Shown in pieces: positions 1 through 64,000 of a DNA stretch of 64,000 bases. The notes beneath the pieces were generated by a model, which worked only from the letters and a program-made list of their open reading frames with translations, did not search any database and was not told the origin of the DNA. Positions within the stretch are counted from its first letter, which is position 1. The number at the start of each line of letters is the position of its first letter. This stretch comes from Synechococcus sp. (GTDB lineage: Bacteria; Cyanobacteriota; Cyanobacteriia; Thermostichales; PCC-7336), in assembly GCA_051439425.1 (NCBI GenBank), contig JBFRWD010000102.1, positions 5,603 through 69,602 of the forward strand, read 5' to 3'. Both the position numbers and the translations under genes were made by a program.

Positions 1-188
1 ACCAGCATGCCATCGTCGTTACGCTTGCCAGGACCGACAGCCACAATCTCGCCCACCTGAGGCTTTTCTTTGGCAGCGTCGGGTAAGTAAATGCCGCCAG
101 CGGTCTTCTCATCACTGCTGGCAATCTTAATAAAGACGCGATCGCCCAAGGGCTTTAGGGAAGATGCGTTCAAAGTTAGTGTTGGCAT
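1..188 (-). CDS. groES: Co-chaperonin GroES, 5' part (runs off the window start; absent from the ORF track)
   Basis: Reverse strand from ATG at 188 reads [60 protein letters not shown], with the Cpn10 PLGDRV and AGGIYLP motifs. Confidence 0.97.
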
Positions 189-263
189 AGGAGCTCTCCT
201 TCGCGGTTTGTGGCGAAGCGTAGAAACGTCAGTACGAGTACAATTCGCTGGGCAAGGGACGTT

Positions 264-290
264 TTAGCACTCTCGCCCGTCGAGTGCTAG
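264..290 (-). promoter_or_regulatory. CIRCE operator (HrcA site) upstream of groES
   Basis: TTAGCACTC-N9-GAGTGCTAG, one mismatch from TTAGCACTC-N9-GAGTGCTAA, about 75 bp upstream of groES. Confidence 0.92.
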
Positions 291-352
291 TTTACCAGTG
301 GCAATTTTTGGGTGACAACCAGATGCGGGCGGCTGCTTCCCCTACTGAGCAG

Positions 353-368
353 GTAGTAGTAACCGAAC
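353..368 (-). promoter_or_regulatory. Possible K-box-like element upstream of groESL
   Basis: Minus strand GTTCGG-TTAC-TACTAC versus the K-box GTTCGG-NNAN-CCNNAC; the second half matches only partly. Confidence 0.35.
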
Positions 369-624
369 TTCGCGAGTAAATCCTGGAAGATATTGCACGA
401 CCAGACAGCCGCTCGCCGGGCTCTCAGCATGAAGCTAGAGTGTCAAGGTGCTTTCAGATTTTGTGCGGGGGGTTAGGGCCGCCTGGCTACGCTATCGCCT
501 GCTTGAGCCTCACTCCGGTCGCCGTTGCGTGCAGCACATTAGGCGTCTCCGAAGGCAGGTACTGGATGGCGAAACCACAATACACTGAGAAAGCAAAACC
601 GGTTAATTCTGGCTCTCACCATCC

Positions 625-3600
625 ATGTCTTTTCAACCCATCGTGCGCGCAATGGGGCAGTTGCCCATTGCAGAAGAACTCCGCTCTAAGCTAGCCGACC
701 AGAATGAACTAGCGCTGTGCGGTGTGGGGCGCATTCCGAAAGGACTGGTCATCTCGGCGTTACTGCAAGCGAGCGATCGCCCTCTGCTCGTCATCACAGC
801 AACCTTGGAAGAAGCCGGTCGATGGTCGACTCAATTAGAGGCAATGGGTTGGGAGACGGTGCACTTCTATCCCACAACCGAGACTTCCCCTTACGAGCCC
901 TTCGACTCTGAAGACGAGATTATTTGGGGACAACTGCAAATTCTGACGGATTTAGCCACCCCATCTAGCACCAATCTGGGTAGCACAGCCATCGTGGCAA
1001 CCGAACGGGCGCTACAACCCCATCTACCACCACCCAAGATCTTCCGAGAGTTCTGCGTAAGCCTCCACACTGGAGAGTCGTTGACTTTCAAAAAACTCAG
1101 CGAGCACTTAACGCGTCTGGGCTACGAGCGCGTTGCATTGGTGGAAAAAGAAGGGCAGTGGAGTCGTCGTGGCGACATTATCGACATCTATCCCATCTCG
1201 ACTGAATGGCCCGTTCGGCTAGAGTTCTTCGGAGATGAACTGGAGAAAATTCGCGAATTCGACCCCGCCACCCAGCGATCGCAAGACACCCTGTCAACCA
1301 TCACTCTCACCCCCACCAGCTTGACCCCTATCCTGCTGCCGGTCTTGCGGGAGAACGCCGATATTCACGAAGACATCGAAGCGCTCGTCACAGCAGAAGA
1401 GCATCCTCAGGGGCTGCGCCGGTTCTTGGGATTGGTATACGAACAGCCCGCCAGTTTGGCTGATTACCTACCGGATAATGCTGCGATTGCGATCGACGAA
1501 CCCGATCAGTGCAGTGCTCACGCCCAACAGTGGGTAGATCATGTCGATGAACAGTGGCCAGCTATCCAGGAGCAACAACCCTATCTCGATCAGATTCACC
1601 GCTCCTTCTCCGACTGCACGGCAACGCTTGAAGATCGCGCACGCCTCCTACTTTCAGAATTAGTCACGGATGACGGTGGCCTCGATTTAGCGGGTAAATC
1701 ACTGGCCTCCATTCCCCACCAGTTCGGAGCCTTGGCAAAAACCATTCGAGACGAACTAAAGCGCCATAACCGTCCCTGGATTGTTTCTGCCCAGCCCTCT
1801 CGCTCCGCTGCTCTGCTACAAGAGCACGACTGTCCCGCCCAATATGTCCCCAACCCCAATGACTATCCGGCAATTGACAAACTCGGCAACCAACAGGTGC
1901 CCGTTGCTCTGAAATACTCGGGTCTGGCAGAAGTTCAGGGATTTGTCTTGCCCACATTCCGCACGTCACTCGTGACCGATCGCGAGTTTTTTGGCCAGCA
2001 ATCCCTATCCACTCCCACCTACATCCGAAAGCGCCGTCGAGCCGTCTCCAAAACCGTCGATCCCAACCAACTCAAACCGGGAGACTTCGTTGTCCATAAA
2101 AATCACGGCATCGGCAAATTCCTCAAGCTAGAGAGCCTCACCCTCAACAACGAAACTCGCGAATATCTGGCTATCAAGTACGCCGACGGAGTGCTGCGGG
2201 TGGCTGCCGACCAGCTCAATACTCTCTCCCGCTTCCGCTCCACCGGCGGCAAAAACCCGACGTTGCATAAGATGCAGGGCAAGGTGTGGGAAAAAACCAA
2301 AAATAAAGTCCGAAAAGCCATTCAAAAAGTGGCCTTCGACTTGCTGGAACTGTATGCCAAGCGGGCCGAGCAGCAGGGCTTCTCCTATCCAACCGATTCC
2401 CCCTGGCAACAGGAGATGGAAGACTCTTTCCCCTACCAACCCACACCAGACCAGCTCAAAGCCACCCAAGACGTGAAGCAAGACATGGAAAGCGATCGCC
2501 CCATGGACCGCCTGGTCTGTGGAGATGTGGGCTTTGGAAAAACTGAAGTGGCCATCCGGTCGATCTTCAAGGCGGTCACGTCCGGCAAACAAGCCGCTCT
2601 GCTAGCCCCCACCACCATCCTGGCCCAACAGCACTACCACACCATCCGCGAACGCTTTGCCCCCTACCCGATGGAGATTGGCCTGCTCAACCGCTTTCGC
2701 ACTGCTGGAGAACGCAAAAACATCCAACAGCGATTGGCCACTGGAGAGCTAGACATCGTAGTGGGCACCCACCAACTCTTGGGAAAAGCTGTGAAGTTTA
2801 AAGACCTCGGCCTCTTAGTGGTGGACGAAGAGCAGCGCTTCGGGGTGAATCAAAAAGAGAAAATCAAAACCCTCAAAACTCAAGTGGACGTTCTTACCCT
2901 GTCCGCTACCCCTATCCCCCGAACCCTCTACATGTCCTTATCGGGCGTACGGGAAATGAGCTTGATTACCACTCCGCCACCGTCTCGTCGCCCTATCAAA
3001 ACCCACCTATCCCCCTACGATCCGGAAAAAGTCCATGCAGCTATTCGCCAAGAACTCGATCGCGGCGGCCAAATATTCTATGTCGTGACCCGTGTCGAAG
3101 GCATCGAAGAGGTGGCTGCTCGTCTGCGATTGATGATTCCCAGCCTGAGAATTGCGATCGCCCACGGTCAAATGGCAGAAGGGGAACTGGAAGCAACGAT
3201 GATCGCGTTCAATAACGGCGAAGCGGACTTGTTAGTCTGTACCACCATCATCGAGTCCGGGTTGGATATTCCGCGAGTCAACACCATCCTGGTGGAAAAT
3301 GCCGAACGTTTTGGCTTATCCCAGCTCTATCAGCTCCGTGGCCGCGTTGGACGAGCTGGCATCCAGGCTCATGCTTGGCTGTTCTATCGCAAAGCTAGCA
3401 AGCTAACAGACGATGCTCGAAAACGTCTACGAGCCATTCAAGAGTTCACACAACTGGGCTCCGGTTATCAATTAGCCATGCGAGATATGGAAATTCGCGG
3501 CGTCGGCAACCTACTGGGGGCACAGCAATCCGGACAGATGAATGCTATCGGCTTCGACCTCTATATGGACATGCTGAATGAGGCGATCGCCAAAATTCGC

Positions 3601-4089
3601 GGTCAAGAGATTCCCACCGTGGACGACACCCAGGTGGATCTCAATCTGACAGCCATGATTCCCGAGAAATATATCTCCGACCCCGATATGAAGATGTCCG
3701 CCTACCGCCAAGTGGCCGCCGCTAGCTCGCGGGTGGAGCTGAAAGGAATTGCGGTGGATTGGAGCGATCGCTTCGGTACTCTCCCCAAACCGGTAGAGGA
3801 GCTATTGCGGGTCATGGAATTGAAGTACGTCGCGAAGTCTTTAGGATTCTCTCGCGTCAAACCGGTGGATGCCCACGTCATTCTCGAAACTCCGATGGAA
3901 GAGCCTGCATGGGATCGGCTCAAAGCCGCACTTCCCACCCACCTGCAGCCTCGCTTTGTCTATCAACCAGGCAAGGTAACGGTCAGAGGTTTAGGGGCCA
4001 TGCCTGCTGGTCAGCAGTTGGAGTTTCTCATCCAATGGCTGGACAAGATGAGCACAGCGGTGGGAGAGCCCGTTGCGACTGTTAATTAA
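625..4089 (+). CDS. mfd: Transcription-repair coupling factor
   Basis: 1154 aa; UvrB-like N-terminus, CarD/RID ([13 protein letters not shown]), SF2 helicase motifs [36 protein letters not shown]; TRCF C-terminus. Confidence 0.98.
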
Positions 4090-4284
4090 CGGATCGAGCC
4101 TGTGAGTAATTGCTCGGCTATGCCCGTCATTTGTAGTATTGGCCATTTCAGTTAGGACAGAAGCTCCGATCGCCGTCAGGTGTAAACCCATAGCTGACAT
4201 GTCCGCAGTGGTATGGCCACTGCCATAGCCCGATCCATAGCTACGCTCAAGTCATATCCTCGATCGACATCTTGACTTGCGCCC

Positions 4285-5211
4285 TTATTGCGCTGGGAAC
4301 ACCGCTGAAATGACAGCTTCAGGGTCAATATCTGCCAGCCTGCCAGACTTCGACTGCACCGCTCTGTAGGGGCCATCTGCTGGCAATCGGAATGCAGGCT
4401 TACTGTCTCCAAACAGGGCCACAACTGGGGTTTGAGCAGCAACTGCTAGCTGCATGGCTGCACTATCCGGACAGACAACCAATGTTGCACCGGCGATCGC
4501 GGCAGCCAATTGACCCAAATCGTTGGGGGTCATCACCGCTACATCAGACAAACCGGCCTGCACGGGGGCTGCATTATTCCCATCCGCTACTAAAACCACC
4601 GGTAGCTCGGGGCGCTTCTCGCGGAATGCACGGGCAATACTTGCCCATTTTTCTATCGGATATTCACCACTCCCCGGATGAATAAGCAAATAGTCGGCAT
4701 CTTTCTGACCCAAAACCGATGTGCGGGTCTCTTCAGCCCAAGCCAAGTCCCCTTTTTTGAAGCGCACTTGAGGAAGATGAGACTTGGGGCTAATGGCAAA
4801 CGCCTGCAACAGATCGCAGTACATACTAGCCTCGTACTGTTCGGACTGCCGCTTTACCTTGTCAGTCAAAAAGAGATTAGCTTGGCCACTATACCCAACG
4901 CGTTTGGGAATACCGGAAAGCCAGATGAAAAACCGGAGCAGTGCATTGTCGCTGAGGGCAATCACAGCATCGTAATAGGCGTCTCGCATCTGCCCCAGCA
5001 AGTTACCCAAATCTGCCAAGCTGAGGGATTCTTGATAATCAAACGGGATGACGCTGTCAACGGAGGGGCAAACCTGATAGGCATCTAGGCTTTTCCTTTC
5101 CGCGATCGCGTGAATCTGAGCATCGGGATAGGCATCTCGCAGCGCTTGTAAGGTGGGAAAAAACAACACCTGATCGCTAACGTCGCCGGGAACCAGTGCA
5201 AGGATGCGCAT
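4285..5211 (-). CDS. Glycosyltransferase family 9 (heptosyltransferase-like)
   Basis: MRILALVPGDVSDQVLFFPTLQALRDAYPDA start; IHPGSG and DSAAMQLAVAAQTPVVALFG GT9 motifs; ATG at 5211 preferred. Confidence 0.85.
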   Translation of the reverse strand: MRILALVPGDVSDQVLFFPTLQALRDAYPDAQIHAIAERKSLDAYQVCPSVDSVIPFDYQESLSLADLGNLLGQMRDAYYDAVIALSDNALLRFFIWLSGIPKRVGYSGQANLFLTDKVKRQSEQYEASMYCDLLQAFAISPKSHLPQVRFKKGDLAWAEETRTSVLGQKDADYLLIHPGSGEYPIEKWASIARAFREKRPELPVVLVADGNNAAPVQAGLSDVAVMTPNDLGQLAAAIAGATLVVCPDSAAMQLAVAAQTPVVALFGDSKPAFRLPADGPYRAVQSKSGRLADIDPEAVISAVFPAQ

Positions 5212-5550
5212 TCTTAGCCTGCCAACTAGCCAACCGCTCCCCATTCTGCCACCCGATGAGCATAAATGCTTGAGTTTACGTATCTCGATAAGGGATCTTA
5301 AAAGTCGTTTGGACTTTGTTGCTGTTGCACAAATCCCTCAGAATCCTCTAACAGTCAATTGCCGAGATGACCCATACACTAGGATTCTGTCAGGTTTGCG
5401 ATGAGGAGATGCTATCAGCATTGCAACAAGTCTGGTGGCAGATGGTTCGCCTATCAACTTTTCCACTGACACAGACAGCAACAGCAGCGTACATGTCGGC
5501 GTCCAGCAGTACATCAATATGCATGTCAGCAATAGTGACGTGAGGTGCAA

Positions 5551-6003
5551 ATGAAAGTCATTGTCCAACGGGTACTCTCATCGTCAGTCACTGTAGACGA
5601 TCAAATCATCGGTCACATCAAGCGTGGCTTAAACCTTCTGATTGGTATTGCCGACAGCGACACCAGTGCCGAAATTGATTGGATGGCGAACAAGCTGCTC
5701 AACTTACGCGTATTTACAGCCGACAACAGCAACAGCAACTTTCAGTCCAGCGTCCTCGACATTGGTGGCAGCATTCTAGCCATCAGTCAGTTCACGTTGT
5801 ATGGAGATTGTCGCAAGGGACGACGCCCATCTTTTACGGGCTCAGCCGGTCCCGAACTTGCCGAACCGCTATATGAGGAATTTGTCTCAAAACTACGTGA
5901 AAGCGGCCTGCACGTGGAAACAGGCCGCTTTGGGGCAGATATGAAAGTTGATATTCTCAACGACGGCCCTGTCACACTCATTGTCGAGCGGGAGTCTAGC
6001 TAA
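5551..6003 (+). CDS. dtd: D-aminoacyl-tRNA deacylase
   Basis: MKVIVQRV start, SQFTLYGD motif, [15 protein letters not shown]. Confidence 0.96.
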
Positions 6004-6068
6004 ATGAGCGGGAGAACATGAGTTGGATGGTGTCGCGTCACCGGAATGCCCACAGGCAAATCCTCAAA

Positions 6069-6806
6069 TTACGAAGCAGCCTCTTCAAGCAGCTCGGATT
6101 CTACAGAGTTTGGCAACTCCAAGCAGTAGCCAGCACCATACACAGTCTTGATGAACTGAGGATGCCTAGGATCGGGCTCTAGCTTAGTACGCAAGTGACG
6201 AATATGAACCCGGATGGTTTCAATATCATCGTCAGGGTCATAACCCCACACTTCTTTCAAAATCTCGCTGGGGGATACCGTTTGCCCGTGACGCTGCATC
6301 AGGCAATGCAATAGCTCGAACTCAAGGTGAGTCAGCTTGACAGTATTGCCAAACCAAACAGCTTCAAAGCGTTCGGGGATCAGCGTTAAAGGACCGTAAC
6401 TCAAAATTTCGCTGTGTTTAGCAGCTTGAGGGATGCGATCGGTACGACGCAGCAGAGCACGCACGCGTACCAGTAACTCCTGAATTTCAAAGGGCTTGGT
6501 GAGATAATCATCGGCGCCAGCATTGAAGCCATCTACCTTATTCTGGGTTTGACCCAAGGCAGTCAGCATCAGCAGTGGGATTTCTGCAGTGCGCTCGTCG
6601 CGACGCAGGCGTTGGCACACAGTGAATCCATCTACCTTAGGTAGCATCAGATCGAGCACAATCATGTCTGGCAGCAACTGCAATGCCAGAGCCTGACCCT
6701 TGATACCATCAGGGGCCTTGAACACCTCGTATCCTGCCAAATCAAGGTTGACAGACACCAACTCCAGGATCGCCGGGTCGTCGTCGATTACTAAGACTCG
6801 GGGCAT
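6069..6806 (-). CDS. rpaA: OmpR-family response regulator RpaA (circadian output regulator)
   Basis: Receiver [26 protein letters not shown] and w[35 protein letters not shown] match RpaA as I recall it. Confidence 0.93.
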
Positions 6807-7340
6807 AAGAATTTGCCTGTTGTTTAGGACAATTGATGAAACTATTCGAATCTGTTTTCATCTTAATAGATGTTTGGAAATCATACACATTAACTCCCAG
6901 TTTTGAGAAATGGTGCAGGAGAACCCTAAAATCTCCTCACGCAATAGTCCATTGCTGTAAATAGTGAGGCAATTCTCGATCGCAACCCCTGCATCCACAA
7001 TCGTCAGCGAGATCGCCGCAAAGTCTAACCTTATATGGGGTGGAAGAAAGAGAAACTGGTTGGCCGACCTGACAAAAGACCGCACAGTACCGGCCTTTTT
7101 GTAACGGCCATTTACACTTCAGAAGCAGCCAGCGATCGCTAAAGATTTGCTTTAGAATTCTCCGTCGACATCATTTAGATTCTTGGAAATTGCATTTATA
7201 AATTCTTAAGATTTTGCGTTAAAGCGCTGAAATATGCCGGAATCTAGGGCGAGGGGGTAACCCGAATCCAATGGTATATATCCTCGGTGGGGAGCTACGC
7301 AGTTTTCAGATTCCGCAATCACGGCCGGGGATCTGGCAAA

Positions 7341-7934
7341 TTATTCAATGTCGGACAAGCAGTTGTAGGCAACATCCCAAGTCTCACAACTCGTCAAGGT
7401 GCGAATCACAGAGGGTAAGGGAGTGCTATGAATCCCAGGAAGGTCGGTTTCCCCAGCCACCTGTAAGGCAAATGCAAGTTGCTCCTGAGGAGGCGTAAAT
7501 TGTGCATCGACCGTGGCTGTATTGCCTCGCGCATCCATCCGGTACCAGCCGAGCTCTCCCAGGCATACTGCATTGAGACCGTGCAAACAGTACGGCGATC
7601 CGACGCCATCAATGCTGAGCCTCTGGTAGCACAAGCCAGCAGCAATGCCATTGGCTCTTAGTAGTGCAGCTAATAGATGGCTTTTGGCATAGCAGTATCC
7701 CGTTCTATATTTCAGGACTTCTGAGGCTTTACAGGTGACAGGATTTAGTTCGTAGTCAACACTATGGCGGATTTCGTCTCTCACCCACTCAAAGCATACT
7801 TTGGCAATCTCGGTATCTCGTGTCAGTCCACGAGCCAACCGTTCCGCGAGCGCAGTAACGCCACGGTCCTGCCAATCAATGTAGATACTGTGTTCGAGAT
7901 ATTGCGCAGAAACTGTTGCCATCACGACCCCCAT
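7341..7934 (-). CDS. Transglutaminase-like domain protein
   Basis: GYCYAKSHLLAALLRANGI (Cys), LHGLNAV (His), WYRMDARGN (Asp) triad. Confidence 0.85.
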   Translation of the reverse strand: MGVVMATVSAQYLEHSIYIDWQDRGVTALAERLARGLTRDTEIAKVCFEWVRDEIRHSVDYELNPVTCKASEVLKYRTGYCYAKSHLLAALLRANGIAAGLCYQRLSIDGVGSPYCLHGLNAVCLGELGWYRMDARGNTATVDAQFTPPQEQLAFALQVAGETDLPGIHSTPLPSVIRTLTSCETWDVAYNCLSDIE

Positions 7935-8351
7935 CCAAATTGATGACTAGCTGTTGAGTGACTGTGATAGTGGTATGGATGCGTTCGGCCATGCCCACAG
8001 CTTTCCTGCTCAAAGCCTTAGCTGGCTATAGAGAGCGTAAGCATGACTGAGGCTGCCCTCTATTCAAAAGCTGTCCGTATTTTAGGAAGCCCCAACGCTA
8101 TAGATATTCAAACAACCGAAGGATTGAAATGACGACCATCCTCTCCCACCTGCTATGAAATCTGGGATTCAGGCATTTTAGGCACCTTCGAACATTCAGT
8201 ACGGCCATCCAAGAGTCAGTGCGGAAACAAACAGTATGTCGGAAGTTTGAATCCCGTAATGATATATTTGTAAAGAAAACATTAAAAATCAGTATCAAAC
8301 ATCACTGCTGCTGAGTTTTGCGCCCACAACCCACTCGGGGAGGCAAGGGCT

Positions 8352-8543
8352 ATGGATATTCGCATCCATTTAGTCGTAACCACGGAAGATTATACGCTGG
8401 TTTGCTTTTCCGATCGGCGCGGGTGCCACTTTGAAGTTATCAATCGCTTAGGATTTATCCATCACGGCGATCGCGTCTTCCCCAACCCTACAGCCGCAGA
8501 ATGGGGTGGACGGGAATGGATTCGGGCAAACAGCCGAAGTTAA
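8352..8543 (+). CDS. Small hypothetical protein (63 aa)
   Basis: ATG after a purine-rich AGGCAAGGG; protein-like composition; lies in an otherwise empty gap. Confidence 0.45.
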   Translation: MDIRIHLVVTTEDYTLVCFSDRRGCHFEVINRLGFIHHGDRVFPNPTAAEWGGREWIRANSRS

Positions 8544-8913
8544 TCCAGGTCTGGTGGCGAGCATTCAATATTTAATATGGTGCATGGCTCAAGCAGATTC
8601 TAGAGATTAGCATCCTCACAGCCATCGCTGCATTCAGCGAACAGTACCAATTATCGATAGAGGTTCAAGGTCGCCACTCTTTGTGTATGCCAAATTCGAT
8701 AACACAATTTGAGGCACATACCAATCCTCCGCACAATCAGCCGATAGGTACGTTACCTTTACGACTTACCCCCTTGCCGTCACTACAGGCACCGCCAGAC
8801 AAGCGGCAAACACGCAATAGAAGACCGTTCAAAACCTTCTTCAACACATTCAGATTTAATGGCCTACAACTAGGAACACAAAAAAGGCATCCGTCAGCAG
8901 GCAAACAGCATAT

Positions 8914-9543
8914 CTAGGTGCCAGAGCCGAGCCTGCCCAGCACAAAGTCTTTCAGATACGACAAGAGATTAAAGCCAACTGTCAAAATTAAACTCGTAAC
9001 GAGCAATCCCAAAACCGACAGCCCAACTCCGATACTGGTAACAATTCCATCCTCATCGAGTAAGCCCACGCCAATGACAAAAATGGAGAAAGCCGGCAAT
9101 GTATTAGTGCCAGGGATAGGGATCATCATTGATATGGCCATCAGCGCGATCGCGCAAGCTAGCGCTCTATGTCCAACTTGACTGCGGCAGATCCAACTCC
9201 AGCGAGGGCGAGCAAAAACTTCAACCCTCTTCAGCACCCAGCTTCCTTTTTCCAGCACTGCCTTTGCAAAACTGGTGGGAACCGACCATTTTTGTACACG
9301 ATCCGGCAGCCAAGGTTGCCGACGGCCCAACACCATCTGCACAGCGAGGAATAGCAGTAGAACCCCAAATGGAACTGAATAGCCAGCTGCAGGCACAGGC
9401 ACGCCTGATGGCAGCGCAAGCAATGCAAGAAAAAAGCCGAACCCCCGCTCACCAGCCATTTGCTGAAGTTCAAAAAGAGAGATGCGCTCCCCCCGTACCG
9501 GATCTTGCAAAAAAGCGTCTAGGTCGGTGGACAGTTTGGCCAT
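8914..9543 (-). CDS. exoD: Exopolysaccharide biosynthesis membrane protein ExoD family
   Basis: GERGFGFFLALLALP, PWLP, MMIPIPGTNTLPA..GLLDEDG motifs; ATG at 9543. Confidence 0.88.
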   Translation of the reverse strand: MAKLSTDLDAFLQDPVRGERISLFELQQMAGERGFGFFLALLALPSGVPVPAAGYSVPFGVLLLFLAVQMVLGRRQPWLPDRVQKWSVPTSFAKAVLEKGSWVLKRVEVFARPRWSWICRSQVGHRALACAIALMAISMMIPIPGTNTLPAFSIFVIGVGLLDEDGIVTSIGVGLSVLGLLVTSLILTVGFNLLSYLKDFVLGRLGSGT

Positions 9544-9790
9544 AGGTGTCAACAGGCTATTTGCAGCCAGCAAAGCATTCGCACTAGATTACCAGTTCGT
9601 GCGTGCAGTCGAAATAACCCATATCGGCCACTCAGGCTCCAGACCCGTCTACAAGTGACTGCCATCAGCCTTCCAGCAATGTAGAGAATTGCGCAGAAAT
9701 TCGAGAATCGCTTTAGGCTAAGTAGGCGTAACGAGTTCGAACTTGTGCTGTCCCTAACTCGACGTTACTCCGATCTGCAACTGTCAAATC

Positions 9791-10162
9791 ATGACTTCTG
9801 AAACCCATACTGTTCGCATCTTCCACCGCCAAGAAAACAAGCACTATACGGTCGAGGTACCGAGAGATCGCTACATTCTTCAGTCCGCCGAAGCCGATGG
9901 AGCAGAGCTACCGTTCTCCTGTAGAAATGGAGCCTGCACAGCCTGCGCCGTTCGCGTGCAGTCCGGAGAGATTTCTCAACCTGAAGCCATGGGGTTGTCT
10001 AGAGACCTCAAGCGGCAGGGATATGCATTGTTATGCGTTAGCTACGCCTGCAGTGACTTGGAAGTAGAAACTCAAGATGAAGACGAAGTCTACGAGCTGC
10101 AGTTTGGCCGCTACTTCGGCAAAGGCAAAATCAAGATGGGTTTGCCGCTAGACGAAGAGTAG
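9791..10162 (+). CDS. fed2: 2Fe-2S ferredoxin with C-terminal extension (Fed2/FdC2 type)
   Basis: LPFSCRNGACTACA..LLC ligands plus the EVYELQFGRYFG..LPLDEE tail typical of Fed2/FdC2. Confidence 0.88.
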   Translation: MTSETHTVRIFHRQENKHYTVEVPRDRYILQSAEADGAELPFSCRNGACTACAVRVQSGEISQPEAMGLSRDLKRQGYALLCVSYACSDLEVETQDEDEVYELQFGRYFGKGKIKMGLPLDEE

Positions 10163-10424
10163 TCATGCCCCATAACAATTCCGAGCAAGCGATGACTAGT
10201 TACGTGCAAGCAATGATTAAGACGACGGTGAATCCACCACAACGGTAGCGTTCGTGGCTGGAGACCAATCCAAACTGAAAAACACTGCCCTTAGAGCCGA
10301 GCATCCGGATTCTTTCACCCAGCCAATGTCTCAGCCATCCCACAAAAACAAAGCAGGTCCCACGATAAGACCTGCTGACATTGATGAGGCATAACTTACA
10401 GTCACAAAAGAAGGGACCGAGTGC

Positions 10425-10532
10425 TTAGCCTTTGCCCTGACTGGCAGTTTGAACGTAAAGCAGTACCAGAAAAATAGAGGGTACGAACACGACCAAAATG
10501 AACGCCAACAGACCCAGATAATTGGTTTCCAT
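10425..10532 (-). CDS. psbM: Photosystem II protein PsbM (35 aa, missed by the ORF track)
   Basis: Minus strand ATG 10532 to TAA 10425 reads [35 protein letters not shown], matching the PsbM pattern LG...VP..FL..LYVQT. Confidence 0.93.
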
Positions 10533-10801
10533 AAATCCGATTTTGAACCAGCAACGAATTGCTTATAGGCTAACACCCCCCGCTGCGGGTTGATTCACCC
10601 CTCTCTAGAAAATTAAGAAACATAACAAGTGACTGCGTTTTGCGTCGCCACTTTTCGGACTGTGCGATCGTGCTACGGCGATCCTGGAGTTCCCCTTAAG
10701 GACTCCCGCGTCAACTCTGAGATGGCAGCAACGTATATGAGAACGGCCAGGCGAGAAATTATTTTCTTGACAGAAGTTTCGTACAAGGTAAGGAGAAACC
10801 T

Positions 10802-11833
10802 ATGGCTACTCGGGTGGCGATTAATGGATTTGGTCGGATTGGGCGCATGTTCCTGCGCAGCGTCATTCAGAATCCAGGTGATTTAGAAGTTGTAGCAATT
10901 AACGATCTAGCCGACCGGGAAAACCTGGCATATCTCCTATCCTATGACTCTGCTCAAGGACCGTTGAATGCAAACGTTTCCTTAACAGATGAGGGATTGA
11001 TCGTTAACAGCACCCCCATTCGTGTCGTGAGTGAGCGAGATCCCGCTCAATTGCCTTGGGCGGAGATGAATGTCGACATAGTTGTGGAAGCAACTGGCCT
11101 GTTTACCAAGCGTGCCGACGCGGCTAAACATCTGGCGGCAGGAGCGAAAAAAGTCATTATCTCAGCTCCGGCCAAAGATCCCGACCTCACTATCGTCATG
11201 GGAGTGAATGACGATCTGTATCGTCCCGGCGAGCACAATATTGTCTCCAATGCCTCCTGCACCACAAACTGTCTCGCTCCTGTGGCCAAGGTGGTACTAG
11301 ACAACTTCGGGATCGAGACCGGCTTTTTAACGACCTGCCACGCATTCACGTCAACGCAAGGGCTGATCGATCGCCCCGATAAAAAAGATGTTCGTCGCGG
11401 TCGAGCCGCATCAATGTCGATCGTGCCGTCTTCGACAGGCGCAGCAACTGCTGTAGCCAAAGTGTTGCCAGAATTGGCAGGCAAGCTGGATGGCATGGCC
11501 TTGCGAGTACCCACTGTAACTGGCTCGGTGGTTGATTTTGTTGTCCGCACAGAGAAACCGATCTCAGCCGACCTGCTCCAATCCGCATTTCGCGGAGCCG
11601 CTAGTGGGTCGATGTTGGGAGTCTTAGGTATTGCTCCAGCACCGCTAGTATCGTGCGACATTATCGGTAGTCCGCTGTCCTCCATCATCGACACCAAATC
11701 CACAATGGTGTTGGGAGATTACACAGCCAAAATTCTGGCCTGGTACGACAACGAATATGGCTACGCTTCGCGGGTCAAAGATCTCGCCCAGATGATGGGA
11801 GCGAAGCTAGGGGTTGCGGTAAGAAGTGCATAA
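10802..11833 (+). CDS. gap: Type I glyceraldehyde-3-phosphate dehydrogenase
   Basis: INGFGRIGR, catalytic SNASCTTNCLAP, LRVPT, WYDNEYGY; AAGGAG ribosome-binding site upstream. Confidence 0.97.
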   Translation: MATRVAINGFGRIGRMFLRSVIQNPGDLEVVAINDLADRENLAYLLSYDSAQGPLNANVSLTDEGLIVNSTPIRVVSERDPAQLPWAEMNVDIVVEATGLFTKRADAAKHLAAGAKKVIISAPAKDPDLTIVMGVNDDLYRPGEHNIVSNASCTTNCLAPVAKVVLDNFGIETGFLTTCHAFTSTQGLIDRPDKKDVRRGRAASMSIVPSSTGAATAVAKVLPELAGKLDGMALRVPTVTGSVVDFVVRTEKPISADLLQSAFRGAASGSMLGVLGIAPAPLVSCDIIGSPLSSIIDTKSTMVLGDYTAKILAWYDNEYGYASRVKDLAQMMGAKLGVAVRSA

Positions 11834-11853
11834 CTAAGCCCATCAACACTTTC

Positions 11854-11881
11854 AAGGGCGGGAAAGTACCCGTCCTTTTTT
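11854..11881 (+). terminator. Rho-independent terminator after gap
   Basis: AAGGGCGGG-aaagta-CCCGTCCTT hairpin followed by a T run. Confidence 0.85.
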
Positions 11882-11974
11882 ACTGTGTAGGCAACGACAA
11901 GAACTCTGAGATATCCAAGTTGTTATTACAATGATTGAGATGAGCAATTGCTATTTCCCGGGGTGAGGCACGTT

Positions 11975-12448
11975 ATGTATGGAAAACAATCACCTGCTGA
12001 AGAGCGCTTTCTATCGAGCTTGCCTTATATCCTGCCCATGGTGCAAGCCTTGCCCCTAGGAGGATATTTATACTTCCAGTTTCCATTTCTTGCCCAATTG
12101 GTCAGGCCGTTATTCCCCTTATTTCCTATCTTGGAAGGAAACTTTGCCATCAGCTTGCTGATCTTTTTCGGCCTACTGTTCGGAGTTGTCCGGAATCGGT
12201 CGTTCAGTCGATTTATCCGGTTTAATACGATGCAAGCATTGCTAATGGGGATCGGTCTTTCTCTACTCCAGATTATATTGGCAGCCTTAGGCTCCTTATT
12301 GGGTGGGGTAACCGTTCAAGCAATGGCATCGGGTTTATTTCTATTGACTTTTGGAATCGCGATCTATGCGTTTATCCAAATATGGCAAGGTAAATATACT
12401 GATATTCCTGTCCTATCGGAAGCAGCAAACAGTCAGGTGATCTATTAG
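11975..12448 (+). CDS. Tic20/Ycf60 family membrane protein
   Basis: ERFLSSLPYILP, VVRNRSFSRFIRFNTMQALL, GKYTDIPVLSEAA; ATG at 11975. Confidence 0.88.
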   Translation: MYGKQSPAEERFLSSLPYILPMVQALPLGGYLYFQFPFLAQLVRPLFPLFPILEGNFAISLLIFFGLLFGVVRNRSFSRFIRFNTMQALLMGIGLSLLQIILAALGSLLGGVTVQAMASGLFLLTFGIAIYAFIQIWQGKYTDIPVLSEAANSQVIY

Positions 12449-12673
12449 CTCCTTTCAATAGAAACGGCCAGCTTGCCCTCGTTTGCTTGACACTTAGCCG
12501 TAGAAATATCACGAGTTCGAATTGATGCCGAAACACGGAGCATACCTGTGCTGAAGTTCTGCAACTTGCATTGGTTAGTCCTGCTTTCATAGATATACGT
12601 CTTAGCGCAAGCATCCATAACTATCGTGGCCAAGAAATAGCTAGTTTTGCAAGCTAGGCTATCGTGAGAAGCG

Positions 12674-12700
12674 GGAACTTAGTGTTCCTGTGGTGCGTCT
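12674..12700 (+). promoter_or_regulatory. ECF sigma-type promoter upstream of sigG
   Basis: GGAACTT-N16-GTCT about 80 bp upstream of the sigma gene start. Confidence 0.65.
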
Positions 12701-12778
12701 TGTGGCCTGAGGTGTGAATCGCTCTGCAGCAGCCAGCGGTCGAGCCCTAGAAGCCCACGTACCGGAGTTGTTCTCGGC

Positions 12779-13435
12779 ATGAGCGAAGTCTCCTCCTTGA
12801 CTTGGTCACAATCCATATCAAATGCTGGGCCGCCCCTGCAGCCCAACACGCTCACAACACTGGAATTAATTTCAGTCTGTCAATCGTCGCTGCGCCCCAA
12901 TAAGGCAGCCTTTGCAGAACTCATCCGTCGCCACCAATCCGATGTCGATCGCACACTGTACCACTTAGCCCCAGACTGGAACGACCGACACGATCTAGCC
13001 CAGGAAGTCTGGTTGCGAGTTTTCCGACATTTACGCCGCCTAAAAGAACCTGCAAAATTCAAGGGATGGCTCAGTCGTATTGCCACCAATCTGTTTTACG
13101 ACGAGCTCCGCAAGCGCAAGAGAAACCGACGTCCACTGTCTCTAGATGCGCAAATCCCAGTCAGCGATGGAGAAATCGATTGGGAGTTGCCTAGCGATGC
13201 CATCAGTCCAGATGAAGCGCTTAGCACCCAAGAATTTTACGAACATTTGCACAGCGCGGTGCAAAATCTGCCTGAGTCGTTTCGCCAAACAATAGTATTG
13301 CGAGAAATTCAAGGGCTCTCATACGAAGAAATCGCCGAGATTACCCACGTTTCTTTAGGCACGGTCAAATCTCGCATTGCTAGAGCTCGGGCACGATTGC
13401 AAAATATGTTAAAGCCTTATCTAGACAGCCATTGA
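12779..13435 (+). CDS. sigG: ECF RNA polymerase sigma factor (SigG type)
   Basis: Region 2 DLAQEVWLRVF..FKGWLSRIATNLFYD; region 4 LREIQGLSYEEIAEI..GTVKSRIARAR. Confidence 0.9.
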   Translation: MSEVSSLTWSQSISNAGPPLQPNTLTTLELISVCQSSLRPNKAAFAELIRRHQSDVDRTLYHLAPDWNDRHDLAQEVWLRVFRHLRRLKEPAKFKGWLSRIATNLFYDELRKRKRNRRPLSLDAQIPVSDGEIDWELPSDAISPDEALSTQEFYEHLHSAVQNLPESFRQTIVLREIQGLSYEEIAEITHVSLGTVKSRIARARARLQNMLKPYLDSH

Positions 13436-13451
13436 GGAGGGTCATTCAAAG

Positions 13452-13982
13452 ATGCGACAACGACCCACAAACCACCTATCCGACCAAGAATGGGAACGAC
13501 TCAGTGCCTACATTGATGGAGAAGTGACGACAGTAGAGAGAGCGCAAATCGAATACAAGCTAACGAACGATGCCAGTTATCAACACGCTTACTCCTGCCT
13601 GCTTCACCTCCAAGACGGCTTCGCAAGACTACCCTTGCCTTCCCCTCAAGATCGATCGTGCATGTCGGCTGATGAAATGGCAGAAACCGTTCTCCAACGG
13701 CTAGAAAAAGCGCCACTGTCGGGGGCTATCTCTCCCACTGGAGCTAGACGTTGGGCTCGTCTAGCGGCAGGCGTTATTGTACTGGTTTCAGCCGGAAGCT
13801 TAGTTTGGCGCATCGGGCAGCCATCGCGGCCAAAATTATTGATTTCGTTGGACGAACCTCCATTCGATATCCCAACGGAGATTGTCACTCCCGAACTCAC
13901 GTCTACTCACAAAGCTGAATCCTATTTACTATCTCCAGGAACTATGGACGATGCTTATTCCATCCTGCTAACAGATATCTAG
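13452..13982 (+). CDS. Anti-sigma factor (zf-HC2-like N-terminus, one TM helix)
   Basis: ERLSAYIDGEV motif and central TM segment; starts 16 bp after sigG. Confidence 0.8.
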   Translation: MRQRPTNHLSDQEWERLSAYIDGEVTTVERAQIEYKLTNDASYQHAYSCLLHLQDGFARLPLPSPQDRSCMSADEMAETVLQRLEKAPLSGAISPTGARRWARLAAGVIVLVSAGSLVWRIGQPSRPKLLISLDEPPFDIPTEIVTPELTSTHKAESYLLSPGTMDDAYSILLTDI

Positions 13983-14017
13983 GTATCTAGCGCAATGCTC
14001 TCGATTGTTCCCCGTTC

Positions 14018-14644
14018 ATGATGTCCGTCCTCCCAATTTTCTGCGCAACAGTTTCGAAAGTGCTTGTGCGAATGCAGTCCTTTGCCCATCGCTCTGCGTT
14101 GCTAGGCGTTGTTAGCGCTTTCACCTGCACGATCGCGCCTAGTTCGATATACGTAGAAACTGCTGCTGCTCAAGAGATCGTAAGTCAGCCAACGGCGCAA
14201 TCTGACGAAGTATCCCTCCCAATCGATCGCATTCTCGACACAGCTGAGCCAATCAGTGAAGACTCGGACACCTTCAAACCGACGCTGTCGGAACTAGACT
14301 TCAATCGCCTTCCGCACCCTTACGAATCCGTTCCACCACGCTTAGAAGTCGATTTATCTCAACTCGTCCTTCTCCCCAGCCCCAACACTGTGACATGGCT
14401 GGACAAGCAATTTGAAACTGAGGTAGCTTCCATCAATTCGCGAATTGCATTTCGCCAAGAACTATTGCAGCAGCTACTTCAAGATCCTGACAGCAGCGAC
14501 GATCGCATTCGCCAGGTGCAATCCATCTTGAGCCAACTGCGCGCAGAACGAGATCGAATCGCGATCGAGCATCTGCTCCTAGTCAGGCAAGTCAGTGAAA
14601 ATGGTAGTCTACCGACCCAAGCCACCAGCTCTGGCCTGGAATGA
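14018..14644 (+). CDS. Exported protein with Spy/CpxP-like helical C-terminus
   Basis: Signal-like N-terminus; RQELLQQLLQDPDSSDDRIRQVQSILSQLR segment; third gene of the sigG cluster. Confidence 0.55.
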   Translation: MMSVLPIFCATVSKVLVRMQSFAHRSALLGVVSAFTCTIAPSSIYVETAAAQEIVSQPTAQSDEVSLPIDRILDTAEPISEDSDTFKPTLSELDFNRLPHPYESVPPRLEVDLSQLVLLPSPNTVTWLDKQFETEVASINSRIAFRQELLQQLLQDPDSSDDRIRQVQSILSQLRAERDRIAIEHLLLVRQVSENGSLPTQATSSGLE

Positions 14645-14729
14645 GAGCAAGCATCGCAATACCGTTGACTTCGAAAGCCCGCTCATAGAAACAGTGACTT
14701 CTCAGAAAAGGCATCAATAGCTATCTAGC

Positions 14730-14766
14730 AATCCGCTGCAAGGTCTGGAGGGCGAGGATAACTCAA
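14730..14766 (+). repeat. 37-bp dispersed repeat, copy 1
   Basis: AATCCGCTGCAAGGTCTGGAGGGCGAGGATAACTCAA; 33/37 identical to 29054-29090. Confidence 0.8.
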
Positions 14767-14825
14767 AATCTCAGGCCATTACAAGAAAAAGGGCTAGAGG
14801 AGCCTCCATAACTGATTTCGGAAAG

Positions 14826-15668
14826 CTATAGGAACCGTGTTAACTCAACTCGATAGCGACCTTTTTTCGTCGTACTGATAGAACCCACTTGAACTCGTCC
14901 ACGACCTCGAATCGCAATGAGATCGCCAGAATTCACCGGACGGCTAGCTTGAGTAATTGTTTTCCAGTTAACTTTGACTTCTCCAGAACTGATATCCCCA
15001 GCCATTCGACTGCGAGACGAGCTAAATCCAGCAGAAGCGATCGCATCCAGGCGCATAGAAGCTTCTACAGTCGTCAAGGTCTTCGTTCTGGGAGGACGTA
15101 CCCGAAGTTCCGATAGATCGATGGATTTGGCCTTAACGGGGACAGATCTGACTTGAGTCAAATTCATCTCAAGATGAGGAACAAGCTGTGGTTCTACTAA
15201 AAACTGTGCCCCTTGCTCCCCCAACAGCAGGATGTCACCCACTTTCTCTCTCACAATGCCAGTGCCCAATATGGCCCCGAGAAAATCTCGATGGGTAGCC
15301 GTATCGAACAAGAAGTTGCCTCGAATATCCATAGCAGCCAGATCGACCGCCGACTTAGCCAAAGCATGAGGATCGCTAGGGTCTGGGTCGATCAGAAGGC
15401 TGGGACGAGCAATTGCCAAGCGTTGCCGTTCTGCCTGAGGGAAGCCCCCCCACGGCACAAGCTCAACTTCAGTCAGCGGCTGCAACAGTAGGAGTGCCTC
15501 AGCCACCTCTGGGGGAGAAAGGAAATCAGAACAAACGATTTCCCAGCTCTTCAATGCTTGCTCGGCTAAATCAATAACACGAGCAATGGCTGCACGGTTT
15601 TCAACCTTAGCTAGCAATTCAGCTCGCGGTAGCAACCCACTACTAGTGTCGAATGTTTTCACAGTCAT
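14826..15668 (-). CDS. Photosystem II S4 domain protein (YlmH/Sll1252 family)
   Basis: LLPRAELL start (TTG about 15635 plausible), HRDFLGAILGTGIVREKVGDI, S4 domain ASMRLDAIASAGFSSSRS..IRGRGR. Confidence 0.9.
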   Translation of the reverse strand: MTVKTFDTSSGLLPRAELLAKVENRAAIARVIDLAEQALKSWEIVCSDFLSPPEVAEALLLLQPLTEVELVPWGGFPQAERQRLAIARPSLLIDPDPSDPHALAKSAVDLAAMDIRGNFLFDTATHRDFLGAILGTGIVREKVGDILLLGEQGAQFLVEPQLVPHLEMNLTQVRSVPVKAKSIDLSELRVRPPRTKTLTTVEASMRLDAIASAGFSSSRSRMAGDISSGEVKVNWKTITQASRPVNSGDLIAIRGRGRVQVGSISTTKKGRYRVELTRFL

Positions 15669-15949
15669 GCGGCTCAGAAACTCGTACTGGATGCCGAGGT
15701 GTTACCTAACGGATTTCAGTAGCAACTCATCTTGTTTGGCGATGTGCTCCCCATTGTAAAGACAAGGCAGCGTAACGCCACTGAGCAATTGAGTACCCTT
15801 ACTTATTCGACTCGGATTCCCTACCCGGCATCCAGCGTCCTAACTGTCGAGGAATCCAGTCCGAATGGCTATTCATCAACACAACGTTTGCCGCACAATG
15901 TTCAACCCGTGCCTTCACATGTGGAGCGTATGCACAAGTTCGCGTCTCG

Positions 15950-17293
15950 CTAACCTGCCGTTTGGATACGCCGGTTGAGTACTTCTAAGGCTTGGATGAA
16001 TTGAGGATCGCTATCTTCTCCGAGCTCAGATCGCTTCAAAACGCGATCGCCAGTCAGCCCAACAACGTAATCCGGCTCAATCCCCAACTTGTTGATGTCG
16101 CGCCCGCTTGGAGTCGCATATTTCGCAATTGTGACCGCGAGTCCAGCACCATCAGGCATATCTACCAATGACTGGATTAACCCTTTGCCAAAAGTGCGTG
16201 TCCCCACTAAGACGGCACGATCGCTATCTTGCAATGCCCCAGCGAGCACTTCCGAGGCACTGGCGGTTCCCTTATTTACCAACACAACTAACGGTTTATC
16301 GGTCAAGGTTGTCGAAGTTGCATCAGCACTGTCACTAATCCCGTTGCGGTCGATGGTAAACACAATTGGGCCACGATCGATCCACATTTGGGCGACTTCA
16401 ATCCCTGCCTTTAATAAACCGCCGGGGTTTCCTCTCAGGTCAAGGATATAGCCTGCAACAGACTTGGCTTCAGCAGCCTGAATCGCCGCACGCATCTCAC
16501 TGACAGCATTGCCATTAAATTGATTGAGCCGGATATAAGCAACGGAACGATCACCCGCTGCACGCGTCCGAATCTTAGTACGAATGGGATTGATTTCAAT
16601 CGACTCTCGCTTCAGCTGAACCTCAAAATCGTGCTCGTCTCGCCGCAAGCTCAGATATACAGTTGTGTCAGTCATCCCTCTCAGGTGATTGGCAACCTCA
16701 TCTAACGTCCAATCGTCAATCTCGACACCGTCGATTGCCAACAACACATCATCTGGTTGCAAACCAGCGCGATCGGCGGGAGTCCCTTCCAGTGGAGAAA
16801 TCACGCGAATGTGACCATCCTCGTCAAGTGCAATCTGCAAACCGACGCCATTCAGCTCTCCAGCAGTAGATGTTTGTAAACTGCGATAGTTGGCTGGAGG
16901 CAAAAAACGGGTGAATGGATCGTCAAGTGTGGAGAGCATCGTACCGATTTCTGCGTAGGCCTCTTCAGGGGAAGCCATCGGGTGACGGATAAACTCCTGC
17001 CGCACTTTCCACCAGTCTTGGCCATTAAACGTGGGATCGACATAGGAGCGATCGATCGTTGTCCATACTTGTGCCAGCAGTTTCTGCTCAGCCCCCCATC
17101 CCGCGCGCGGCTGACACGCGGCCAAGCTCCAGCAAGCCACTAGTACGAGTAAGCCAGTTGCATAACGCTTGAAGGCGATCGCATTGCCACTGCGAGCCTG
17201 GAAAACCCTGCCAAAGCAAGAGAGCAACGATTGACTCACCCCGCCCTTCTGTAGCTGGCGCATCATATATGTAAATAAGAGCTTCATAAACAA
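15950..17293 (-). CDS. ctpA: Carboxyl-terminal processing protease CtpA
   Basis: PDZ GVGLQI; S41 motifs LDLRGNPGG, TASASEVLAGAL, GKGLIQS; divergent from petB; true start probably downstream of 17293. Confidence 0.92.
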   Translation of the reverse strand: MFMKLLFTYMMRQLQKGGVSQSLLSCFGRVFQARSGNAIAFKRYATGLLVLVACWSLAACQPRAGWGAEQKLLAQVWTTIDRSYVDPTFNGQDWWKVRQEFIRHPMASPEEAYAEIGTMLSTLDDPFTRFLPPANYRSLQTSTAGELNGVGLQIALDEDGHIRVISPLEGTPADRAGLQPDDVLLAIDGVEIDDWTLDEVANHLRGMTDTTVYLSLRRDEHDFEVQLKRESIEINPIRTKIRTRAAGDRSVAYIRLNQFNGNAVSEMRAAIQAAEAKSVAGYILDLRGNPGGLLKAGIEVAQMWIDRGPIVFTIDRNGISDSADATSTTLTDKPLVVLVNKGTASASEVLAGALQDSDRAVLVGTRTFGKGLIQSLVDMPDGAGLAVTIAKYATPSGRDINKLGIEPDYVVGLTGDRVLKRSELGEDSDPQFIQALEVLNRRIQTAG

Positions 17294-17431
17294 CTGCGAA
17301 GCAGCAACAACCGATCCACGACATTATTATCCGTGCTGGCAGGGAATTGCCACCAATGGTTTCTACAAACAAGTCTCTAAATGCTTATCAATCGGGACCT
17401 TCAGGCCAATCTAAGCTCGCGACCTGGCCAC

Positions 17432-17449
17432 TTTACATAAGGCTACATT
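17432..17449 (+). promoter_or_regulatory. HLR1-like (RpaB) direct repeat between ctpA and petB
   Basis: TTTACATA-AG-GCTACATT versus (G/T)TTACA(T/A)(T/A)-N2-repeat; one mismatch. Confidence 0.55.
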
Positions 17450-17515
17450 TTTGGCTGTCTGTGATACGCTGATTTCATGCCTGGAGAGGATTTGCACTTA
17501 TAAGGTTTAAGTTTT

Positions 17516-18163
17516 ATGGCGAAGGTTTATGACTGGTTGGACGAGCGGCTAGAGCTGACCCCCTTTGTGGATGACGCTACTGGTAAGTTTATTCCCCCGC
17601 ACGTCAACATTTTTTATTGCTTAGGTGGCGTCACGCTGGTTTGCTTCATTATTCAGTTTGCAACCGGTTTCGCGATGACCTTCTATTACAAGCCCACAGT
17701 GGCAGAAGCATTTAACTCGGTTAACTTCATCATGACCCAGGTCAACTTTGGTTGGCTGATTCGCTCTATCCATCGCTGGAGTGCGTCAATGATGGTGTTG
17801 GTCATGATCTTGCACGTCTTTCGTGTGTACCTAACTGGTGGCTTTAAAAAGCCTCGCGAGTTGACCTGGGTAACCGGTGTTTTACTTGCGGTTATCACCG
17901 TTTCCTTCGGAGTTACCGGCTACTCTCTCCCCTGGGACCAGGTTGGTTACTGGGCTGTGAAGATTGTGTCCGGTGTTCCTAGTGCGATTCCTGTTGTCGG
18001 TGGCACACTTGTTGAGCTGATCCGCGGTAGCGAGAGTGTTGGACAAGCAACCCTGACCCGCTTCTACAGCTTGCACACGTTTGTTTTGCCTTGGTTAATT
18101 GCAGTCTTCATGCTGATGCACTTCCTTATGATCCGTAAACAAGGTATTTCTGGCCCCTTGTAA
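17516..18163 (+). CDS. petB: Cytochrome b6
   Basis: 215 aa; [42 protein letters not shown]. Confidence 0.99.
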
Positions 18164-18248
18164 ATTCCTCGGATTGAAGCGGTAGGGCTATGATGAGTCA
18201 TACCGCTTTTTTCTGCATTTTTATTTCGCACCTGTAGAGAGTTTTGCT

Positions 18249-18731
18249 ATGCCAGTTATTAGAAAAGTCGATCTGGACAACCCCAAGGTTCGCGCCAAGC
18301 TTGAAAAAAACATGGGCCACATGACCTATGGTGAGCCTGCTTGGCCGAACGACTTACTGTTCATGTTCCCGGTCGTAATTTTGGGAACCATCGCAATGGT
18401 TGTAGCGTTTGCTGTCATGGAGCCTGCTGGTGTGGGTGAAGCAGCCGACCCATTTGCTACTCCACTAGAAATCTTGCCTGAGTGGTATCTGTACCCTGCA
18501 TTCCAGCTTCTGCGTATTGCACCAAACAAGTTGCTGGGTATTGCTCTGATGAGTGCTATTCCTGCGGGACTTCTGTTCGTTCCTTTCATCGAGAACGTCA
18601 ACAAGTTTCAGAACCCCCTGCGCCGCCCCGTGGCTACTGCAGTGTTTTTGTTTGGTACTCTGTTCACCCTATACATGGGCATCGGTGCCACCCTACCTCT
18701 AGACAAGTCTTTGTCTCTGGGTTTGTTCTAG
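18249..18731 (+). CDS. petD: Cytochrome b6f subunit IV
   Basis: [30 protein letters not shown]. Confidence 0.99.
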
Positions 18732-18754
18732 AACGACTAATGGTTTTAGTCTTC

Positions 18755-18778
18755 AGGAGCCCTAGGGCTCCTTTTTTT
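18755..18778 (+). terminator. Terminator after petD
   Basis: Palindrome AGGAGCCC-TA-GGGCTCCT followed by a T run. Confidence 0.85.
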
Positions 18779-18911
18779 GTAGCCATGAATATCGCCGACT
18801 CTTAATTGGACGTCTAGCCATTGTCACGGGACAGCATGGCCTTGACGCTGCTTACAATATCCGAGCGGCTAGCGATCTCTACGTCGAATCGCACGCATAG
18901 TGGTAAGTCAA

Positions 18912-19412
18912 CTATGCTAAAGCAACCGTCTGGTTGAAAAAATCCATCAGTTGGCGATTGTGATCGTGGGCCAAATCTTGCATGGCAATATCCTCCGGAG
19001 CAAAATCGCGCACAGTGACAATTTCTGCCGTATCGTAGACCCGAAATTGACCGCTAACCTCCACAGAAACAGCGATGCATACCGAATGCATGCGCGGATC
19101 GCGTCCCAAGCTTGAGTACACTCCCACCAGTTGGGGGTCACCCACAATATCCAATCCCGTTTCCTCGTGGAGTTCTCGCCGGGCTGCAGTGGCTATATCT
19201 TCTCCCCAATCCACCAAGCCACCAGGTAATGCCCATTGACGCGTATCTCTCCGCTGCACCAGCACAATTCGTCCGTTTGGCAAGACAGGAATGATCGTCG
19301 TACCCGGTAATGGTCGTCGCAGAAGCACCCCCAACAAAGTACGGCCGATCCGCCATAGCTGTGACATCGATTCTTCAACGAGAGACAACATCAGGTGAGT
19401 CATAGCTTCCAT
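18912..19412 (-). CDS. NUDIX hydrolase
   Basis: Nudix box PGGLVDWGEDIATAARRELHEETGL; start uncertain. Confidence 0.9.
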   Translation of the reverse strand: MEAMTHLMLSLVEESMSQLWRIGRTLLGVLLRRPLPGTTIIPVLPNGRIVLVQRRDTRQWALPGGLVDWGEDIATAARRELHEETGLDIVGDPQLVGVYSSLGRDPRMHSVCIAVSVEVSGQFRVYDTAEIVTVRDFAPEDIAMQDLAHDHNRQLMDFFNQTVALA

Positions 19413-19562
19413 CGCCCGAGAAAGGATAGCCCGAGCAACAAGAAAACTGACATCGCGAGCCTAGCATCGACCGACACAGGCAAATACTGCGAAGGTACAT
19501 TGGTACGTTATTTTGAACATTAGAAACTGCTACTAGTAAGACAGTTTGGGAGATGTAGACCT

Positions 19563-20786
19563 CTGTTTGACGCTGTTGTTATCGGTTCTGGGCCTGCTGG
19601 ATTGGCAATTGCAGCCGCATTGTGCGATCGCAAGCTTTCAGTCGCAGCCATCGCTCCACAAGCTGCCACCATCCCTTGGGAAAACACCTACGGTATTTGG
19701 CGCGATGAGCTAGAAGCACTGAACCTTACGCACCTCTTAAGTCATAGCTGGACTAACTGCGTCTCGTACTTTGGCAGCACACCAACCCAGCATCCTCGGG
19801 CATACGGGCTGTTTGATAAACAGAAATTGCAAACCTATTTGCTAGAACGTGCCAGGTCGGTCACCTGGTTCACCGACACAGTGTTCGGAATCGAGCACGG
19901 CCCCCGCATGTCGAAAATCGCCACAGAAACAGGTCAAACTATTGCAGCCAGAGTGGCGATCGATGCTAGCGGTCACCAACCCGCCATTATTCAGCGGGCC
20001 GTCAAGCACAACATTGCCTATCAAACGGCTTACGGGATAGTCGGTAAATTTTCCAAGCCTCCGATCGCCCCCGAACAATTTGTGCTGATGGACTATCGAA
20101 ACAACCATCTGACGGATAACGACCGCCGCCTGCCCCCTACTTTCTTGTACGCGATGGACTTAGGGAAAGACGTCTACTTTGTGGAAGAAACCTCCCTCGC
20201 CTTCAGTCCAGCTATCTCGTTTGACACTCTTGAGCTACGCCTGCACAAGCGACTGGCTGACAACGGGGTTACAGTCACTGACGTTCACCACGTCGAGCGC
20301 TGTATCTTTCCCATGAATCTACCATTGCCGGACTTGTCTCAACCAGTCGTGGGCTTTGGGGGTGCAGCCAGTATGGTGCATCCAGCATCAGGGTATATGG
20401 TGGGTGCACTGTTACGCCGCGCTCCGGAGCTAGCAGACGCCATCACAGAAGCATTGCAAGACACCCGTCGCGCACCAGCGGAGATTGCCCGAGCAGGCTG
20501 GGAAGGATTGTGGTCTCGCGATCGCCTGCGAAAGTACTACCTGTATTTATTCGGTTTGGAGGCCCTAATTGGATTTGAAACCGAGCGTCTCAACCATCAC
20601 TTCCAGACGTTTTTCAGCTTGCCTCAGTCTGACTGGTCTGGATTCTTAAGCGATACGCTATCAACTCCTGAGTTAGTAAGGGCCATGTTAGGGCTATTTG
20701 GACGCGCTCCCAATGATGTGCGTTGGGGACTGATGCGCTCGGTACGCGGCTCGGGGTCTCTGCTATGGCGTTCCCTTGCGGCTTGA
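19563..20786 (+). CDS. crtL: CrtL-type lycopene cyclase, probably starting at CTG 19563
   Basis: In-frame extension of ORF 19602 gives (L)FDAVVIGSGPAGLAIAAAL, the FAD-binding GxGxxG; also AYQTAYG, FVLMDYR, PTFLYAM, EETSL, VHPASGY. Confidence 0.88.
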   Translation: MFDAVVIGSGPAGLAIAAALCDRKLSVAAIAPQAATIPWENTYGIWRDELEALNLTHLLSHSWTNCVSYFGSTPTQHPRAYGLFDKQKLQTYLLERARSVTWFTDTVFGIEHGPRMSKIATETGQTIAARVAIDASGHQPAIIQRAVKHNIAYQTAYGIVGKFSKPPIAPEQFVLMDYRNNHLTDNDRRLPPTFLYAMDLGKDVYFVEETSLAFSPAISFDTLELRLHKRLADNGVTVTDVHHVERCIFPMNLPLPDLSQPVVGFGGAASMVHPASGYMVGALLRRAPELADAITEALQDTRRAPAEIARAGWEGLWSRDRLRKYYLYLFGLEALIGFETERLNHHFQTFFSLPQSDWSGFLSDTLSTPELVRAMLGLFGRAPNDVRWGLMRSVRGSGSLLWRSLAA

Positions 20787-21255
20787 CAACCCGTTTGCCT
20801 GGGGGGCAGAAGACTCCATCACCAGGTGATTTCACGCTTGGAAATGTCTGTCAGATATCTTTGCCGGAATACAATTCAACCAGACGGGCACATTCAGAAT
20901 GCACAGACATCCTGAAGCCGCGCCGCTATGTAAGTGCAGCCAACCATCAATCTCAATGACCTGTCCTATGCTGCCAAGTTATCCGCACACTGGTAAACAA
21001 CTGTCCGGCACAATCACAGCTCATCAGAAATCGATATTCTAGAGACTGGCACTTAAATGCCAAAATCGTCACAGTCTGAAGCAAGCGACTGCAATCTCCC
21101 CACCTGCTCCAAGACGATCGCTGTATTCACAAGTTCAATCTGCAGTTGGCAGTATCATTGCACAACCCAAAAACAGAGAAGGACAACGCAGCACACACAC
21201 GAGCTCGCATAGTAGCCATGCACAGCCCAGCCAGAAGAACTTCAGGAGATGCATT

Positions 21256-22437
21256 GTGGCTGTAACATCCACGCCGTTACCCTCCTCATCCAAACTAGGC
21301 TGGTGGAAGCTTGGATTGCTCGATCGCTACATGCTGTTCCAAATGCTCGTGCCCTTCCTGTTTGGAGTGGCAGCATTCACAGGTGTCGGAACCACGATCG
21401 ATTCCCTCTTTGAAATCATTCGCTTGGTGGGAGACGGTCTACCACTACTGGTGGGTCTCCAACTTTACATCCTGGGGGCTCCGAAGATTATTGTGCTGAC
21501 ATTTCCAATGTCAGTGCTGTTAGCGACCTTGTTAACCTACAATCGCATGTCCTCCGATAGCGAAATTGTAGCGTTGCGCAGTTGTGGCGTTAGCCCTCTG
21601 AGACTAATGTTGCCAGCCCTACTCTTAAGCCTGATTGTTACCAGCCTGACATTTGTGTTCAATGAGGCGATTGTGCCTCGCAGCAGTACTTACGTCGATC
21701 GCATGGTGGAACAAGTTTTTGGAGATCATGCCAGTATTCGCAACAACAACATTCTGTACCAGGAATTAGGGAATAACATCAATGCACCCAGTCATCCCAA
21801 TCCCAACGAAGAGCGCGATCGCAAACTCAACCGATTATTCTTTGCCCGCCGGTTTGACGGTGAAACCATGACAGGGATTACCCTGCTGGACTTTACGGGG
21901 GAAGAGCGGCGCATCCTTGTGGCTCAGCAAGGAATCTGGTTAGGTGAGGACGAAGGATGGGAATTTACCAACGGAACCTCCTACATCCTGAACGATGATG
22001 GTTCGTATCAAACCGTCGCTCCCTTTCAAGCAATGGTGGTCGATTTGCCCCGCTCCCCAATCGACTCTAGCGTCGTTCAAGATTCCGAGAGCATGAATAT
22101 CCCGCAACTGCAGAATTACATTCGGTTACAGGAACGAGCGGGGCAACGGGACAAGGTTCGCAGTTTACGAATGGATTTAGCTCTCAAATACGCCATTCCG
22201 TTTGCTTGTATAGCGTTTGGGTTAATTGGTGCTCCATTGGGAATGCGGTTGCAACGAACGAGCGGAGCCCTAGGGTTCAGCCTTAGTATTCTGCTAATCT
22301 TTCTCTACTACGTTTTGCTATCAGTGGCTCAAGGACTGGGGCAAACCGGACTCAACCCGACTGTGGCGGCCTGGATGCCGAACGCCATGGGTTGGGGAGC
22401 GGCTGCGCTCCTATTATGGCGTTCGGCAAAAGCGTAA
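21256..22437 (+). CDS. LptF/LptG (YjgP/YjgQ) family permease
   Basis: LDRY start, LSSDSEIVALRSCGVS motif, 3 TM + periplasmic domain + 3 TM layout. Confidence 0.9.
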   Translation: MAVTSTPLPSSSKLGWWKLGLLDRYMLFQMLVPFLFGVAAFTGVGTTIDSLFEIIRLVGDGLPLLVGLQLYILGAPKIIVLTFPMSVLLATLLTYNRMSSDSEIVALRSCGVSPLRLMLPALLLSLIVTSLTFVFNEAIVPRSSTYVDRMVEQVFGDHASIRNNNILYQELGNNINAPSHPNPNEERDRKLNRLFFARRFDGETMTGITLLDFTGEERRILVAQQGIWLGEDEGWEFTNGTSYILNDDGSYQTVAPFQAMVVDLPRSPIDSSVVQDSESMNIPQLQNYIRLQERAGQRDKVRSLRMDLALKYAIPFACIAFGLIGAPLGMRLQRTSGALGFSLSILLIFLYYVLLSVAQGLGQTGLNPTVAAWMPNAMGWGAAALLLWRSAKA

Positions 22438-22779
22438 GTTCGAGCGGCAGAGACTGAATGCAGACTGACAAGCCAAAAAGGGTAAAAGCCCCATAGCTTC
22501 TCTCGCACGCATGAGTCTTATCCGAAAGCAACGGCAACTCTGTAACCATGAGCAGGCCTGTACAAACCTCCCATTAACGTCAGTTCGATAGAAGAAGATC
22601 GTCTAGAAGAGAGCAGGGAGTAGAGCCTGTAGTCCGTTGTATCGAAGGTCAAGGGAAGGCTTGGTGGGTAGATAGGCATAGGCGAATATCCCGAGAATTG
22701 AGCATATCTCCAAAATTAAGAATTCTGGGGGAGATCGCCATAGGGTAGGCTGTGAACGTCATGTCTGGCTTCAGAATTT

Positions 22780-23697
22780 ATGAAGATTGCGATCGCAGGA
22801 GGAACTGGATTTGTGGGGCAGCGGCTGGTCGAGCTGCTGTTACAGGCCGGACATTCAGTTGCCGTCCTAACTCGCAATCCTGCTAACGCCCCGCTGAGTG
22901 CTGCAGACAAACTGGAGCTGATAGCTTACGACCCCTTTAGCGTTGAAAGTTGGGGTACAGCATTGAGCGGCTGCGACGGAGTGGTGAATTTAGCAGGCGA
23001 ACCACTGACGGAAAATCGATGGAGCGATCGCCAAAAAGACGAGATTTTACGCAGTCGAACCCGCACCACATCCATGATGGTGAAGGCGATCGAGGCTTTG
23101 GAGAGCAAGCCATCAGTGGTGGTGAGCGCATCGGCAGTCGGGTACTACGGCCCTCATGGTGATGAAGAACTAGATGAGTCGGCAGCACCTGCTGACGATT
23201 TTTTGGCCCGCGTTTGCAAAGAGTGGGAAGCCGCCGCTCAGCCATTGGAAACTATGGGGGTTCGCCTCGTCCAAATCCGCATCGGCATCGTTCTTGGCAA
23301 AGACGGCGGAGCATTGGGAAAGATGCTGGCGGCATTCCAGATGTTTGTGGGGGGACCCATTGGCTCCGGTAAGCAATGGTTATCGTGGATTCATCGGGAT
23401 GACTTAGCAGGCTTGATTCTATATGCCCTGACAACCAACAGCGTGTCTGGGGTGTTGAACGGTACGGCACCCAACCCCGTCAAAATGTCCGAATTCAGCG
23501 ACACACTGGGCAAAGTTCTCGCCCGTCCTTCATGGCTGCCAGTGCCCCCCATTGCTCTCGAAATCATTCTGGGAGAGGCAGCCCAAGTTGTACTCACAGG
23601 CCAGAGAGTCCTGCCGACACGAACGTTACAGCAGGGATACAGTTTCACCTATTCACAATTGGAACCTGCGCTGCGAGAGATTCTGGTTGAGTCGTAA
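22780..23697 (+). CDS. TIGR01777-type NAD-dependent epimerase/oxidoreductase
   Basis: IAGGTGFVG, VNLAGEP, RWS..K..SR, SASAVGYYG, GSGKQWLSWIHRDD. Confidence 0.92.
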   Translation: MKIAIAGGTGFVGQRLVELLLQAGHSVAVLTRNPANAPLSAADKLELIAYDPFSVESWGTALSGCDGVVNLAGEPLTENRWSDRQKDEILRSRTRTTSMMVKAIEALESKPSVVVSASAVGYYGPHGDEELDESAAPADDFLARVCKEWEAAAQPLETMGVRLVQIRIGIVLGKDGGALGKMLAAFQMFVGGPIGSGKQWLSWIHRDDLAGLILYALTTNSVSGVLNGTAPNPVKMSEFSDTLGKVLARPSWLPVPPIALEIILGEAAQVVLTGQRVLPTRTLQQGYSFTYSQLEPALREILVES

Positions 23698-23864
23698 CAG
23701 CACCGCTGTAGAACAGCTCAAAGGCTGAATTCTGCAGCGAGAAACAGCATGAAAAACAATTGGGATTGGTGCTGGAGATCGAACTAATTGGCTGGCTAGC
23801 TTGATGGGAAGCCATTGGCAAGCGAGAATAACAACAGTCCCGTGCCCAGATTGAACGAACCCCT

Positions 23865-24605
23865 GTGAACACTGTCCGTACTGTTTCCTCAACCAAAGCT
23901 GCCTTTCAGCAGGTCTACCAACGTCCGATTAATTCGGTTTACCGCCGATTTGTCGAAGAGTTTTTAACCGAACTGCATCTGGTAACGGTTAACAGCAAGT
24001 TCACCTACGATCCCTTCTTTGCCATGGGGATGGTCAAGGTTTACGAGCAGTTTATGCAGGGATACGCCCCCACCGATCAAGCACAGCCAATTTTCCATGC
24101 AATCTGCCAATCACTGCAGTTTAAGCCTGAGGTGATCCGTCAAGATGCTGACAAGCTAACCGAGATTTTGTCCACCGCCGATCGCGAGCGTGCCCTGGAA
24201 GTTCTGCAGCTAAATGCCACTACTGCAGATATCGGCGGAATCAAAGGCATTTTGGACAAAATCCGCACCAACCCAGACTTCCACTACAGCCGCACCTTCC
24301 TCCTAGGCTTGTATATTGCATTCACAATGGTGGCTCCGGAGAATGCGGACAAGGAGCGCAAAGCCCAGCTATTTAGCGATATTACCGAAGCCCTCAAATT
24401 CCCAAAAGAGCGTGTAGACAAAGATCTCGATCTGTACAACTCTAATATCGAGAAGTTGGAGCAAGCGCTCGCTGTCATGAAAGATTTAGCTGAAGCAGCA
24501 CAGCGCGACCGCGAGAAAGCAGCCGCTCCCCCTGCAGCGGAGACCACGAGCGAAGCCGCCACTAATACGGGTTCAGAGGAAACCACCCCAACTACTGTTG
24601 AGTAG
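23865..24605 (+). CDS. psb29: Photosystem II biogenesis protein Psb29/THF1
   Basis: RTVSSTKAAF..RPINSVYRRFVEEFLTELHL, FHYSR, KDLDLY..K. Confidence 0.93.
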   Translation: MNTVRTVSSTKAAFQQVYQRPINSVYRRFVEEFLTELHLVTVNSKFTYDPFFAMGMVKVYEQFMQGYAPTDQAQPIFHAICQSLQFKPEVIRQDADKLTEILSTADRERALEVLQLNATTADIGGIKGILDKIRTNPDFHYSRTFLLGLYIAFTMVAPENADKERKAQLFSDITEALKFPKERVDKDLDLYNSNIEKLEQALAVMKDLAEAAQRDREKAAAPPAAETTSEAATNTGSEETTPTTVE

Positions 24606-24679
24606 CTAATTCTTTTACAGTCCTGAATTCATCCGGCCTACCAGCCCGATCGCAACAAACTATTGTCCTGGTGTTTACT

Positions 24680-24940
24680 ATGGTTGCCTTTCTAGAGCTT
24701 TTGTGGACTGTGTCCGCTGTTTTGATGATTGTCTTAGTCCTGCTTCACAGCCCCAAAGGTGACGGAATTGCGGCAATCGGCGGCCAAGCACAGTTGTTCT
24801 CGAGCACGAAAAGCGCAGAGCAAAGTTTGAACCGCGTCACGTGGATCGTTCTGGCAGTGTTTTTAGCACTGAGCATAGTACTGGCCCTAGGTATCTTTGG
24901 CCCTACCGCACAGCTAGGCCTGAAGAGTTTAATCGGCTAA
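24680..24940 (+). CDS. secG: Preprotein translocase subunit SecG
   Basis: LVLLHSPKGDGIAAIGGQAQLFSSTKSAEQSLNRVTW. Confidence 0.95.
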   Translation: MVAFLELLWTVSAVLMIVLVLLHSPKGDGIAAIGGQAQLFSSTKSAEQSLNRVTWIVLAVFLALSIVLALGIFGPTAQLGLKSLIG

Positions 24941-25029
24941 TTCTCCGACCGACGACCGCTCGAGAGGCTATTCAGTTCTTGAGTAGCTTCTCGAGCGGTC
25001 GTTGTTTCAATCTAGACGATGAACTCAGT

Positions 25030-25575
25030 TCATCCTTTTAGGTCGAGTAAACCTTTCTCCTTCAATTTGGGATGAAACCTTAGCGGCTCTTGAACGTTGC
25101 GCTTTGCCAACACAGCTAATATTTCAGCTTCCACACGGCGAGCGACTTGCTTCAGAGCTTTGGTACGCGATCGCTCATCTAACTCGGAAGAGGCTAACTC
25201 CGTTTTCTCGTCATCGGTCATCTGCAGCGTGGCATCAACCGGCGAATCCCAATCAGAAGCCGATTCGTTTCCAGGAGGCGTCGAACCATTGTTTTCAATC
25301 CAAGCCTGACAAATGCCGTCTAAGACTGTGCGACTGGGGCGACCGATCGCCTGCACCTTGACCCAATGACACAGAGCAGGTTTACGGACTAGGTGCAATC
25401 GCAAGCTTGACAGGACATCGCGAGAATAACCGACGTACTGTAACTGGCGATCGCCATCAAAAATCGCATAGGCCCCCACCATTGCTGACAGCTCCCGCGG
25501 GAGAAGTCCTTCGGCATTAATGAATGGGAGGTACTGTAGGTCTGCCAAAGCGGCTGGAGCAACTGTAGTTGACAT
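25030..25575 (-). CDS. GIY-YIG domain protein (cyanobacterial/plant type)
   Basis: GAYAIFD..LQYVGYSRDV..L..HL; WIENNGSTPPGN. Confidence 0.82.
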   Translation of the reverse strand: MSTTVAPAALADLQYLPFINAEGLLPRELSAMVGAYAIFDGDRQLQYVGYSRDVLSSLRLHLVRKPALCHWVKVQAIGRPSRTVLDGICQAWIENNGSTPPGNESASDWDSPVDATLQMTDDEKTELASSELDERSRTKALKQVARRVEAEILAVLAKRNVQEPLRFHPKLKEKGLLDLKG

Positions 25576-25825
25576 TTGAGATTGACAGAATTCACGGCAT
25601 CCCAACCTAGCATCCAGAATTGAGCCAGCAGCTTAACACCCTAGGAATGACACCGAACTTGAATTTACCGTTGCATTACTTTATTCAGACAGCAGCCATC
25701 CAAATAGCAACGTTTCTGGAACCTTGCACGCACGAGGAGAAATACCTAAACCTTCTAAGCCCTTCAGTTTGTTTATCGTAGTGGAGCGATCTCGCATTAC
25801 AAATGCCTTGCAAATGAAAGACAGC

Positions 25826-25855
25826 CATTGTCACAACAATCATTGTCACAACAAT
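25826..25855. repeat. Perfect 15-bp tandem duplication containing a palindrome
   Basis: CATTGTCACAACAAT twice; each unit contains ATTGT-N4-ACAAT. Confidence 0.85.
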
Positions 25856-25969
25856 CGGCCAATATTAAAGGATGTTGCAATCCTGGGATAGTATTCGTAA
25901 ATCTCTAAGGCCACATGGTAATTTGATTCCCATTGGATACCGTTCTGTTCGGAAATCAGGAGCCTGACA

Positions 25970-26188
25970 TTGCTAGCCTCTTCATCCAGCTTTTCTACCC
26001 CGTCCGATTTGTCTGGCCAGCAGGGCACCATTCTTGATTACGTTGCCGATATGCAACTGCACATGGCACTTCAGTCTCGCAACCTGATCCCTGGGATGAA
26101 CTCTGAGACGGTTAATAACAGTCGCTTGGAAATGCTGACGGAAGCGCAAGCAGCATCCGAGAAATCTGCCTCCCGTCAGTGGTTGTAA
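25970..26188 (+). CDS. Small hypothetical protein (72 aa)
   Basis: TILDYVADMQLHMALQSRNL segment looks like a conserved cyanobacterial small protein; followed by a terminator. Confidence 0.6.
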   Translation: MLASSSSFSTPSDLSGQQGTILDYVADMQLHMALQSRNLIPGMNSETVNNSRLEMLTEAQAASEKSASRQWL

Positions 26189-26270
26189 ACAGCAAACGAT
26201 AGTTCCACAAGTTTGCTCTGCGCGCAGTCTGTAAACACCGCAGTACGACAAATTAATTCCGACATAGAAC

Positions 26271-26301
26271 CGCGGTAGTCCAATAGCTACCGTGTTTTTT
26301 T
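26271..26301 (+). terminator. Rho-independent terminator
   Basis: GCGGTAG-tccaatag-CTACCGT stem followed by T7. Confidence 0.7.
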
Positions 26302-26446
26302 ATGCCCCCATCCGAGACAAGTGACTTGGCTGGCTTTTAACAATCCTTTACGATTGAACTGTTATTGGGTGTCGTAATGCTTGAGGTGCGTATACACCCG
26401 CACTTCACCCAGATACCATGCCATTCGTTAGGTTGCCATCCTTACG

Positions 26447-27016
26447 ATGCTGTCCCGTCTACCTGTCACCCTCAGCACGCGACCCCTCAGCGCTGGCGTT
26501 CTTGTCTTTATTTGGGGATTGATTGAATCTAGCAACCCAACCATTAACCTGATTGGCTATACCGGTGGTATTCCCTTGATTTTGGGAGGGTTGGTGATGA
26601 AAGCAGTAGAACTCAAGCCAGTCCCAGCGATGTACGATGTCACCCCCGAGCTTGAGAAAGCTCGCGAACAGCAATCGACGGAAATTCAGCAACAGATTAT
26701 TGGTGATATCACCAAGTACAACTACGGTGCAGATGCCCATCTCGACACCGCCTTGGAAGCCCTAAACCTCAAGGGAAGAACCGATGCAGAACTTCCCCGC
26801 ATTGAAGGCTATGGGGAAGAACTGCGGGACGGTCGCTACACTCTCGTATTGCGCTTCAACACCTCTCGCTTACCCTTCGAGCGCTGGGAGAAAAGTTACG
26901 AGAAGAAGATGAAAACCTTCTTCGGTCACGATGTGGATGTGGAACTCACACAACCCCAAAAAGACATTGCACAAATCGCCATCATCACTAAACAGGGAGC
27001 CGTTTCTCCGTCCTAG
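26447..27016 (+). CDS. DUF2854-like membrane protein
   Basis: NLIGYTGGIPLILGGLVMKAVELKPV, DITKYNYGADAHLD..L, FFGHDV. Confidence 0.75.
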   Translation: MLSRLPVTLSTRPLSAGVLVFIWGLIESSNPTINLIGYTGGIPLILGGLVMKAVELKPVPAMYDVTPELEKAREQQSTEIQQQIIGDITKYNYGADAHLDTALEALNLKGRTDAELPRIEGYGEELRDGRYTLVLRFNTSRLPFERWEKSYEKKMKTFFGHDVDVELTQPQKDIAQIAIITKQGAVSPS

Positions 27017-27123
27017 TTCCTGACATCCCGAGAACAGTTGAGTGAAGACTGTCTGTAGTCTGAATCATCTCAATCAGGGCACACATTACGAGAGGTGCGG
27101 CAAAACCCATCACCTACGAGCGT

Positions 27124-27615
27124 TTAGATCGGCACTGACGGACGATCGATCGCTCGCAGCCCCCCAAAGCGCTCGGCAATGATGTCGTCGTAGGTATCGG
27201 CGATCGCAGCCACGCACAAAATGCACGTCTGCAACTCCAGTAAATCCAAGCTGTCGCCACCCAACACGCTTTCTGAAAACACCACGTTGTTACTGTCATC
27301 CAGTTGAAAGGCACCAAACTGCATGCGGCGATTTTCGGACAGGAGGTAGTGCATTAACTCGGTATCCATCGCAGTGCCGATAGTGACGCAACTGGTTGCC
27401 CGCACAATTGCCATATCCGAGTCATCCCACGGGTGAATCTCCCAGGGTAGAACTTCGACCTCTAGCATGGTGGACTCGTACAACAGATCGAACTTGGGGC
27501 GATCGCCGATCGCTCGCATCGAGTCTTTGAACAAGCGCGAAGTCGTGAGGTAATCGGCCACTTTCTGGTAGGTAACGGCCTGAGTTTGGCTGATCGAGGG
27601 TACTGATTCTGACAT
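27124..27615 (-). CDS. YbjN / CesT-like chaperone domain protein
   Basis: ELMHYLLSENRRMQFGAFQLD..VVF..LGGDSLD; IADTYDDIIAERFGG. Confidence 0.75.
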   Translation of the reverse strand: MSESVPSISQTQAVTYQKVADYLTTSRLFKDSMRAIGDRPKFDLLYESTMLEVEVLPWEIHPWDDSDMAIVRATSCVTIGTAMDTELMHYLLSENRRMQFGAFQLDDSNNVVFSESVLGGDSLDLLELQTCILCVAAIADTYDDIIAERFGGLRAIDRPSVPI

Positions 27616-28008
27616 GCAAGCGATTCGGATACAGAGGAGAAGAACGGGCTGAGTGGCAGCAATGGCGAGCCGACTAACTTAGCCTGCCTCCAAACACGTT
27701 AAAACATCCGATTGCATTTGCGATCCTCATATTCGATCGATGCATCTGTGTCCGGACACATATTCGGAGCTGCCCATCGAACCAAGACTGACAGCATCAT
27801 CGTTGCCATATCGAGACACCCCCTACCCCCCTCCTTAATCATTAGTCTTTCAATGCCAGCCCAACCAATCCTGAAAAAAGGCTGGGAGAGCAACGCGATA
27901 TGCAAGGGATCTTTGGAGGCAAACTCCGCCCATTAAAGGCTCATTAAAATTGAGGCAACCTTGACTTAACGAAATAGCTAGCTTTAGATCGAGAGATTAG
28001 TTCTTCTC

Positions 28009-28998
28009 TTGCAGTTCTCTGTTCCAGCTATAACGGCCAGTTTCATGACCAAAAATCTCCCGATGCTCGCCCAACAGACTCCAACCGGAGACTTGGATAT
28101 TTGCGATCGCCGGGTCGATTTTTTTACTCGACTAGTCAAAGGCGTCCTCGTTCTCGCCGGAGCAATTCTAACCATTACCCAAGTGGTGCAAATGATCCTC
28201 GATGGACAGAGTCTATCGCTATGGCTGGGGTTAGTAGCAGGCACTGGAATGACGTGGTTCGGTTGGAAAGCCCATCTGCGCAGCACCATCAAGCGAGTAG
28301 TGCTCAGGCATTCGTTCTCCGACAAATGGTTGGTGTGGTCTATCCCACTGGTTGTCATCGCCTCCATCGTTACCTTGCGTTACGTGGTGGGTCGCGAAAC
28401 ATTTCGAGGCATCAATGAAGAGGGAGGCGTGATTGAATACGGCACCTGTATAGCGTTCTTTCTAGCAGCCGTGTTTGCTGTACCCGTTGCCAAACAGTTG
28501 TGGAGACAAGGAAACAGAGTGCTGGGAGGGGCGTATGGTCTATTCACCCTCCTGTTGGGGTTTGTAGCATTTGAGGAAATTAGCTGGGGGCAGCGCCTCT
28601 TGGGAGTGAAGTCACCGGAATTTTTCGAGACTCACAATTCCCAAGCCGAGATCACGCTGCATAACTTGCTTTGGGTAAACGAGCTGATCGATCCCGCATT
28701 AATTGTGGTTGGGCTGCTGGGGGCATTTAGCTGGTTCTTGCTGGGAGCGCTCTCTCGTAGCTCGAATAGTCTCCTCAGGGGCGGATACGCGCTGTTTGTG
28801 CCGAGCTGGTTTTTGTCCTCCTACTTCCTAGTGGTGAGTGCTGTATACACCTGCACCAAATACATCGAGCCCGCTTATTACACTATGAGCATTTACGGAG
28901 AGACGGCGGAATTAGTCCTATCCCTCGGGTTCTTGATGCTGGTATTGAGCAGCTATTTCCGTCAGTGCGTGAGCAAACACTTTCCATTCAGTCGCTAG
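28009..28998 (+). CDS. Multi-pass membrane protein of unknown function
   Basis: About 8 TM segments; motif FEEISWGQR..PEFF..HNSQAEITLHN; start uncertain. Confidence 0.75.
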   Translation: MQFSVPAITASFMTKNLPMLAQQTPTGDLDICDRRVDFFTRLVKGVLVLAGAILTITQVVQMILDGQSLSLWLGLVAGTGMTWFGWKAHLRSTIKRVVLRHSFSDKWLVWSIPLVVIASIVTLRYVVGRETFRGINEEGGVIEYGTCIAFFLAAVFAVPVAKQLWRQGNRVLGGAYGLFTLLLGFVAFEEISWGQRLLGVKSPEFFETHNSQAEITLHNLLWVNELIDPALIVVGLLGAFSWFLLGALSRSSNSLLRGGYALFVPSWFLSSYFLVVSAVYTCTKYIEPAYYTMSIYGETAELVLSLGFLMLVLSSYFRQCVSKHFPFSR

Positions 28999-29053
28999 CT
29001 CTCTATGCGGCAGTCCTCTACTCCACCTGAAAAGCAGTCCAAGGATGTATAAG

Positions 29054-29090
29054 AATCCGCTGTAAGGTCTGGAGTGCGAGGACAGCTCAA
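29054..29090 (+). repeat. 37-bp dispersed repeat, copy 2
   Basis: AATCCGCTGTAAGGTCTGGAGTGCGAGGACAGCTCAA; 33/37 identical to 14730-14766. Confidence 0.8.
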
Positions 29091-29307
29091 GCCCTCGCTC
29101 TAACGGAAAATATTGCTAGAGACTTCTCCATGACTGATTGCAAAACGCAATAAGCTCAAGCATTCACATTCAAGGATCTCGGCTCGAAACAAAGTTGGGG
29201 GACACGGACAACGTCGGGAGCACTCAATCTGGATTCTCGACAGAAGAAGCCCGACAGTCCCAAGATCGACTACACTCATCAGCGGTGTCGCAGCCGATCG
29301 AACTGTT

Positions 29308-30324
29308 GTGAGAAAGCTCTACTGCCTACTACCGGGAACGACTCCCCCATTTGGCGGTGGCGGGTTGTGGGCAGAACTCAAGTTTATCGAACTGGCCCGA
29401 CAATTCTGTGAGGTGGAGATCGTCACCTACCGCCAGTACGAACCCAACCGCCCCTTTCTCGACACACTACACAACCGACACGATCCCTCCGGCATCTTTG
29501 TCATGAGTTGGGGATTTGACGTTAAAAAATTGTCCTATCGCCTGCGTCACGATAACGTTGTCTACCACGCCCACAGTTGCGGTTACCCCTTTCGGCTGCC
29601 CGTTCGCGTTCCCATCATTGCTGTCAGTCGCAACACCTTGGGCTATTGGGGTCGCAAAGCTCCAAATTCTCCCTTGTTTTACGTACCGAACTCAATTGGC
29701 GAAGAGTTTCGCGATCGCCGCCAGTCTCGTGACATTGACGTATTGGTACAGACTCGCAAGATGTCCAGCTACGTCCTCGAGCGCTTGGTGCCGGCCTTAC
29801 AACAGGTGTGCCGAGTTCAGCTAGTCGATCGCTACGTGGATGATTTAGCAGGGTTATTTAATCGCTCGAAGGTCTATCTCTACGATTCTGCCGATTATTG
29901 GGCAGTGAATGGAGTCACGGAAGGATTTGGATTGCCGCCGATAGAAGCTATGGCCTGCGGCTGCCAGGTGTTTTCCAGCGTCAACGATGCGCTAGCAGAT
30001 TACCTCGATCCCGGCTTCAACTGCCAAAAAATCGCTGTCTACTCTCTGGACTACGACATCCAGCGCATCCAAGCGGCCGTCTTGGGTCAACAACGCATGT
30101 CTGTGGATGCCCGATGTTTCGATCCCTATCGGGATACCGCCGTCTCCAGAAAACTACAGCAAGTATTGGTTGACATCAATCTGTTCTTCGATCACCGCGA
30201 TCGCCACCCCAATTCCCTCCCCCAACTCACATTCTGGCGATTGCAGCAGTTGTGGTGGCAGCAAATGTTGCAAAAACTGCTCAAACGCCACCAGCGTAAA
30301 AAACAAGCGAAACTGATGAAGTAA
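29308..30324 (+). CDS. Glycosyltransferase, GT-B / family 4-like
   Basis: EGFGLPPIEAMACG motif. Confidence 0.85.
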   Translation: MRKLYCLLPGTTPPFGGGGLWAELKFIELARQFCEVEIVTYRQYEPNRPFLDTLHNRHDPSGIFVMSWGFDVKKLSYRLRHDNVVYHAHSCGYPFRLPVRVPIIAVSRNTLGYWGRKAPNSPLFYVPNSIGEEFRDRRQSRDIDVLVQTRKMSSYVLERLVPALQQVCRVQLVDRYVDDLAGLFNRSKVYLYDSADYWAVNGVTEGFGLPPIEAMACGCQVFSSVNDALADYLDPGFNCQKIAVYSLDYDIQRIQAAVLGQQRMSVDARCFDPYRDTAVSRKLQQVLVDINLFFDHRDRHPNSLPQLTFWRLQQLWWQQMLQKLLKRHQRKKQAKLMK

Positions 30325-30506
30325 GCACAGCAGAGATTTACCCAAACTCTAGCAATGACAGGACTGACCTCGCTGTCGGTTGCGTGCGATTGCTGGCTGT
30401 TTGCAGCGAGTGAAGGTACAACTGTGGCAGCGATCGGCGAATACCCTTGCCTGTTAATCCATTTGTCCGCTCGTCACTCTAGCTGTCAACGGATCTGAGT
30501 TTGCTT

Positions 30507-31532
30507 GTGAGTCGTTCAACCAGTTCCCTACGATCGTTTGTCATTACCCGACTCCTGTTGTTGCCAGTCACATTGTGGGCAGTTTCGACCTTCCTATTCG
30601 TTCTACTAAGAATCACGGGCGATCCGATCGACGCCGCCCTTGGCCCGCGGGCATCAGAAGCCGCACGCGAACAAATGCGTCAAGCTATGGGGCTGACTGG
30701 CACGTATTTCGAGCAGTACCTGCGCTACATGGGTCAACTGCTGCATTTCGACTTAGGGACTTCCTTATCAACCACGGGTAAACCCGTTTGGGACATTATT
30801 GGGGATTTCTTCCCCGCCACCCTGGAGTTAGCGATTGGCGGTCTAGTTGTCTCCTTAGTCCTTGCCATTCCATTTGGTTTGCTAGCAGCCACCCATCCCG
30901 ATAGTCCCATCGACACTGCCACCCGTACCACCGGCATTTTGACGTATGCCATTCCGGTGTTCTGGATTGGGATGCTCTTGCAACTCATCTTTGGGGTGTT
31001 TTTGGGCTGGTTTCCGATTGGCAATCGCTTGCCTCCCGCCCTCAGTCCACCCACACATTTCACGGGGCTATACACCATCGATGCGGCCATTGCCCGAGAT
31101 TGGCCAACATTCACGGCCGCACTGCACCATTTGGCCATGCCTGCATTCACATTGGGCTTGGTCTTAGCTGGGGTATTTGCCCGCATGATTCGGGTACATA
31201 TGTTAGAGGTGCTGACATTGCCATTCATAGCGGCAGCACGGGCAAAAGGTCTGGCCGAATGGCGGGTGACTCTGCTGCATGCCGGACGGAATGCGCTAGT
31301 GCCGATTCTGACCGTGATTGGACTGGCTCTTGCCTCCCTAATGGGGGGCGCATTACTGACGGAGGTGACGTTTTCGTGGCCGGGATTGGCCAGACGCTTA
31401 ATGCTGGCTATTGGCGATCGCGATTATTTCGTGGTGCAGGGGCTAGTGGTATTCTTCGCTGCGATTGTGGTCACGATGAGTTTGCTGCTGGATATCCTCA
31501 ACGCTTACATCGATCCCCGCATTCGGTACTGA
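30507..31532 (+). CDS. Peptide/nickel ABC transporter permease (DppB family)
   Basis: GDPIDAALG, FDLGTS, FPATLEL, AARAKGL..H..RNAL, VTFSWPG, AYIDPRIRY. Confidence 0.92.
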   Translation: MSRSTSSLRSFVITRLLLLPVTLWAVSTFLFVLLRITGDPIDAALGPRASEAAREQMRQAMGLTGTYFEQYLRYMGQLLHFDLGTSLSTTGKPVWDIIGDFFPATLELAIGGLVVSLVLAIPFGLLAATHPDSPIDTATRTTGILTYAIPVFWIGMLLQLIFGVFLGWFPIGNRLPPALSPPTHFTGLYTIDAAIARDWPTFTAALHHLAMPAFTLGLVLAGVFARMIRVHMLEVLTLPFIAAARAKGLAEWRVTLLHAGRNALVPILTVIGLALASLMGGALLTEVTFSWPGLARRLMLAIGDRDYFVVQGLVVFFAAIVVTMSLLLDILNAYIDPRIRY

Positions 31533-33584
31533 TGGCTGCTGCCGTGTGGGTTTCGGTGCGACATGGGCAGCATAATCGGCTTTAACGCGGTCAAATAGGG
31601 TGCGATCGCCGCCTTTCAATCCAACCACTTCGTACAGTTCAGTCTCGGCACTACGGCCTCTCAACTGCTGAGCCCCCAGGGGATTAACGTCGATCTCGTC
31701 CACCACCAAGTCATATACAGATTGGGTCACAATCAGGTCAGTCTTGTATTCCTTGGTCAACGATTCAACGCGACTCGCTACGTTAACCGCATCACCGATC
31801 GCCGTATATTCCAGCCGCTGGGGCGAGCCAATATTTCCGACCACAACGTCCCCAAAGTTAATCCCAATACCGTTAAACATCAGGGGTTTACCCTCTTTGG
31901 CCCATTCTGCTCGCAGATCTGCTAATGCCGATCGCATCGCAAGCGCCGCTTGAATCGCATTCAACGCATCTTGCTTGTGGCCAGAGCTAACGGGAGAGCC
32001 AAATTCCGCCATCACCGCATCCCCAATGAACTTGTCTACACATCCTTGGTGTCGGGTGATGGCATCCACCATCGTGCCCAAGTAACGATTCAGTTGGGGG
32101 ACGAGTTCTTCGGGGGGAAGCTGGCTGGAAATGGTGGTGAAGCCCCGAATGTCTGAGAAGAGCAGAGACACTTTCAGGCTCTTGCCGCGAAAGAGATCTT
32201 GCAGGCCCTTTTGTTGGTTGGAGATGATTTCGGCAGCGACCGGAGCAGAGACATAGCGTTCGAGGGTTGTTTGCATGCGCAGACGACCGAGGCGATCGGC
32301 GATCGCAATATTCACCGCATCCGCCATCCCTGAAAAAAACAGCGCCGCACCAGCCCATATGGTTACCGTAACAACCCAGCCAGAGAGAAATAGACCATAG
32401 GACAGCCCCACCCACACAGTGGTGGCAGCCAATGTTCCCAAGACCACGTATTTCGTGTTGGTGGGCCGCGTCACTAGCCAGCCTCCCCCCAACCCCACCA
32501 TCAAGATAGTTAGCATTTGCCAGGGGAGAGGCATAGTTTGCATCCACTGTCGCGTCTGCAGGTTAGCCAAGTTGGTGAGCACAATTTCCGGCCCCGGCAT
32601 CCGCCCCCAAGGAGTGGTGTGAATGTCTTGCAGAGCAGGACTGGTGGCTCCAATCAAGACAATTTTGTCGCGGAAGGTGGTGTCATCAATGTTGGCTGCG
32701 CGCAGTGCAGGAACCATCAATTGCGAATAGGAAATGTACTCCAGCGTTCTGAGTTCGCCGTAGTAGTAAGCCCAGTCCCCCGAACGACGGGGCAGTGATT
32801 GTCCAGCTGCCTGCAGGCCAGCTTCCGCCAGTGAGAGAAGCTCTCCCCCGCGTAAGTGGGGAATGTCTGGGGGTTGAAATGTCGTGGACAGGCGGTAGAT
32901 AACGCTATTGTCAGCGGGGACGACGTTGGTGTAGCCCACTCGAACGCCAGTATTGAGAAAGGTAGAAATAGGTAAGGTGACCCGGTTGATGGTGCCTTGG
33001 CGGAGATCGGCTTGAGGATAGTGACCTGCCAAAACGATGCGATCGCTATATTGCTCTAGAACTTCAGCAAAGGTGCGATCGTCGCGGGGACCGTAGGAGC
33101 TACCGGTGTTGAAGATAACATCGAAAATAACGGCTTCGGCGCCTGCATCCATTAGCAGTTCGACGGCTCGGGCATGAACTCTGCGGGGCCACGGCCAGGA
33201 GTCCATGGCTTTGAGGATAGGGGTTTCTTCTAGCTCCTCTGGCCACACTAGATCTGTGACAGTCAAGGCTTCGTCATCAATAGCCAGCAGCACCACATTG
33301 TCAGGCGGAGTTGTCTCTCCGCGCAGTCGCGTGAACAGTGACATCAACTCCAGTTCGTAGCGGGTGAGGGAGAGATTGTGGCGACTAGCTTGCAGGACAC
33401 GCCCTAGCCATGCAGGCTGTAAAGAAAGAACAAAATCACGGGAAGGCAGACTAATTAGCCACAAAAATAAGACGATACCGGTAGCTCCCGATATGGCCAG
33501 AAGTTGGCGGCGATTTCGCTTAGAGCGCAATCGAGTTGGAGAGCGGGCGAGGCTATCTCGTAAAGATTGCAGCGGGCTGAACAT
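31443..33584 (-). CDS. CHASE2-domain class III adenylyl cyclase
   Basis: CHASE2 (VVLLAIDD, WPWPRRVHA, VLIGATSPALQDIHTTPWG), TM helices, cyclase FSDIRGFT, DKFIGDAVM, EYTAIGDAVNVASRVE. Confidence 0.93.
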   Translation of the reverse strand: MFSPLQSLRDSLARSPTRLRSKRNRRQLLAISGATGIVLFLWLISLPSRDFVLSLQPAWLGRVLQASRHNLSLTRYELELMSLFTRLRGETTPPDNVVLLAIDDEALTVTDLVWPEELEETPILKAMDSWPWPRRVHARAVELLMDAGAEAVIFDVIFNTGSSYGPRDDRTFAEVLEQYSDRIVLAGHYPQADLRQGTINRVTLPISTFLNTGVRVGYTNVVPADNSVIYRLSTTFQPPDIPHLRGGELLSLAEAGLQAAGQSLPRRSGDWAYYYGELRTLEYISYSQLMVPALRAANIDDTTFRDKIVLIGATSPALQDIHTTPWGRMPGPEIVLTNLANLQTRQWMQTMPLPWQMLTILMVGLGGGWLVTRPTNTKYVVLGTLAATTVWVGLSYGLFLSGWVVTVTIWAGAALFFSGMADAVNIAIADRLGRLRMQTTLERYVSAPVAAEIISNQQKGLQDLFRGKSLKVSLLFSDIRGFTTISSQLPPEELVPQLNRYLGTMVDAITRHQGCVDKFIGDAVMAEFGSPVSSGHKQDALNAIQAALAMRSALADLRAEWAKEGKPLMFNGIGINFGDVVVGNIGSPQRLEYTAIGDAVNVASRVESLTKEYKTDLIVTQSVYDLVVDEIDVNPLGAQQLRGRSAETELYEVVGLKGGDRTLFDRVKADYAAHVAPKPTRQQPSVPNAGIDVSVEDIQQQTHRDHNRSEEYH

Positions 33585-33678
33585 GGTGTAAGAACCCGAA
33601 AAAAACTGCAGGAAAAGTATTTACTCGAATTAACAAGCTTACGAGCATCTCATCTTTGCTCCTCACTTGTTTGCTCGC

Positions 33679-34365
33679 TCAAATCAGTAGATCTTCTAAG
33701 TCGTCCATGCTGGGGATACAGATAATATCTCGATCACGATCGCGCTGTATCAACCCTTTTGTCTCCAACTTTCCCAAAATTCGGGTCACCGTCTCTCGTG
33801 CCAAACCGCTCAAACTCCCCAACTCTCTGTGGGGCAAATTGGGAATTTCCACCCCCGCCCGACTCACACGACCGCGAAACTCTGCCAAGAATAAAAGAAT
33901 ATCCACCACACGCGCATTGCTACCCGACTCCCGCAACTGCAACCGCCGATTAATCTGCCGCAACCGCCGCGAAATCAGCTGGGCCAACCGCACCCCACAG
34001 GCCGAGTCCGCCTCCAAAAAATCCACGAACGTCTTCGCCGGTAACAGCGCCACCTTCGCCTCTGTCAACGAAATCACATCCGTCGATCGCGGCGATTCAT
34101 CCAACGCCGCCATCTCCCCCACCACTTCCCCCGGGCCCAAAATGTTGAGCGTGACTTCCTTACCATCAATGTTGTAAGTGCGAATTTTTACCCACCCTTC
34201 CACCACAAAATAAACACTGCTGCCCCAGTCATCCTGCAAAATAATCGTCTGATTCTGGGGATGCTGGCGCACCGTCATCTGCTTGCCCAGATTGCCGAGC
34301 ACATCGGGAGAAAACCCCTCAAACAAGGGCATCAATCTCAACTCATCCGCAGACAGACCGGCCAT
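33679..34365 (-). CDS. Crp-family transcriptional regulator
   Basis: cNMP pocket GEMAALDESPRST; HTH HRELGSLSGLARETVTR. Confidence 0.93.
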   Translation of the reverse strand: MAGLSADELRLMPLFEGFSPDVLGNLGKQMTVRQHPQNQTIILQDDWGSSVYFVVEGWVKIRTYNIDGKEVTLNILGPGEVVGEMAALDESPRSTDVISLTEAKVALLPAKTFVDFLEADSACGVRLAQLISRRLRQINRRLQLRESGSNARVVDILLFLAEFRGRVSRAGVEIPNLPHRELGSLSGLARETVTRILGKLETKGLIQRDRDRDIICIPSMDDLEDLLI

Positions 34366-34419
34366 GAACTCACCAATGAACGAGCAATTTACTCTCGACA
34401 GTAACCAAATCAGCCTGTC

Positions 34420-35898
34420 CTAGCGACCAAAAATCTTAACGATCCCCGATCGCACCAGTTCAAACAGACTTGCCGTTTCCTCCAACTGCCGCTGCCGATC
34501 GCCATCTACAAGTGAGGTCGTTCGCGATCGCTCCGCAATCACCTGTGCAATTCGCTCTGCCATCTCCGGATTAGCATCCAACAACTGTTGAAACGCCTTG
34601 CGCTCGAACGCCAACAACTCCGTATCCTCCACCGCCATCACCGTGGCCGTCCGCACCTGGCCCGTCAACACTGCAATTTCGCCAAAATACTCTTCTGCTT
34701 TGAGGCGAGCCAACACCGGTCGCCCCGGCTTCAGCAGGACATGTACTTGACCGCTGAGAATGATGTAAAAGCGATCGCCCTCTTCCCCCGCTCGACACAC
34801 CATCTCCCCCACCGTATAGCGCAGCAACTGCCCGGAATTGAGAAAGTCCTTCTGCTGTTCGGGAGAACACATCTGCAAGAAATCCACAGCCTGTAACTTA
34901 GCCAATGCCCCTGCAGGCAGCTGCGATCGCCCATTCGGATGATGGCGGCGAATAATCGTATCGCGGATTGGAAACGGTACTGTAATCCCGGCTCGCTCTA
35001 GGGAGTACCACACCCGCTGGCGAATCTGACTTTGGATCCGTCGCTGTTCCCCCGGAAGGCGGCTCCAATACAAAACCTGGTAATTAATTGAGAAATCGGC
35101 ATAGTCCTTCACAATCACCGATACAGGAGGTTGCTGCAGCACACCGTCTACAGATTGGGCAGCTTGTTGCAACACCCGAATAATTTGACTGGGTGGAGTC
35201 TTGTATCCGAGGCCAAAATCGACCTGTTGGGCAAACGCTTTCTCGCGACTGAAATTGACCAACTTCGAACGGCCAATCGAGCTATTGGGAATCGAGATCG
35301 TTTCGCGATCGATAGTCCGAATCACCGTCGCTCGCCAATTCAACGACAACACCTCCCCCCGACACTCATCCACCGCAATCCAATCCCCCTGCAAAAACGG
35401 CGCATCCATTTGCAGGCCAATTCCTGCAAAGAAATTCGCCAGTGTTTCCTGCAGCGCAAAACCAATCACCACCGCTCCAACCGTCGAGATGGTGAAAATC
35501 CAGTTGAAAATCCCCCGCAAATCTACGCCGTCAAACAGGTTAGAAATCAGCAGCGCCAAAACAGTCGAGCTAATAAATACCTGAGTCAGGTCAAAGAAAA
35601 TGCGCGGAGGCGGGCGGTTGAGAGTGCGGCGGAGCGGCTCAATCGCACCCTGTACCATCAGCACGGAAACAATCACTCCAATCGCCACCGTCAGATAGGG
35701 ATAAAAACTCCCTAAAAATCTGGGAAACGCCAAGGACAGAGCCAACCACAACCAGATGGCCACCTGGCATAACATCAGCGGCACCCCAATCGCCTGATGC
35801 CAGCGGGGTAGCGATCGGTAAAGCTGGCGATTGAGCCACCATGTAGAACTCAGACCAACCGCCAAGACTATTGCTAAAATGCCAACGCTAATTGGCAT
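34420..35898 (-). CDS. MscS-family channel with C-terminal cyclic-nucleotide-binding domain
   Basis: GFALQETLANFFAGI, GDWI, IPNS, GITVPFP MscS motifs followed by YFGEIAVLTGQVRTATV cNMP motif. Confidence 0.92.
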   Translation of the reverse strand: MPISVGILAIVLAVGLSSTWWLNRQLYRSLPRWHQAIGVPLMLCQVAIWLWLALSLAFPRFLGSFYPYLTVAIGVIVSVLMVQGAIEPLRRTLNRPPPRIFFDLTQVFISSTVLALLISNLFDGVDLRGIFNWIFTISTVGAVVIGFALQETLANFFAGIGLQMDAPFLQGDWIAVDECRGEVLSLNWRATVIRTIDRETISIPNSSIGRSKLVNFSREKAFAQQVDFGLGYKTPPSQIIRVLQQAAQSVDGVLQQPPVSVIVKDYADFSINYQVLYWSRLPGEQRRIQSQIRQRVWYSLERAGITVPFPIRDTIIRRHHPNGRSQLPAGALAKLQAVDFLQMCSPEQQKDFLNSGQLLRYTVGEMVCRAGEEGDRFYIILSGQVHVLLKPGRPVLARLKAEEYFGEIAVLTGQVRTATVMAVEDTELLAFERKAFQQLLDANPEMAERIAQVIAERSRTTSLVDGDRQRQLEETASLFELVRSGIVKIFGR

Positions 35899-36112
35899 AC
35901 TCTTTCACCGAGTTAGTACCATCACCGGAATCATTCGTCATCCGGATTGCAATCCTCATTCGAAGATGTCTGCTGCCCTACTAGCACACCGACCTCGGGG
36001 GCTGCTGCTCCAGTTTTAGCGCAAGCCCGTTTCTCTGGCCGCTGTCCTCAATGAGTAAGTGAGACAATCGGTTGCATTGATTTCCGGACCCGTTATTTGT
36101 GAGGCTGACCGA

Positions 36113-37423
36113 ATGGTTTCTACTGCCCCCAGCTCAACTACTAGCTTTAGCTCAAATAGCATGATGCCCGTCGCAGACGCAGAACGGCTCGTCCTCGGCT
36201 GCGCCCAACCTCTTGGCACCGAATGGATTGAACTGGGTAGTGCCACCAGTCGTGTTCTGGCATCCGACCTACTGAGCCCGCACGATTTCCCTCCGGCCCC
36301 CACCTCCAGCATGGATGGCTACGGCGTCCGTCATGCCGACCTCACCAGCATCCCCTGCGACTTGTCCGTCATTGAAACCTTACCGGCAGGTACCGTCAGC
36401 CAAACAGCCCTCCAACCGGGCCAAGCAGCCAGATTATTCACCGGCTCCGAGCTGCCTCCAGGAGCTGACACAATTGTGATTCAGGAGGATACGCAGCGGA
36501 CAGGAAATACCGTCAAGGTGTTGGAAGCCTATCCGTTGGGCAAATTTGTCCGCCAGCAAGGGCAATTTTGTCAAGCAGGCGATCGCCTCATGGCCACCGG
36601 CCAGGTATTGGGGGCTCCCGAAATCGCCCTACTGGCAGCAGTACGCCACCTTAACCTGCAGGTGTACCGGCAGGCCAGAGTCGGGATTTTTTCCACCGGC
36701 GACGAGCTAGTCAGCCCGGAACAGCCACCCCAACCGGGTCAGGTTGTGGATTCCAACCAACCGGGATTGAGTGCGCTCGTTCGACAAGCGGGGGCCATTC
36801 CCCACCGGTTTGGCATTGTCAAAGATACCGAGTCGGGTGAGATTGCTGGCGGTAAAGGAGCCCTGAAACAGGCGATCGCAGCAGCTCTGGCCACGTGCGA
36901 TGTCATTCTCTCCAGTGGCGGCGTCTCAGTCGGAGACTACGACCACGTCGAATCAGTCTTGGAAGACTTAGGCGCCGATATTCTCATCCGCAAGGTTGCC
37001 ATCAAACCCGGAAAGCCATTCACATTCGCCACCTTCCCGAGAGCATCTGGCTCCCCTCAGCTATACTGCGGCTTACCCGGAAACCCCGTATCGGCAATGG
37101 TGTGTTTTTGGCGATTTGTCCTACCAGCATTGCACAAGCTCCACGGCCAGCAACCACCGTACTCACCCGGATTCACCACCGCGATCGCCCAGTCAGAACT
37201 ACGTGCTGGCGGTGTGCGAGAAACCTATTTGTGGGGTCGAGTGGCGATCGTTCGTAGGGGACACGAGAGCGGACAATTACACTTTTTCCCTGCCAACGAG
37301 CACGGCTCGGGCAATCTAGTTAACCTGGCGGGAACCAACGCTTTAGCCGTCTTGCCTGTCGGAACCCAGCGGGTTAACGCAGGAGCATCCGTCGCCATTT
37401 TGATGACAGCACCGCTGACATAA
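36113..37423 (+). CDS. moeA: Molybdopterin molybdotransferase MoeA
   Basis: SSMDGYGV, RLFTGSELP, STGDEL, VDSN, SSGGVSVGDYD, IKPGKP, LPGNPVS; start 36113 or 36158. Confidence 0.94.
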   Translation: MVSTAPSSTTSFSSNSMMPVADAERLVLGCAQPLGTEWIELGSATSRVLASDLLSPHDFPPAPTSSMDGYGVRHADLTSIPCDLSVIETLPAGTVSQTALQPGQAARLFTGSELPPGADTIVIQEDTQRTGNTVKVLEAYPLGKFVRQQGQFCQAGDRLMATGQVLGAPEIALLAAVRHLNLQVYRQARVGIFSTGDELVSPEQPPQPGQVVDSNQPGLSALVRQAGAIPHRFGIVKDTESGEIAGGKGALKQAIAAALATCDVILSSGGVSVGDYDHVESVLEDLGADILIRKVAIKPGKPFTFATFPRASGSPQLYCGLPGNPVSAMVCFWRFVLPALHKLHGQQPPYSPGFTTAIAQSELRAGGVRETYLWGRVAIVRRGHESGQLHFFPANEHGSGNLVNLAGTNALAVLPVGTQRVNAGASVAILMTAPLT

Positions 37424-37609
37424 GCATCGAATCTTTACATCGGCACCACATGCAGATACGTAGTGTAAAGTTGGGCTCCGCGAAAGTGCGGTTTTATCGG
37501 GCAACTTCATTAAGAAACTTGGGAAAGTTAGAAGCTGCACCGATCCACGCAGAAAGTATGTGAGCCTATAATCGGTGTACCTTTCCTTCTTACCGTGAGG
37601 GCCAACTGC

Positions 37610-38329
37610 ATGGAGTGGCATGCTAGCAACGCCGAACACCTAGCCTGCATCGATCGCCAAGTTGGGGATCACGGGCTGCCTCCCGCAATCTACGAGGTTG
37701 TACGACGAGCCATTCACGCTACAGCAGATTTCGATTACCTCCACAGCATTCATTTTTCTGAAAACGCCCTTAAGTTTGGAGCGGCTTCAGTCGCCGCCCG
37801 CACGACGATCGTTGTGGACGATCCGATGGTTCAGGTCGGCATCGTTCGCACTATTCAGGATACGTTTGCCAATCCCGTTTACTGTGGAGCAGAGACAATT
37901 ACCCGCCCCCAACGGGCCAAGTCCGAAGTGGCTTGGGGGGTCGAAACCCTCGCTCGTCGCTACCCCGAGGCTATTTTTGTCATCGGACAATCCGCCGAAG
38001 CCCTCTCCACTCTGGTGTCGCTGATTACAGCAGAAGAAGCAGCCCCTTCCCTCATCATCGCTGCGCCTCCTAGCTTCGATCCAATAGGCAAAGGTGGGCC
38101 TGAAGACGCAGCCAGCAAACTCAATCCCAAACAGCAACTAGCCCAATTGCAAGTACCGCATATCGTCACAACAGGTACAAAAGGTTCAGCCTGTGTAGCT
38201 GCAGCAATCTTAGATGGTCTACTCGACCTCACATGGCAAGCCTACGTTCGCAAAGCAGCTGCCAAGCGTCGTCATCAAGAGCAAAGTCAGAAGGTTCAGC
38301 CTACTGTGGGTGCAGCTGTGACGGCCTAG
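37610..38329 (+). CDS. Precorrin-8X methylmutase family protein (CobH/CbiC-like)
   Basis: MEWH start, RRAIHATADF, IFVIGQS, KGSACVAAAIL. Confidence 0.8.
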   Translation: MEWHASNAEHLACIDRQVGDHGLPPAIYEVVRRAIHATADFDYLHSIHFSENALKFGAASVAARTTIVVDDPMVQVGIVRTIQDTFANPVYCGAETITRPQRAKSEVAWGVETLARRYPEAIFVIGQSAEALSTLVSLITAEEAAPSLIIAAPPSFDPIGKGGPEDAASKLNPKQQLAQLQVPHIVTTGTKGSACVAAAILDGLLDLTWQAYVRKAAAKRRHQEQSQKVQPTVGAAVTA

Positions 38330-38606
38330 GGAGATGGTGAAACACTGAGGGGCTGGTGGTGTTTATAGGATCATTGGTCATTCGTAGGTGTTGGCTTACA
38401 GTTCTCAACGATCTGGCAAGTAAGCTAGCCTCACCAGTTGGCAGTGTTCAAGAGAGCAATCCAATAAACAGGTTAAGTATTGATAGCGAGAGAGGCCAGC
38501 AACCTCCTAAGCAAACGCCCCAAACCGATTCCACTTTCCCCTTAATCCCCATAATTATTGGACCCTTAGTTTTACTCTTAGGGCAGCCTGCCATGAGGAC
38601 AAGCAG

Positions 38607-38662
38607 TAATGACCAAGGACTAATAACCAAGGAGCAATGACTAATGACCAATGACCAAGAAC
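38607..38662 (+). repeat. STRR-like heptamer tandem repeat (8 units)
   Basis: TAATGAC CAAGGAC TAATAAC CAAGGAG CAATGAC TAATGAC CAATGAC CAAGAAC; complement of the cyanobacterial TT(G/T)GTCA repeat type. Confidence 0.8.
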
Positions 38663-38687
38663 TAACAATCACCCCATAACTCTCCCA

Positions 38688-39197
38688 ATGCCCCAAGCCC
38701 CCCTTCCTCCCCAAACGCTCACCCACATCACTCCCGATGGCCAAATCGCCATGGTCGACGTCTCCGACAAAGCGATTACGACTCGACAAGCAACTGCTGG
38801 CGGACAAGTGCGCATGCAGTCCGAGACTCTAGACGCAATTTTGGCAGGTAATGCACCAAAAGGAAGCGCGATCGAAACCGCTCGACTGGCTGGGATTATG
38901 GCAGCCAAACAAACCGCAAATTTAATACCGCTTTGCCATCCACTACCGCTGGGAAAAATCGCCGTCGAAATTACCCCCGACCCTCAATTGCCTGGATTAT
39001 CGATCGAAGCCACGGTCAAGACATCTGCACCCACCGGCGTTGAAATGGAGGCACTGACAGCAGTATCGGTAGCGGCTCTAACGCTATACGACATGGCCAA
39101 AGCATTGGAAAAGTCCATGCAGATTGAGAATATTCGTCTACTGAAAAAAAGCGGTGGCAAATCTGGCGATTACGACGTGCAGACACAGGGTGAATAA
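38688..39197 (+). CDS. moaC: Cyclic pyranopterin monophosphate synthase MoaC
   Basis: [49 protein letters not shown]. Confidence 0.96.
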
Positions 39198-39318
39198 CGG
39201 CGATCGCTCGATCCCTCAAGCCCACTGGCATGCAAATGCTATGCCCCCTCTCAACCAGAGTCCCCAGAACATATGCACGTCGCAATGCCTTTTATCCACA
39301 CACAAATTATCCATAAAC

Positions 39319-39344
39319 AAAAAGCGGGCCTCAGGCGGCCCGCT
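39319..39344 (-). terminator. Terminator downstream of ftsH
   Basis: AGCGGGCC / GGCCCGCT stem with an A5 run on the plus strand (U run on the minus strand). Confidence 0.8.
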
Positions 39345-39382
39345 CCAGCTATCTAAGTGAGTTAGCGCATGTCGAGATTGAC

Positions 39383-41278
39383 CTAGACACCCACGGGCTC
39401 CACTCCTGCCGGGTCTTGAGCAGGCGTGACATGGCTGGACTTAACTCGAGCGAGCAGAGTCTGTAACTCATCTCCCTCAATCACCTCTTGCTCCAGAATT
39501 TTCTGTGCAATTTCTTCCAGCAGATCGCGATTCTCCTTCAGGATAGACAGGGCCATTTGGTGTCCCCCTTCCACAATCCCTTTCACTTCTTCGTCGATCG
39601 CCTTCGCGGTATCGTCACTCACCATTCGGCGTGGATTACCCCCATCACCCAAGAAGCTATTGCCCTGGGGACGGTCGTAAGCCAACGGGCCAAGCACTTT
39701 GCTCATGCCGAAGCTAGTGACCATGCGCTCCGCTACATCTGTAGCTCGCTGCAAATCGTTCGAGGCACCTGTCGTCACGCTACCAAAGATGATCTCTTCG
39801 GCAGATCGCCCCCCCAAGAGAGTCGCAATTTGACCGCGCAGCTCGTTTTCGTCATTCAAGAACCGATCTTCAGTCGGCAACTGCAAAGTATAACCCAGCG
39901 CTGCCATTCCGCGAGGGACAATCGAAATCTTAGCCACTTCACTACCACCAGGAACCGCAGCTCCCACCAGCGCATGACCCACTTCGTGATAGGCCACAAT
40001 CGTTTTCTCGCGATCGTTCAACACCCGGCTCTTCTTCTCCAAGCCAGCGACTACTCGTTCGATCGCTTCGCCGAAGTCTGCTTGAGCAACAGTGGTGCGA
40101 TTATTGCGGGCGGCCAGCAGAGCAGCTTCATTGACCAAGTTGGCCAAGTCGGCCCCTGCAAATCCTGAGGTGCGTACAGCAATCGACTTCAGGTCAACCC
40201 CATCCCCCAATTTCACCTTACGGGCATAGATTTTAAGGATTTCCAGACGACCGGAGAGGTCGGGGCGATCGACGAGCACTTGGCGATCGAAGCGACCGGG
40301 CCGCAGCAGGGCTGGGTCAAGAGATTCGGGACGGTTAGTCGCAGCCAAAACGATCACGGTGTTATCCCCGGCCGAGAAGCCATCCATTTCGGTCAGCAAC
40401 TGGTTCAGAGTTTGCTCTCGCTCGTCATTACCGCCGACAAACCCACCACTGGCACGAGACTTACCAATGGCATCCAATTCGTCAATGAACACGATGCAGG
40501 GAGCTTGTTTCTTCGCTTGCTCGAACAAATCACGCACCCGAGCAGCACCAGCCCCCACAAATAATTCGACAAATTCAGAGCCGGAAATACTGAAGAAGGT
40601 TACTCCCGCTTCGCCAGCCACCGCTTTAGCCAACAGCGTCTTACCGGTACCGGGAGGGCCAACCAACAGAACGCCCTTAGGAATGCGGGCACCAATATTG
40701 GTGTATTTCTGGGAATCTTTCAAAAATTCGACAATCTCTTCCAGCTCGGCTTTCGCTTCTTCCACACCGGCCACGTCCGCAAATGTAGTGCGAGTCGATT
40801 CGCCTTCAACATAAACTTTGGCTTTGCTCTTGCTGATGGACAGAGCTCCTTGACCTCCTCCCATGCTACGACCCAAGAAAAACTGCCACACTGCCACAAA
40901 AATGAGAGGGGGAATCACCCAGCCCAAAATATTGGAGAACCAGCGATTTTGAGGGGGAGGAGCAGCAGCAAACTCGATGCCTTTTTCTTCCAAACGCTTG
41001 GGCAAGTCCAAGTCAAAGATAGGCGTGGTGGAATAGATTGCTTCGTCTTTATCTCCATCACTGACCTGGAACAGAATTTTCTCCTGCCCCACCTGCACCC
41101 GTTCCACCTGGCCATCTTCAACCTTGTCGATGAAAAAGCTATAGGGCACTCGGGGAGTCTGCTGACCAAAGAAGAGTGGGCCAACGGCATTCAGAAGCAG
41201 AATCGATCCGGCGATCGCCAACAAAATATTGCCGATGGTGCGGTTGCGCGAGTTGCGTGGTTTATCGTTAATTCCCAT
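39383..41278 (-). CDS. ftsH: ATP-dependent zinc metalloprotease FtsH (FtsH4 type)
   Basis: [27 protein letters not shown]; N-terminal [25 protein letters not shown] resembles FtsH4. Confidence 0.95.
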
Positions 41279-41371
41279 TTAGTTCATTCCCATTTCTGTA
41301 GACCTTTATGCGGCAATGGGTCAATCAAGACGGTCGTCCCGTTACCTCTTTAGGTTGGCACAGATTAGTTT

Positions 41372-41389
41372 TTTGTAAAACTTTGTAAC
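41372..41389 (-). promoter_or_regulatory. HLR1 (RpaB) site upstream of ftsH4
   Basis: Minus strand GTTACAAA-GT-TTTACAAA, a perfect match to the HLR1 consensus. Confidence 0.72.
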
Positions 41390-41495
41390 TTACGGAATAC
41401 CGATCCTTGCATTCATCAACAAACGCTACCCACAGCGTTATTTTTGCATTAAGGAAACCTTTTTCTCTACATGTTGAGGTACGGTCGGATTAACT

Positions 41496-43067
41496 GTGGG
41501 AAATGGTACAACCATGGCACAACACTCCAAACCGCTTGATTGGCTGAAATTCTTAGCAGCTAGCCCTCTCACTCGCGATTGCACAATCAATCCACACGAT
41601 CCCAATCCTGACCCCAGACGCCGTATTCGACTGTATTCTCTGACGGGTCTGATGTCGGCGATCGGTGGCTTAGCAATCTCTTGCATTGCTCTACCCGCAC
41701 ATGCAAACACCGAACGGGTCTACATTGTCGAGGTACTGTCCAACTCTGAAGAGGTTTTGGAGGTCGTACGTACCGAGGTCTCTGACGCCTATATCGTGAC
41801 TAAGGAAGACGGGACGCAGTCGATTATTGCCGGCACCTTTTTAGATGAGGCGAATGCCCGTCGCCAAGCGACCGAATTGCACGCCCTGAATGTTTCCCCT
41901 ACCTCCATCAGCCCGTTTGAATACACCCCCGAAGATGAGTCCAATCTGGCTGACGCGTCTAACACCACAGACAATCCTGACGGAGCGTCAGCAGCTAATT
42001 CGCAACAACCCGATGAGCCTGCCACGACTGAGTTCGCAGCATCTAGCGCTCCAATGCCTAGCGATTCAGCATCTAACTCGGCGCTCGTCAGGCCATCAAC
42101 CGAGACTGCCACCTCCGACCCCAAAGCACCATCTCAGCAAGCACCACAGTCTGTAGCTGCAGCACCTCAAGTCAACCAGCTAGCTACTCCAGGCGGCGGT
42201 AGCAGTAGTACCCCCATCAATTCCGATCGCCAGTACTCCACTCTGGTTCCTGTCCCCAGTGGCACCGAACCTACAGCCACGTTGGTACAAGTCCAGCATT
42301 TTTTCCCAGAGGCATCGCTACAAACTTACAACCAGGGGCAAGCGGTTCAAACCGGGACGTTTTCTCATCGCTCCCAAGCACAACTGCAAGCAGAGTGGTT
42401 GGCAACAAAAGGTCTGCACGCAATCTCCGTGCCCACAGACCCTCTCAGTTCCAGAAATTCTGCAGCCACCCCCCCTCCTCCTGTCAGTAGCCCTACCACT
42501 TCATCACCCACCAGCACTACTGCCACCAATCCGGTCAACCAACCCGAAATCGCTGCCAGCACCGGTACCGCCCCCTCTACCTCCTCCCCTCCTACCGCAC
42601 CCCCAGTCACACCGCCAACCGGTGCGCTGACATCCGTAGCCCCTGCGCCTGCTAACCCTCAGGTGTCGGCCCCGCCAACTAACGGAGCTGCAACGAATCA
42701 TCCTGCCCAAATGAATAGTCCATCGGCTGACATTCCCGCAGCCAATACCGCCCTGCAACCCGGGCAACCAGCAGAAACACCATCAACAGACGCAACACCG
42801 GCAGCTACAGGGACATCAGCGATTGCTGCCGCCCCCCCCGTAGCCTCATCAGCCTATTGGGTTCTGGTTGCCGATCCAATGGGAGAACAGCTCAACGCCA
42901 TTCAGGCGATTGTCCCGACTGCAGAAGCAGCAGTGTACAACCAGCAACAGGTGGTAAGAACGGGAGAATTCGCCACTGAGCAAGACGCCTTAGATCAAGT
43001 GCGATACCTATCCACACAGGGATACGAGGCCGGTATCTTCACGGCAGACGATCCTGCCGTGAATTAG
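41496..43067 (+). CDS. Exported protein with three SPOR-like modules and Pro/Ser/Thr/Ala-rich linkers
   Basis: Signal peptide ..LPAHA; repeated AGTFLDEANARRQA, TGTFSHRSQAQLQA, TGEFATEQDALDQV; real start probably downstream of 41496. Confidence 0.65.
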   Translation: MGNGTTMAQHSKPLDWLKFLAASPLTRDCTINPHDPNPDPRRRIRLYSLTGLMSAIGGLAISCIALPAHANTERVYIVEVLSNSEEVLEVVRTEVSDAYIVTKEDGTQSIIAGTFLDEANARRQATELHALNVSPTSISPFEYTPEDESNLADASNTTDNPDGASAANSQQPDEPATTEFAASSAPMPSDSASNSALVRPSTETATSDPKAPSQQAPQSVAAAPQVNQLATPGGGSSSTPINSDRQYSTLVPVPSGTEPTATLVQVQHFFPEASLQTYNQGQAVQTGTFSHRSQAQLQAEWLATKGLHAISVPTDPLSSRNSAATPPPPVSSPTTSSPTSTTATNPVNQPEIAASTGTAPSTSSPPTAPPVTPPTGALTSVAPAPANPQVSAPPTNGAATNHPAQMNSPSADIPAANTALQPGQPAETPSTDATPAATGTSAIAAAPPVASSAYWVLVADPMGEQLNAIQAIVPTAEAAVYNQQQVVRTGEFATEQDALDQVRYLSTQGYEAGIFTADDPAVN

Positions 43068-43232
43068 TAGCCTGTCAGGCTTCCAATGGGGATCATCACA
43101 CTACGAATGCATTGCTGACAGCCTCAGAAAGAGCAACTATGCATCACTCCCACGCTGGCGGAACTCCCACACTAACAGCACACTAATGCCACATGGAAAA
43201 TGGGGATGGCTCAGACGCTCTGCCCTACATCA

Positions 43233-45668
43233 TCAAGATGGGTTAAGGGGTGGAGAGTCTCCAAGTGACGCGGGGCTGCCCACTTTCACCCATGGCAATA
43301 CGAAAGTCGGGGCGTCCCCTTTGCAGGGCTTTTCCAAAGCACATTCCAGCACTTCGTCCAATTGCTCGACGGGTCTGAGATCGAGGTTACGTTTCACTTC
43401 ATCAGGGATGGACTGCAAGTCTTTTAAGTTCGCTTTTGGGAACAGCACTGTCTTGATTCCCACCTGATTGGCAGCTAGTGACTTTTCCTTCAGTCCACCG
43501 ATGGGAAGCACGCGGCCGCGCAGAGTGATTTCTCCCGTCATAGCCACATTGTGATTGACCGAGCGCCCCGATAGAGCGGAAACCATTGCCGTTGCCATAG
43601 CAATGCCAGCAGATGGCCCGTCTTTGGGAGTCGCTCCCTCGGGAATATGAATGTGGACGTCCACTTGGTCGGGGAAACCATCGGTGACGTGCAACTCGTC
43701 AGCATGGGCGCGGATGAAACTGAAGGCCGCTTGAGCGGACTCCTTCATGACATCCCCCAATTGACCGGTGAGCTGCAGTTTTCCCTTACCAGGCATGACA
43801 TTCACTTCAATTGGCAACGTGCAGCCTCCATAGGGAGTCCAGGCCAATCCCGTACAGATTCCCACCTGGTTCTTTTGACGATCTTTCACATCCGGTAGGT
43901 ACTTGGGAGTACCGAGGTAGGACTCCAGATTTTGCGGAGTAATCCGTCGCTTTTGCTTTTGGGTAGACGATAGAGATTTGCGAGCTACCTTGCGACACAG
44001 TGCCCCCACAGTCCGCTCTAGATTGCGCACACCTGCTTCTCTCGTGTATTCCCGAATTAGCCGCTGCAAGGCTGCTTTTTGCAACTCAAGGGCATCCGGC
44101 TCCAGGCCGTGCTTGGAGATTTGCTTGGGAATCAGGTGCTGACGAGAAATCGCCACTTTCTCCGCTTCGGTATATCCGCCCAACCGAATTACATCCATGC
44201 GATCGAGCAACGGAGCAGGAATAGTATCGTCAGTGTTCGCCGTGCAGATAAAGAAGACTTGCGAGAGATCGAAGGGAATTTCGACGAAGTGATCGCTGAA
44301 TGTCGCGTTCTGTTCTGGATCGAGCACCTCAAGCAGTGCCGCCGCCGGATCTCCCTGAAATGAAGCGCCCAATTTATCAATCTCGTCCAGCAACATGACT
44401 GGATTGCGGGTGCCAACATCCCTCAATGCTTGCAATATACGGCCGGGCATGGAACCGATGTAGGTGCGACGGTGACCGCGAATAGCCGATTCGTCATGTA
44501 CCCCACCCAAGCTGACCCGCACCAATTTACGTTCGAGACTGTTAGCGATAGAACGGGCCAGACTGGTTTTTCCTACCCCTGGAGGACCGACCAAACAGAG
44601 AATAGCCGGACTTCCGCCGTGGGAGTTTTTCTGACTGGCTAGTAATTGACGAACAGCCAGAAATTCCAAAATTCGTTCTTTGACTTTGTCCTGACCATAG
44701 TGGTCGCGATCGAGCACTTGTTCGGCGATCGCCAAATCCAACGTCTCGGCTTCCATCACCTGCCAGGGCAAGGATGACAACCACTCCAAGTAATTTTGAA
44801 TCGCTCCAGCCTCTGCTGTTGTCGGCGGCAACTGCTCCAATCGTGTCAACTCGCGATTCACTCTCGACCAAGAGGATTCGGGAATGCCAACGTCCTCCAA
44901 TTTTCCGCGTAAGGTGTTAACTTCTTCGACATCCTCACCCAGCTCGGCCTGGATCGTTTTCAGCTGTTCGCGCAGGTAATACTCTTTCTGGTTGGCCTCA
45001 ATCCGCTCTCTCACACGCGCATGAATATCCTGCTCGATTTCCATCAGGCCCATCTGCACGTGCAGTAACTGGCTCACCTGCATCAGCAGATCGAAGATAT
45101 GCGTTTCCGACAGCAACTCTTGCTTTTGAGCCAGCTCGATCGGCAAAAACGATGCAATCAGATCGGCAAGATGAATGGGATCGTCGATATCCTGAACCGA
45201 TTCGTAAGCAGCATTGGGGAGCTTGGGATGAGCACTGACGTACTTAGCGAATTCATCTCGCAGCATGCGCTGCAAAACATCCAGACTCTCCTTTTGTTTG
45301 GCAGATTTGGCGCTGAGATCGATGTCTATAGGGGTAATGAGGGCTTGAAACCCTGGCTGGCGACGACGAAAGCGGTTGATCTGGATGCGCGTTTGCCCTT
45401 CCACCAAAATCTTGATGGATTCATCTGGTAGGCGCATCACCTGATGGATTTTTGCCAGGGTTCCGATACGAAACAGTTGCTTAGCAACCGGATCGTCAAT
45501 ATCGCCGTCTTTTTGGGCTAGCAGGATAATCTGCTGGTCTTCTGTTTCTAATGCTTCTTCCAGAGCTGCTAGCGATCGCTCGCGACCAATCAGCAAAGGC
45601 ACAACCAGCCGAGGGAAAACCACTGTGTCACGCAATGGAATTAAGGGGAGCAACACAGGAGTAGTCAC
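43233..45668 (-). CDS. lon: ATP-dependent Lon protease (LonA, full length)
   Basis: 811 aa; N-domain LPLIPLRDTVVFP, Walker A GPPGVGKT, LLDEIDK, catalytic PKDGPSAG and GGLKEK. Confidence 0.97.
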   Translation of the reverse strand: MTTPVLLPLIPLRDTVVFPRLVVPLLIGRERSLAALEEALETEDQQIILLAQKDGDIDDPVAKQLFRIGTLAKIHQVMRLPDESIKILVEGQTRIQINRFRRRQPGFQALITPIDIDLSAKSAKQKESLDVLQRMLRDEFAKYVSAHPKLPNAAYESVQDIDDPIHLADLIASFLPIELAQKQELLSETHIFDLLMQVSQLLHVQMGLMEIEQDIHARVRERIEANQKEYYLREQLKTIQAELGEDVEEVNTLRGKLEDVGIPESSWSRVNRELTRLEQLPPTTAEAGAIQNYLEWLSSLPWQVMEAETLDLAIAEQVLDRDHYGQDKVKERILEFLAVRQLLASQKNSHGGSPAILCLVGPPGVGKTSLARSIANSLERKLVRVSLGGVHDESAIRGHRRTYIGSMPGRILQALRDVGTRNPVMLLDEIDKLGASFQGDPAAALLEVLDPEQNATFSDHFVEIPFDLSQVFFICTANTDDTIPAPLLDRMDVIRLGGYTEAEKVAISRQHLIPKQISKHGLEPDALELQKAALQRLIREYTREAGVRNLERTVGALCRKVARKSLSSTQKQKRRITPQNLESYLGTPKYLPDVKDRQKNQVGICTGLAWTPYGGCTLPIEVNVMPGKGKLQLTGQLGDVMKESAQAAFSFIRAHADELHVTDGFPDQVDVHIHIPEGATPKDGPSAGIAMATAMVSALSGRSVNHNVAMTGEITLRGRVLPIGGLKEKSLAANQVGIKTVLFPKANLKDLQSIPDEVKRNLDLRPVEQLDEVLECALEKPCKGDAPTFVLPWVKVGSPASLGDSPPLNPS

Positions 45669-45838
45669 GATCAGACTCTGAATTCTTAATAATATTTTAG
45701 CTTTTTAGCCGTCGTAAAATTAATTTTTTATGCTGACATAGAAGGCGTTTTGTAAACATTCCCAGACATTCTTGAAGCGTTGAATGGTGTCGCTAAACGG
45801 GACCACGCTAGTGCAATCCAATCGGTGGTACTCCGCAG

Positions 45839-46840
45839 CTACGTCAACTCCGCAAAAGCCGCAGCAGTCTCCACCCTCTTATCCACTTCAGCCAGAGCCC
45901 TCAGCACAATTTCAATGCCTCCGCCCAACTTCAGCCCTTCGGTAATCTCCCGCTTCCAGGCACGCGTCCCTGGCTGTCCTGCAAACAACTGCAACATGTG
46001 ACGCGTTATCGAATTGAGCTTTGTCCCCTTGCTCAGCCACTCCTCGATGTAGGGCAACATTCCCTGCACAACATCTCTACGGCTGGGGATAGATGTTGAT
46101 TCCTCATACAAATCGCGATCCACGGTCGCAAATAGATAAGGTGTATCGTAGGCAGCCCGGCCAATCATGACTGCATCCACTGACTGCAGGTGATACTCCA
46201 CCTCTGCTAATGTCTTGACTCCCCCATTGACCTCGATAAGCAAATGAGGGAATTCTTGCTTAAGACGATAAACATCCTCATATCGCAGTGGCGGAACTGT
46301 GCGGTTTTCCTTCGGACTTAAACCCTGTAACCAAGCTTTTCTCGCATGAACCGTAAATCTGGTGCACCCTGCATCCGCAACAACTCGCACAAACTCTCGC
46401 ATATCTTCGTAGCGGTCGCGGTCGTCTATCCCAATCCGATGTTTGACGGTGACAGGAATAGAAACCGCAGTTCGCATTGCCTCTACACAACGCGCCACCA
46501 GATCGGGTGCCCCCATCAAACAGGCCCCGAAATTCCCGCTCTGCACCCGATCGCTCGGACAACCAACATTCAAGTTAACTTCGTCATATCCCCAATCTGA
46601 AGCAATACGGGCGCATTCGGCCAACTCCGTAGGGTTATCTCCACCCAACTGCAAAGAAATAGGATGCTCGATCGGAGAAAAATCTAGTAAACGACTGCGA
46701 TCGCCTTTCAAAATCGCCTTGGTTACTACCATTTCGGTGTACAGTAACGGCCGCCTAGCCAATTGCCGCATGAAATAGCGGTAGTGGCGATCGGTACGAT
46801 CCATCATAGGAGCTAGGCTTAGGATATTTCCTGAAAGCAT
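45839..46840 (-). CDS. dusA: tRNA-dihydrouridine synthase A
   Basis: APMMDRTDRH, QLGG, NLNVGCPSDRVQSGNFGACLM, VKHRIG, VHARKAWLQGLSPKENR, MIGRAAY. Confidence 0.96.
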   Translation of the reverse strand: MLSGNILSLAPMMDRTDRHYRYFMRQLARRPLLYTEMVVTKAILKGDRSRLLDFSPIEHPISLQLGGDNPTELAECARIASDWGYDEVNLNVGCPSDRVQSGNFGACLMGAPDLVARCVEAMRTAVSIPVTVKHRIGIDDRDRYEDMREFVRVVADAGCTRFTVHARKAWLQGLSPKENRTVPPLRYEDVYRLKQEFPHLLIEVNGGVKTLAEVEYHLQSVDAVMIGRAAYDTPYLFATVDRDLYEESTSIPSRRDVVQGMLPYIEEWLSKGTKLNSITRHMLQLFAGQPGTRAWKREITEGLKLGGGIEIVLRALAEVDKRVETAAAFAELT

Positions 46841-47142
46841 GAATAGCTTGGTAAAGTTGAAGTCAATCTAAATCAAAAGGCACATAAAACAGGCCATTTT
46901 ACATGATATCTTATATACCCAGAAAAGCAGTACAGTAAATCGTTTTACATTAAAAGAATGATGAACTCTCAATTCTTATAAAATTATGCCGGAAAATAAT
47001 GGGATAGAAGTTGCGCAAATCATAAGTGAGAAATGTTAGCATAAGCAATTATAGGAATAGAATTTTTAATGGGTTTACATAGATACTTTTTATCAATGGT
47101 ATCTGAGCTTCTGGTTGTATTTCAAAAGAGATAAGGGTCTGT

Positions 47143-47276
47143 CAGGGCTGTTTCATTCTAGTTATTGACATTCTATGCATTTACGAGAATAAGCTGTTTC
47201 AGCTATCCAGCAAGCTATTTGAAGATGCGCCATGGCTCCAAGACTCGTTGCTCAAATCTAGAATGAAATGCCCCTG
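47143..47276. mobile_element. 134-bp MITE-like element with CAGGG ends (ISAs1-like termini)
   Basis: TIRs CAGGGCTGTTTCATTCTAG / CTAGAATGAAATGCCCCTG (16/19); flanks AAGGGTCTGT / AAGGGTTTTT (8/10), a degenerate 10-bp TSD. Confidence 0.72.
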
Positions 47277-47832
47277 AAGGGTTTTTCATGATAGGTATTG
47301 TGTAAATAATTAGATCATTAGTCATTATAGGAAACAAATGTTCAGAAACAATATATAGCCCATAATGGTCATCATATGTTAGTTTAAAAAGGCATGAATG
47401 TGCCATCCTTAAATAAGGAACAGTAGATATAACTGAAGACTAGAAGTGGAAAGAATCTAGTGCCAAAGGAATCATTGAAGAGCATTAAGAGAAAGAATGT
47501 TCTAATCAAAACAAATTATCGTCATTTATATTTTAGCTAAATAGCTTAAGCGTAACTGGACGAGCAATATTCAATCTCCAGTTTAGAAGTTTCAGGTATC
47601 TAGAAATAATGCCCTCAACTAAAAAGTGGGTTGATGAAAGAATCAAACATATCATTGGGCTCAACATTAGAATGGGTTTGCTGAAAACAATAAAAAGGGT
47701 AGTAATTATTATTACAGAGCTTATGGACATAATATAGCACTAGCAATCAAAGCTTACTTCAGAGAAGGCAAATCGAGGCACCATTTGTATGAATGAGTTT
47801 TCGTAGATCAACACTCTCAATAATCAGCAATA

Positions 47833-49003
47833 GGGTGCATCCCAGTTTTGAAAAGAGCATAGAGGTTGCAGGCGAGTAGAGAGGTTAAGGTGCAAGAGCA
47901 AGTCCTCGCCGAGCCATCATGGATGCAGAGAAACTAGCGAAAGTGCAAGCACACACAACAGCAATAGCAGCCTTGCTGTACGAAGAAACAGACCCCGAAC
48001 AAGTGAAGACGCTGGAAGGAATAGAACAGGCCATCCGAGGTCATTTATTGGAAACCGTTGGCCCTCAGATGGCAGATTTTTTATCCAAACGAGCAGTGGT
48101 GCAAGCTCGGGACGCCAACGGCGAATTCAAAGCATCATCGGAGCCATAAAAATCAGCGAAAGGCAGGCTGAACAGTTGCGAGTAAAGAAGCACACCCGAT
48201 GGAGTCCCTACGTGGAGAGATGCTGTCTGCTGGTAAGTGCGAATGTGTCTGACGAGCGGGCTTCGGAGGATATCCAGATGTTGACCGGTATTGCTGTCTC
48301 CAGGGGAACTCAACAGCGACTGGTGCACCGTCAGAGTTTTGAGGAGCCGGTAGGGACAGCCATCGTAGAAGAGATGAGTCTGGATGGAGGTAAGGTGCGT
48401 CTACGAACGCCGAAAGGTCAAGCGTGCCAATGGCGTGACTACAAAGCCGTCAATCTCCATGAACAGAGAATTGCAGCTCGATTTCAAGACAATGGTGGAT
48501 TAATCCATTGGGTCAATCAACACCGATTGGGGCAGCCGTTGGTTTGCTTGGGAGATGGCCATGATGGCATCTGGAATCTGTTTGCCAACATCGGTAGTGA
48601 TGAACAGCGCTGTGAAGTGTTGGATTGGTACCACTTGATGGAAAACCTGGGTAGGGTCGGTGGCTCGCCACAACGACTCCACCGGGTGGAGACTCTGCTG
48701 TGGCAAGGGAATGTTGATGGGGTGATTGACCAATTTCGAGATTGGCAACACCAGCGGGTAGAACGCTTCATTGCCTATCTGAACAAGCATCGCCACCGCA
48801 TCGTCAACTACAGCTATTTCCAGGCGGAGGGGATTTCCATTGGCTCAGGCTCGATTGAGTCCGCCATCAAGCAGATTGGCCGGCGCATTAAGATTTCGGG
48901 CGCTCAGTGGAAGGCAGACAATGTCCCCCAAGTTCTCAAACATCGTTGTTTCTATCTCAATGGATGCTTCTCTGCCTGATAACTGCAAAACTGGGATGCA
49001 CCC
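47833..49003 (+). mobile_element. Complete ISKra4-family-like insertion sequence (1171 bp)
   Basis: Perfect 18-bp TIRs GGGTGCATCCCAGTTTTG / CAAAACTGGGATGCACCC; perfect 8-bp TSD CAGCAATA (47825-47832, 49004-49011). Confidence 0.93.
47919..48979 (+). CDS. DDE transposase in two frames joined by a -1 shift (about 353 aa)
   Basis: ORF 47919 joins the -1 frame at T TTT TTA (48077-48083); SLDGGKVRL, LGDGHDGIWN, IGSGSIES motifs. Confidence 0.88.
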
Positions 49004-49510
49004 CAGCAATATTAGCTATCGCTGGAGGTGAAGGATCTAATATCGAATCTTAATGAAAGCAAATAGATAAAATAGTAGTTCCAAACATCTTGCCTGTAGC
49101 CTAAGAACTATAAGAATATCTCAGTGTAAGAGTCGCGGAGCTTGTTGATATGCCACTAAATCCAATTAGCGTGAATATGTCTTGAACAGAGGTTCATCTA
49201 TATTGTGAGATTTCCACTCTAACAATATGCAATGCAAAGCCAGAAATATAAATATGACAGAGATAAGAATTGAGGAATATATCATTCTCATAGGAAAGGG
49301 GAAGGAAGAACTAAATTCGGTCGCCACCCTAGTTCACAGGTACTATGGCAATGCAAACTACAACTAGGGAAATCAAATAAACCGTTTTTAACAAATCGAA
49401 AGGATTTATCATGAGCACCATTCTTCGGGATCAACAGCTGAACTAAATCCTAGAGGAAGGCTTGCATCTAATAGAAAGAACAAATGGAATGAAACTCATA
49501 GGTAAGCATT

Positions 49511-50473
49511 GTGATAGGCTATTTAATGAAAAACGCACGATTTGATATAAAAATGAATGCCAAACACAATAAACTAATTAACACAGCAGGGGGACCTCTT
49601 CCAAATTTGCTAATCATTGGAGTTCAAAAAGCAGGCACAAGTTGGCTACACAGAAGACTAGCATCTCAAAGCAAAATCTTTATGTCCCGCAAAAAAGAAC
49701 TTCGTTATTTCACAGGGACTGAAGACGACTTTTCTCAATCTAGATTTGATGAATACTTAGCTAATTTTAGTGATTCAATTCCAAATGATATAGTGATCGG
49801 AGAGTCCACTCCAAGATATTTTCCAAATTGGAATTCAGAAAACGGACACACTGCAAAGCATAACATTCCACAACATATTCAAACAATATTAGGAGAGAAT
49901 GTCAAGTTAATATTAATATTAAGACATCCGGTATCAAGAGCAATTTCGGGTCTTTTTCATCACTTTAAGATGGGAAGAATTACAAATGGTGAGGGTATAT
50001 TTTCTGAAAACTCAGAATCATTCAAGTCACTTCAAAAAGGAATAGTTGATATAGGCTACTATCATAAGCACTTTGAAGCATGGGATAAAGTTTTTGGGGA
50101 AGATAAAATGCTCGTGTTATTTCATGATGATATTTCCAGTAACAGCAGCAAGATGTTACAGGATATATCCAGATTTTTAGACTTACCTATTGAGGTCGAT
50201 GATAACTTTTGGAATGTTATTCATAAATCAGGTGATTTCCGAATAGTCAATGGAGCTCTAACGTTTAAGAATCAATCAGAATGGACTAAGAAAAGAATTA
50301 CAAGTGCAAAGTTGAAAAGCGGATTGAAGGATATTATCCTACCTCAAGTATCAGAAACTGACGTAGATAGGTTAAATGATTTATATTTTGAAACAGTACA
50401 GTATGTTTTACAAAGATATCCAGATCGATGTAGATGGAATCAGAAGTATAAATTAACCGACTATCTATTATAA
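49511..50473 (+). CDS. PAPS-dependent sulfotransferase
   Basis: 5'-PSB motif IIGVQKAGTSWL and 3'-PB motif ILRHPVSRAIS. Confidence 0.88.
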   Translation: MIGYLMKNARFDIKMNAKHNKLINTAGGPLPNLLIIGVQKAGTSWLHRRLASQSKIFMSRKKELRYFTGTEDDFSQSRFDEYLANFSDSIPNDIVIGESTPRYFPNWNSENGHTAKHNIPQHIQTILGENVKLILILRHPVSRAISGLFHHFKMGRITNGEGIFSENSESFKSLQKGIVDIGYYHKHFEAWDKVFGEDKMLVLFHDDISSNSSKMLQDISRFLDLPIEVDDNFWNVIHKSGDFRIVNGALTFKNQSEWTKKRITSAKLKSGLKDIILPQVSETDVDRLNDLYFETVQYVLQRYPDRCRWNQKYKLTDYLL

Positions 50474-51555
50474 AATGCTCCCCCTTCATACCACTTATGA
50501 AGAATCATTTATGGACTTTCTATATGTGAAGGATATGGAAGACATCAGAGGGCGGTTGAAAGGTCAATGACATAGCTAACAAAGGTATTAATAATCTCAC
50601 CTTAAAATACATCGAGAGGGTAAAAAAGATGCTCAGGGTGGTAGTTAATAAATCGGAAAACAACGGAGAAATAGAAGCGAGACGTTTGTTTCAAAGCTAA
50701 TTAAAGTGTACAAACCAGTCATGGAATCTCAGCTCCATTCGCTAGAATCCTCCCAGCATCAATCGTCAGCGACAAGCTAATGGTAGTGATTTGGATTGCA
50801 TCAATAATGTGAGACTTTGGATGTTTAATACGAATATAAAGTTAAATCGCATTAGTCAGATTGAAGAGTGGCATCTGGATTATGTCAGCCACATAGAAAG
50901 TGGACCGCTAAGTAAAAAGTCCTCAAAGCTAACGAATGGAGATAAATGAAAAGAAAAGCCAGAGATACATTAGATATCAGCAGTAAATCAATCAATCTCT
51001 GTATTAAGCAAAGCGAAAAAAGGGTTAGTTTCTCAATAATTGCAGAGTCGAAGGAGAATGGTCAAAAACTAAGAACCAGCAGGCATTTCGAAAAGTAGGT
51101 AACGATTAGGAAACAGCCGCTGGAAAACCTTTGGGCAGGTATCTTTCAGTTACTGAAAGAAGGGGATAGCACGAGTATAAACGTACTCTTATAAAAAATT
51201 AAAACCAGTGATTGAATGAAGTATTCCTGGGTAATAAGAGTGCTTCTCTCAAGAAGTTTTAAAGAACAGTAGTATTTTTTAACGTCTTAGATAACAATAA
51301 ACTATTATTTAAAATAAATATACCATAAGAGATTGAAAAGCAATTATTTAAAACTAGTGTGATCTCCTTCATTTAACCAATTCGTGGTTTCTATATAATC
51401 GAACAAGTTGAGTTTATCTATGAATTTCTAATGGAATAGATTTGAAAAACGAATAACAACTAATCCACAGAATAGTTATTCGAGATAAGGCACAGTCAAA
51501 ATGTAGTATAATTATTAGAATGTGCTAGATCAATCTCGATAGATGTTGAATAATT

Positions 51556-51678
51556 GGATGCATCCCAGTTTTGCAGCGAGTATAAATACTTGCAACTTCA
51601 ATCCTTCTCATAGCAATGCTTTTGAGGGGGCTTGAAAAAATGCGAGGGGTGAGCTTTCTACATAATTGGGATGCGCCC
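51556..51678. mobile_element. 123-bp MITE with the same TIR family as the IS at 47833
   Basis: Ends GGATGCATCCCAGTTTTGCA / AATTGGGATGCGCCC; perfect 8-bp TSD GAATAATT (51548-51555, 51679-51686). Confidence 0.88.
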
Positions 51679-51760
51679 GAATAATTGAAGTATTTAATCA
51701 GATGTGTTGTAGTGACTTAAGTATTTATTAGCTAGAAAGCAATTACTGTATATAAAAAAG

Positions 51761-52561
51761 ATGGCTCAACTAAATTCCTCTACAATCCGTCCAAACCTTC
51801 GTATAGTACTTGAACTGTCACGCCAGGATTTAGCTGTAAATAATTCTCGCTCGAATCTAGGCTGGTTATGGTGGTTCTTAGACCCACTTGCCCAGATTGG
51901 GATCTTGTGGTTTTTTAAGGTTCTGGTTTTTGGAGTAGATAGATATCAACCGTATGTTATTTTCGTTGGATGCGCAATTATCTGTTGGAAGTTTTTAAGT
52001 TCATCAGTGAATCGTTCATCAAATCTATTGCGTGCTAAAGAATCGCTGATAAAGTCTTTCCCATTTCCAACAATCGTGCTTCCATGCTCGCTAGTTTTTA
52101 CACAATTAATATTCTTTTTGACAGGGTTAATCGTTTTGATAGGAGTAGCAGTATTAATCGGTCAACCAGTTACACCAATGCTGCTTCAGATTATACCATT
52201 AACACTTTTGATGATACTTGCAGTTTTAGGTGTTACTTTGTTAGTAGCAGTTTTAGGTGTCTTTCTGCAAGATTTGAACAATATAACTACACACCTACTC
52301 CGGATTCTTTGGTACCTTAGCCCAGGAATATACAGCACATCTCTGGTAGCAGAGCGTTTCGGAGTAGACCCAACATGGGTGAGAATATATAAACTCAGTC
52401 CAGTTGCAATTCTTTTTGAAGGCTTTCGTTCTTCAATATTTAGTCCAGAATGGATTTCACCTCAAGACTGGATTGTATTCGCAGGATTCTCCTTCATTGC
52501 CGTTACAATTGGTTTTGCAACCTATCAACGCTTCGATCGGCGACTAATCAAGTACTTTTAA
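51761..52561 (+). CDS. ABC-2 polysaccharide export permease (Wzm/KpsM/TagG-like)
   Basis: SNLGWLWWFLDPL, LIKSFPFP, FLQDLNNI, WYLSPGIY; about 6 TM segments. Confidence 0.92.
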   Translation: MAQLNSSTIRPNLRIVLELSRQDLAVNNSRSNLGWLWWFLDPLAQIGILWFFKVLVFGVDRYQPYVIFVGCAIICWKFLSSSVNRSSNLLRAKESLIKSFPFPTIVLPCSLVFTQLIFFLTGLIVLIGVAVLIGQPVTPMLLQIIPLTLLMILAVLGVTLLVAVLGVFLQDLNNITTHLLRILWYLSPGIYSTSLVAERFGVDPTWVRIYKLSPVAILFEGFRSSIFSPEWISPQDWIVFAGFSFIAVTIGFATYQRFDRRLIKYF

Positions 52562-53418
52562 TGAGAAAGAATATTACAAGAACAGCAGATAGTGCAAAAA
52601 ACGAGCACAAGCAAGCAATCTTGGAGGCGAGAGGCGTAGGGTTGTGCTATAACCTCAAAACAGCTAAAGCATTTAAGAATCGACGTAAAGCTGCAAAGAT
52701 TAAAGACTTGCGATTTGAGGACAATTTATTTTGGGCCCTTAGAGATATAAACCTTGACTTCTACTCGGGGCAAACAATTGGAATAATCGGTCCTAACGGT
52801 GCTGGCAAAAGCACACTATGTTCCGTCCTCGCTGGTATTATTCCTCCTGACGAAGGAATTGTAAAATCTAGAGGAGATGTTGGAGCACTACTTTCGATTG
52901 GAGCTGGTGGCTCTGGTTGGCTAACTGGCCGTCAAAATATTATGACAACATCTATTTTATTTGGTTTATCTCGCGAAGAGATCAAAGAAAGAATTGATGA
53001 GATCATTGAATTCTCTGGGCTTGGCGAACATATAGATCAACCTGTACGAACCTATTCATCTGGAATGAAGTCGAGACTCACTTTTTCTGTTGCTACGTGT
53101 ATTGAAAGAGAAATCTTATTCCTCGATGAAGTTTTGAGTGTAGGAGACAAATCCTTCAAAAAGAAAGCACAAAAGCGTATGACTGCGATGATGAGTTCAA
53201 GCAAGTTAGTAGTCGTAGTTTCCCATAGTCTATCTTTTGTAAGAGAGACTACTACACATTGTCTCTGGCTAAACAAAGGACGTGTAAAGAGATTTGGAAA
53301 GCCAGATGATGTAGTTGCTGCATACGAAGAATTTGAAGAGAGAAAACAAGAGAAGAAACAAAAAAGAAAAGCCAAACGAAATCCACAAACTAATGAGGTT
53401 CAACAATCAAGTTACTAA
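52561..53418 (+). CDS. ABC polysaccharide export ATPase (Wzt/KpsT/TagH-like) without C-terminal CBM
   Basis: ATG overlaps the permease stop (TAATG); FWALRDINL, GPNGAGKST, YSSGMKSRL, ILFLDE, VSH; 285 aa. Confidence 0.93.
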   Translation: MRKNITRTADSAKNEHKQAILEARGVGLCYNLKTAKAFKNRRKAAKIKDLRFEDNLFWALRDINLDFYSGQTIGIIGPNGAGKSTLCSVLAGIIPPDEGIVKSRGDVGALLSIGAGGSGWLTGRQNIMTTSILFGLSREEIKERIDEIIEFSGLGEHIDQPVRTYSSGMKSRLTFSVATCIEREILFLDEVLSVGDKSFKKKAQKRMTAMMSSSKLVVVVSHSLSFVRETTTHCLWLNKGRVKRFGKPDDVVAAYEEFEERKQEKKQKRKAKRNPQTNEVQQSSY

Positions 53419-53593
53419 ATAGATAATACAAACATGAATACTTATATTATCTGGCAGAGATGATTTTTTCTTAAAAAGACAAAATCCTAAAATATCCGAA
53501 TATAGCTTCTGGTATGTCTAAGAATACCTAGTGCAAAATAGCTCTCTTCCATAAAAGAACTTAACTACATGGAGGTAGCAGTCATAAATAGCT

Positions 53594-54940
53594 CTAATTA
53601 GTCATTTCTTTTTGATAGACCTGATTTAACAACTTATTGAATTTTGCAATTTTAGGATTTATCTGAATAGATTTTCTAAGAACAGATGCCGCACGTACCG
53701 GTCCGCTATACTTCAAGAAATCTTTGACAATGCCTCTGTAGTAATTATCATCGGTGATTCCAATCTCAATGGCGTTTTGAAAAGAATGTTCCAGCAAGTA
53801 TTTTGAGGCTGGATGACAGTCTTCACTATGTTCACGCAAAAACCTAGAGTAATGCAGACAAAGGATAGGGTTATCAAGAATTAGAGTAGGTATAGAGAAG
53901 TCACCACTAGTTCTATTTAGATCTTTATTATATTCTGGAAGGATTTGACGAAAGAAATCAAGCGTTGTTAAGTCATAGGATTCAACTATCTGAGAAATAT
54001 CTGTATAATTCTCTTGCTCTCCAGGATGACCATCATGTGGATTAAAATCTTTCTCAAATAAAAGCGAAAGGTCTGTATCAAACAACTTATCTATCTTCAT
54101 TAAAGGTTTTCTGTTGTTGACAGTTATTACACTATCAAGAACAGGTTTTAGAACTGGTTTTGTCATTATCAGATTTTCAGAGAGTATGGCATGTATTTTC
54201 TTGAAGAAAAAGAGAATATTATTAGATTTAGTATGATGGTAGCCACTATGCTCTGCAAGAAAATCTCGCCTATAGTTCTGCAAAAGGATCATTTGCTCAG
54301 AGCTCAAGGATAAGTTCTTATTTTTGCTTTCATGAGAAAGATGGCTTAAGCTTTCACTAGTAAAGTCTTCTAGCCTTTTATAAAAATCTAGAACAACGTC
54401 ACCACCCGACAGTTTACGTTTATCAAATGCCTGTAAACTAAAGCAATCTTTACCTACTAAAGAAATCCAACGCTCAAGAGGCCTATAAACCTTTATTTTA
54501 AACTCCAGTGGGTTTGAAATAATATGGTCAGCTTTGACTCTCTGTTGCATTAGAGAAAGGTAGAAGTCTGCAGGCCTGCGAATGTATGCGATTACTTTAA
54601 TAGAACTAAATTTAATATCAATAGAATCTAGCAGTATTTTCTGTTGTTGCTCACTGATACCTAACAAGTTTTCGGCAGACATCAGTATACATCTTACATT
54701 ATGTTTTAGAGCCAGTTCTCGAATCTCTCTTAAGGAGTTTTGAGCTTGATTTTTTAGGGAGTAATGTTCTTCCCTAGGAGCTCTAGTATTTCCACCCAAA
54801 GCATAAATCAAATTTAAGTGGCTTCTCTCAGTGTGATAGAGAATGCCAGACTTGAGCAGCAATTTTGCGTTAACTCTCAAGTCTTTCTGTATGCTCGTTG
54901 TTCCTGTTTTTCCTTGGCCTACATGTAAGATCAAATCCAT
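53594..54940 (-). CDS. Sulfotransferase-like P-loop protein
   Basis: MDLILHVGQGKTGTTSIQ and YIRRPADFYLS; ATG at 54940. Confidence 0.7.
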   Translation of the reverse strand: MDLILHVGQGKTGTTSIQKDLRVNAKLLLKSGILYHTERSHLNLIYALGGNTRAPREEHYSLKNQAQNSLREIRELALKHNVRCILMSAENLLGISEQQQKILLDSIDIKFSSIKVIAYIRRPADFYLSLMQQRVKADHIISNPLEFKIKVYRPLERWISLVGKDCFSLQAFDKRKLSGGDVVLDFYKRLEDFTSESLSHLSHESKNKNLSLSSEQMILLQNYRRDFLAEHSGYHHTKSNNILFFFKKIHAILSENLIMTKPVLKPVLDSVITVNNRKPLMKIDKLFDTDLSLLFEKDFNPHDGHPGEQENYTDISQIVESYDLTTLDFFRQILPEYNKDLNRTSGDFSIPTLILDNPILCLHYSRFLREHSEDCHPASKYLLEHSFQNAIEIGITDDNYYRGIVKDFLKYSGPVRAASVLRKSIQINPKIAKFNKLLNQVYQKEMTN

Positions 54941-55834
54941 CTCATACCCTCTCAAAGCTTTTTTATAAAAAATCCTCAATAATAGAATTCAAGGAAAATA
55001 GAAATATATCTTATATTTCAGCTTGAATAGAAGTAAGAGAATTAAACACATTTAATACCTTAATCTATATTGCATCACAAAAGGCTATAAAGCGATGAAT
55101 TCTACCTAGCTCTGTAAGAATGCATATCAAGGCTTTTTCTTATATAAACTGCTCGGTAGCTTTTCAAAAATTTTACTTTAGCATCCACAATAGTAACACA
55201 AAAAATAAATTATCATAAGGGATACTAGAAAAGAACAATAGTATATTTAATGCCCATACACATGAACACCAACTCTATGTCTATCAATGCACTTATTATA
55301 CAACCACTTTAATGTCAAGCTTTCAATCTCTGATTTATTCTTCTACTAATCTTTTAATAAGATTTATACCCTAGCATTGACTTATGCAAATTCCAATATC
55401 TCTCCAGAAGTATTTAGGTCATTCCTATAGAGTTTATATTCAACGGACTTAAATATCTCTGGTATCTTTAGACAGTGTCGGCGAATCAACTTCTGAAGTT
55501 TTACCATTCCAACTCATACATAGAACTCCAAAATAGACCTCCAATATCTTAGACGATTAAAATATTTCCTAAACAGAAATCTTTAGTAGTTTTATCACTG
55601 CAATTAGTAACTACTTCTTTGTTATTTTTGTGACAAGTGCATCACTAGCTAGGATTAGGATAGAATTTCTGACTCTAGAGTCATTCACCCCATCCTCTTT
55701 AGCTCGAACAATCGTGCTAGTTTTATTGGCCATCTGATATCGGAAATCGAATCTCACAAGGTACAACAAATATTTAGTATAATAAACTTTTAGTCAACAC
55801 AGCACGCACTACTTTTCTTCATTCATTAGATGAC

Positions 55835-58800
55835 ATGATTGCTCCTAACCAGCTTATTGTTTTGGGAATGCACCGTTCCGGAACTTCTTGTGTAACTCGC
55901 ATTCTTAGCCTAATGGGAGCATATTGTGGTCAACCCAGCATGCTAACTGGGGCAAATGATGAGAACCCCAAAGGTTTTTTTGAGCGGCGCGATATTCGTC
56001 AGATTTGCGACAGACTCTTGCATAGTACAGGTGCTGACTGGTGGAAAGTCTCTGATTTTTCTGTAAAAAATATTCCAAACGAGGTCATTGAAGAATGTCA
56101 TGATGTCTTTCAAGCCGCTCTTACCGATCTCAACTCACACCTACCTTGGGTGATAAAAGAACCCAGACTCTGTCTTCTATTTCCAATCTTTCGCCAATGG
56201 CTAACCGACCCCATCTGCATTCATGTTCATAGAAACCCCCTAGAAGTGGCACGTTCATTACGTACCCGAAATGGTTTTAGTATTAGCTTTGGTCTAGCTT
56301 TGAGAGAAACTTATCATCGTCATGCAATATCTGCCTCTACTGGTTTACCTCATTTGTGTGTCTCTTACAACGACTTAATGAGTCAAGCTGAGATAGAGAT
56401 TCCTCGTTTACACGAACGGTTGACTTCTTCTGGAGTTGCGGGATTATCTCTGCCGGCACAATCTGATTTGCATGTGTTTGTGGATCGTAATCTATATCGA
56501 CAACGAGAACAAACATCTCAATCCATTGTATTTGCCCTACCTACTCAAGCGGAGTTTCATCCAACTGATTTAGAATCAGCTGGTAACGAATCATTATTCA
56601 ATAGTGAAAGCTTATTTCAAAGTATTGACTATGCATTGCGAGATGGAGAACGTCTTCATCAACAGTCAACTGCTTTCGAATTAATAATTAAGAAGCTAGA
56701 AAACAAGAATCGATACCTTGAATCTGAGTTATCTCGTATTCAAGAGGTTTCAAGAGCAAGAAGATCTCACATCAACCAACTTGAGAGAGATGTCAATAGT
56801 CAAACGAGAATTGCAAATCTGAAATCAAAGACTATTCAAGAGACATCAAAGACTATTCAAGAGAAATCAAAGACTATTCAGAAGCAATCTGAAATAATCC
56901 AGAAATACAGGCAAGAGCTTTTAGAAATAACTTCATCAGATATATTTAGAATAACAAATTTATTTGCAAAAGCCTATGGACTTTTACTACCCAAAGCCAT
57001 TAAGCCATTTGTTCGTTCGTCTGCAAAAGTAGGCTACCACATGGGTCTTAGTACGATCCAATTAGCAAAAGGAATCCTTCGATTTAATCTTCAAACAATT
57101 TTCAAAACTTCTAAAAGCAAAAGCTTTAATAGAGATAGATTTTTCAAAAGTAGGCAGAACTTTGAAAAGTTTCATCAACTGGAAGTTGACGTTATTGTTT
57201 GTGTCCACAACAGCTTAGAGGATGTCATATCTTGTTTGAGATCGGTAGTGGGATTGCAAATGGACAATGTGCGGATTATTGCTGTTGACGATGGTTCTGA
57301 TGAAGAAACTAGAAATTATTTGTCGAATTTCTTTGCAGATCGACCCAACGATAGATTGATTGTTCATCAAAAAGCAAAGGGTTACACTTGTGCTGCCAAT
57401 GCCGGATTAAAAGCATCTACTGGAGATTATGTAGTTCTTCTCAACAGTGACACGATTGTTACTGATGGTTGGCTGGAAAAACTCTTAATGGTTGGAGAAT
57501 CCGATCCTGCTATCGGAATCGTCGGCCCACTCTCAAATGCTGCTAGTTGGCAGTCCATACCTGAAGTCATGCGAAAAGACGGAAAGGATTGGTCCGTTAA
57601 TCCTATTCCATCTGGTTTATCGATAGAGAGAATGAATCAAATTGTCGATCTGCAATCTAACCTAATATTCCCCCGTGTCCCTTTATTAAATGGTTTTTGT
57701 TATGCCATTAAGCGTTCCACTATTGAAAAGATTGGCTATTTAGATGAAGAAAACTTCCCAAAAGGATATGGAGAAGAAAATGACTATAGTTTTAGAGCTG
57801 CTGATGCAGGATTTTCCTTAGCAATTGCCACACATTGTTACATCTATCATTCCAAATCCAGAAGTTATACTCATGAGCGCCGTAAAGAGCTAGCCCGTTT
57901 GGGAGGAGATGCTTTTAATCTCAAACATGGTAAGGACCGTGTGGAAAATGCAGTTAAATTGATGAAAACTGAGCCTACATTAAAACAGATGCGCTCTAGA
58001 ACTGAAGCTTTAATCAAAAAGCTTCCTCTATCAGGGTCGAAAGCTGATTCATTATGTTCAGTGCTATTCTTATTGCCTGTTCCAGGAGGAAGCGGTGGTG
58101 CCCATTCGGTAGTACAAGAGGCAACTGGGTTAAGAAAGCTAGGAGTTAACGCTCAAATTGCCATGCCACAAGAGCATCGAATCGCGTTCGAAGCACATTA
58201 TTTCGATACGTTTCCATTAGATGAATTATTGGCTGTATATGGAGATGAGACTCAATTACTGGCTGAAGCAAAGCATTTCGATATTGTTGTTGCAACGATC
58301 TTTACCTCTATCAAATTACTTGACCTGATTTGCCAGAAATATCCAAACATTACTCCTGCCTACTACGCCCAAGACTACGAACCATTATTTGAATTATCGA
58401 AACGAGAGCGCCAAGAAGCTCTAAGCTCTTACACTCGCGTTCCTAATACAGCAATTTTTGCCAAAACTCAGTGGTTGCAGCAGGAAATTGAAAGTCATCA
58501 TGATGTCAGAGTCTTTCGAGTTACCCCCAGTCTCGATCTCGATACATTTTTCGAACATGGGCGAACGGAAAATGCCCGTATACGGATTACAGCCATGGTT
58601 CGACTCAGCACCCCCCGGCGTGCTCCATTTCGAACCCTCCGCATCCTCCAAAGGATTGCACAAACCCATTCAAACAGAGTCAAGATCCAAATTTTCGGCA
58701 GCAGCGATGCTGAGCTGCTTGAAGCAGGGGTTGATGTGGCCGAGTCAAACATTGATAACCATGGATTACTAACTCGGCTGCAAGTTGCAGATTTACTACG

Positions 58801-59131
58801 TAACAGTGACATTTTTGTCGATTTATCTGACTATCAAGCCTTTGGTCGCACGGGCTTAGAGGCAATGGCTTGCGGTACCGTGCCGATCTTGCCAATTAAG
58901 GGTGGAGCCCGAGAATATGCCGTGCACGATGCCAACGCTTTGTTGGTGGACACATCGAATGAAGACGCTTGCGAAGCCAGTATTCAGCGCTTGATTGATA
59001 ATGAAGAACTTTTAGGCGCATTACAACAGCGTGGACTGGAGACAGTAAAAAATTACTCGATCGAAGACACAGTTTACTCGGAATTGATTCTGTTTCTCAG
59101 CTTGCTGTTGTACCGCGAATCTGCTCCTTAG
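55835..59131 (+). CDS. Multidomain protein: sulfotransferase-like + coiled coil + GT2 + GT4/WsaF-like
   Basis: VLGMHRSGTS..VHRNPLEVARS; heptad repeats; DVIVCVHNS..VDDGS..LLNSDT; YYAQDYEPLF..FGRTGLEAMACG. Confidence 0.88.
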   Translation: MIAPNQLIVLGMHRSGTSCVTRILSLMGAYCGQPSMLTGANDENPKGFFERRDIRQICDRLLHSTGADWWKVSDFSVKNIPNEVIEECHDVFQAALTDLNSHLPWVIKEPRLCLLFPIFRQWLTDPICIHVHRNPLEVARSLRTRNGFSISFGLALRETYHRHAISASTGLPHLCVSYNDLMSQAEIEIPRLHERLTSSGVAGLSLPAQSDLHVFVDRNLYRQREQTSQSIVFALPTQAEFHPTDLESAGNESLFNSESLFQSIDYALRDGERLHQQSTAFELIIKKLENKNRYLESELSRIQEVSRARRSHINQLERDVNSQTRIANLKSKTIQETSKTIQEKSKTIQKQSEIIQKYRQELLEITSSDIFRITNLFAKAYGLLLPKAIKPFVRSSAKVGYHMGLSTIQLAKGILRFNLQTIFKTSKSKSFNRDRFFKSRQNFEKFHQLEVDVIVCVHNSLEDVISCLRSVVGLQMDNVRIIAVDDGSDEETRNYLSNFFADRPNDRLIVHQKAKGYTCAANAGLKASTGDYVVLLNSDTIVTDGWLEKLLMVGESDPAIGIVGPLSNAASWQSIPEVMRKDGKDWSVNPIPSGLSIERMNQIVDLQSNLIFPRVPLLNGFCYAIKRSTIEKIGYLDEENFPKGYGEENDYSFRAADAGFSLAIATHCYIYHSKSRSYTHERRKELARLGGDAFNLKHGKDRVENAVKLMKTEPTLKQMRSRTEALIKKLPLSGSKADSLCSVLFLLPVPGGSGGAHSVVQEATGLRKLGVNAQIAMPQEHRIAFEAHYFDTFPLDELLAVYGDETQLLAEAKHFDIVVATIFTSIKLLDLICQKYPNITPAYYAQDYEPLFELSKRERQEALSSYTRVPNTAIFAKTQWLQQEIESHHDVRVFRVTPSLDLDTFFEHGRTENARIRITAMVRLSTPRRAPFRTLRILQRIAQTHSNRVKIQIFGSSDAELLEAGVDVAESNIDNHGLLTRLQVADLLRNSDIFVDLSDYQAFGRTGLEAMACGTVPILPIKGGAREYAVHDANALLVDTSNEDACEASIQRLIDNEELLGALQQRGLETVKNYSIEDTVYSELILFLSLLLYRESAP
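56822..56905 (+). repeat. In-frame 21-bp tandem repeat (heptads KSKTIQE / TSKTIQE / KSKTIQK / QSEIIQK)
   Basis: AAATCAAAGACTATTCAAGAG, ACATCAAAGACTATTCAAGAG, AAATCAAAGACTATTCAGAAG plus one degenerate unit. Confidence 0.9.
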
Positions 59132-59486
59132 CACTCAATAGCTAAGGTCAATCCAACGTACAACTCCCTGAATTTGGTGTACGGAAAACCAATCTATATC
59201 CAAGGTCTATAGACAGTTCTAGACTCTACGGGAAGAGAACTCCTTTCGGGAAACCTGTTTAAAGGTTTGCATTACAGTATAGGATGACTGCATTTATCGC
59301 CTAACCCTTAGAGCATGTACGCCAATCTAAGACTAAACCGTTAAGCGACCCCCGGTTAGATGTTCGGTTAACGCTGAATGACTGCGAAGTTTGGCTTGAC
59401 TGCCTAGCGTTCTACAGATATCTCCAGGAAAGCTAAACCCATCGAGCAGCATCATTTCATACCTTGCGTCAGCACCAAACACATTT

Positions 59487-62400
59487 ATGAAGCGTTTTTT
59501 CTCTCCCAAGTCTGTCCTCAAACGAGGCAAAGCTTACTTAAAGAATCGCTGGCGTAAGTGGAAAGAGCACGAGGCCCATCAAGGTAAGTTGGAGCTAGTT
59601 GAGAATAGCTGTTTGCTGGGTTGGGTGTTCGATTCTGCCAACCCAAACAGATCCGTTGAATATATCCTGTGGGTCGATGGTAAACAGTTTGGACGAGATA
59701 TTGCCGCTTGGCCGCGTTCAACCCCCCCTCACAAGGCTGGTATTCAATTTCCTCTGTCAGAGGAGATTTTAGATGGTAAGCGCCATTCGTTTCAGCTGGA
59801 AATTGCACCTTCAGGGATCCGGTTTCCTCGAAACCCAGTATTGCTGCGTACGAACTCACCATCCCCATCCGTGGAAACAGACGCTAGAGGGCATCGATTT
59901 CCAGGGGTTCTGGGTGGCATCGAGCACGTTGGTGCTGGTGGCGCTGTAACGGGTTGGTTATTCGATCCGGCGCGACCTAATACCTCATTATCTTTATGTC
60001 TACTTGTCGATGGCAAAGAAGTCGGTTGGACGCTTGCATGCCTGTATAGAGAAGACCTGCTTTCATTCAATATCGGTGATGGGCGAAAGGGGTTTCACTT
60101 CACAATACCGTCCTATCTCCAGGACGGACGAGAGCACGAGCTGCAAGTGCGAATACTTGGAAGCAATCAATGTTTGCTCAATCAGCCCATAACCAAAATC
60201 ATTTCATCCACCTCTATAGAAGACGAGATAGAGCGGTATTTCGGCTTCATTCAATTACAAGGCGATCGGCTAGTCGGCGAGGTCGGCGATCGCCTCCAAC
60301 CTAACTTGCCAGTGCCGATAGAAATAGTTTTGAACAATCGCGCCCGTGCATTCATCACCCCTTCCATTGCTCGCGATGGTTCCGAACGAACTCTACTGCA
60401 TTGCTTTGATGAGCCTGTCAGTCGTTTCTTAAGTGAGGGAGAACGTTTGCACTCAGCGGCATTTCGTATCGCTGGAACAGACAAATATTTCATTGACGCC
60501 CATAGCCCAGCTGCTTTCTTGGCTTCACATGGCCAAGCCACTCGGGACGACAGCCAAAAGCCCAGACTCACTATCATTGCTTGGGATGCCACCCACAACC
60601 CTCTGGGGCGGGCGTACATTTTAGCTGAAATGATGCGGCACGACTTCGAGGTGGAAATCATTGCCCCGATGTTCCCTCAATACGGAACGGACATTTGGGA
60701 GCCGTTGCGTCAAGCCCCCATTCCTATCCGCACCTTCTGGGGCCGTCCTTTTCCCGAACACTTCGAAGATTTATCTACTATTGCCGCAAGTATTGAAACC
60801 GACTATGTTTGGGTATCCAAACCACGTCTCCCATCACTCGAACTTGGTTTTCTGGTAAAAGAACGGCTTGGGTGTCCCTTAATTGTCGATGTTGACGATC
60901 TCGAACTATCTTTTTTTCCAGACGAGCGACAGTGCACGCTGGAGGATCTCGAACAAGCCCGCATTGAAACATCCACAGAGTTTTTCAAGCCCTACGGGCA
61001 CTATTGGACCGCTCTGTGCCAAAGTTTGCTAGACGAGGCTGATTTGGTCACGACTAGCAACCATACCCTACAATCCCGCTTTGGTGGAATTATTGTCCCG
61101 CACATTCGGGATGAAACCGTGTTCGATCCTGCACTCTATGACCGCGATCGTCTGCGGAAAGAGATGGGGTATTCACCCGACGATCGTGTTGTCTTGTTCT
61201 TAGGAACACCGCGTCTCCACAAGGGATTTGGCCGAGTCCTAGAAGCTCTGGAAGCCATTGGCAATCCACAGTACAGCCTGCTCCTTGTCGGTACTATAAC
61301 GGACACCAAGACTCGCCAATTAATTGATAAATGTGACCAGCGCTATCTCAAAAAACGTCCAAATTGCAGTTTTCAAGAATTATCAGGTCTGGTAGCCTGT
61401 GCAGATCTTGTTTGTATTCTGCAAGATCCTCGCAGTCGGATTTCAGCTTATCAAATGCCAGCAAAGTTTACCGATGCTTTGGCAATGTGTGTTCCAGTAT
61501 TGGCAACATCAGTCCCCCCTCTTGAACCACTGATTGACGCAGGGCTAATTATTTCTGCCCAAATGGATAATCTTGACGCACAGCTCGGTCAAATCTTAGA
61601 TAACATAATCGACTATCGAGAGCAGGCAAAACAAGCAAGAGCTACATTTTTAGATAACTTTAGCTATCAAGCGGTATCGAGCCAACTAGGCCCCACACTT
61701 CTGAAACTTCAAGGTAAATCTCGGACTCTTGGGGAGGCCGGTGCAAGTTTACTTGACTATCACCGCCAACATTTTCCCTATACCAGCTCACCCGTTCATG
61801 CCGACTCTCATCAACCAATTGACATTGTATTTTTCTGGAAACAGTTTGATTCAGGTATATACGGTCGTCGACCAGACATGATAGTTAAGTATTTAGCGCA
61901 AGATTCTCGTGTGCGGCGTATCGTTCACTTTGAACCCCCAATCTCAAAACGTCAATTATCTGTATTCGAAAGCGATTCTCTGGGACAGTTAAGCCAAGCC
62001 AGATTTGTTTACGACAACGTCATATCCCGAAACCGTTGCGAACGCGATAGCGAAAAGATTCTACGGAGAACGTTGATCGTCGAGGAGCCATCTGGCAATT
62101 CAGGACTATCAACAAGTCAAGCCTATGTTGAATTTGTCAAACAGACTTTACAAGATGCTGATGTCGATGCTGGCAATTCTGTATTCTGGTTTTGTCCCAA
62201 AAACGTATGGTTTCAATCCCTCGTGGATTCATTGCGACCAAGATTAGTGGTTTCTGACATCATTGACGATCATCGCAAGTGGGCTCAATTGTTGCAGAGG
62301 GAGCTAGACGTTAGTAAAAACTATGCACAGATTCTCACTCGTAGCCACCTCACATTTACGAATTGCGAAGAAAATCAATCCGCATTTGGAGCCTTGGCTG

Positions 62401-63035
62401 GCTCCATTCACGTTGTACCGAATGGTCTGGAACTCCCTGAAGCCAGAGATGAGTCCTTACCCGACCCACCAGAACTAGAATCAATTCCTCGCCCCCGAAT
62501 TGGTTACATCGGCAATTTAGATGCTCAGCGTCTTGATATGGAGCTGATGGAATATCTTATCAGCAACCGACCTGAATGGCAGCTCGTCTTGGTGGGGTCT
62601 CTACATGCGAACCAAAGTGCTCTTGCCCTCGATCGCTTCCCAAACGTGCATTTTTTAGGAGTGCGCCCGTACTCGCAGGCTAGAAACTTGGCCAAAGCCT
62701 TTGACGTTGGCATCATCCCTCATCGGGATACTAGCCTTACACGTTCAATGAATCCTCTCAAAGCTTACTTCTATCTGGCAGCTGGACTTCCAATCGTCTC
62801 GACTCCAGTAGCCAATCTACCGCCGGAGCTGCCCACGATTGCGATCGCTTCCGACCCCGGACAGTTTGTTGCTGCAATTGAACAGACGCTAGATGCTCCT
62901 GCTCGCTTAAGTGAGCAAGAGCGCTCGGTATTAGATGATTTTTTACACGCAAGTAGCTGGGAGAGACGGGTCAACACAATGATTGAGGAACTCCAGAAAA
63001 AACTGAGCAACCCCGCTTATGATATTGTTCGATAA
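59487..63035 (+). CDS. Giant glycosyltransferase: three N-terminal beta-rich repeats + two GT-B modules
   Basis: Repeats GW(V/L)FD..P....L.VDGK; GT4-like YQMPAKFTDALAM; second GT-B PRIGYIGNLD..MNPLKAYFYLAAGLPIVST. Confidence 0.85.
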   Translation: MKRFFSPKSVLKRGKAYLKNRWRKWKEHEAHQGKLELVENSCLLGWVFDSANPNRSVEYILWVDGKQFGRDIAAWPRSTPPHKAGIQFPLSEEILDGKRHSFQLEIAPSGIRFPRNPVLLRTNSPSPSVETDARGHRFPGVLGGIEHVGAGGAVTGWLFDPARPNTSLSLCLLVDGKEVGWTLACLYREDLLSFNIGDGRKGFHFTIPSYLQDGREHELQVRILGSNQCLLNQPITKIISSTSIEDEIERYFGFIQLQGDRLVGEVGDRLQPNLPVPIEIVLNNRARAFITPSIARDGSERTLLHCFDEPVSRFLSEGERLHSAAFRIAGTDKYFIDAHSPAAFLASHGQATRDDSQKPRLTIIAWDATHNPLGRAYILAEMMRHDFEVEIIAPMFPQYGTDIWEPLRQAPIPIRTFWGRPFPEHFEDLSTIAASIETDYVWVSKPRLPSLELGFLVKERLGCPLIVDVDDLELSFFPDERQCTLEDLEQARIETSTEFFKPYGHYWTALCQSLLDEADLVTTSNHTLQSRFGGIIVPHIRDETVFDPALYDRDRLRKEMGYSPDDRVVLFLGTPRLHKGFGRVLEALEAIGNPQYSLLLVGTITDTKTRQLIDKCDQRYLKKRPNCSFQELSGLVACADLVCILQDPRSRISAYQMPAKFTDALAMCVPVLATSVPPLEPLIDAGLIISAQMDNLDAQLGQILDNIIDYREQAKQARATFLDNFSYQAVSSQLGPTLLKLQGKSRTLGEAGASLLDYHRQHFPYTSSPVHADSHQPIDIVFFWKQFDSGIYGRRPDMIVKYLAQDSRVRRIVHFEPPISKRQLSVFESDSLGQLSQARFVYDNVISRNRCERDSEKILRRTLIVEEPSGNSGLSTSQAYVEFVKQTLQDADVDAGNSVFWFCPKNVWFQSLVDSLRPRLVVSDIIDDHRKWAQLLQRELDVSKNYAQILTRSHLTFTNCEENQSAFGALAGSIHVVPNGLELPEARDESLPDPPELESIPRPRIGYIGNLDAQRLDMELMEYLISNRPEWQLVLVGSLHANQSALALDRFPNVHFLGVRPYSQARNLAKAFDVGIIPHRDTSLTRSMNPLKAYFYLAAGLPIVSTPVANLPPELPTIAIASDPGQFVAAIEQTLDAPARLSEQERSVLDDFLHASSWERRVNTMIEELQKKLSNPAYDIVR

Positions 63036-63120
63036 TCAATTTTATCCGGAAAGCAAGCTAACCTTTCCTTAGAAAGATCGACCAATGGATAGATAAACTT
63101 CTGCTAGGAGCTATGACGGA

Positions 63121-63855
63121 ATGACTGACTTCCCTCTCGAGCAAGGTTACTGCCATGTTTGCGGGAAAAATGGAGTTTTTATCCACGAAATAAACAATAC
63201 TCGCAAAGGTTATAAGTGCCCCCATTGTTCAGCGTCCCTGCAATATCGTCATCAAGCCAAAGTTATCTTAGATTCCCTCTCCAATCGGTACAAATCATTT
63301 GCTGAATTCAGCCAAACCTCTGTTTGCGAGAATTTATCAATCTACGAACCTGGTATTGCCGGTCCGTTCCGAAAGTATCTACGCCAGCATTCCAATTATC
63401 AGCAGTCGTATTTCTGGCCCGATATCTCTACTGGCGAGGAACACGATGGCATCCGTTGCGAGAACCTAGAATCGTCAACATTCGCAGATAATAGTTTCGA
63501 TCTCGTAATCTCATCCGATATTTTGGATTGTGTTCGAAAGCCCTACGATGCATTCGCCGAAATTTATCGCATCCTACGCCCAGGAGGTTGTCATATATTC
63601 TCAATTTCGCTGACCTGGCCACCCAGCCAGCGAACAATAAAACGTGTAGATGTAGATAGAGAAGATACCTTTCTAATGCCCCCCATTTTTCAAAGTTCTC
63701 CGGTGAATAAGAGTGGCAGCCTTGTCTACAATAATTTTGGTGAGGATTTAATTTCTACCCTTGGCTGCTTGGGTTACGAGGTAGAAGTAACCGGTCTGTC
63801 TTCTAACCGAACGTTTTTAACGCGTAAACCTTCCCTTCACAAACAAACCGTATAA
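63121..63855 (+). CDS. Class I SAM-dependent methyltransferase with N-terminal CxxC..CxxC
   Basis: CHVCG..CPHC; CENLESSTFADNSFDLVIS; EIYRILRPGG. Confidence 0.85.
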   Translation: MTDFPLEQGYCHVCGKNGVFIHEINNTRKGYKCPHCSASLQYRHQAKVILDSLSNRYKSFAEFSQTSVCENLSIYEPGIAGPFRKYLRQHSNYQQSYFWPDISTGEEHDGIRCENLESSTFADNSFDLVISSDILDCVRKPYDAFAEIYRILRPGGCHIFSISLTWPPSQRTIKRVDVDREDTFLMPPIFQSSPVNKSGSLVYNNFGEDLISTLGCLGYEVEVTGLSSNRTFLTRKPSLHKQTV

Positions 63856-64000
63856 AAAACGACGCTACGAACAATTGGAAGTATAGCCTTCAGCTAATGT
63901 TAGACAACAATATCGTAAGGTTCTTCCGAGATTGAGGCGGTTTAGCAATTTGATTTAAACTACACCCACATTTAGACCCAGAGTTTCGGTGGATTTATAC

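Follow-up and report, generated by a model that had tools for sequence, protein, structure and literature searches.

A tight gene cluster in the window, as the analysed stretch of 64,000 nucleotides is called here, probably encodes a cAMP signalling module built from known parts, in which a CHASE2 adenylyl cyclase feeds both a CRP-like regulator and a bCNG-type channel. All three genes lie on the minus strand, in the order channel (34420..35898; 492 aa), CRP-like regulator (33679..34365; 228 aa), and cyclase (31443..33584; 713 aa); the first two were identified by ORF calls, Pfam, NCBIfam, and alignments, the third by Pfam, motifs, and structure homologues. The ORF coordinates agree with the gaps of 54 and 94 bp given in the first-pass annotation. 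In the channel–CRP spacer (34366..34419, minus strand), a terminator scan and folding against shuffled sequences detected no significant hairpin or terminator, and the CRP–cyclase spacer (33585..33678, minus strand) shows no significant structure (z = -0.33, nothing above the shuffles) and no terminator-like element. The common direction, the short gaps, and the lack of a terminator in either spacer would be compatible with a putative co-transcription of the trio. The presumed promoter is the divergent intergenic region (35899..36160, no strand assigned) shared with moeA, whose true start is likely near 36161; an attempt at promoter footprinting aligned the upstream region only with that of the closest relative, G003. 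Among relatives, the length of the CRP–cyclase spacer ranges from 7 bp (G005) to 496 bp (G003), which counts against a module served by a single transcript.

The adjacency of these genes is conserved, an outcome that the first-pass annotation had set beforehand as a test of its reading. The order of the trio is kept in four, and probably five, of the seven genomes of the family: it matches the window in G003, G001, and G006, and in G005 regulator and cyclase are 7 bp apart with the channel at a contig end. In the closed genome G002, which belongs to the same genus, a distance of 2.8 Mb separates the cyclase from channel and regulator, and in G004 all three genes are unlinked, so that linkage is dispensable. 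Beyond the family, CHASE2 cyclases of other clades adjoin related channels in two more cyanobacterial families and in Acidobacteria, where the gene of an M48 protease stands between those of the CHASE2 cyclase and the channel. In the channel tree, the window channel belongs to a lineage with an intact nucleotide pocket (21 cyanobacterial sequences), 13 members of which, from families f1, f3, and f6, are no more than about 4 kb away from the gene of a CHASE2 cyclase. The channel-adjacent cyclases are spread over several clades of the cyclase tree (locus L150 was disregarded because of a wrong ORF), which forces at least seven gains or losses of the arrangement; such repeated recruitment of cyclases beside channels points to function. 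The regulators of the clusters in f1 and f3, which may be orthologs, group together with support values of only 58/49. A chance origin of the trio is negligible, with a rough estimate below 1e-5 for a genome with three cyclase genes, about 15 matches to cNMP-binding domains, and a single bCNG channel. Taken together, the family-wide trio and the repeated adjacency of cyclase and channel argue for a real functional link.

The same gene counts set limits to that link. Because the genome encodes two further cyclases and about 15 cNMP-domain matches, the cAMP is probably drawn from a shared pool, and the cluster contains no gene for a phosphodiesterase. The description of the module as self-contained was therefore an overstatement; the cluster links one writer to two readers, all embedded in a wider cAMP network, and is not a closed circuit. 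This abundance of potential partners also feeds a competing explanation, which we regard as somewhat unlikely, namely that the genes form a loose neighbourhood clustered by co-regulation or history, whose receptors use cAMP from any cyclase and whose cyclase feeds all receptors equally. The separation of the genes in G002 and G004 fits this explanation, as does the placement of the window cyclase in a general clade of cyanobacterial CHASE2 cyclases, most of which do not adjoin a channel. However, it is hard to see why cyclases of different clades should have gained the same neighbour repeatedly if there were no specific tie, and in several lineages the linkage is tight, to the point that the genes overlap in G033 and G059.

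The channel is, by its domain architecture, of the bCNG type, combining an MscS core with a C-terminal cNMP-binding domain. It matches MS_channel_2nd (PF00924; E = 2.8e-18), MS_channel_3rd (PF21082; E = 1.4e-14), and cNMP_binding (PF00027; E = 3.7e-23), and its residues 71-318 align to residues 38-279 of E. coli MscS (E = 2e-24). Five transmembrane helices are predicted at the N-terminus; the last of them corresponds to the pore helix of MscS and is followed by the MscS beta and alpha-beta domains. This helix count and an identity of about 30% to the other cyanobacterial lineages sampled set the protein apart from the published bCNG channels. V143 and F147 occupy the positions of MscS L105 and L109 and form a hydrophobic constriction, and E151 and G159 take the places of G113 and G121. 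An exact-match look-up of the protein returned no record. The cNMP-binding domain (34570..34821, minus strand; residues 360-443) carries an intact phosphate-binding cassette, FGEIAVLTGQVRTATV, with the pocket G406-E407...R416-T417 in the motif FGE...RTA.

The window protein resembles the channels treated by Caldwell et al. (2010) and Malcolm et al. (2012), and bCNG channels, although known since 2010, are as poorly characterised as the first-pass annotation had assumed: according to a 2026 review (PMC13591265), their role is unknown, they lack a structure, and the part played by the nucleotide in gating is open. It is thus conceivable, if unlikely, that the window channel serves mainly as a tension-gated osmotic valve, in which the cNMP-binding domain modulates the pore or acts as a structural brake and cAMP does not gate. 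The fully conserved MscS core with its hydrophobic constriction is in line with such a role, and gating of one bCNG channel under tension is reported in the title that the same review cites for Malcolm et al. (2012). Against it stand the binding cassette, intact here and maintained throughout the lineage, the linkage of the gene to a cyclase, and the failure of bCNG channels to protect E. coli from osmotic downshock (PMC13591265). This lack of protection, and the open part of the nucleotide, also count against the module favoured here.

The regulator combines a cNMP-binding domain (residues 33-119; E = 9.5e-24) with a helix-turn-helix domain (residues 151-226; HTH_Crp_2, PF13545, E = 9.1e-14; PF00325 also matched). 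In an alignment with an E. coli CRP sequence whose canonical positions were confirmed, its G83, E84, R93, and S94 correspond to G71, E72, R82, and S83, and its R190, E191, and R195 match R180, E181, and R185 of the recognition motif R-E-x-x-x-R; I138 and N139 align with T127 and S128, the contacts of the adenine N6 in E. coli CRP. Both receptors thus retain the intact nucleotide pockets that had been read from the DNA at the outset. The closest solved structures are E. coli CAP and 4ev0, 4byy/4cyd/3r6s, and 3d0s/3i54, which we take to be CRP homologues of Thermus, Corynebacterium, and Mycobacterium. Since its scores remain below the equivalog cut-offs of NCBIfam for enterobacterial CRP (72.6 vs 266), PtrA (60 vs 300), and NtcA (48 vs 245), the protein is CRP-like but an ortholog of none of these named regulators.

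Transcriptional control by this regulator, which had been part of the original proposal, is putative. The cluster promoter contains no TGTGA-N6-TCACA site at up to two mismatches, which speaks against autoregulation by the regulator, and the 64-kb window holds 16 sites at this threshold vs 28 expected. Genome-wide, 64 sites occur at up to one mismatch, five of them perfect; a back-of-envelope chance figure exceeds this number, so that the boxes are not enriched, and no CRP regulon can be defined from the search. About 41% of the sites fall into non-ORF DNA, which makes up 24% of the genome. Three perfect boxes are intergenic and lie near a CP43/IsiA-like gene, near a Dps-like gene, and near a transposase region.

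The cyclase consists of an Arg/Lys-rich N-terminus, a first transmembrane helix (residues ~28-46), a CHASE2 domain (32481..33371, minus strand; residues 72-368; PF05226, E = 3.5e-38), a hydrophobic block (residues ~349-420), and a catalytic domain (31647..32174, minus strand; residues 471-646; Guanylate_cyc, PF00211, E = 9.5e-22). The hydropathy call places one helix in the block (398-421), which by eye contains three, and three transmembrane helices after CHASE2 are the usual arrangement. With one transmembrane helix before it and a transmembrane block after it, the CHASE2 domain is predicted to be extracytoplasmic and the catalytic domain cytoplasmic. The sensor evolves fast, being 65% identical to its counterpart in G003 compared with 91% for the catalytic domain; this divergence fits changing cues, and we know of no report on ligands of CHASE2 domains.

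The catalytic domain contains all six residues of the DKDTNR set, in the motifs FSD478IRGF, DK518FIGD522, and YT594AIGDAVN601VASR605. These comprise the metal-binding D478 and D522 and the transition-state pair N601 and R605, and K518 and T594 align with DKFVGD and YTIIG of P. aeruginosa CyaB. A substrate-specifying Lys combined with a Thr that replaces Asp is said to have been described by Linder and Schultz as the signature of class IIIb. Domain and signature residues together assign the protein to the class IIIb adenylyl cyclases, as already suggested by the motifs quoted in the first-pass annotation, and the membrane sensor most likely makes cAMP.

Of its best solved homologues, Synechocystis Cya2 and P. 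aeruginosa CyaB (3r5g; E = 6.6e-36 to CyaB), the latter has matching DKF.GD and YT.IG..VN.ASR motifs. The channel cassette carries an Arg-Thr pair, which is also found in many cGMP-binding domains, and this counts against regarding cAMP as its settled ligand. That cGMP is the messenger instead is nevertheless very improbable. Cya2, the nearest solved homologue, is a verified cGMP-synthesising enzyme (PMC10117731) and shares the general architecture of CHASE2, transmembrane, and class III catalytic domains that also characterizes the CyaA type of Anabaena and Spirulina, but it has Glu and Gly at the aligned specificity positions, where the window cyclase has Lys518 and Thr594 as in CyaB. Moreover, both the pocket and the helix of the CRP-like regulator match those of cAMP-binding CRPs.

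In the proposed scheme, an extracytoplasmic cue perceived by the CHASE2 sensor outside the cytoplasm would relieve or impose control of the IIIb domain, which would convert ATP to cAMP and may in addition respond to CO2 or bicarbonate. Binding of cAMP to the dimer of the CRP-like regulator would lead to the recognition of TGTGA-type sites elsewhere in the genome. At the membrane, cAMP would occupy the seven C-terminal cNMP-binding domains below the cage of an MscS-type heptamer and either open the pore or shift its tension threshold, so that a fast flux of ions or osmolytes would take place beside the slower transcriptional response. A single sensor would thereby drive two outputs, one fast through the channel and one slow through the regulator. 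The activity and nucleotide specificity of the cyclase, ligand binding, gating, the regulon, and the preferential feeding of both receptors by the cyclase are all what we infer from sequence.

The cluster is not new in kind, because its parts are known and marine Synechococcus provides an earlier record of the same neighbourhood. Doré et al. 2020 (PMC7522525) reported that genes for adenylate cyclases lie close to CRP or to an MscS channel under cAMP control, and the genomic-island module Syn_GI122 of marine Synechococcus and Cyanobium is among the closest known systems. In contrast to the tight, codirectional trio with its fixed order and native flanks, however, the island is loose, with unrelated genes in between and often divergent orientations, and its cyclase belongs to a different clade of CHASE2 cyclases. 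The neighbourhood of the island recurs in genomes of family f3, where a CHASE2 cyclase lies 2-4 kb from the channel, and in three of them a CRP gene is nearby. A second parallel is found in Sinorhizobium meliloti, where the receptor-type CHASE2 cyclase gene cyaD1 (SMc02176) adjoins clr (SMc02175), which encodes a cAMP-dependent regulator of the CRP family. There, Clr and the cyclases CyaD1/CyaD2/CyaK form a working cascade from an external signal via cAMP to transcription, and CyaD1 without its CHASE2 domain leads to constitutive cAMP. The cascade of S. meliloti lacks a channel effector and differs in organism, plant-derived signal, and regulon, and its cluster is adjoined by a Clr box, whereas none was found at the window cluster. 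These two precedents reduce the novelty implied by the first-pass annotation. In the literature searched, which did not extend to the primary papers on bCNG channels, none of these channels is assigned a cognate cyclase; the conserved cluster provides this poorly understood type of channel with a likely one, and its value is practical, as a test system and as a useful contrast to a degenerate sister lineage, and does not lie in a new principle.

That sister lineage consists of the bCNG channels of other cyanobacteria whose genes adjoin, on the same strand, the gene of a dCache-HAMP cyclase-like protein, another membrane sensor; they form a separate clade in the channel tree. In the 12 pairs sampled, the transition-state Arg is missing from most of the cyclase-like partners, and the pocket Arg is absent from all 12 channels. 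Judged by its residues, the window holds the counterpart of these pairs that is competent for the chemistry. A signal passed on by direct contact, with no messenger diffusing between the proteins, might be suggested by the losses in the sister lineage but is scarcely credible for the window, where all catalytic residues and both pockets are intact and a soluble regulator is encoded between the two membrane proteins. It is possible, although rather doubtful, that the cAMP of a neighbouring, repeatedly recruited CHASE2 cyclase is the activator throughout the intact-pocket lineage, converting a cue into flux with the regulator as an optional addition, and that chemistry and pocket alike disappeared in the sister lineage. 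If true, the two lineages would represent a natural experiment, in which a link by second messenger either decays into direct coupling or arises from it.

The cluster shows no signs of recent arrival. Its long residence had originally been deduced from many HIP1 sites, but their density is ordinary: the 64-kb window contains 44 sites vs 1.07 expected, and the six sites inside the cluster (1.35/kb vs a genome mean of 0.86/kb) are equalled or exceeded in 22.8% of equal-sized windows. Recent horizontal transfer is rejected by this normal HIP1 density, by a GC content of 0.537 vs 0.514 for the genome, and by flanks that are syntenic in G003 and G001.

The best-supported reading of the cluster is that of one cAMP writer with two linked readers. 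Its three genes share the same orientation on the minus strand and encode a bCNG-type MscS channel (34420-35898; 492-aa ORF), a CRP-like regulator (33679-34365; 228 aa), and a CHASE2 cyclase (31443-33584; 713 aa). ORF calls reproduced exactly the gene positions of the first-pass annotation and the gaps of 54 bp (channel/regulator) and 94 bp (regulator/cyclase). That annotation had proposed a self-contained module in which one CHASE2 signal yields cAMP for both transcription and a membrane channel; the gene cluster itself is confirmed, but the interpretation is supported only in part. In the proposed mechanism, an extracytoplasmic cue would act on CHASE2, the class IIIb domain would then make cAMP, the CRP would alter transcription in response, and a bCNG heptamer would alter ion or osmolyte flux. 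Cyclase activity and specificity, ligand binding, channel gating, and the regulon are what we infer from the sequences. “Self-contained” is too strong, because the genome carries three cyclase genes and approximately 15 cNMP-domain matches (with a single bCNG), and no phosphodiesterase gene is present in the cluster or its flanking genes (moeA, cbiC, moaC, and ftsH at one end of the cluster, genes for an ABC permease and a glycosyltransferase at the opposite end).

The signature of the cyclase indicates ATP as substrate and membership in class IIIb. Pfam assigns CHASE2 (residues 72–368) and Guanylate_cyc (471–646), and all six residues of the class IIIb adenylyl pattern are present (D478, K518, D522, T594, N601, and R605), as previously noted. 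The motifs DKF.GD and YT.IG..VN.ASR coincide in the alignment with Pseudomonas aeruginosa CyaB (3r5g). Synechocystis Cya2 (2w01), the closest relative with a solved structure, produces cGMP (PMC10117731) and carries Glu and Gly at the two positions that set specificity, where the window enzyme has K518 and T594. An Arg/Lys-rich N terminus followed by a transmembrane helix (28–46) and a hydrophobic segment at 398–421 (both from hydropathy; the latter within a block of ca. 349–420 read by eye) indicate an extracytoplasmic CHASE2 and a cytoplasmic catalytic domain. Between the window's genome and its closest relative (G003), the sensor domain has diverged by far the fastest: identity is 65% in CHASE2 but reaches 91% in the catalytic domain, 94% in the channel, and 97% in the CRP, a pattern that would fit a changing ligand. 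The tail past residue 650 is weakly conserved; the 3' end of the gene overlaps that of the convergent ABC permease gene by 90 bp (31443-31532), an overlap kept in the congeneric genomes G001 (90 bp) and G003 (48 bp).

Both putative readers have intact cNMP pockets, and residue checks bore out the first-pass annotation on this point. The channel (Pfam MS_channel_2nd, MS_channel_3rd, and cNMP_binding) aligns with residues 38–279 of Escherichia coli MscS (E 2e-24). V143 and F147 occupy the positions of the constriction residues L105 and L109, E151 that of G113, and G159 that of G121, and the binding cassette of the channel, FGEIAVLTGQVRTATV, is intact. Beyond the cNMP domain lies a short C-terminal tail, LFELVRSGIVKIFGR (residues 478–492; 34423-34467), a basic amphipathic motif type found also in distant bCNG proteins (e.g., WIRRRIQTIFGI and WVRKRLKNLFNL). 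The regulator (Pfam cNMP_binding and Crp-type HTH) retains G83, E84, R93, and S94 in its pocket and R190, E191, and R195 for DNA recognition; at its adenine-contact positions, where E. coli CRP has T127 and S128, it has I138 and N139. Its closest solved structures are E. coli CAP and the CRP-family proteins 4ev0, 4byy/4cyd/3r6s, and 3d0s/3i54, which we take to be the Thermus, Corynebacterium, and Mycobacterium homologues. None of the cluster proteins reached a named NCBIfam equivalog (regulator, 72.6 bits; cut-off for enterobacterial CRP, 266). The presumed promoter region common to the cluster and moeA contains no CRP box (TGTGA-N6-TCACA, ≤2 mismatches), and a genome-wide scan defined no regulon. 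Three perfect palindromes outside ORFs are possible CRP targets, in a number not above chance; they lie near a CP43/IsiA-like gene (C22:15836), a Dps-like gene (C159:12184), and a transposase region (C43:2996).

Conservation of the adjacency, a check proposed beforehand, was found in part of the family. Gene order in the trio and the flanking genes are the same in G003 and G001, and in G006, from a different genus, the trio is retained as far as a contig end. In G005, CRP and cyclase are 7 bp apart, and the channel sits at one end of a different contig. The trio is split in G002, where channel and CRP remain together and an intact cyclase ortholog lies 2.8 Mb off, and in G004, where all three are unlinked. 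A terminator scan with folding found no terminator-like hairpin above shuffled expectation in either spacer of the window. Among relatives, the CRP–cyclase spacers do not align and differ in length, the shortest being 7 bp (G005) and the longest 496 bp (G003), so that the cyclase may have a promoter of its own. The spacer of G003 (L031:10094-10589) contains an AT-rich insert of ca. 400 bp that is absent from the window, which makes a separate promoter for the cyclase likely in G003.

A survey of 401 cyanobacterial genomes showed bCNG-type genes in 151 of them (69 of 169 genera) and CHASE2 cyclase-like genes in 327. Seven family f3 genomes have a CHASE2 cyclase within ca. 4 kb of the channel, and in three of these a CRP is also nearby; in two genomes of family f6, the cyclase and channel genes overlap. 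In Acidobacteria, CHASE2 cyclase, M48 protease, and channel are consecutive; the same-strand row of an Acidobacteriota MAG (L067:4165-9332; M48 peptidase, Pfam E 3.5e-26) is a second type of three-gene unit around the same cyclase–channel pair. In many other cyanobacteria, a dCache-HAMP cyclase gene lies immediately upstream of a bCNG gene. In residue tables of 12 sampled pairs (L037, L039, L042, L044, L046, L065, L068, L072, L074, L076, L077, and L088), the transition-state Arg is absent from most cyclases and the pocket Arg from every channel (cassette, e.g., GEP-SPVSI). In a channel tree, these degenerate channels group in a single supported clade; the window channel is part of a different lineage, whose 21 cyanobacterial sequences have intact pockets, and 13 of these sequences have a CHASE2 cyclase nearby. 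In a CHASE2 cyclase tree, the window enzyme falls within the general cyanobacterial CHASE2 cyclase clade, which is mostly not channel-adjacent. Cyclases adjacent to a channel in f3, f6, and Acidobacteria are placed elsewhere, and the tree forces no fewer than seven gains or losses of channel adjacency. Such repeated recruitment, drawing different cyclases to one type of channel, gives good evidence that the two are functionally linked.

A genomic-island module of marine Synechococcus/Cyanobium places adenylate cyclases close to CRP or to an MscS channel regulated by cAMP (Doré et al. 2020, PMC7522525). In S. meliloti, adjacent genes for a CRP-like regulator (clr) and a CHASE2 cyclase (cyaD1) constitute a proven cAMP cascade; without CHASE2, CyaD1 is constitutive. 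A literature search, outside which the primary bCNG papers fell, returned neither a tight channel–CRP–cyclase trio nor the split between intact and degenerate channel/cyclase pairs. Defined in 2010, bCNG channels still have no established role or structure (2026 review, PMC13591265); the cluster offers a practical handle on their function and no new principle.

The assembly is cyanobacterial (4.8 Mb, 96% complete), with the MAG Cyanobacteria bacterium J06642_12 as nearest named relative. The window is strongly enriched in HIP1 (44 sites vs 1.07 expected). The cluster has six sites (1.35/kb; genome mean, 0.86/kb), and at least six occur in 22.8% of cluster-sized windows genome-wide. This density is ordinary, so that HIP1, from which long residence was previously suggested, shows only that the cluster is not of recent foreign origin. 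Upstream of the glycosyltransferase gene is a 329-aa ORF (28009-28998, plus strand) that has several hydrophobic stretches and matches no Pfam family. Between 46000 and 58000, GC content falls to 0.35–0.44, and a single HIP1 site (46697) occurs between 46 and 60 kb; 46000-58000 was probably acquired.
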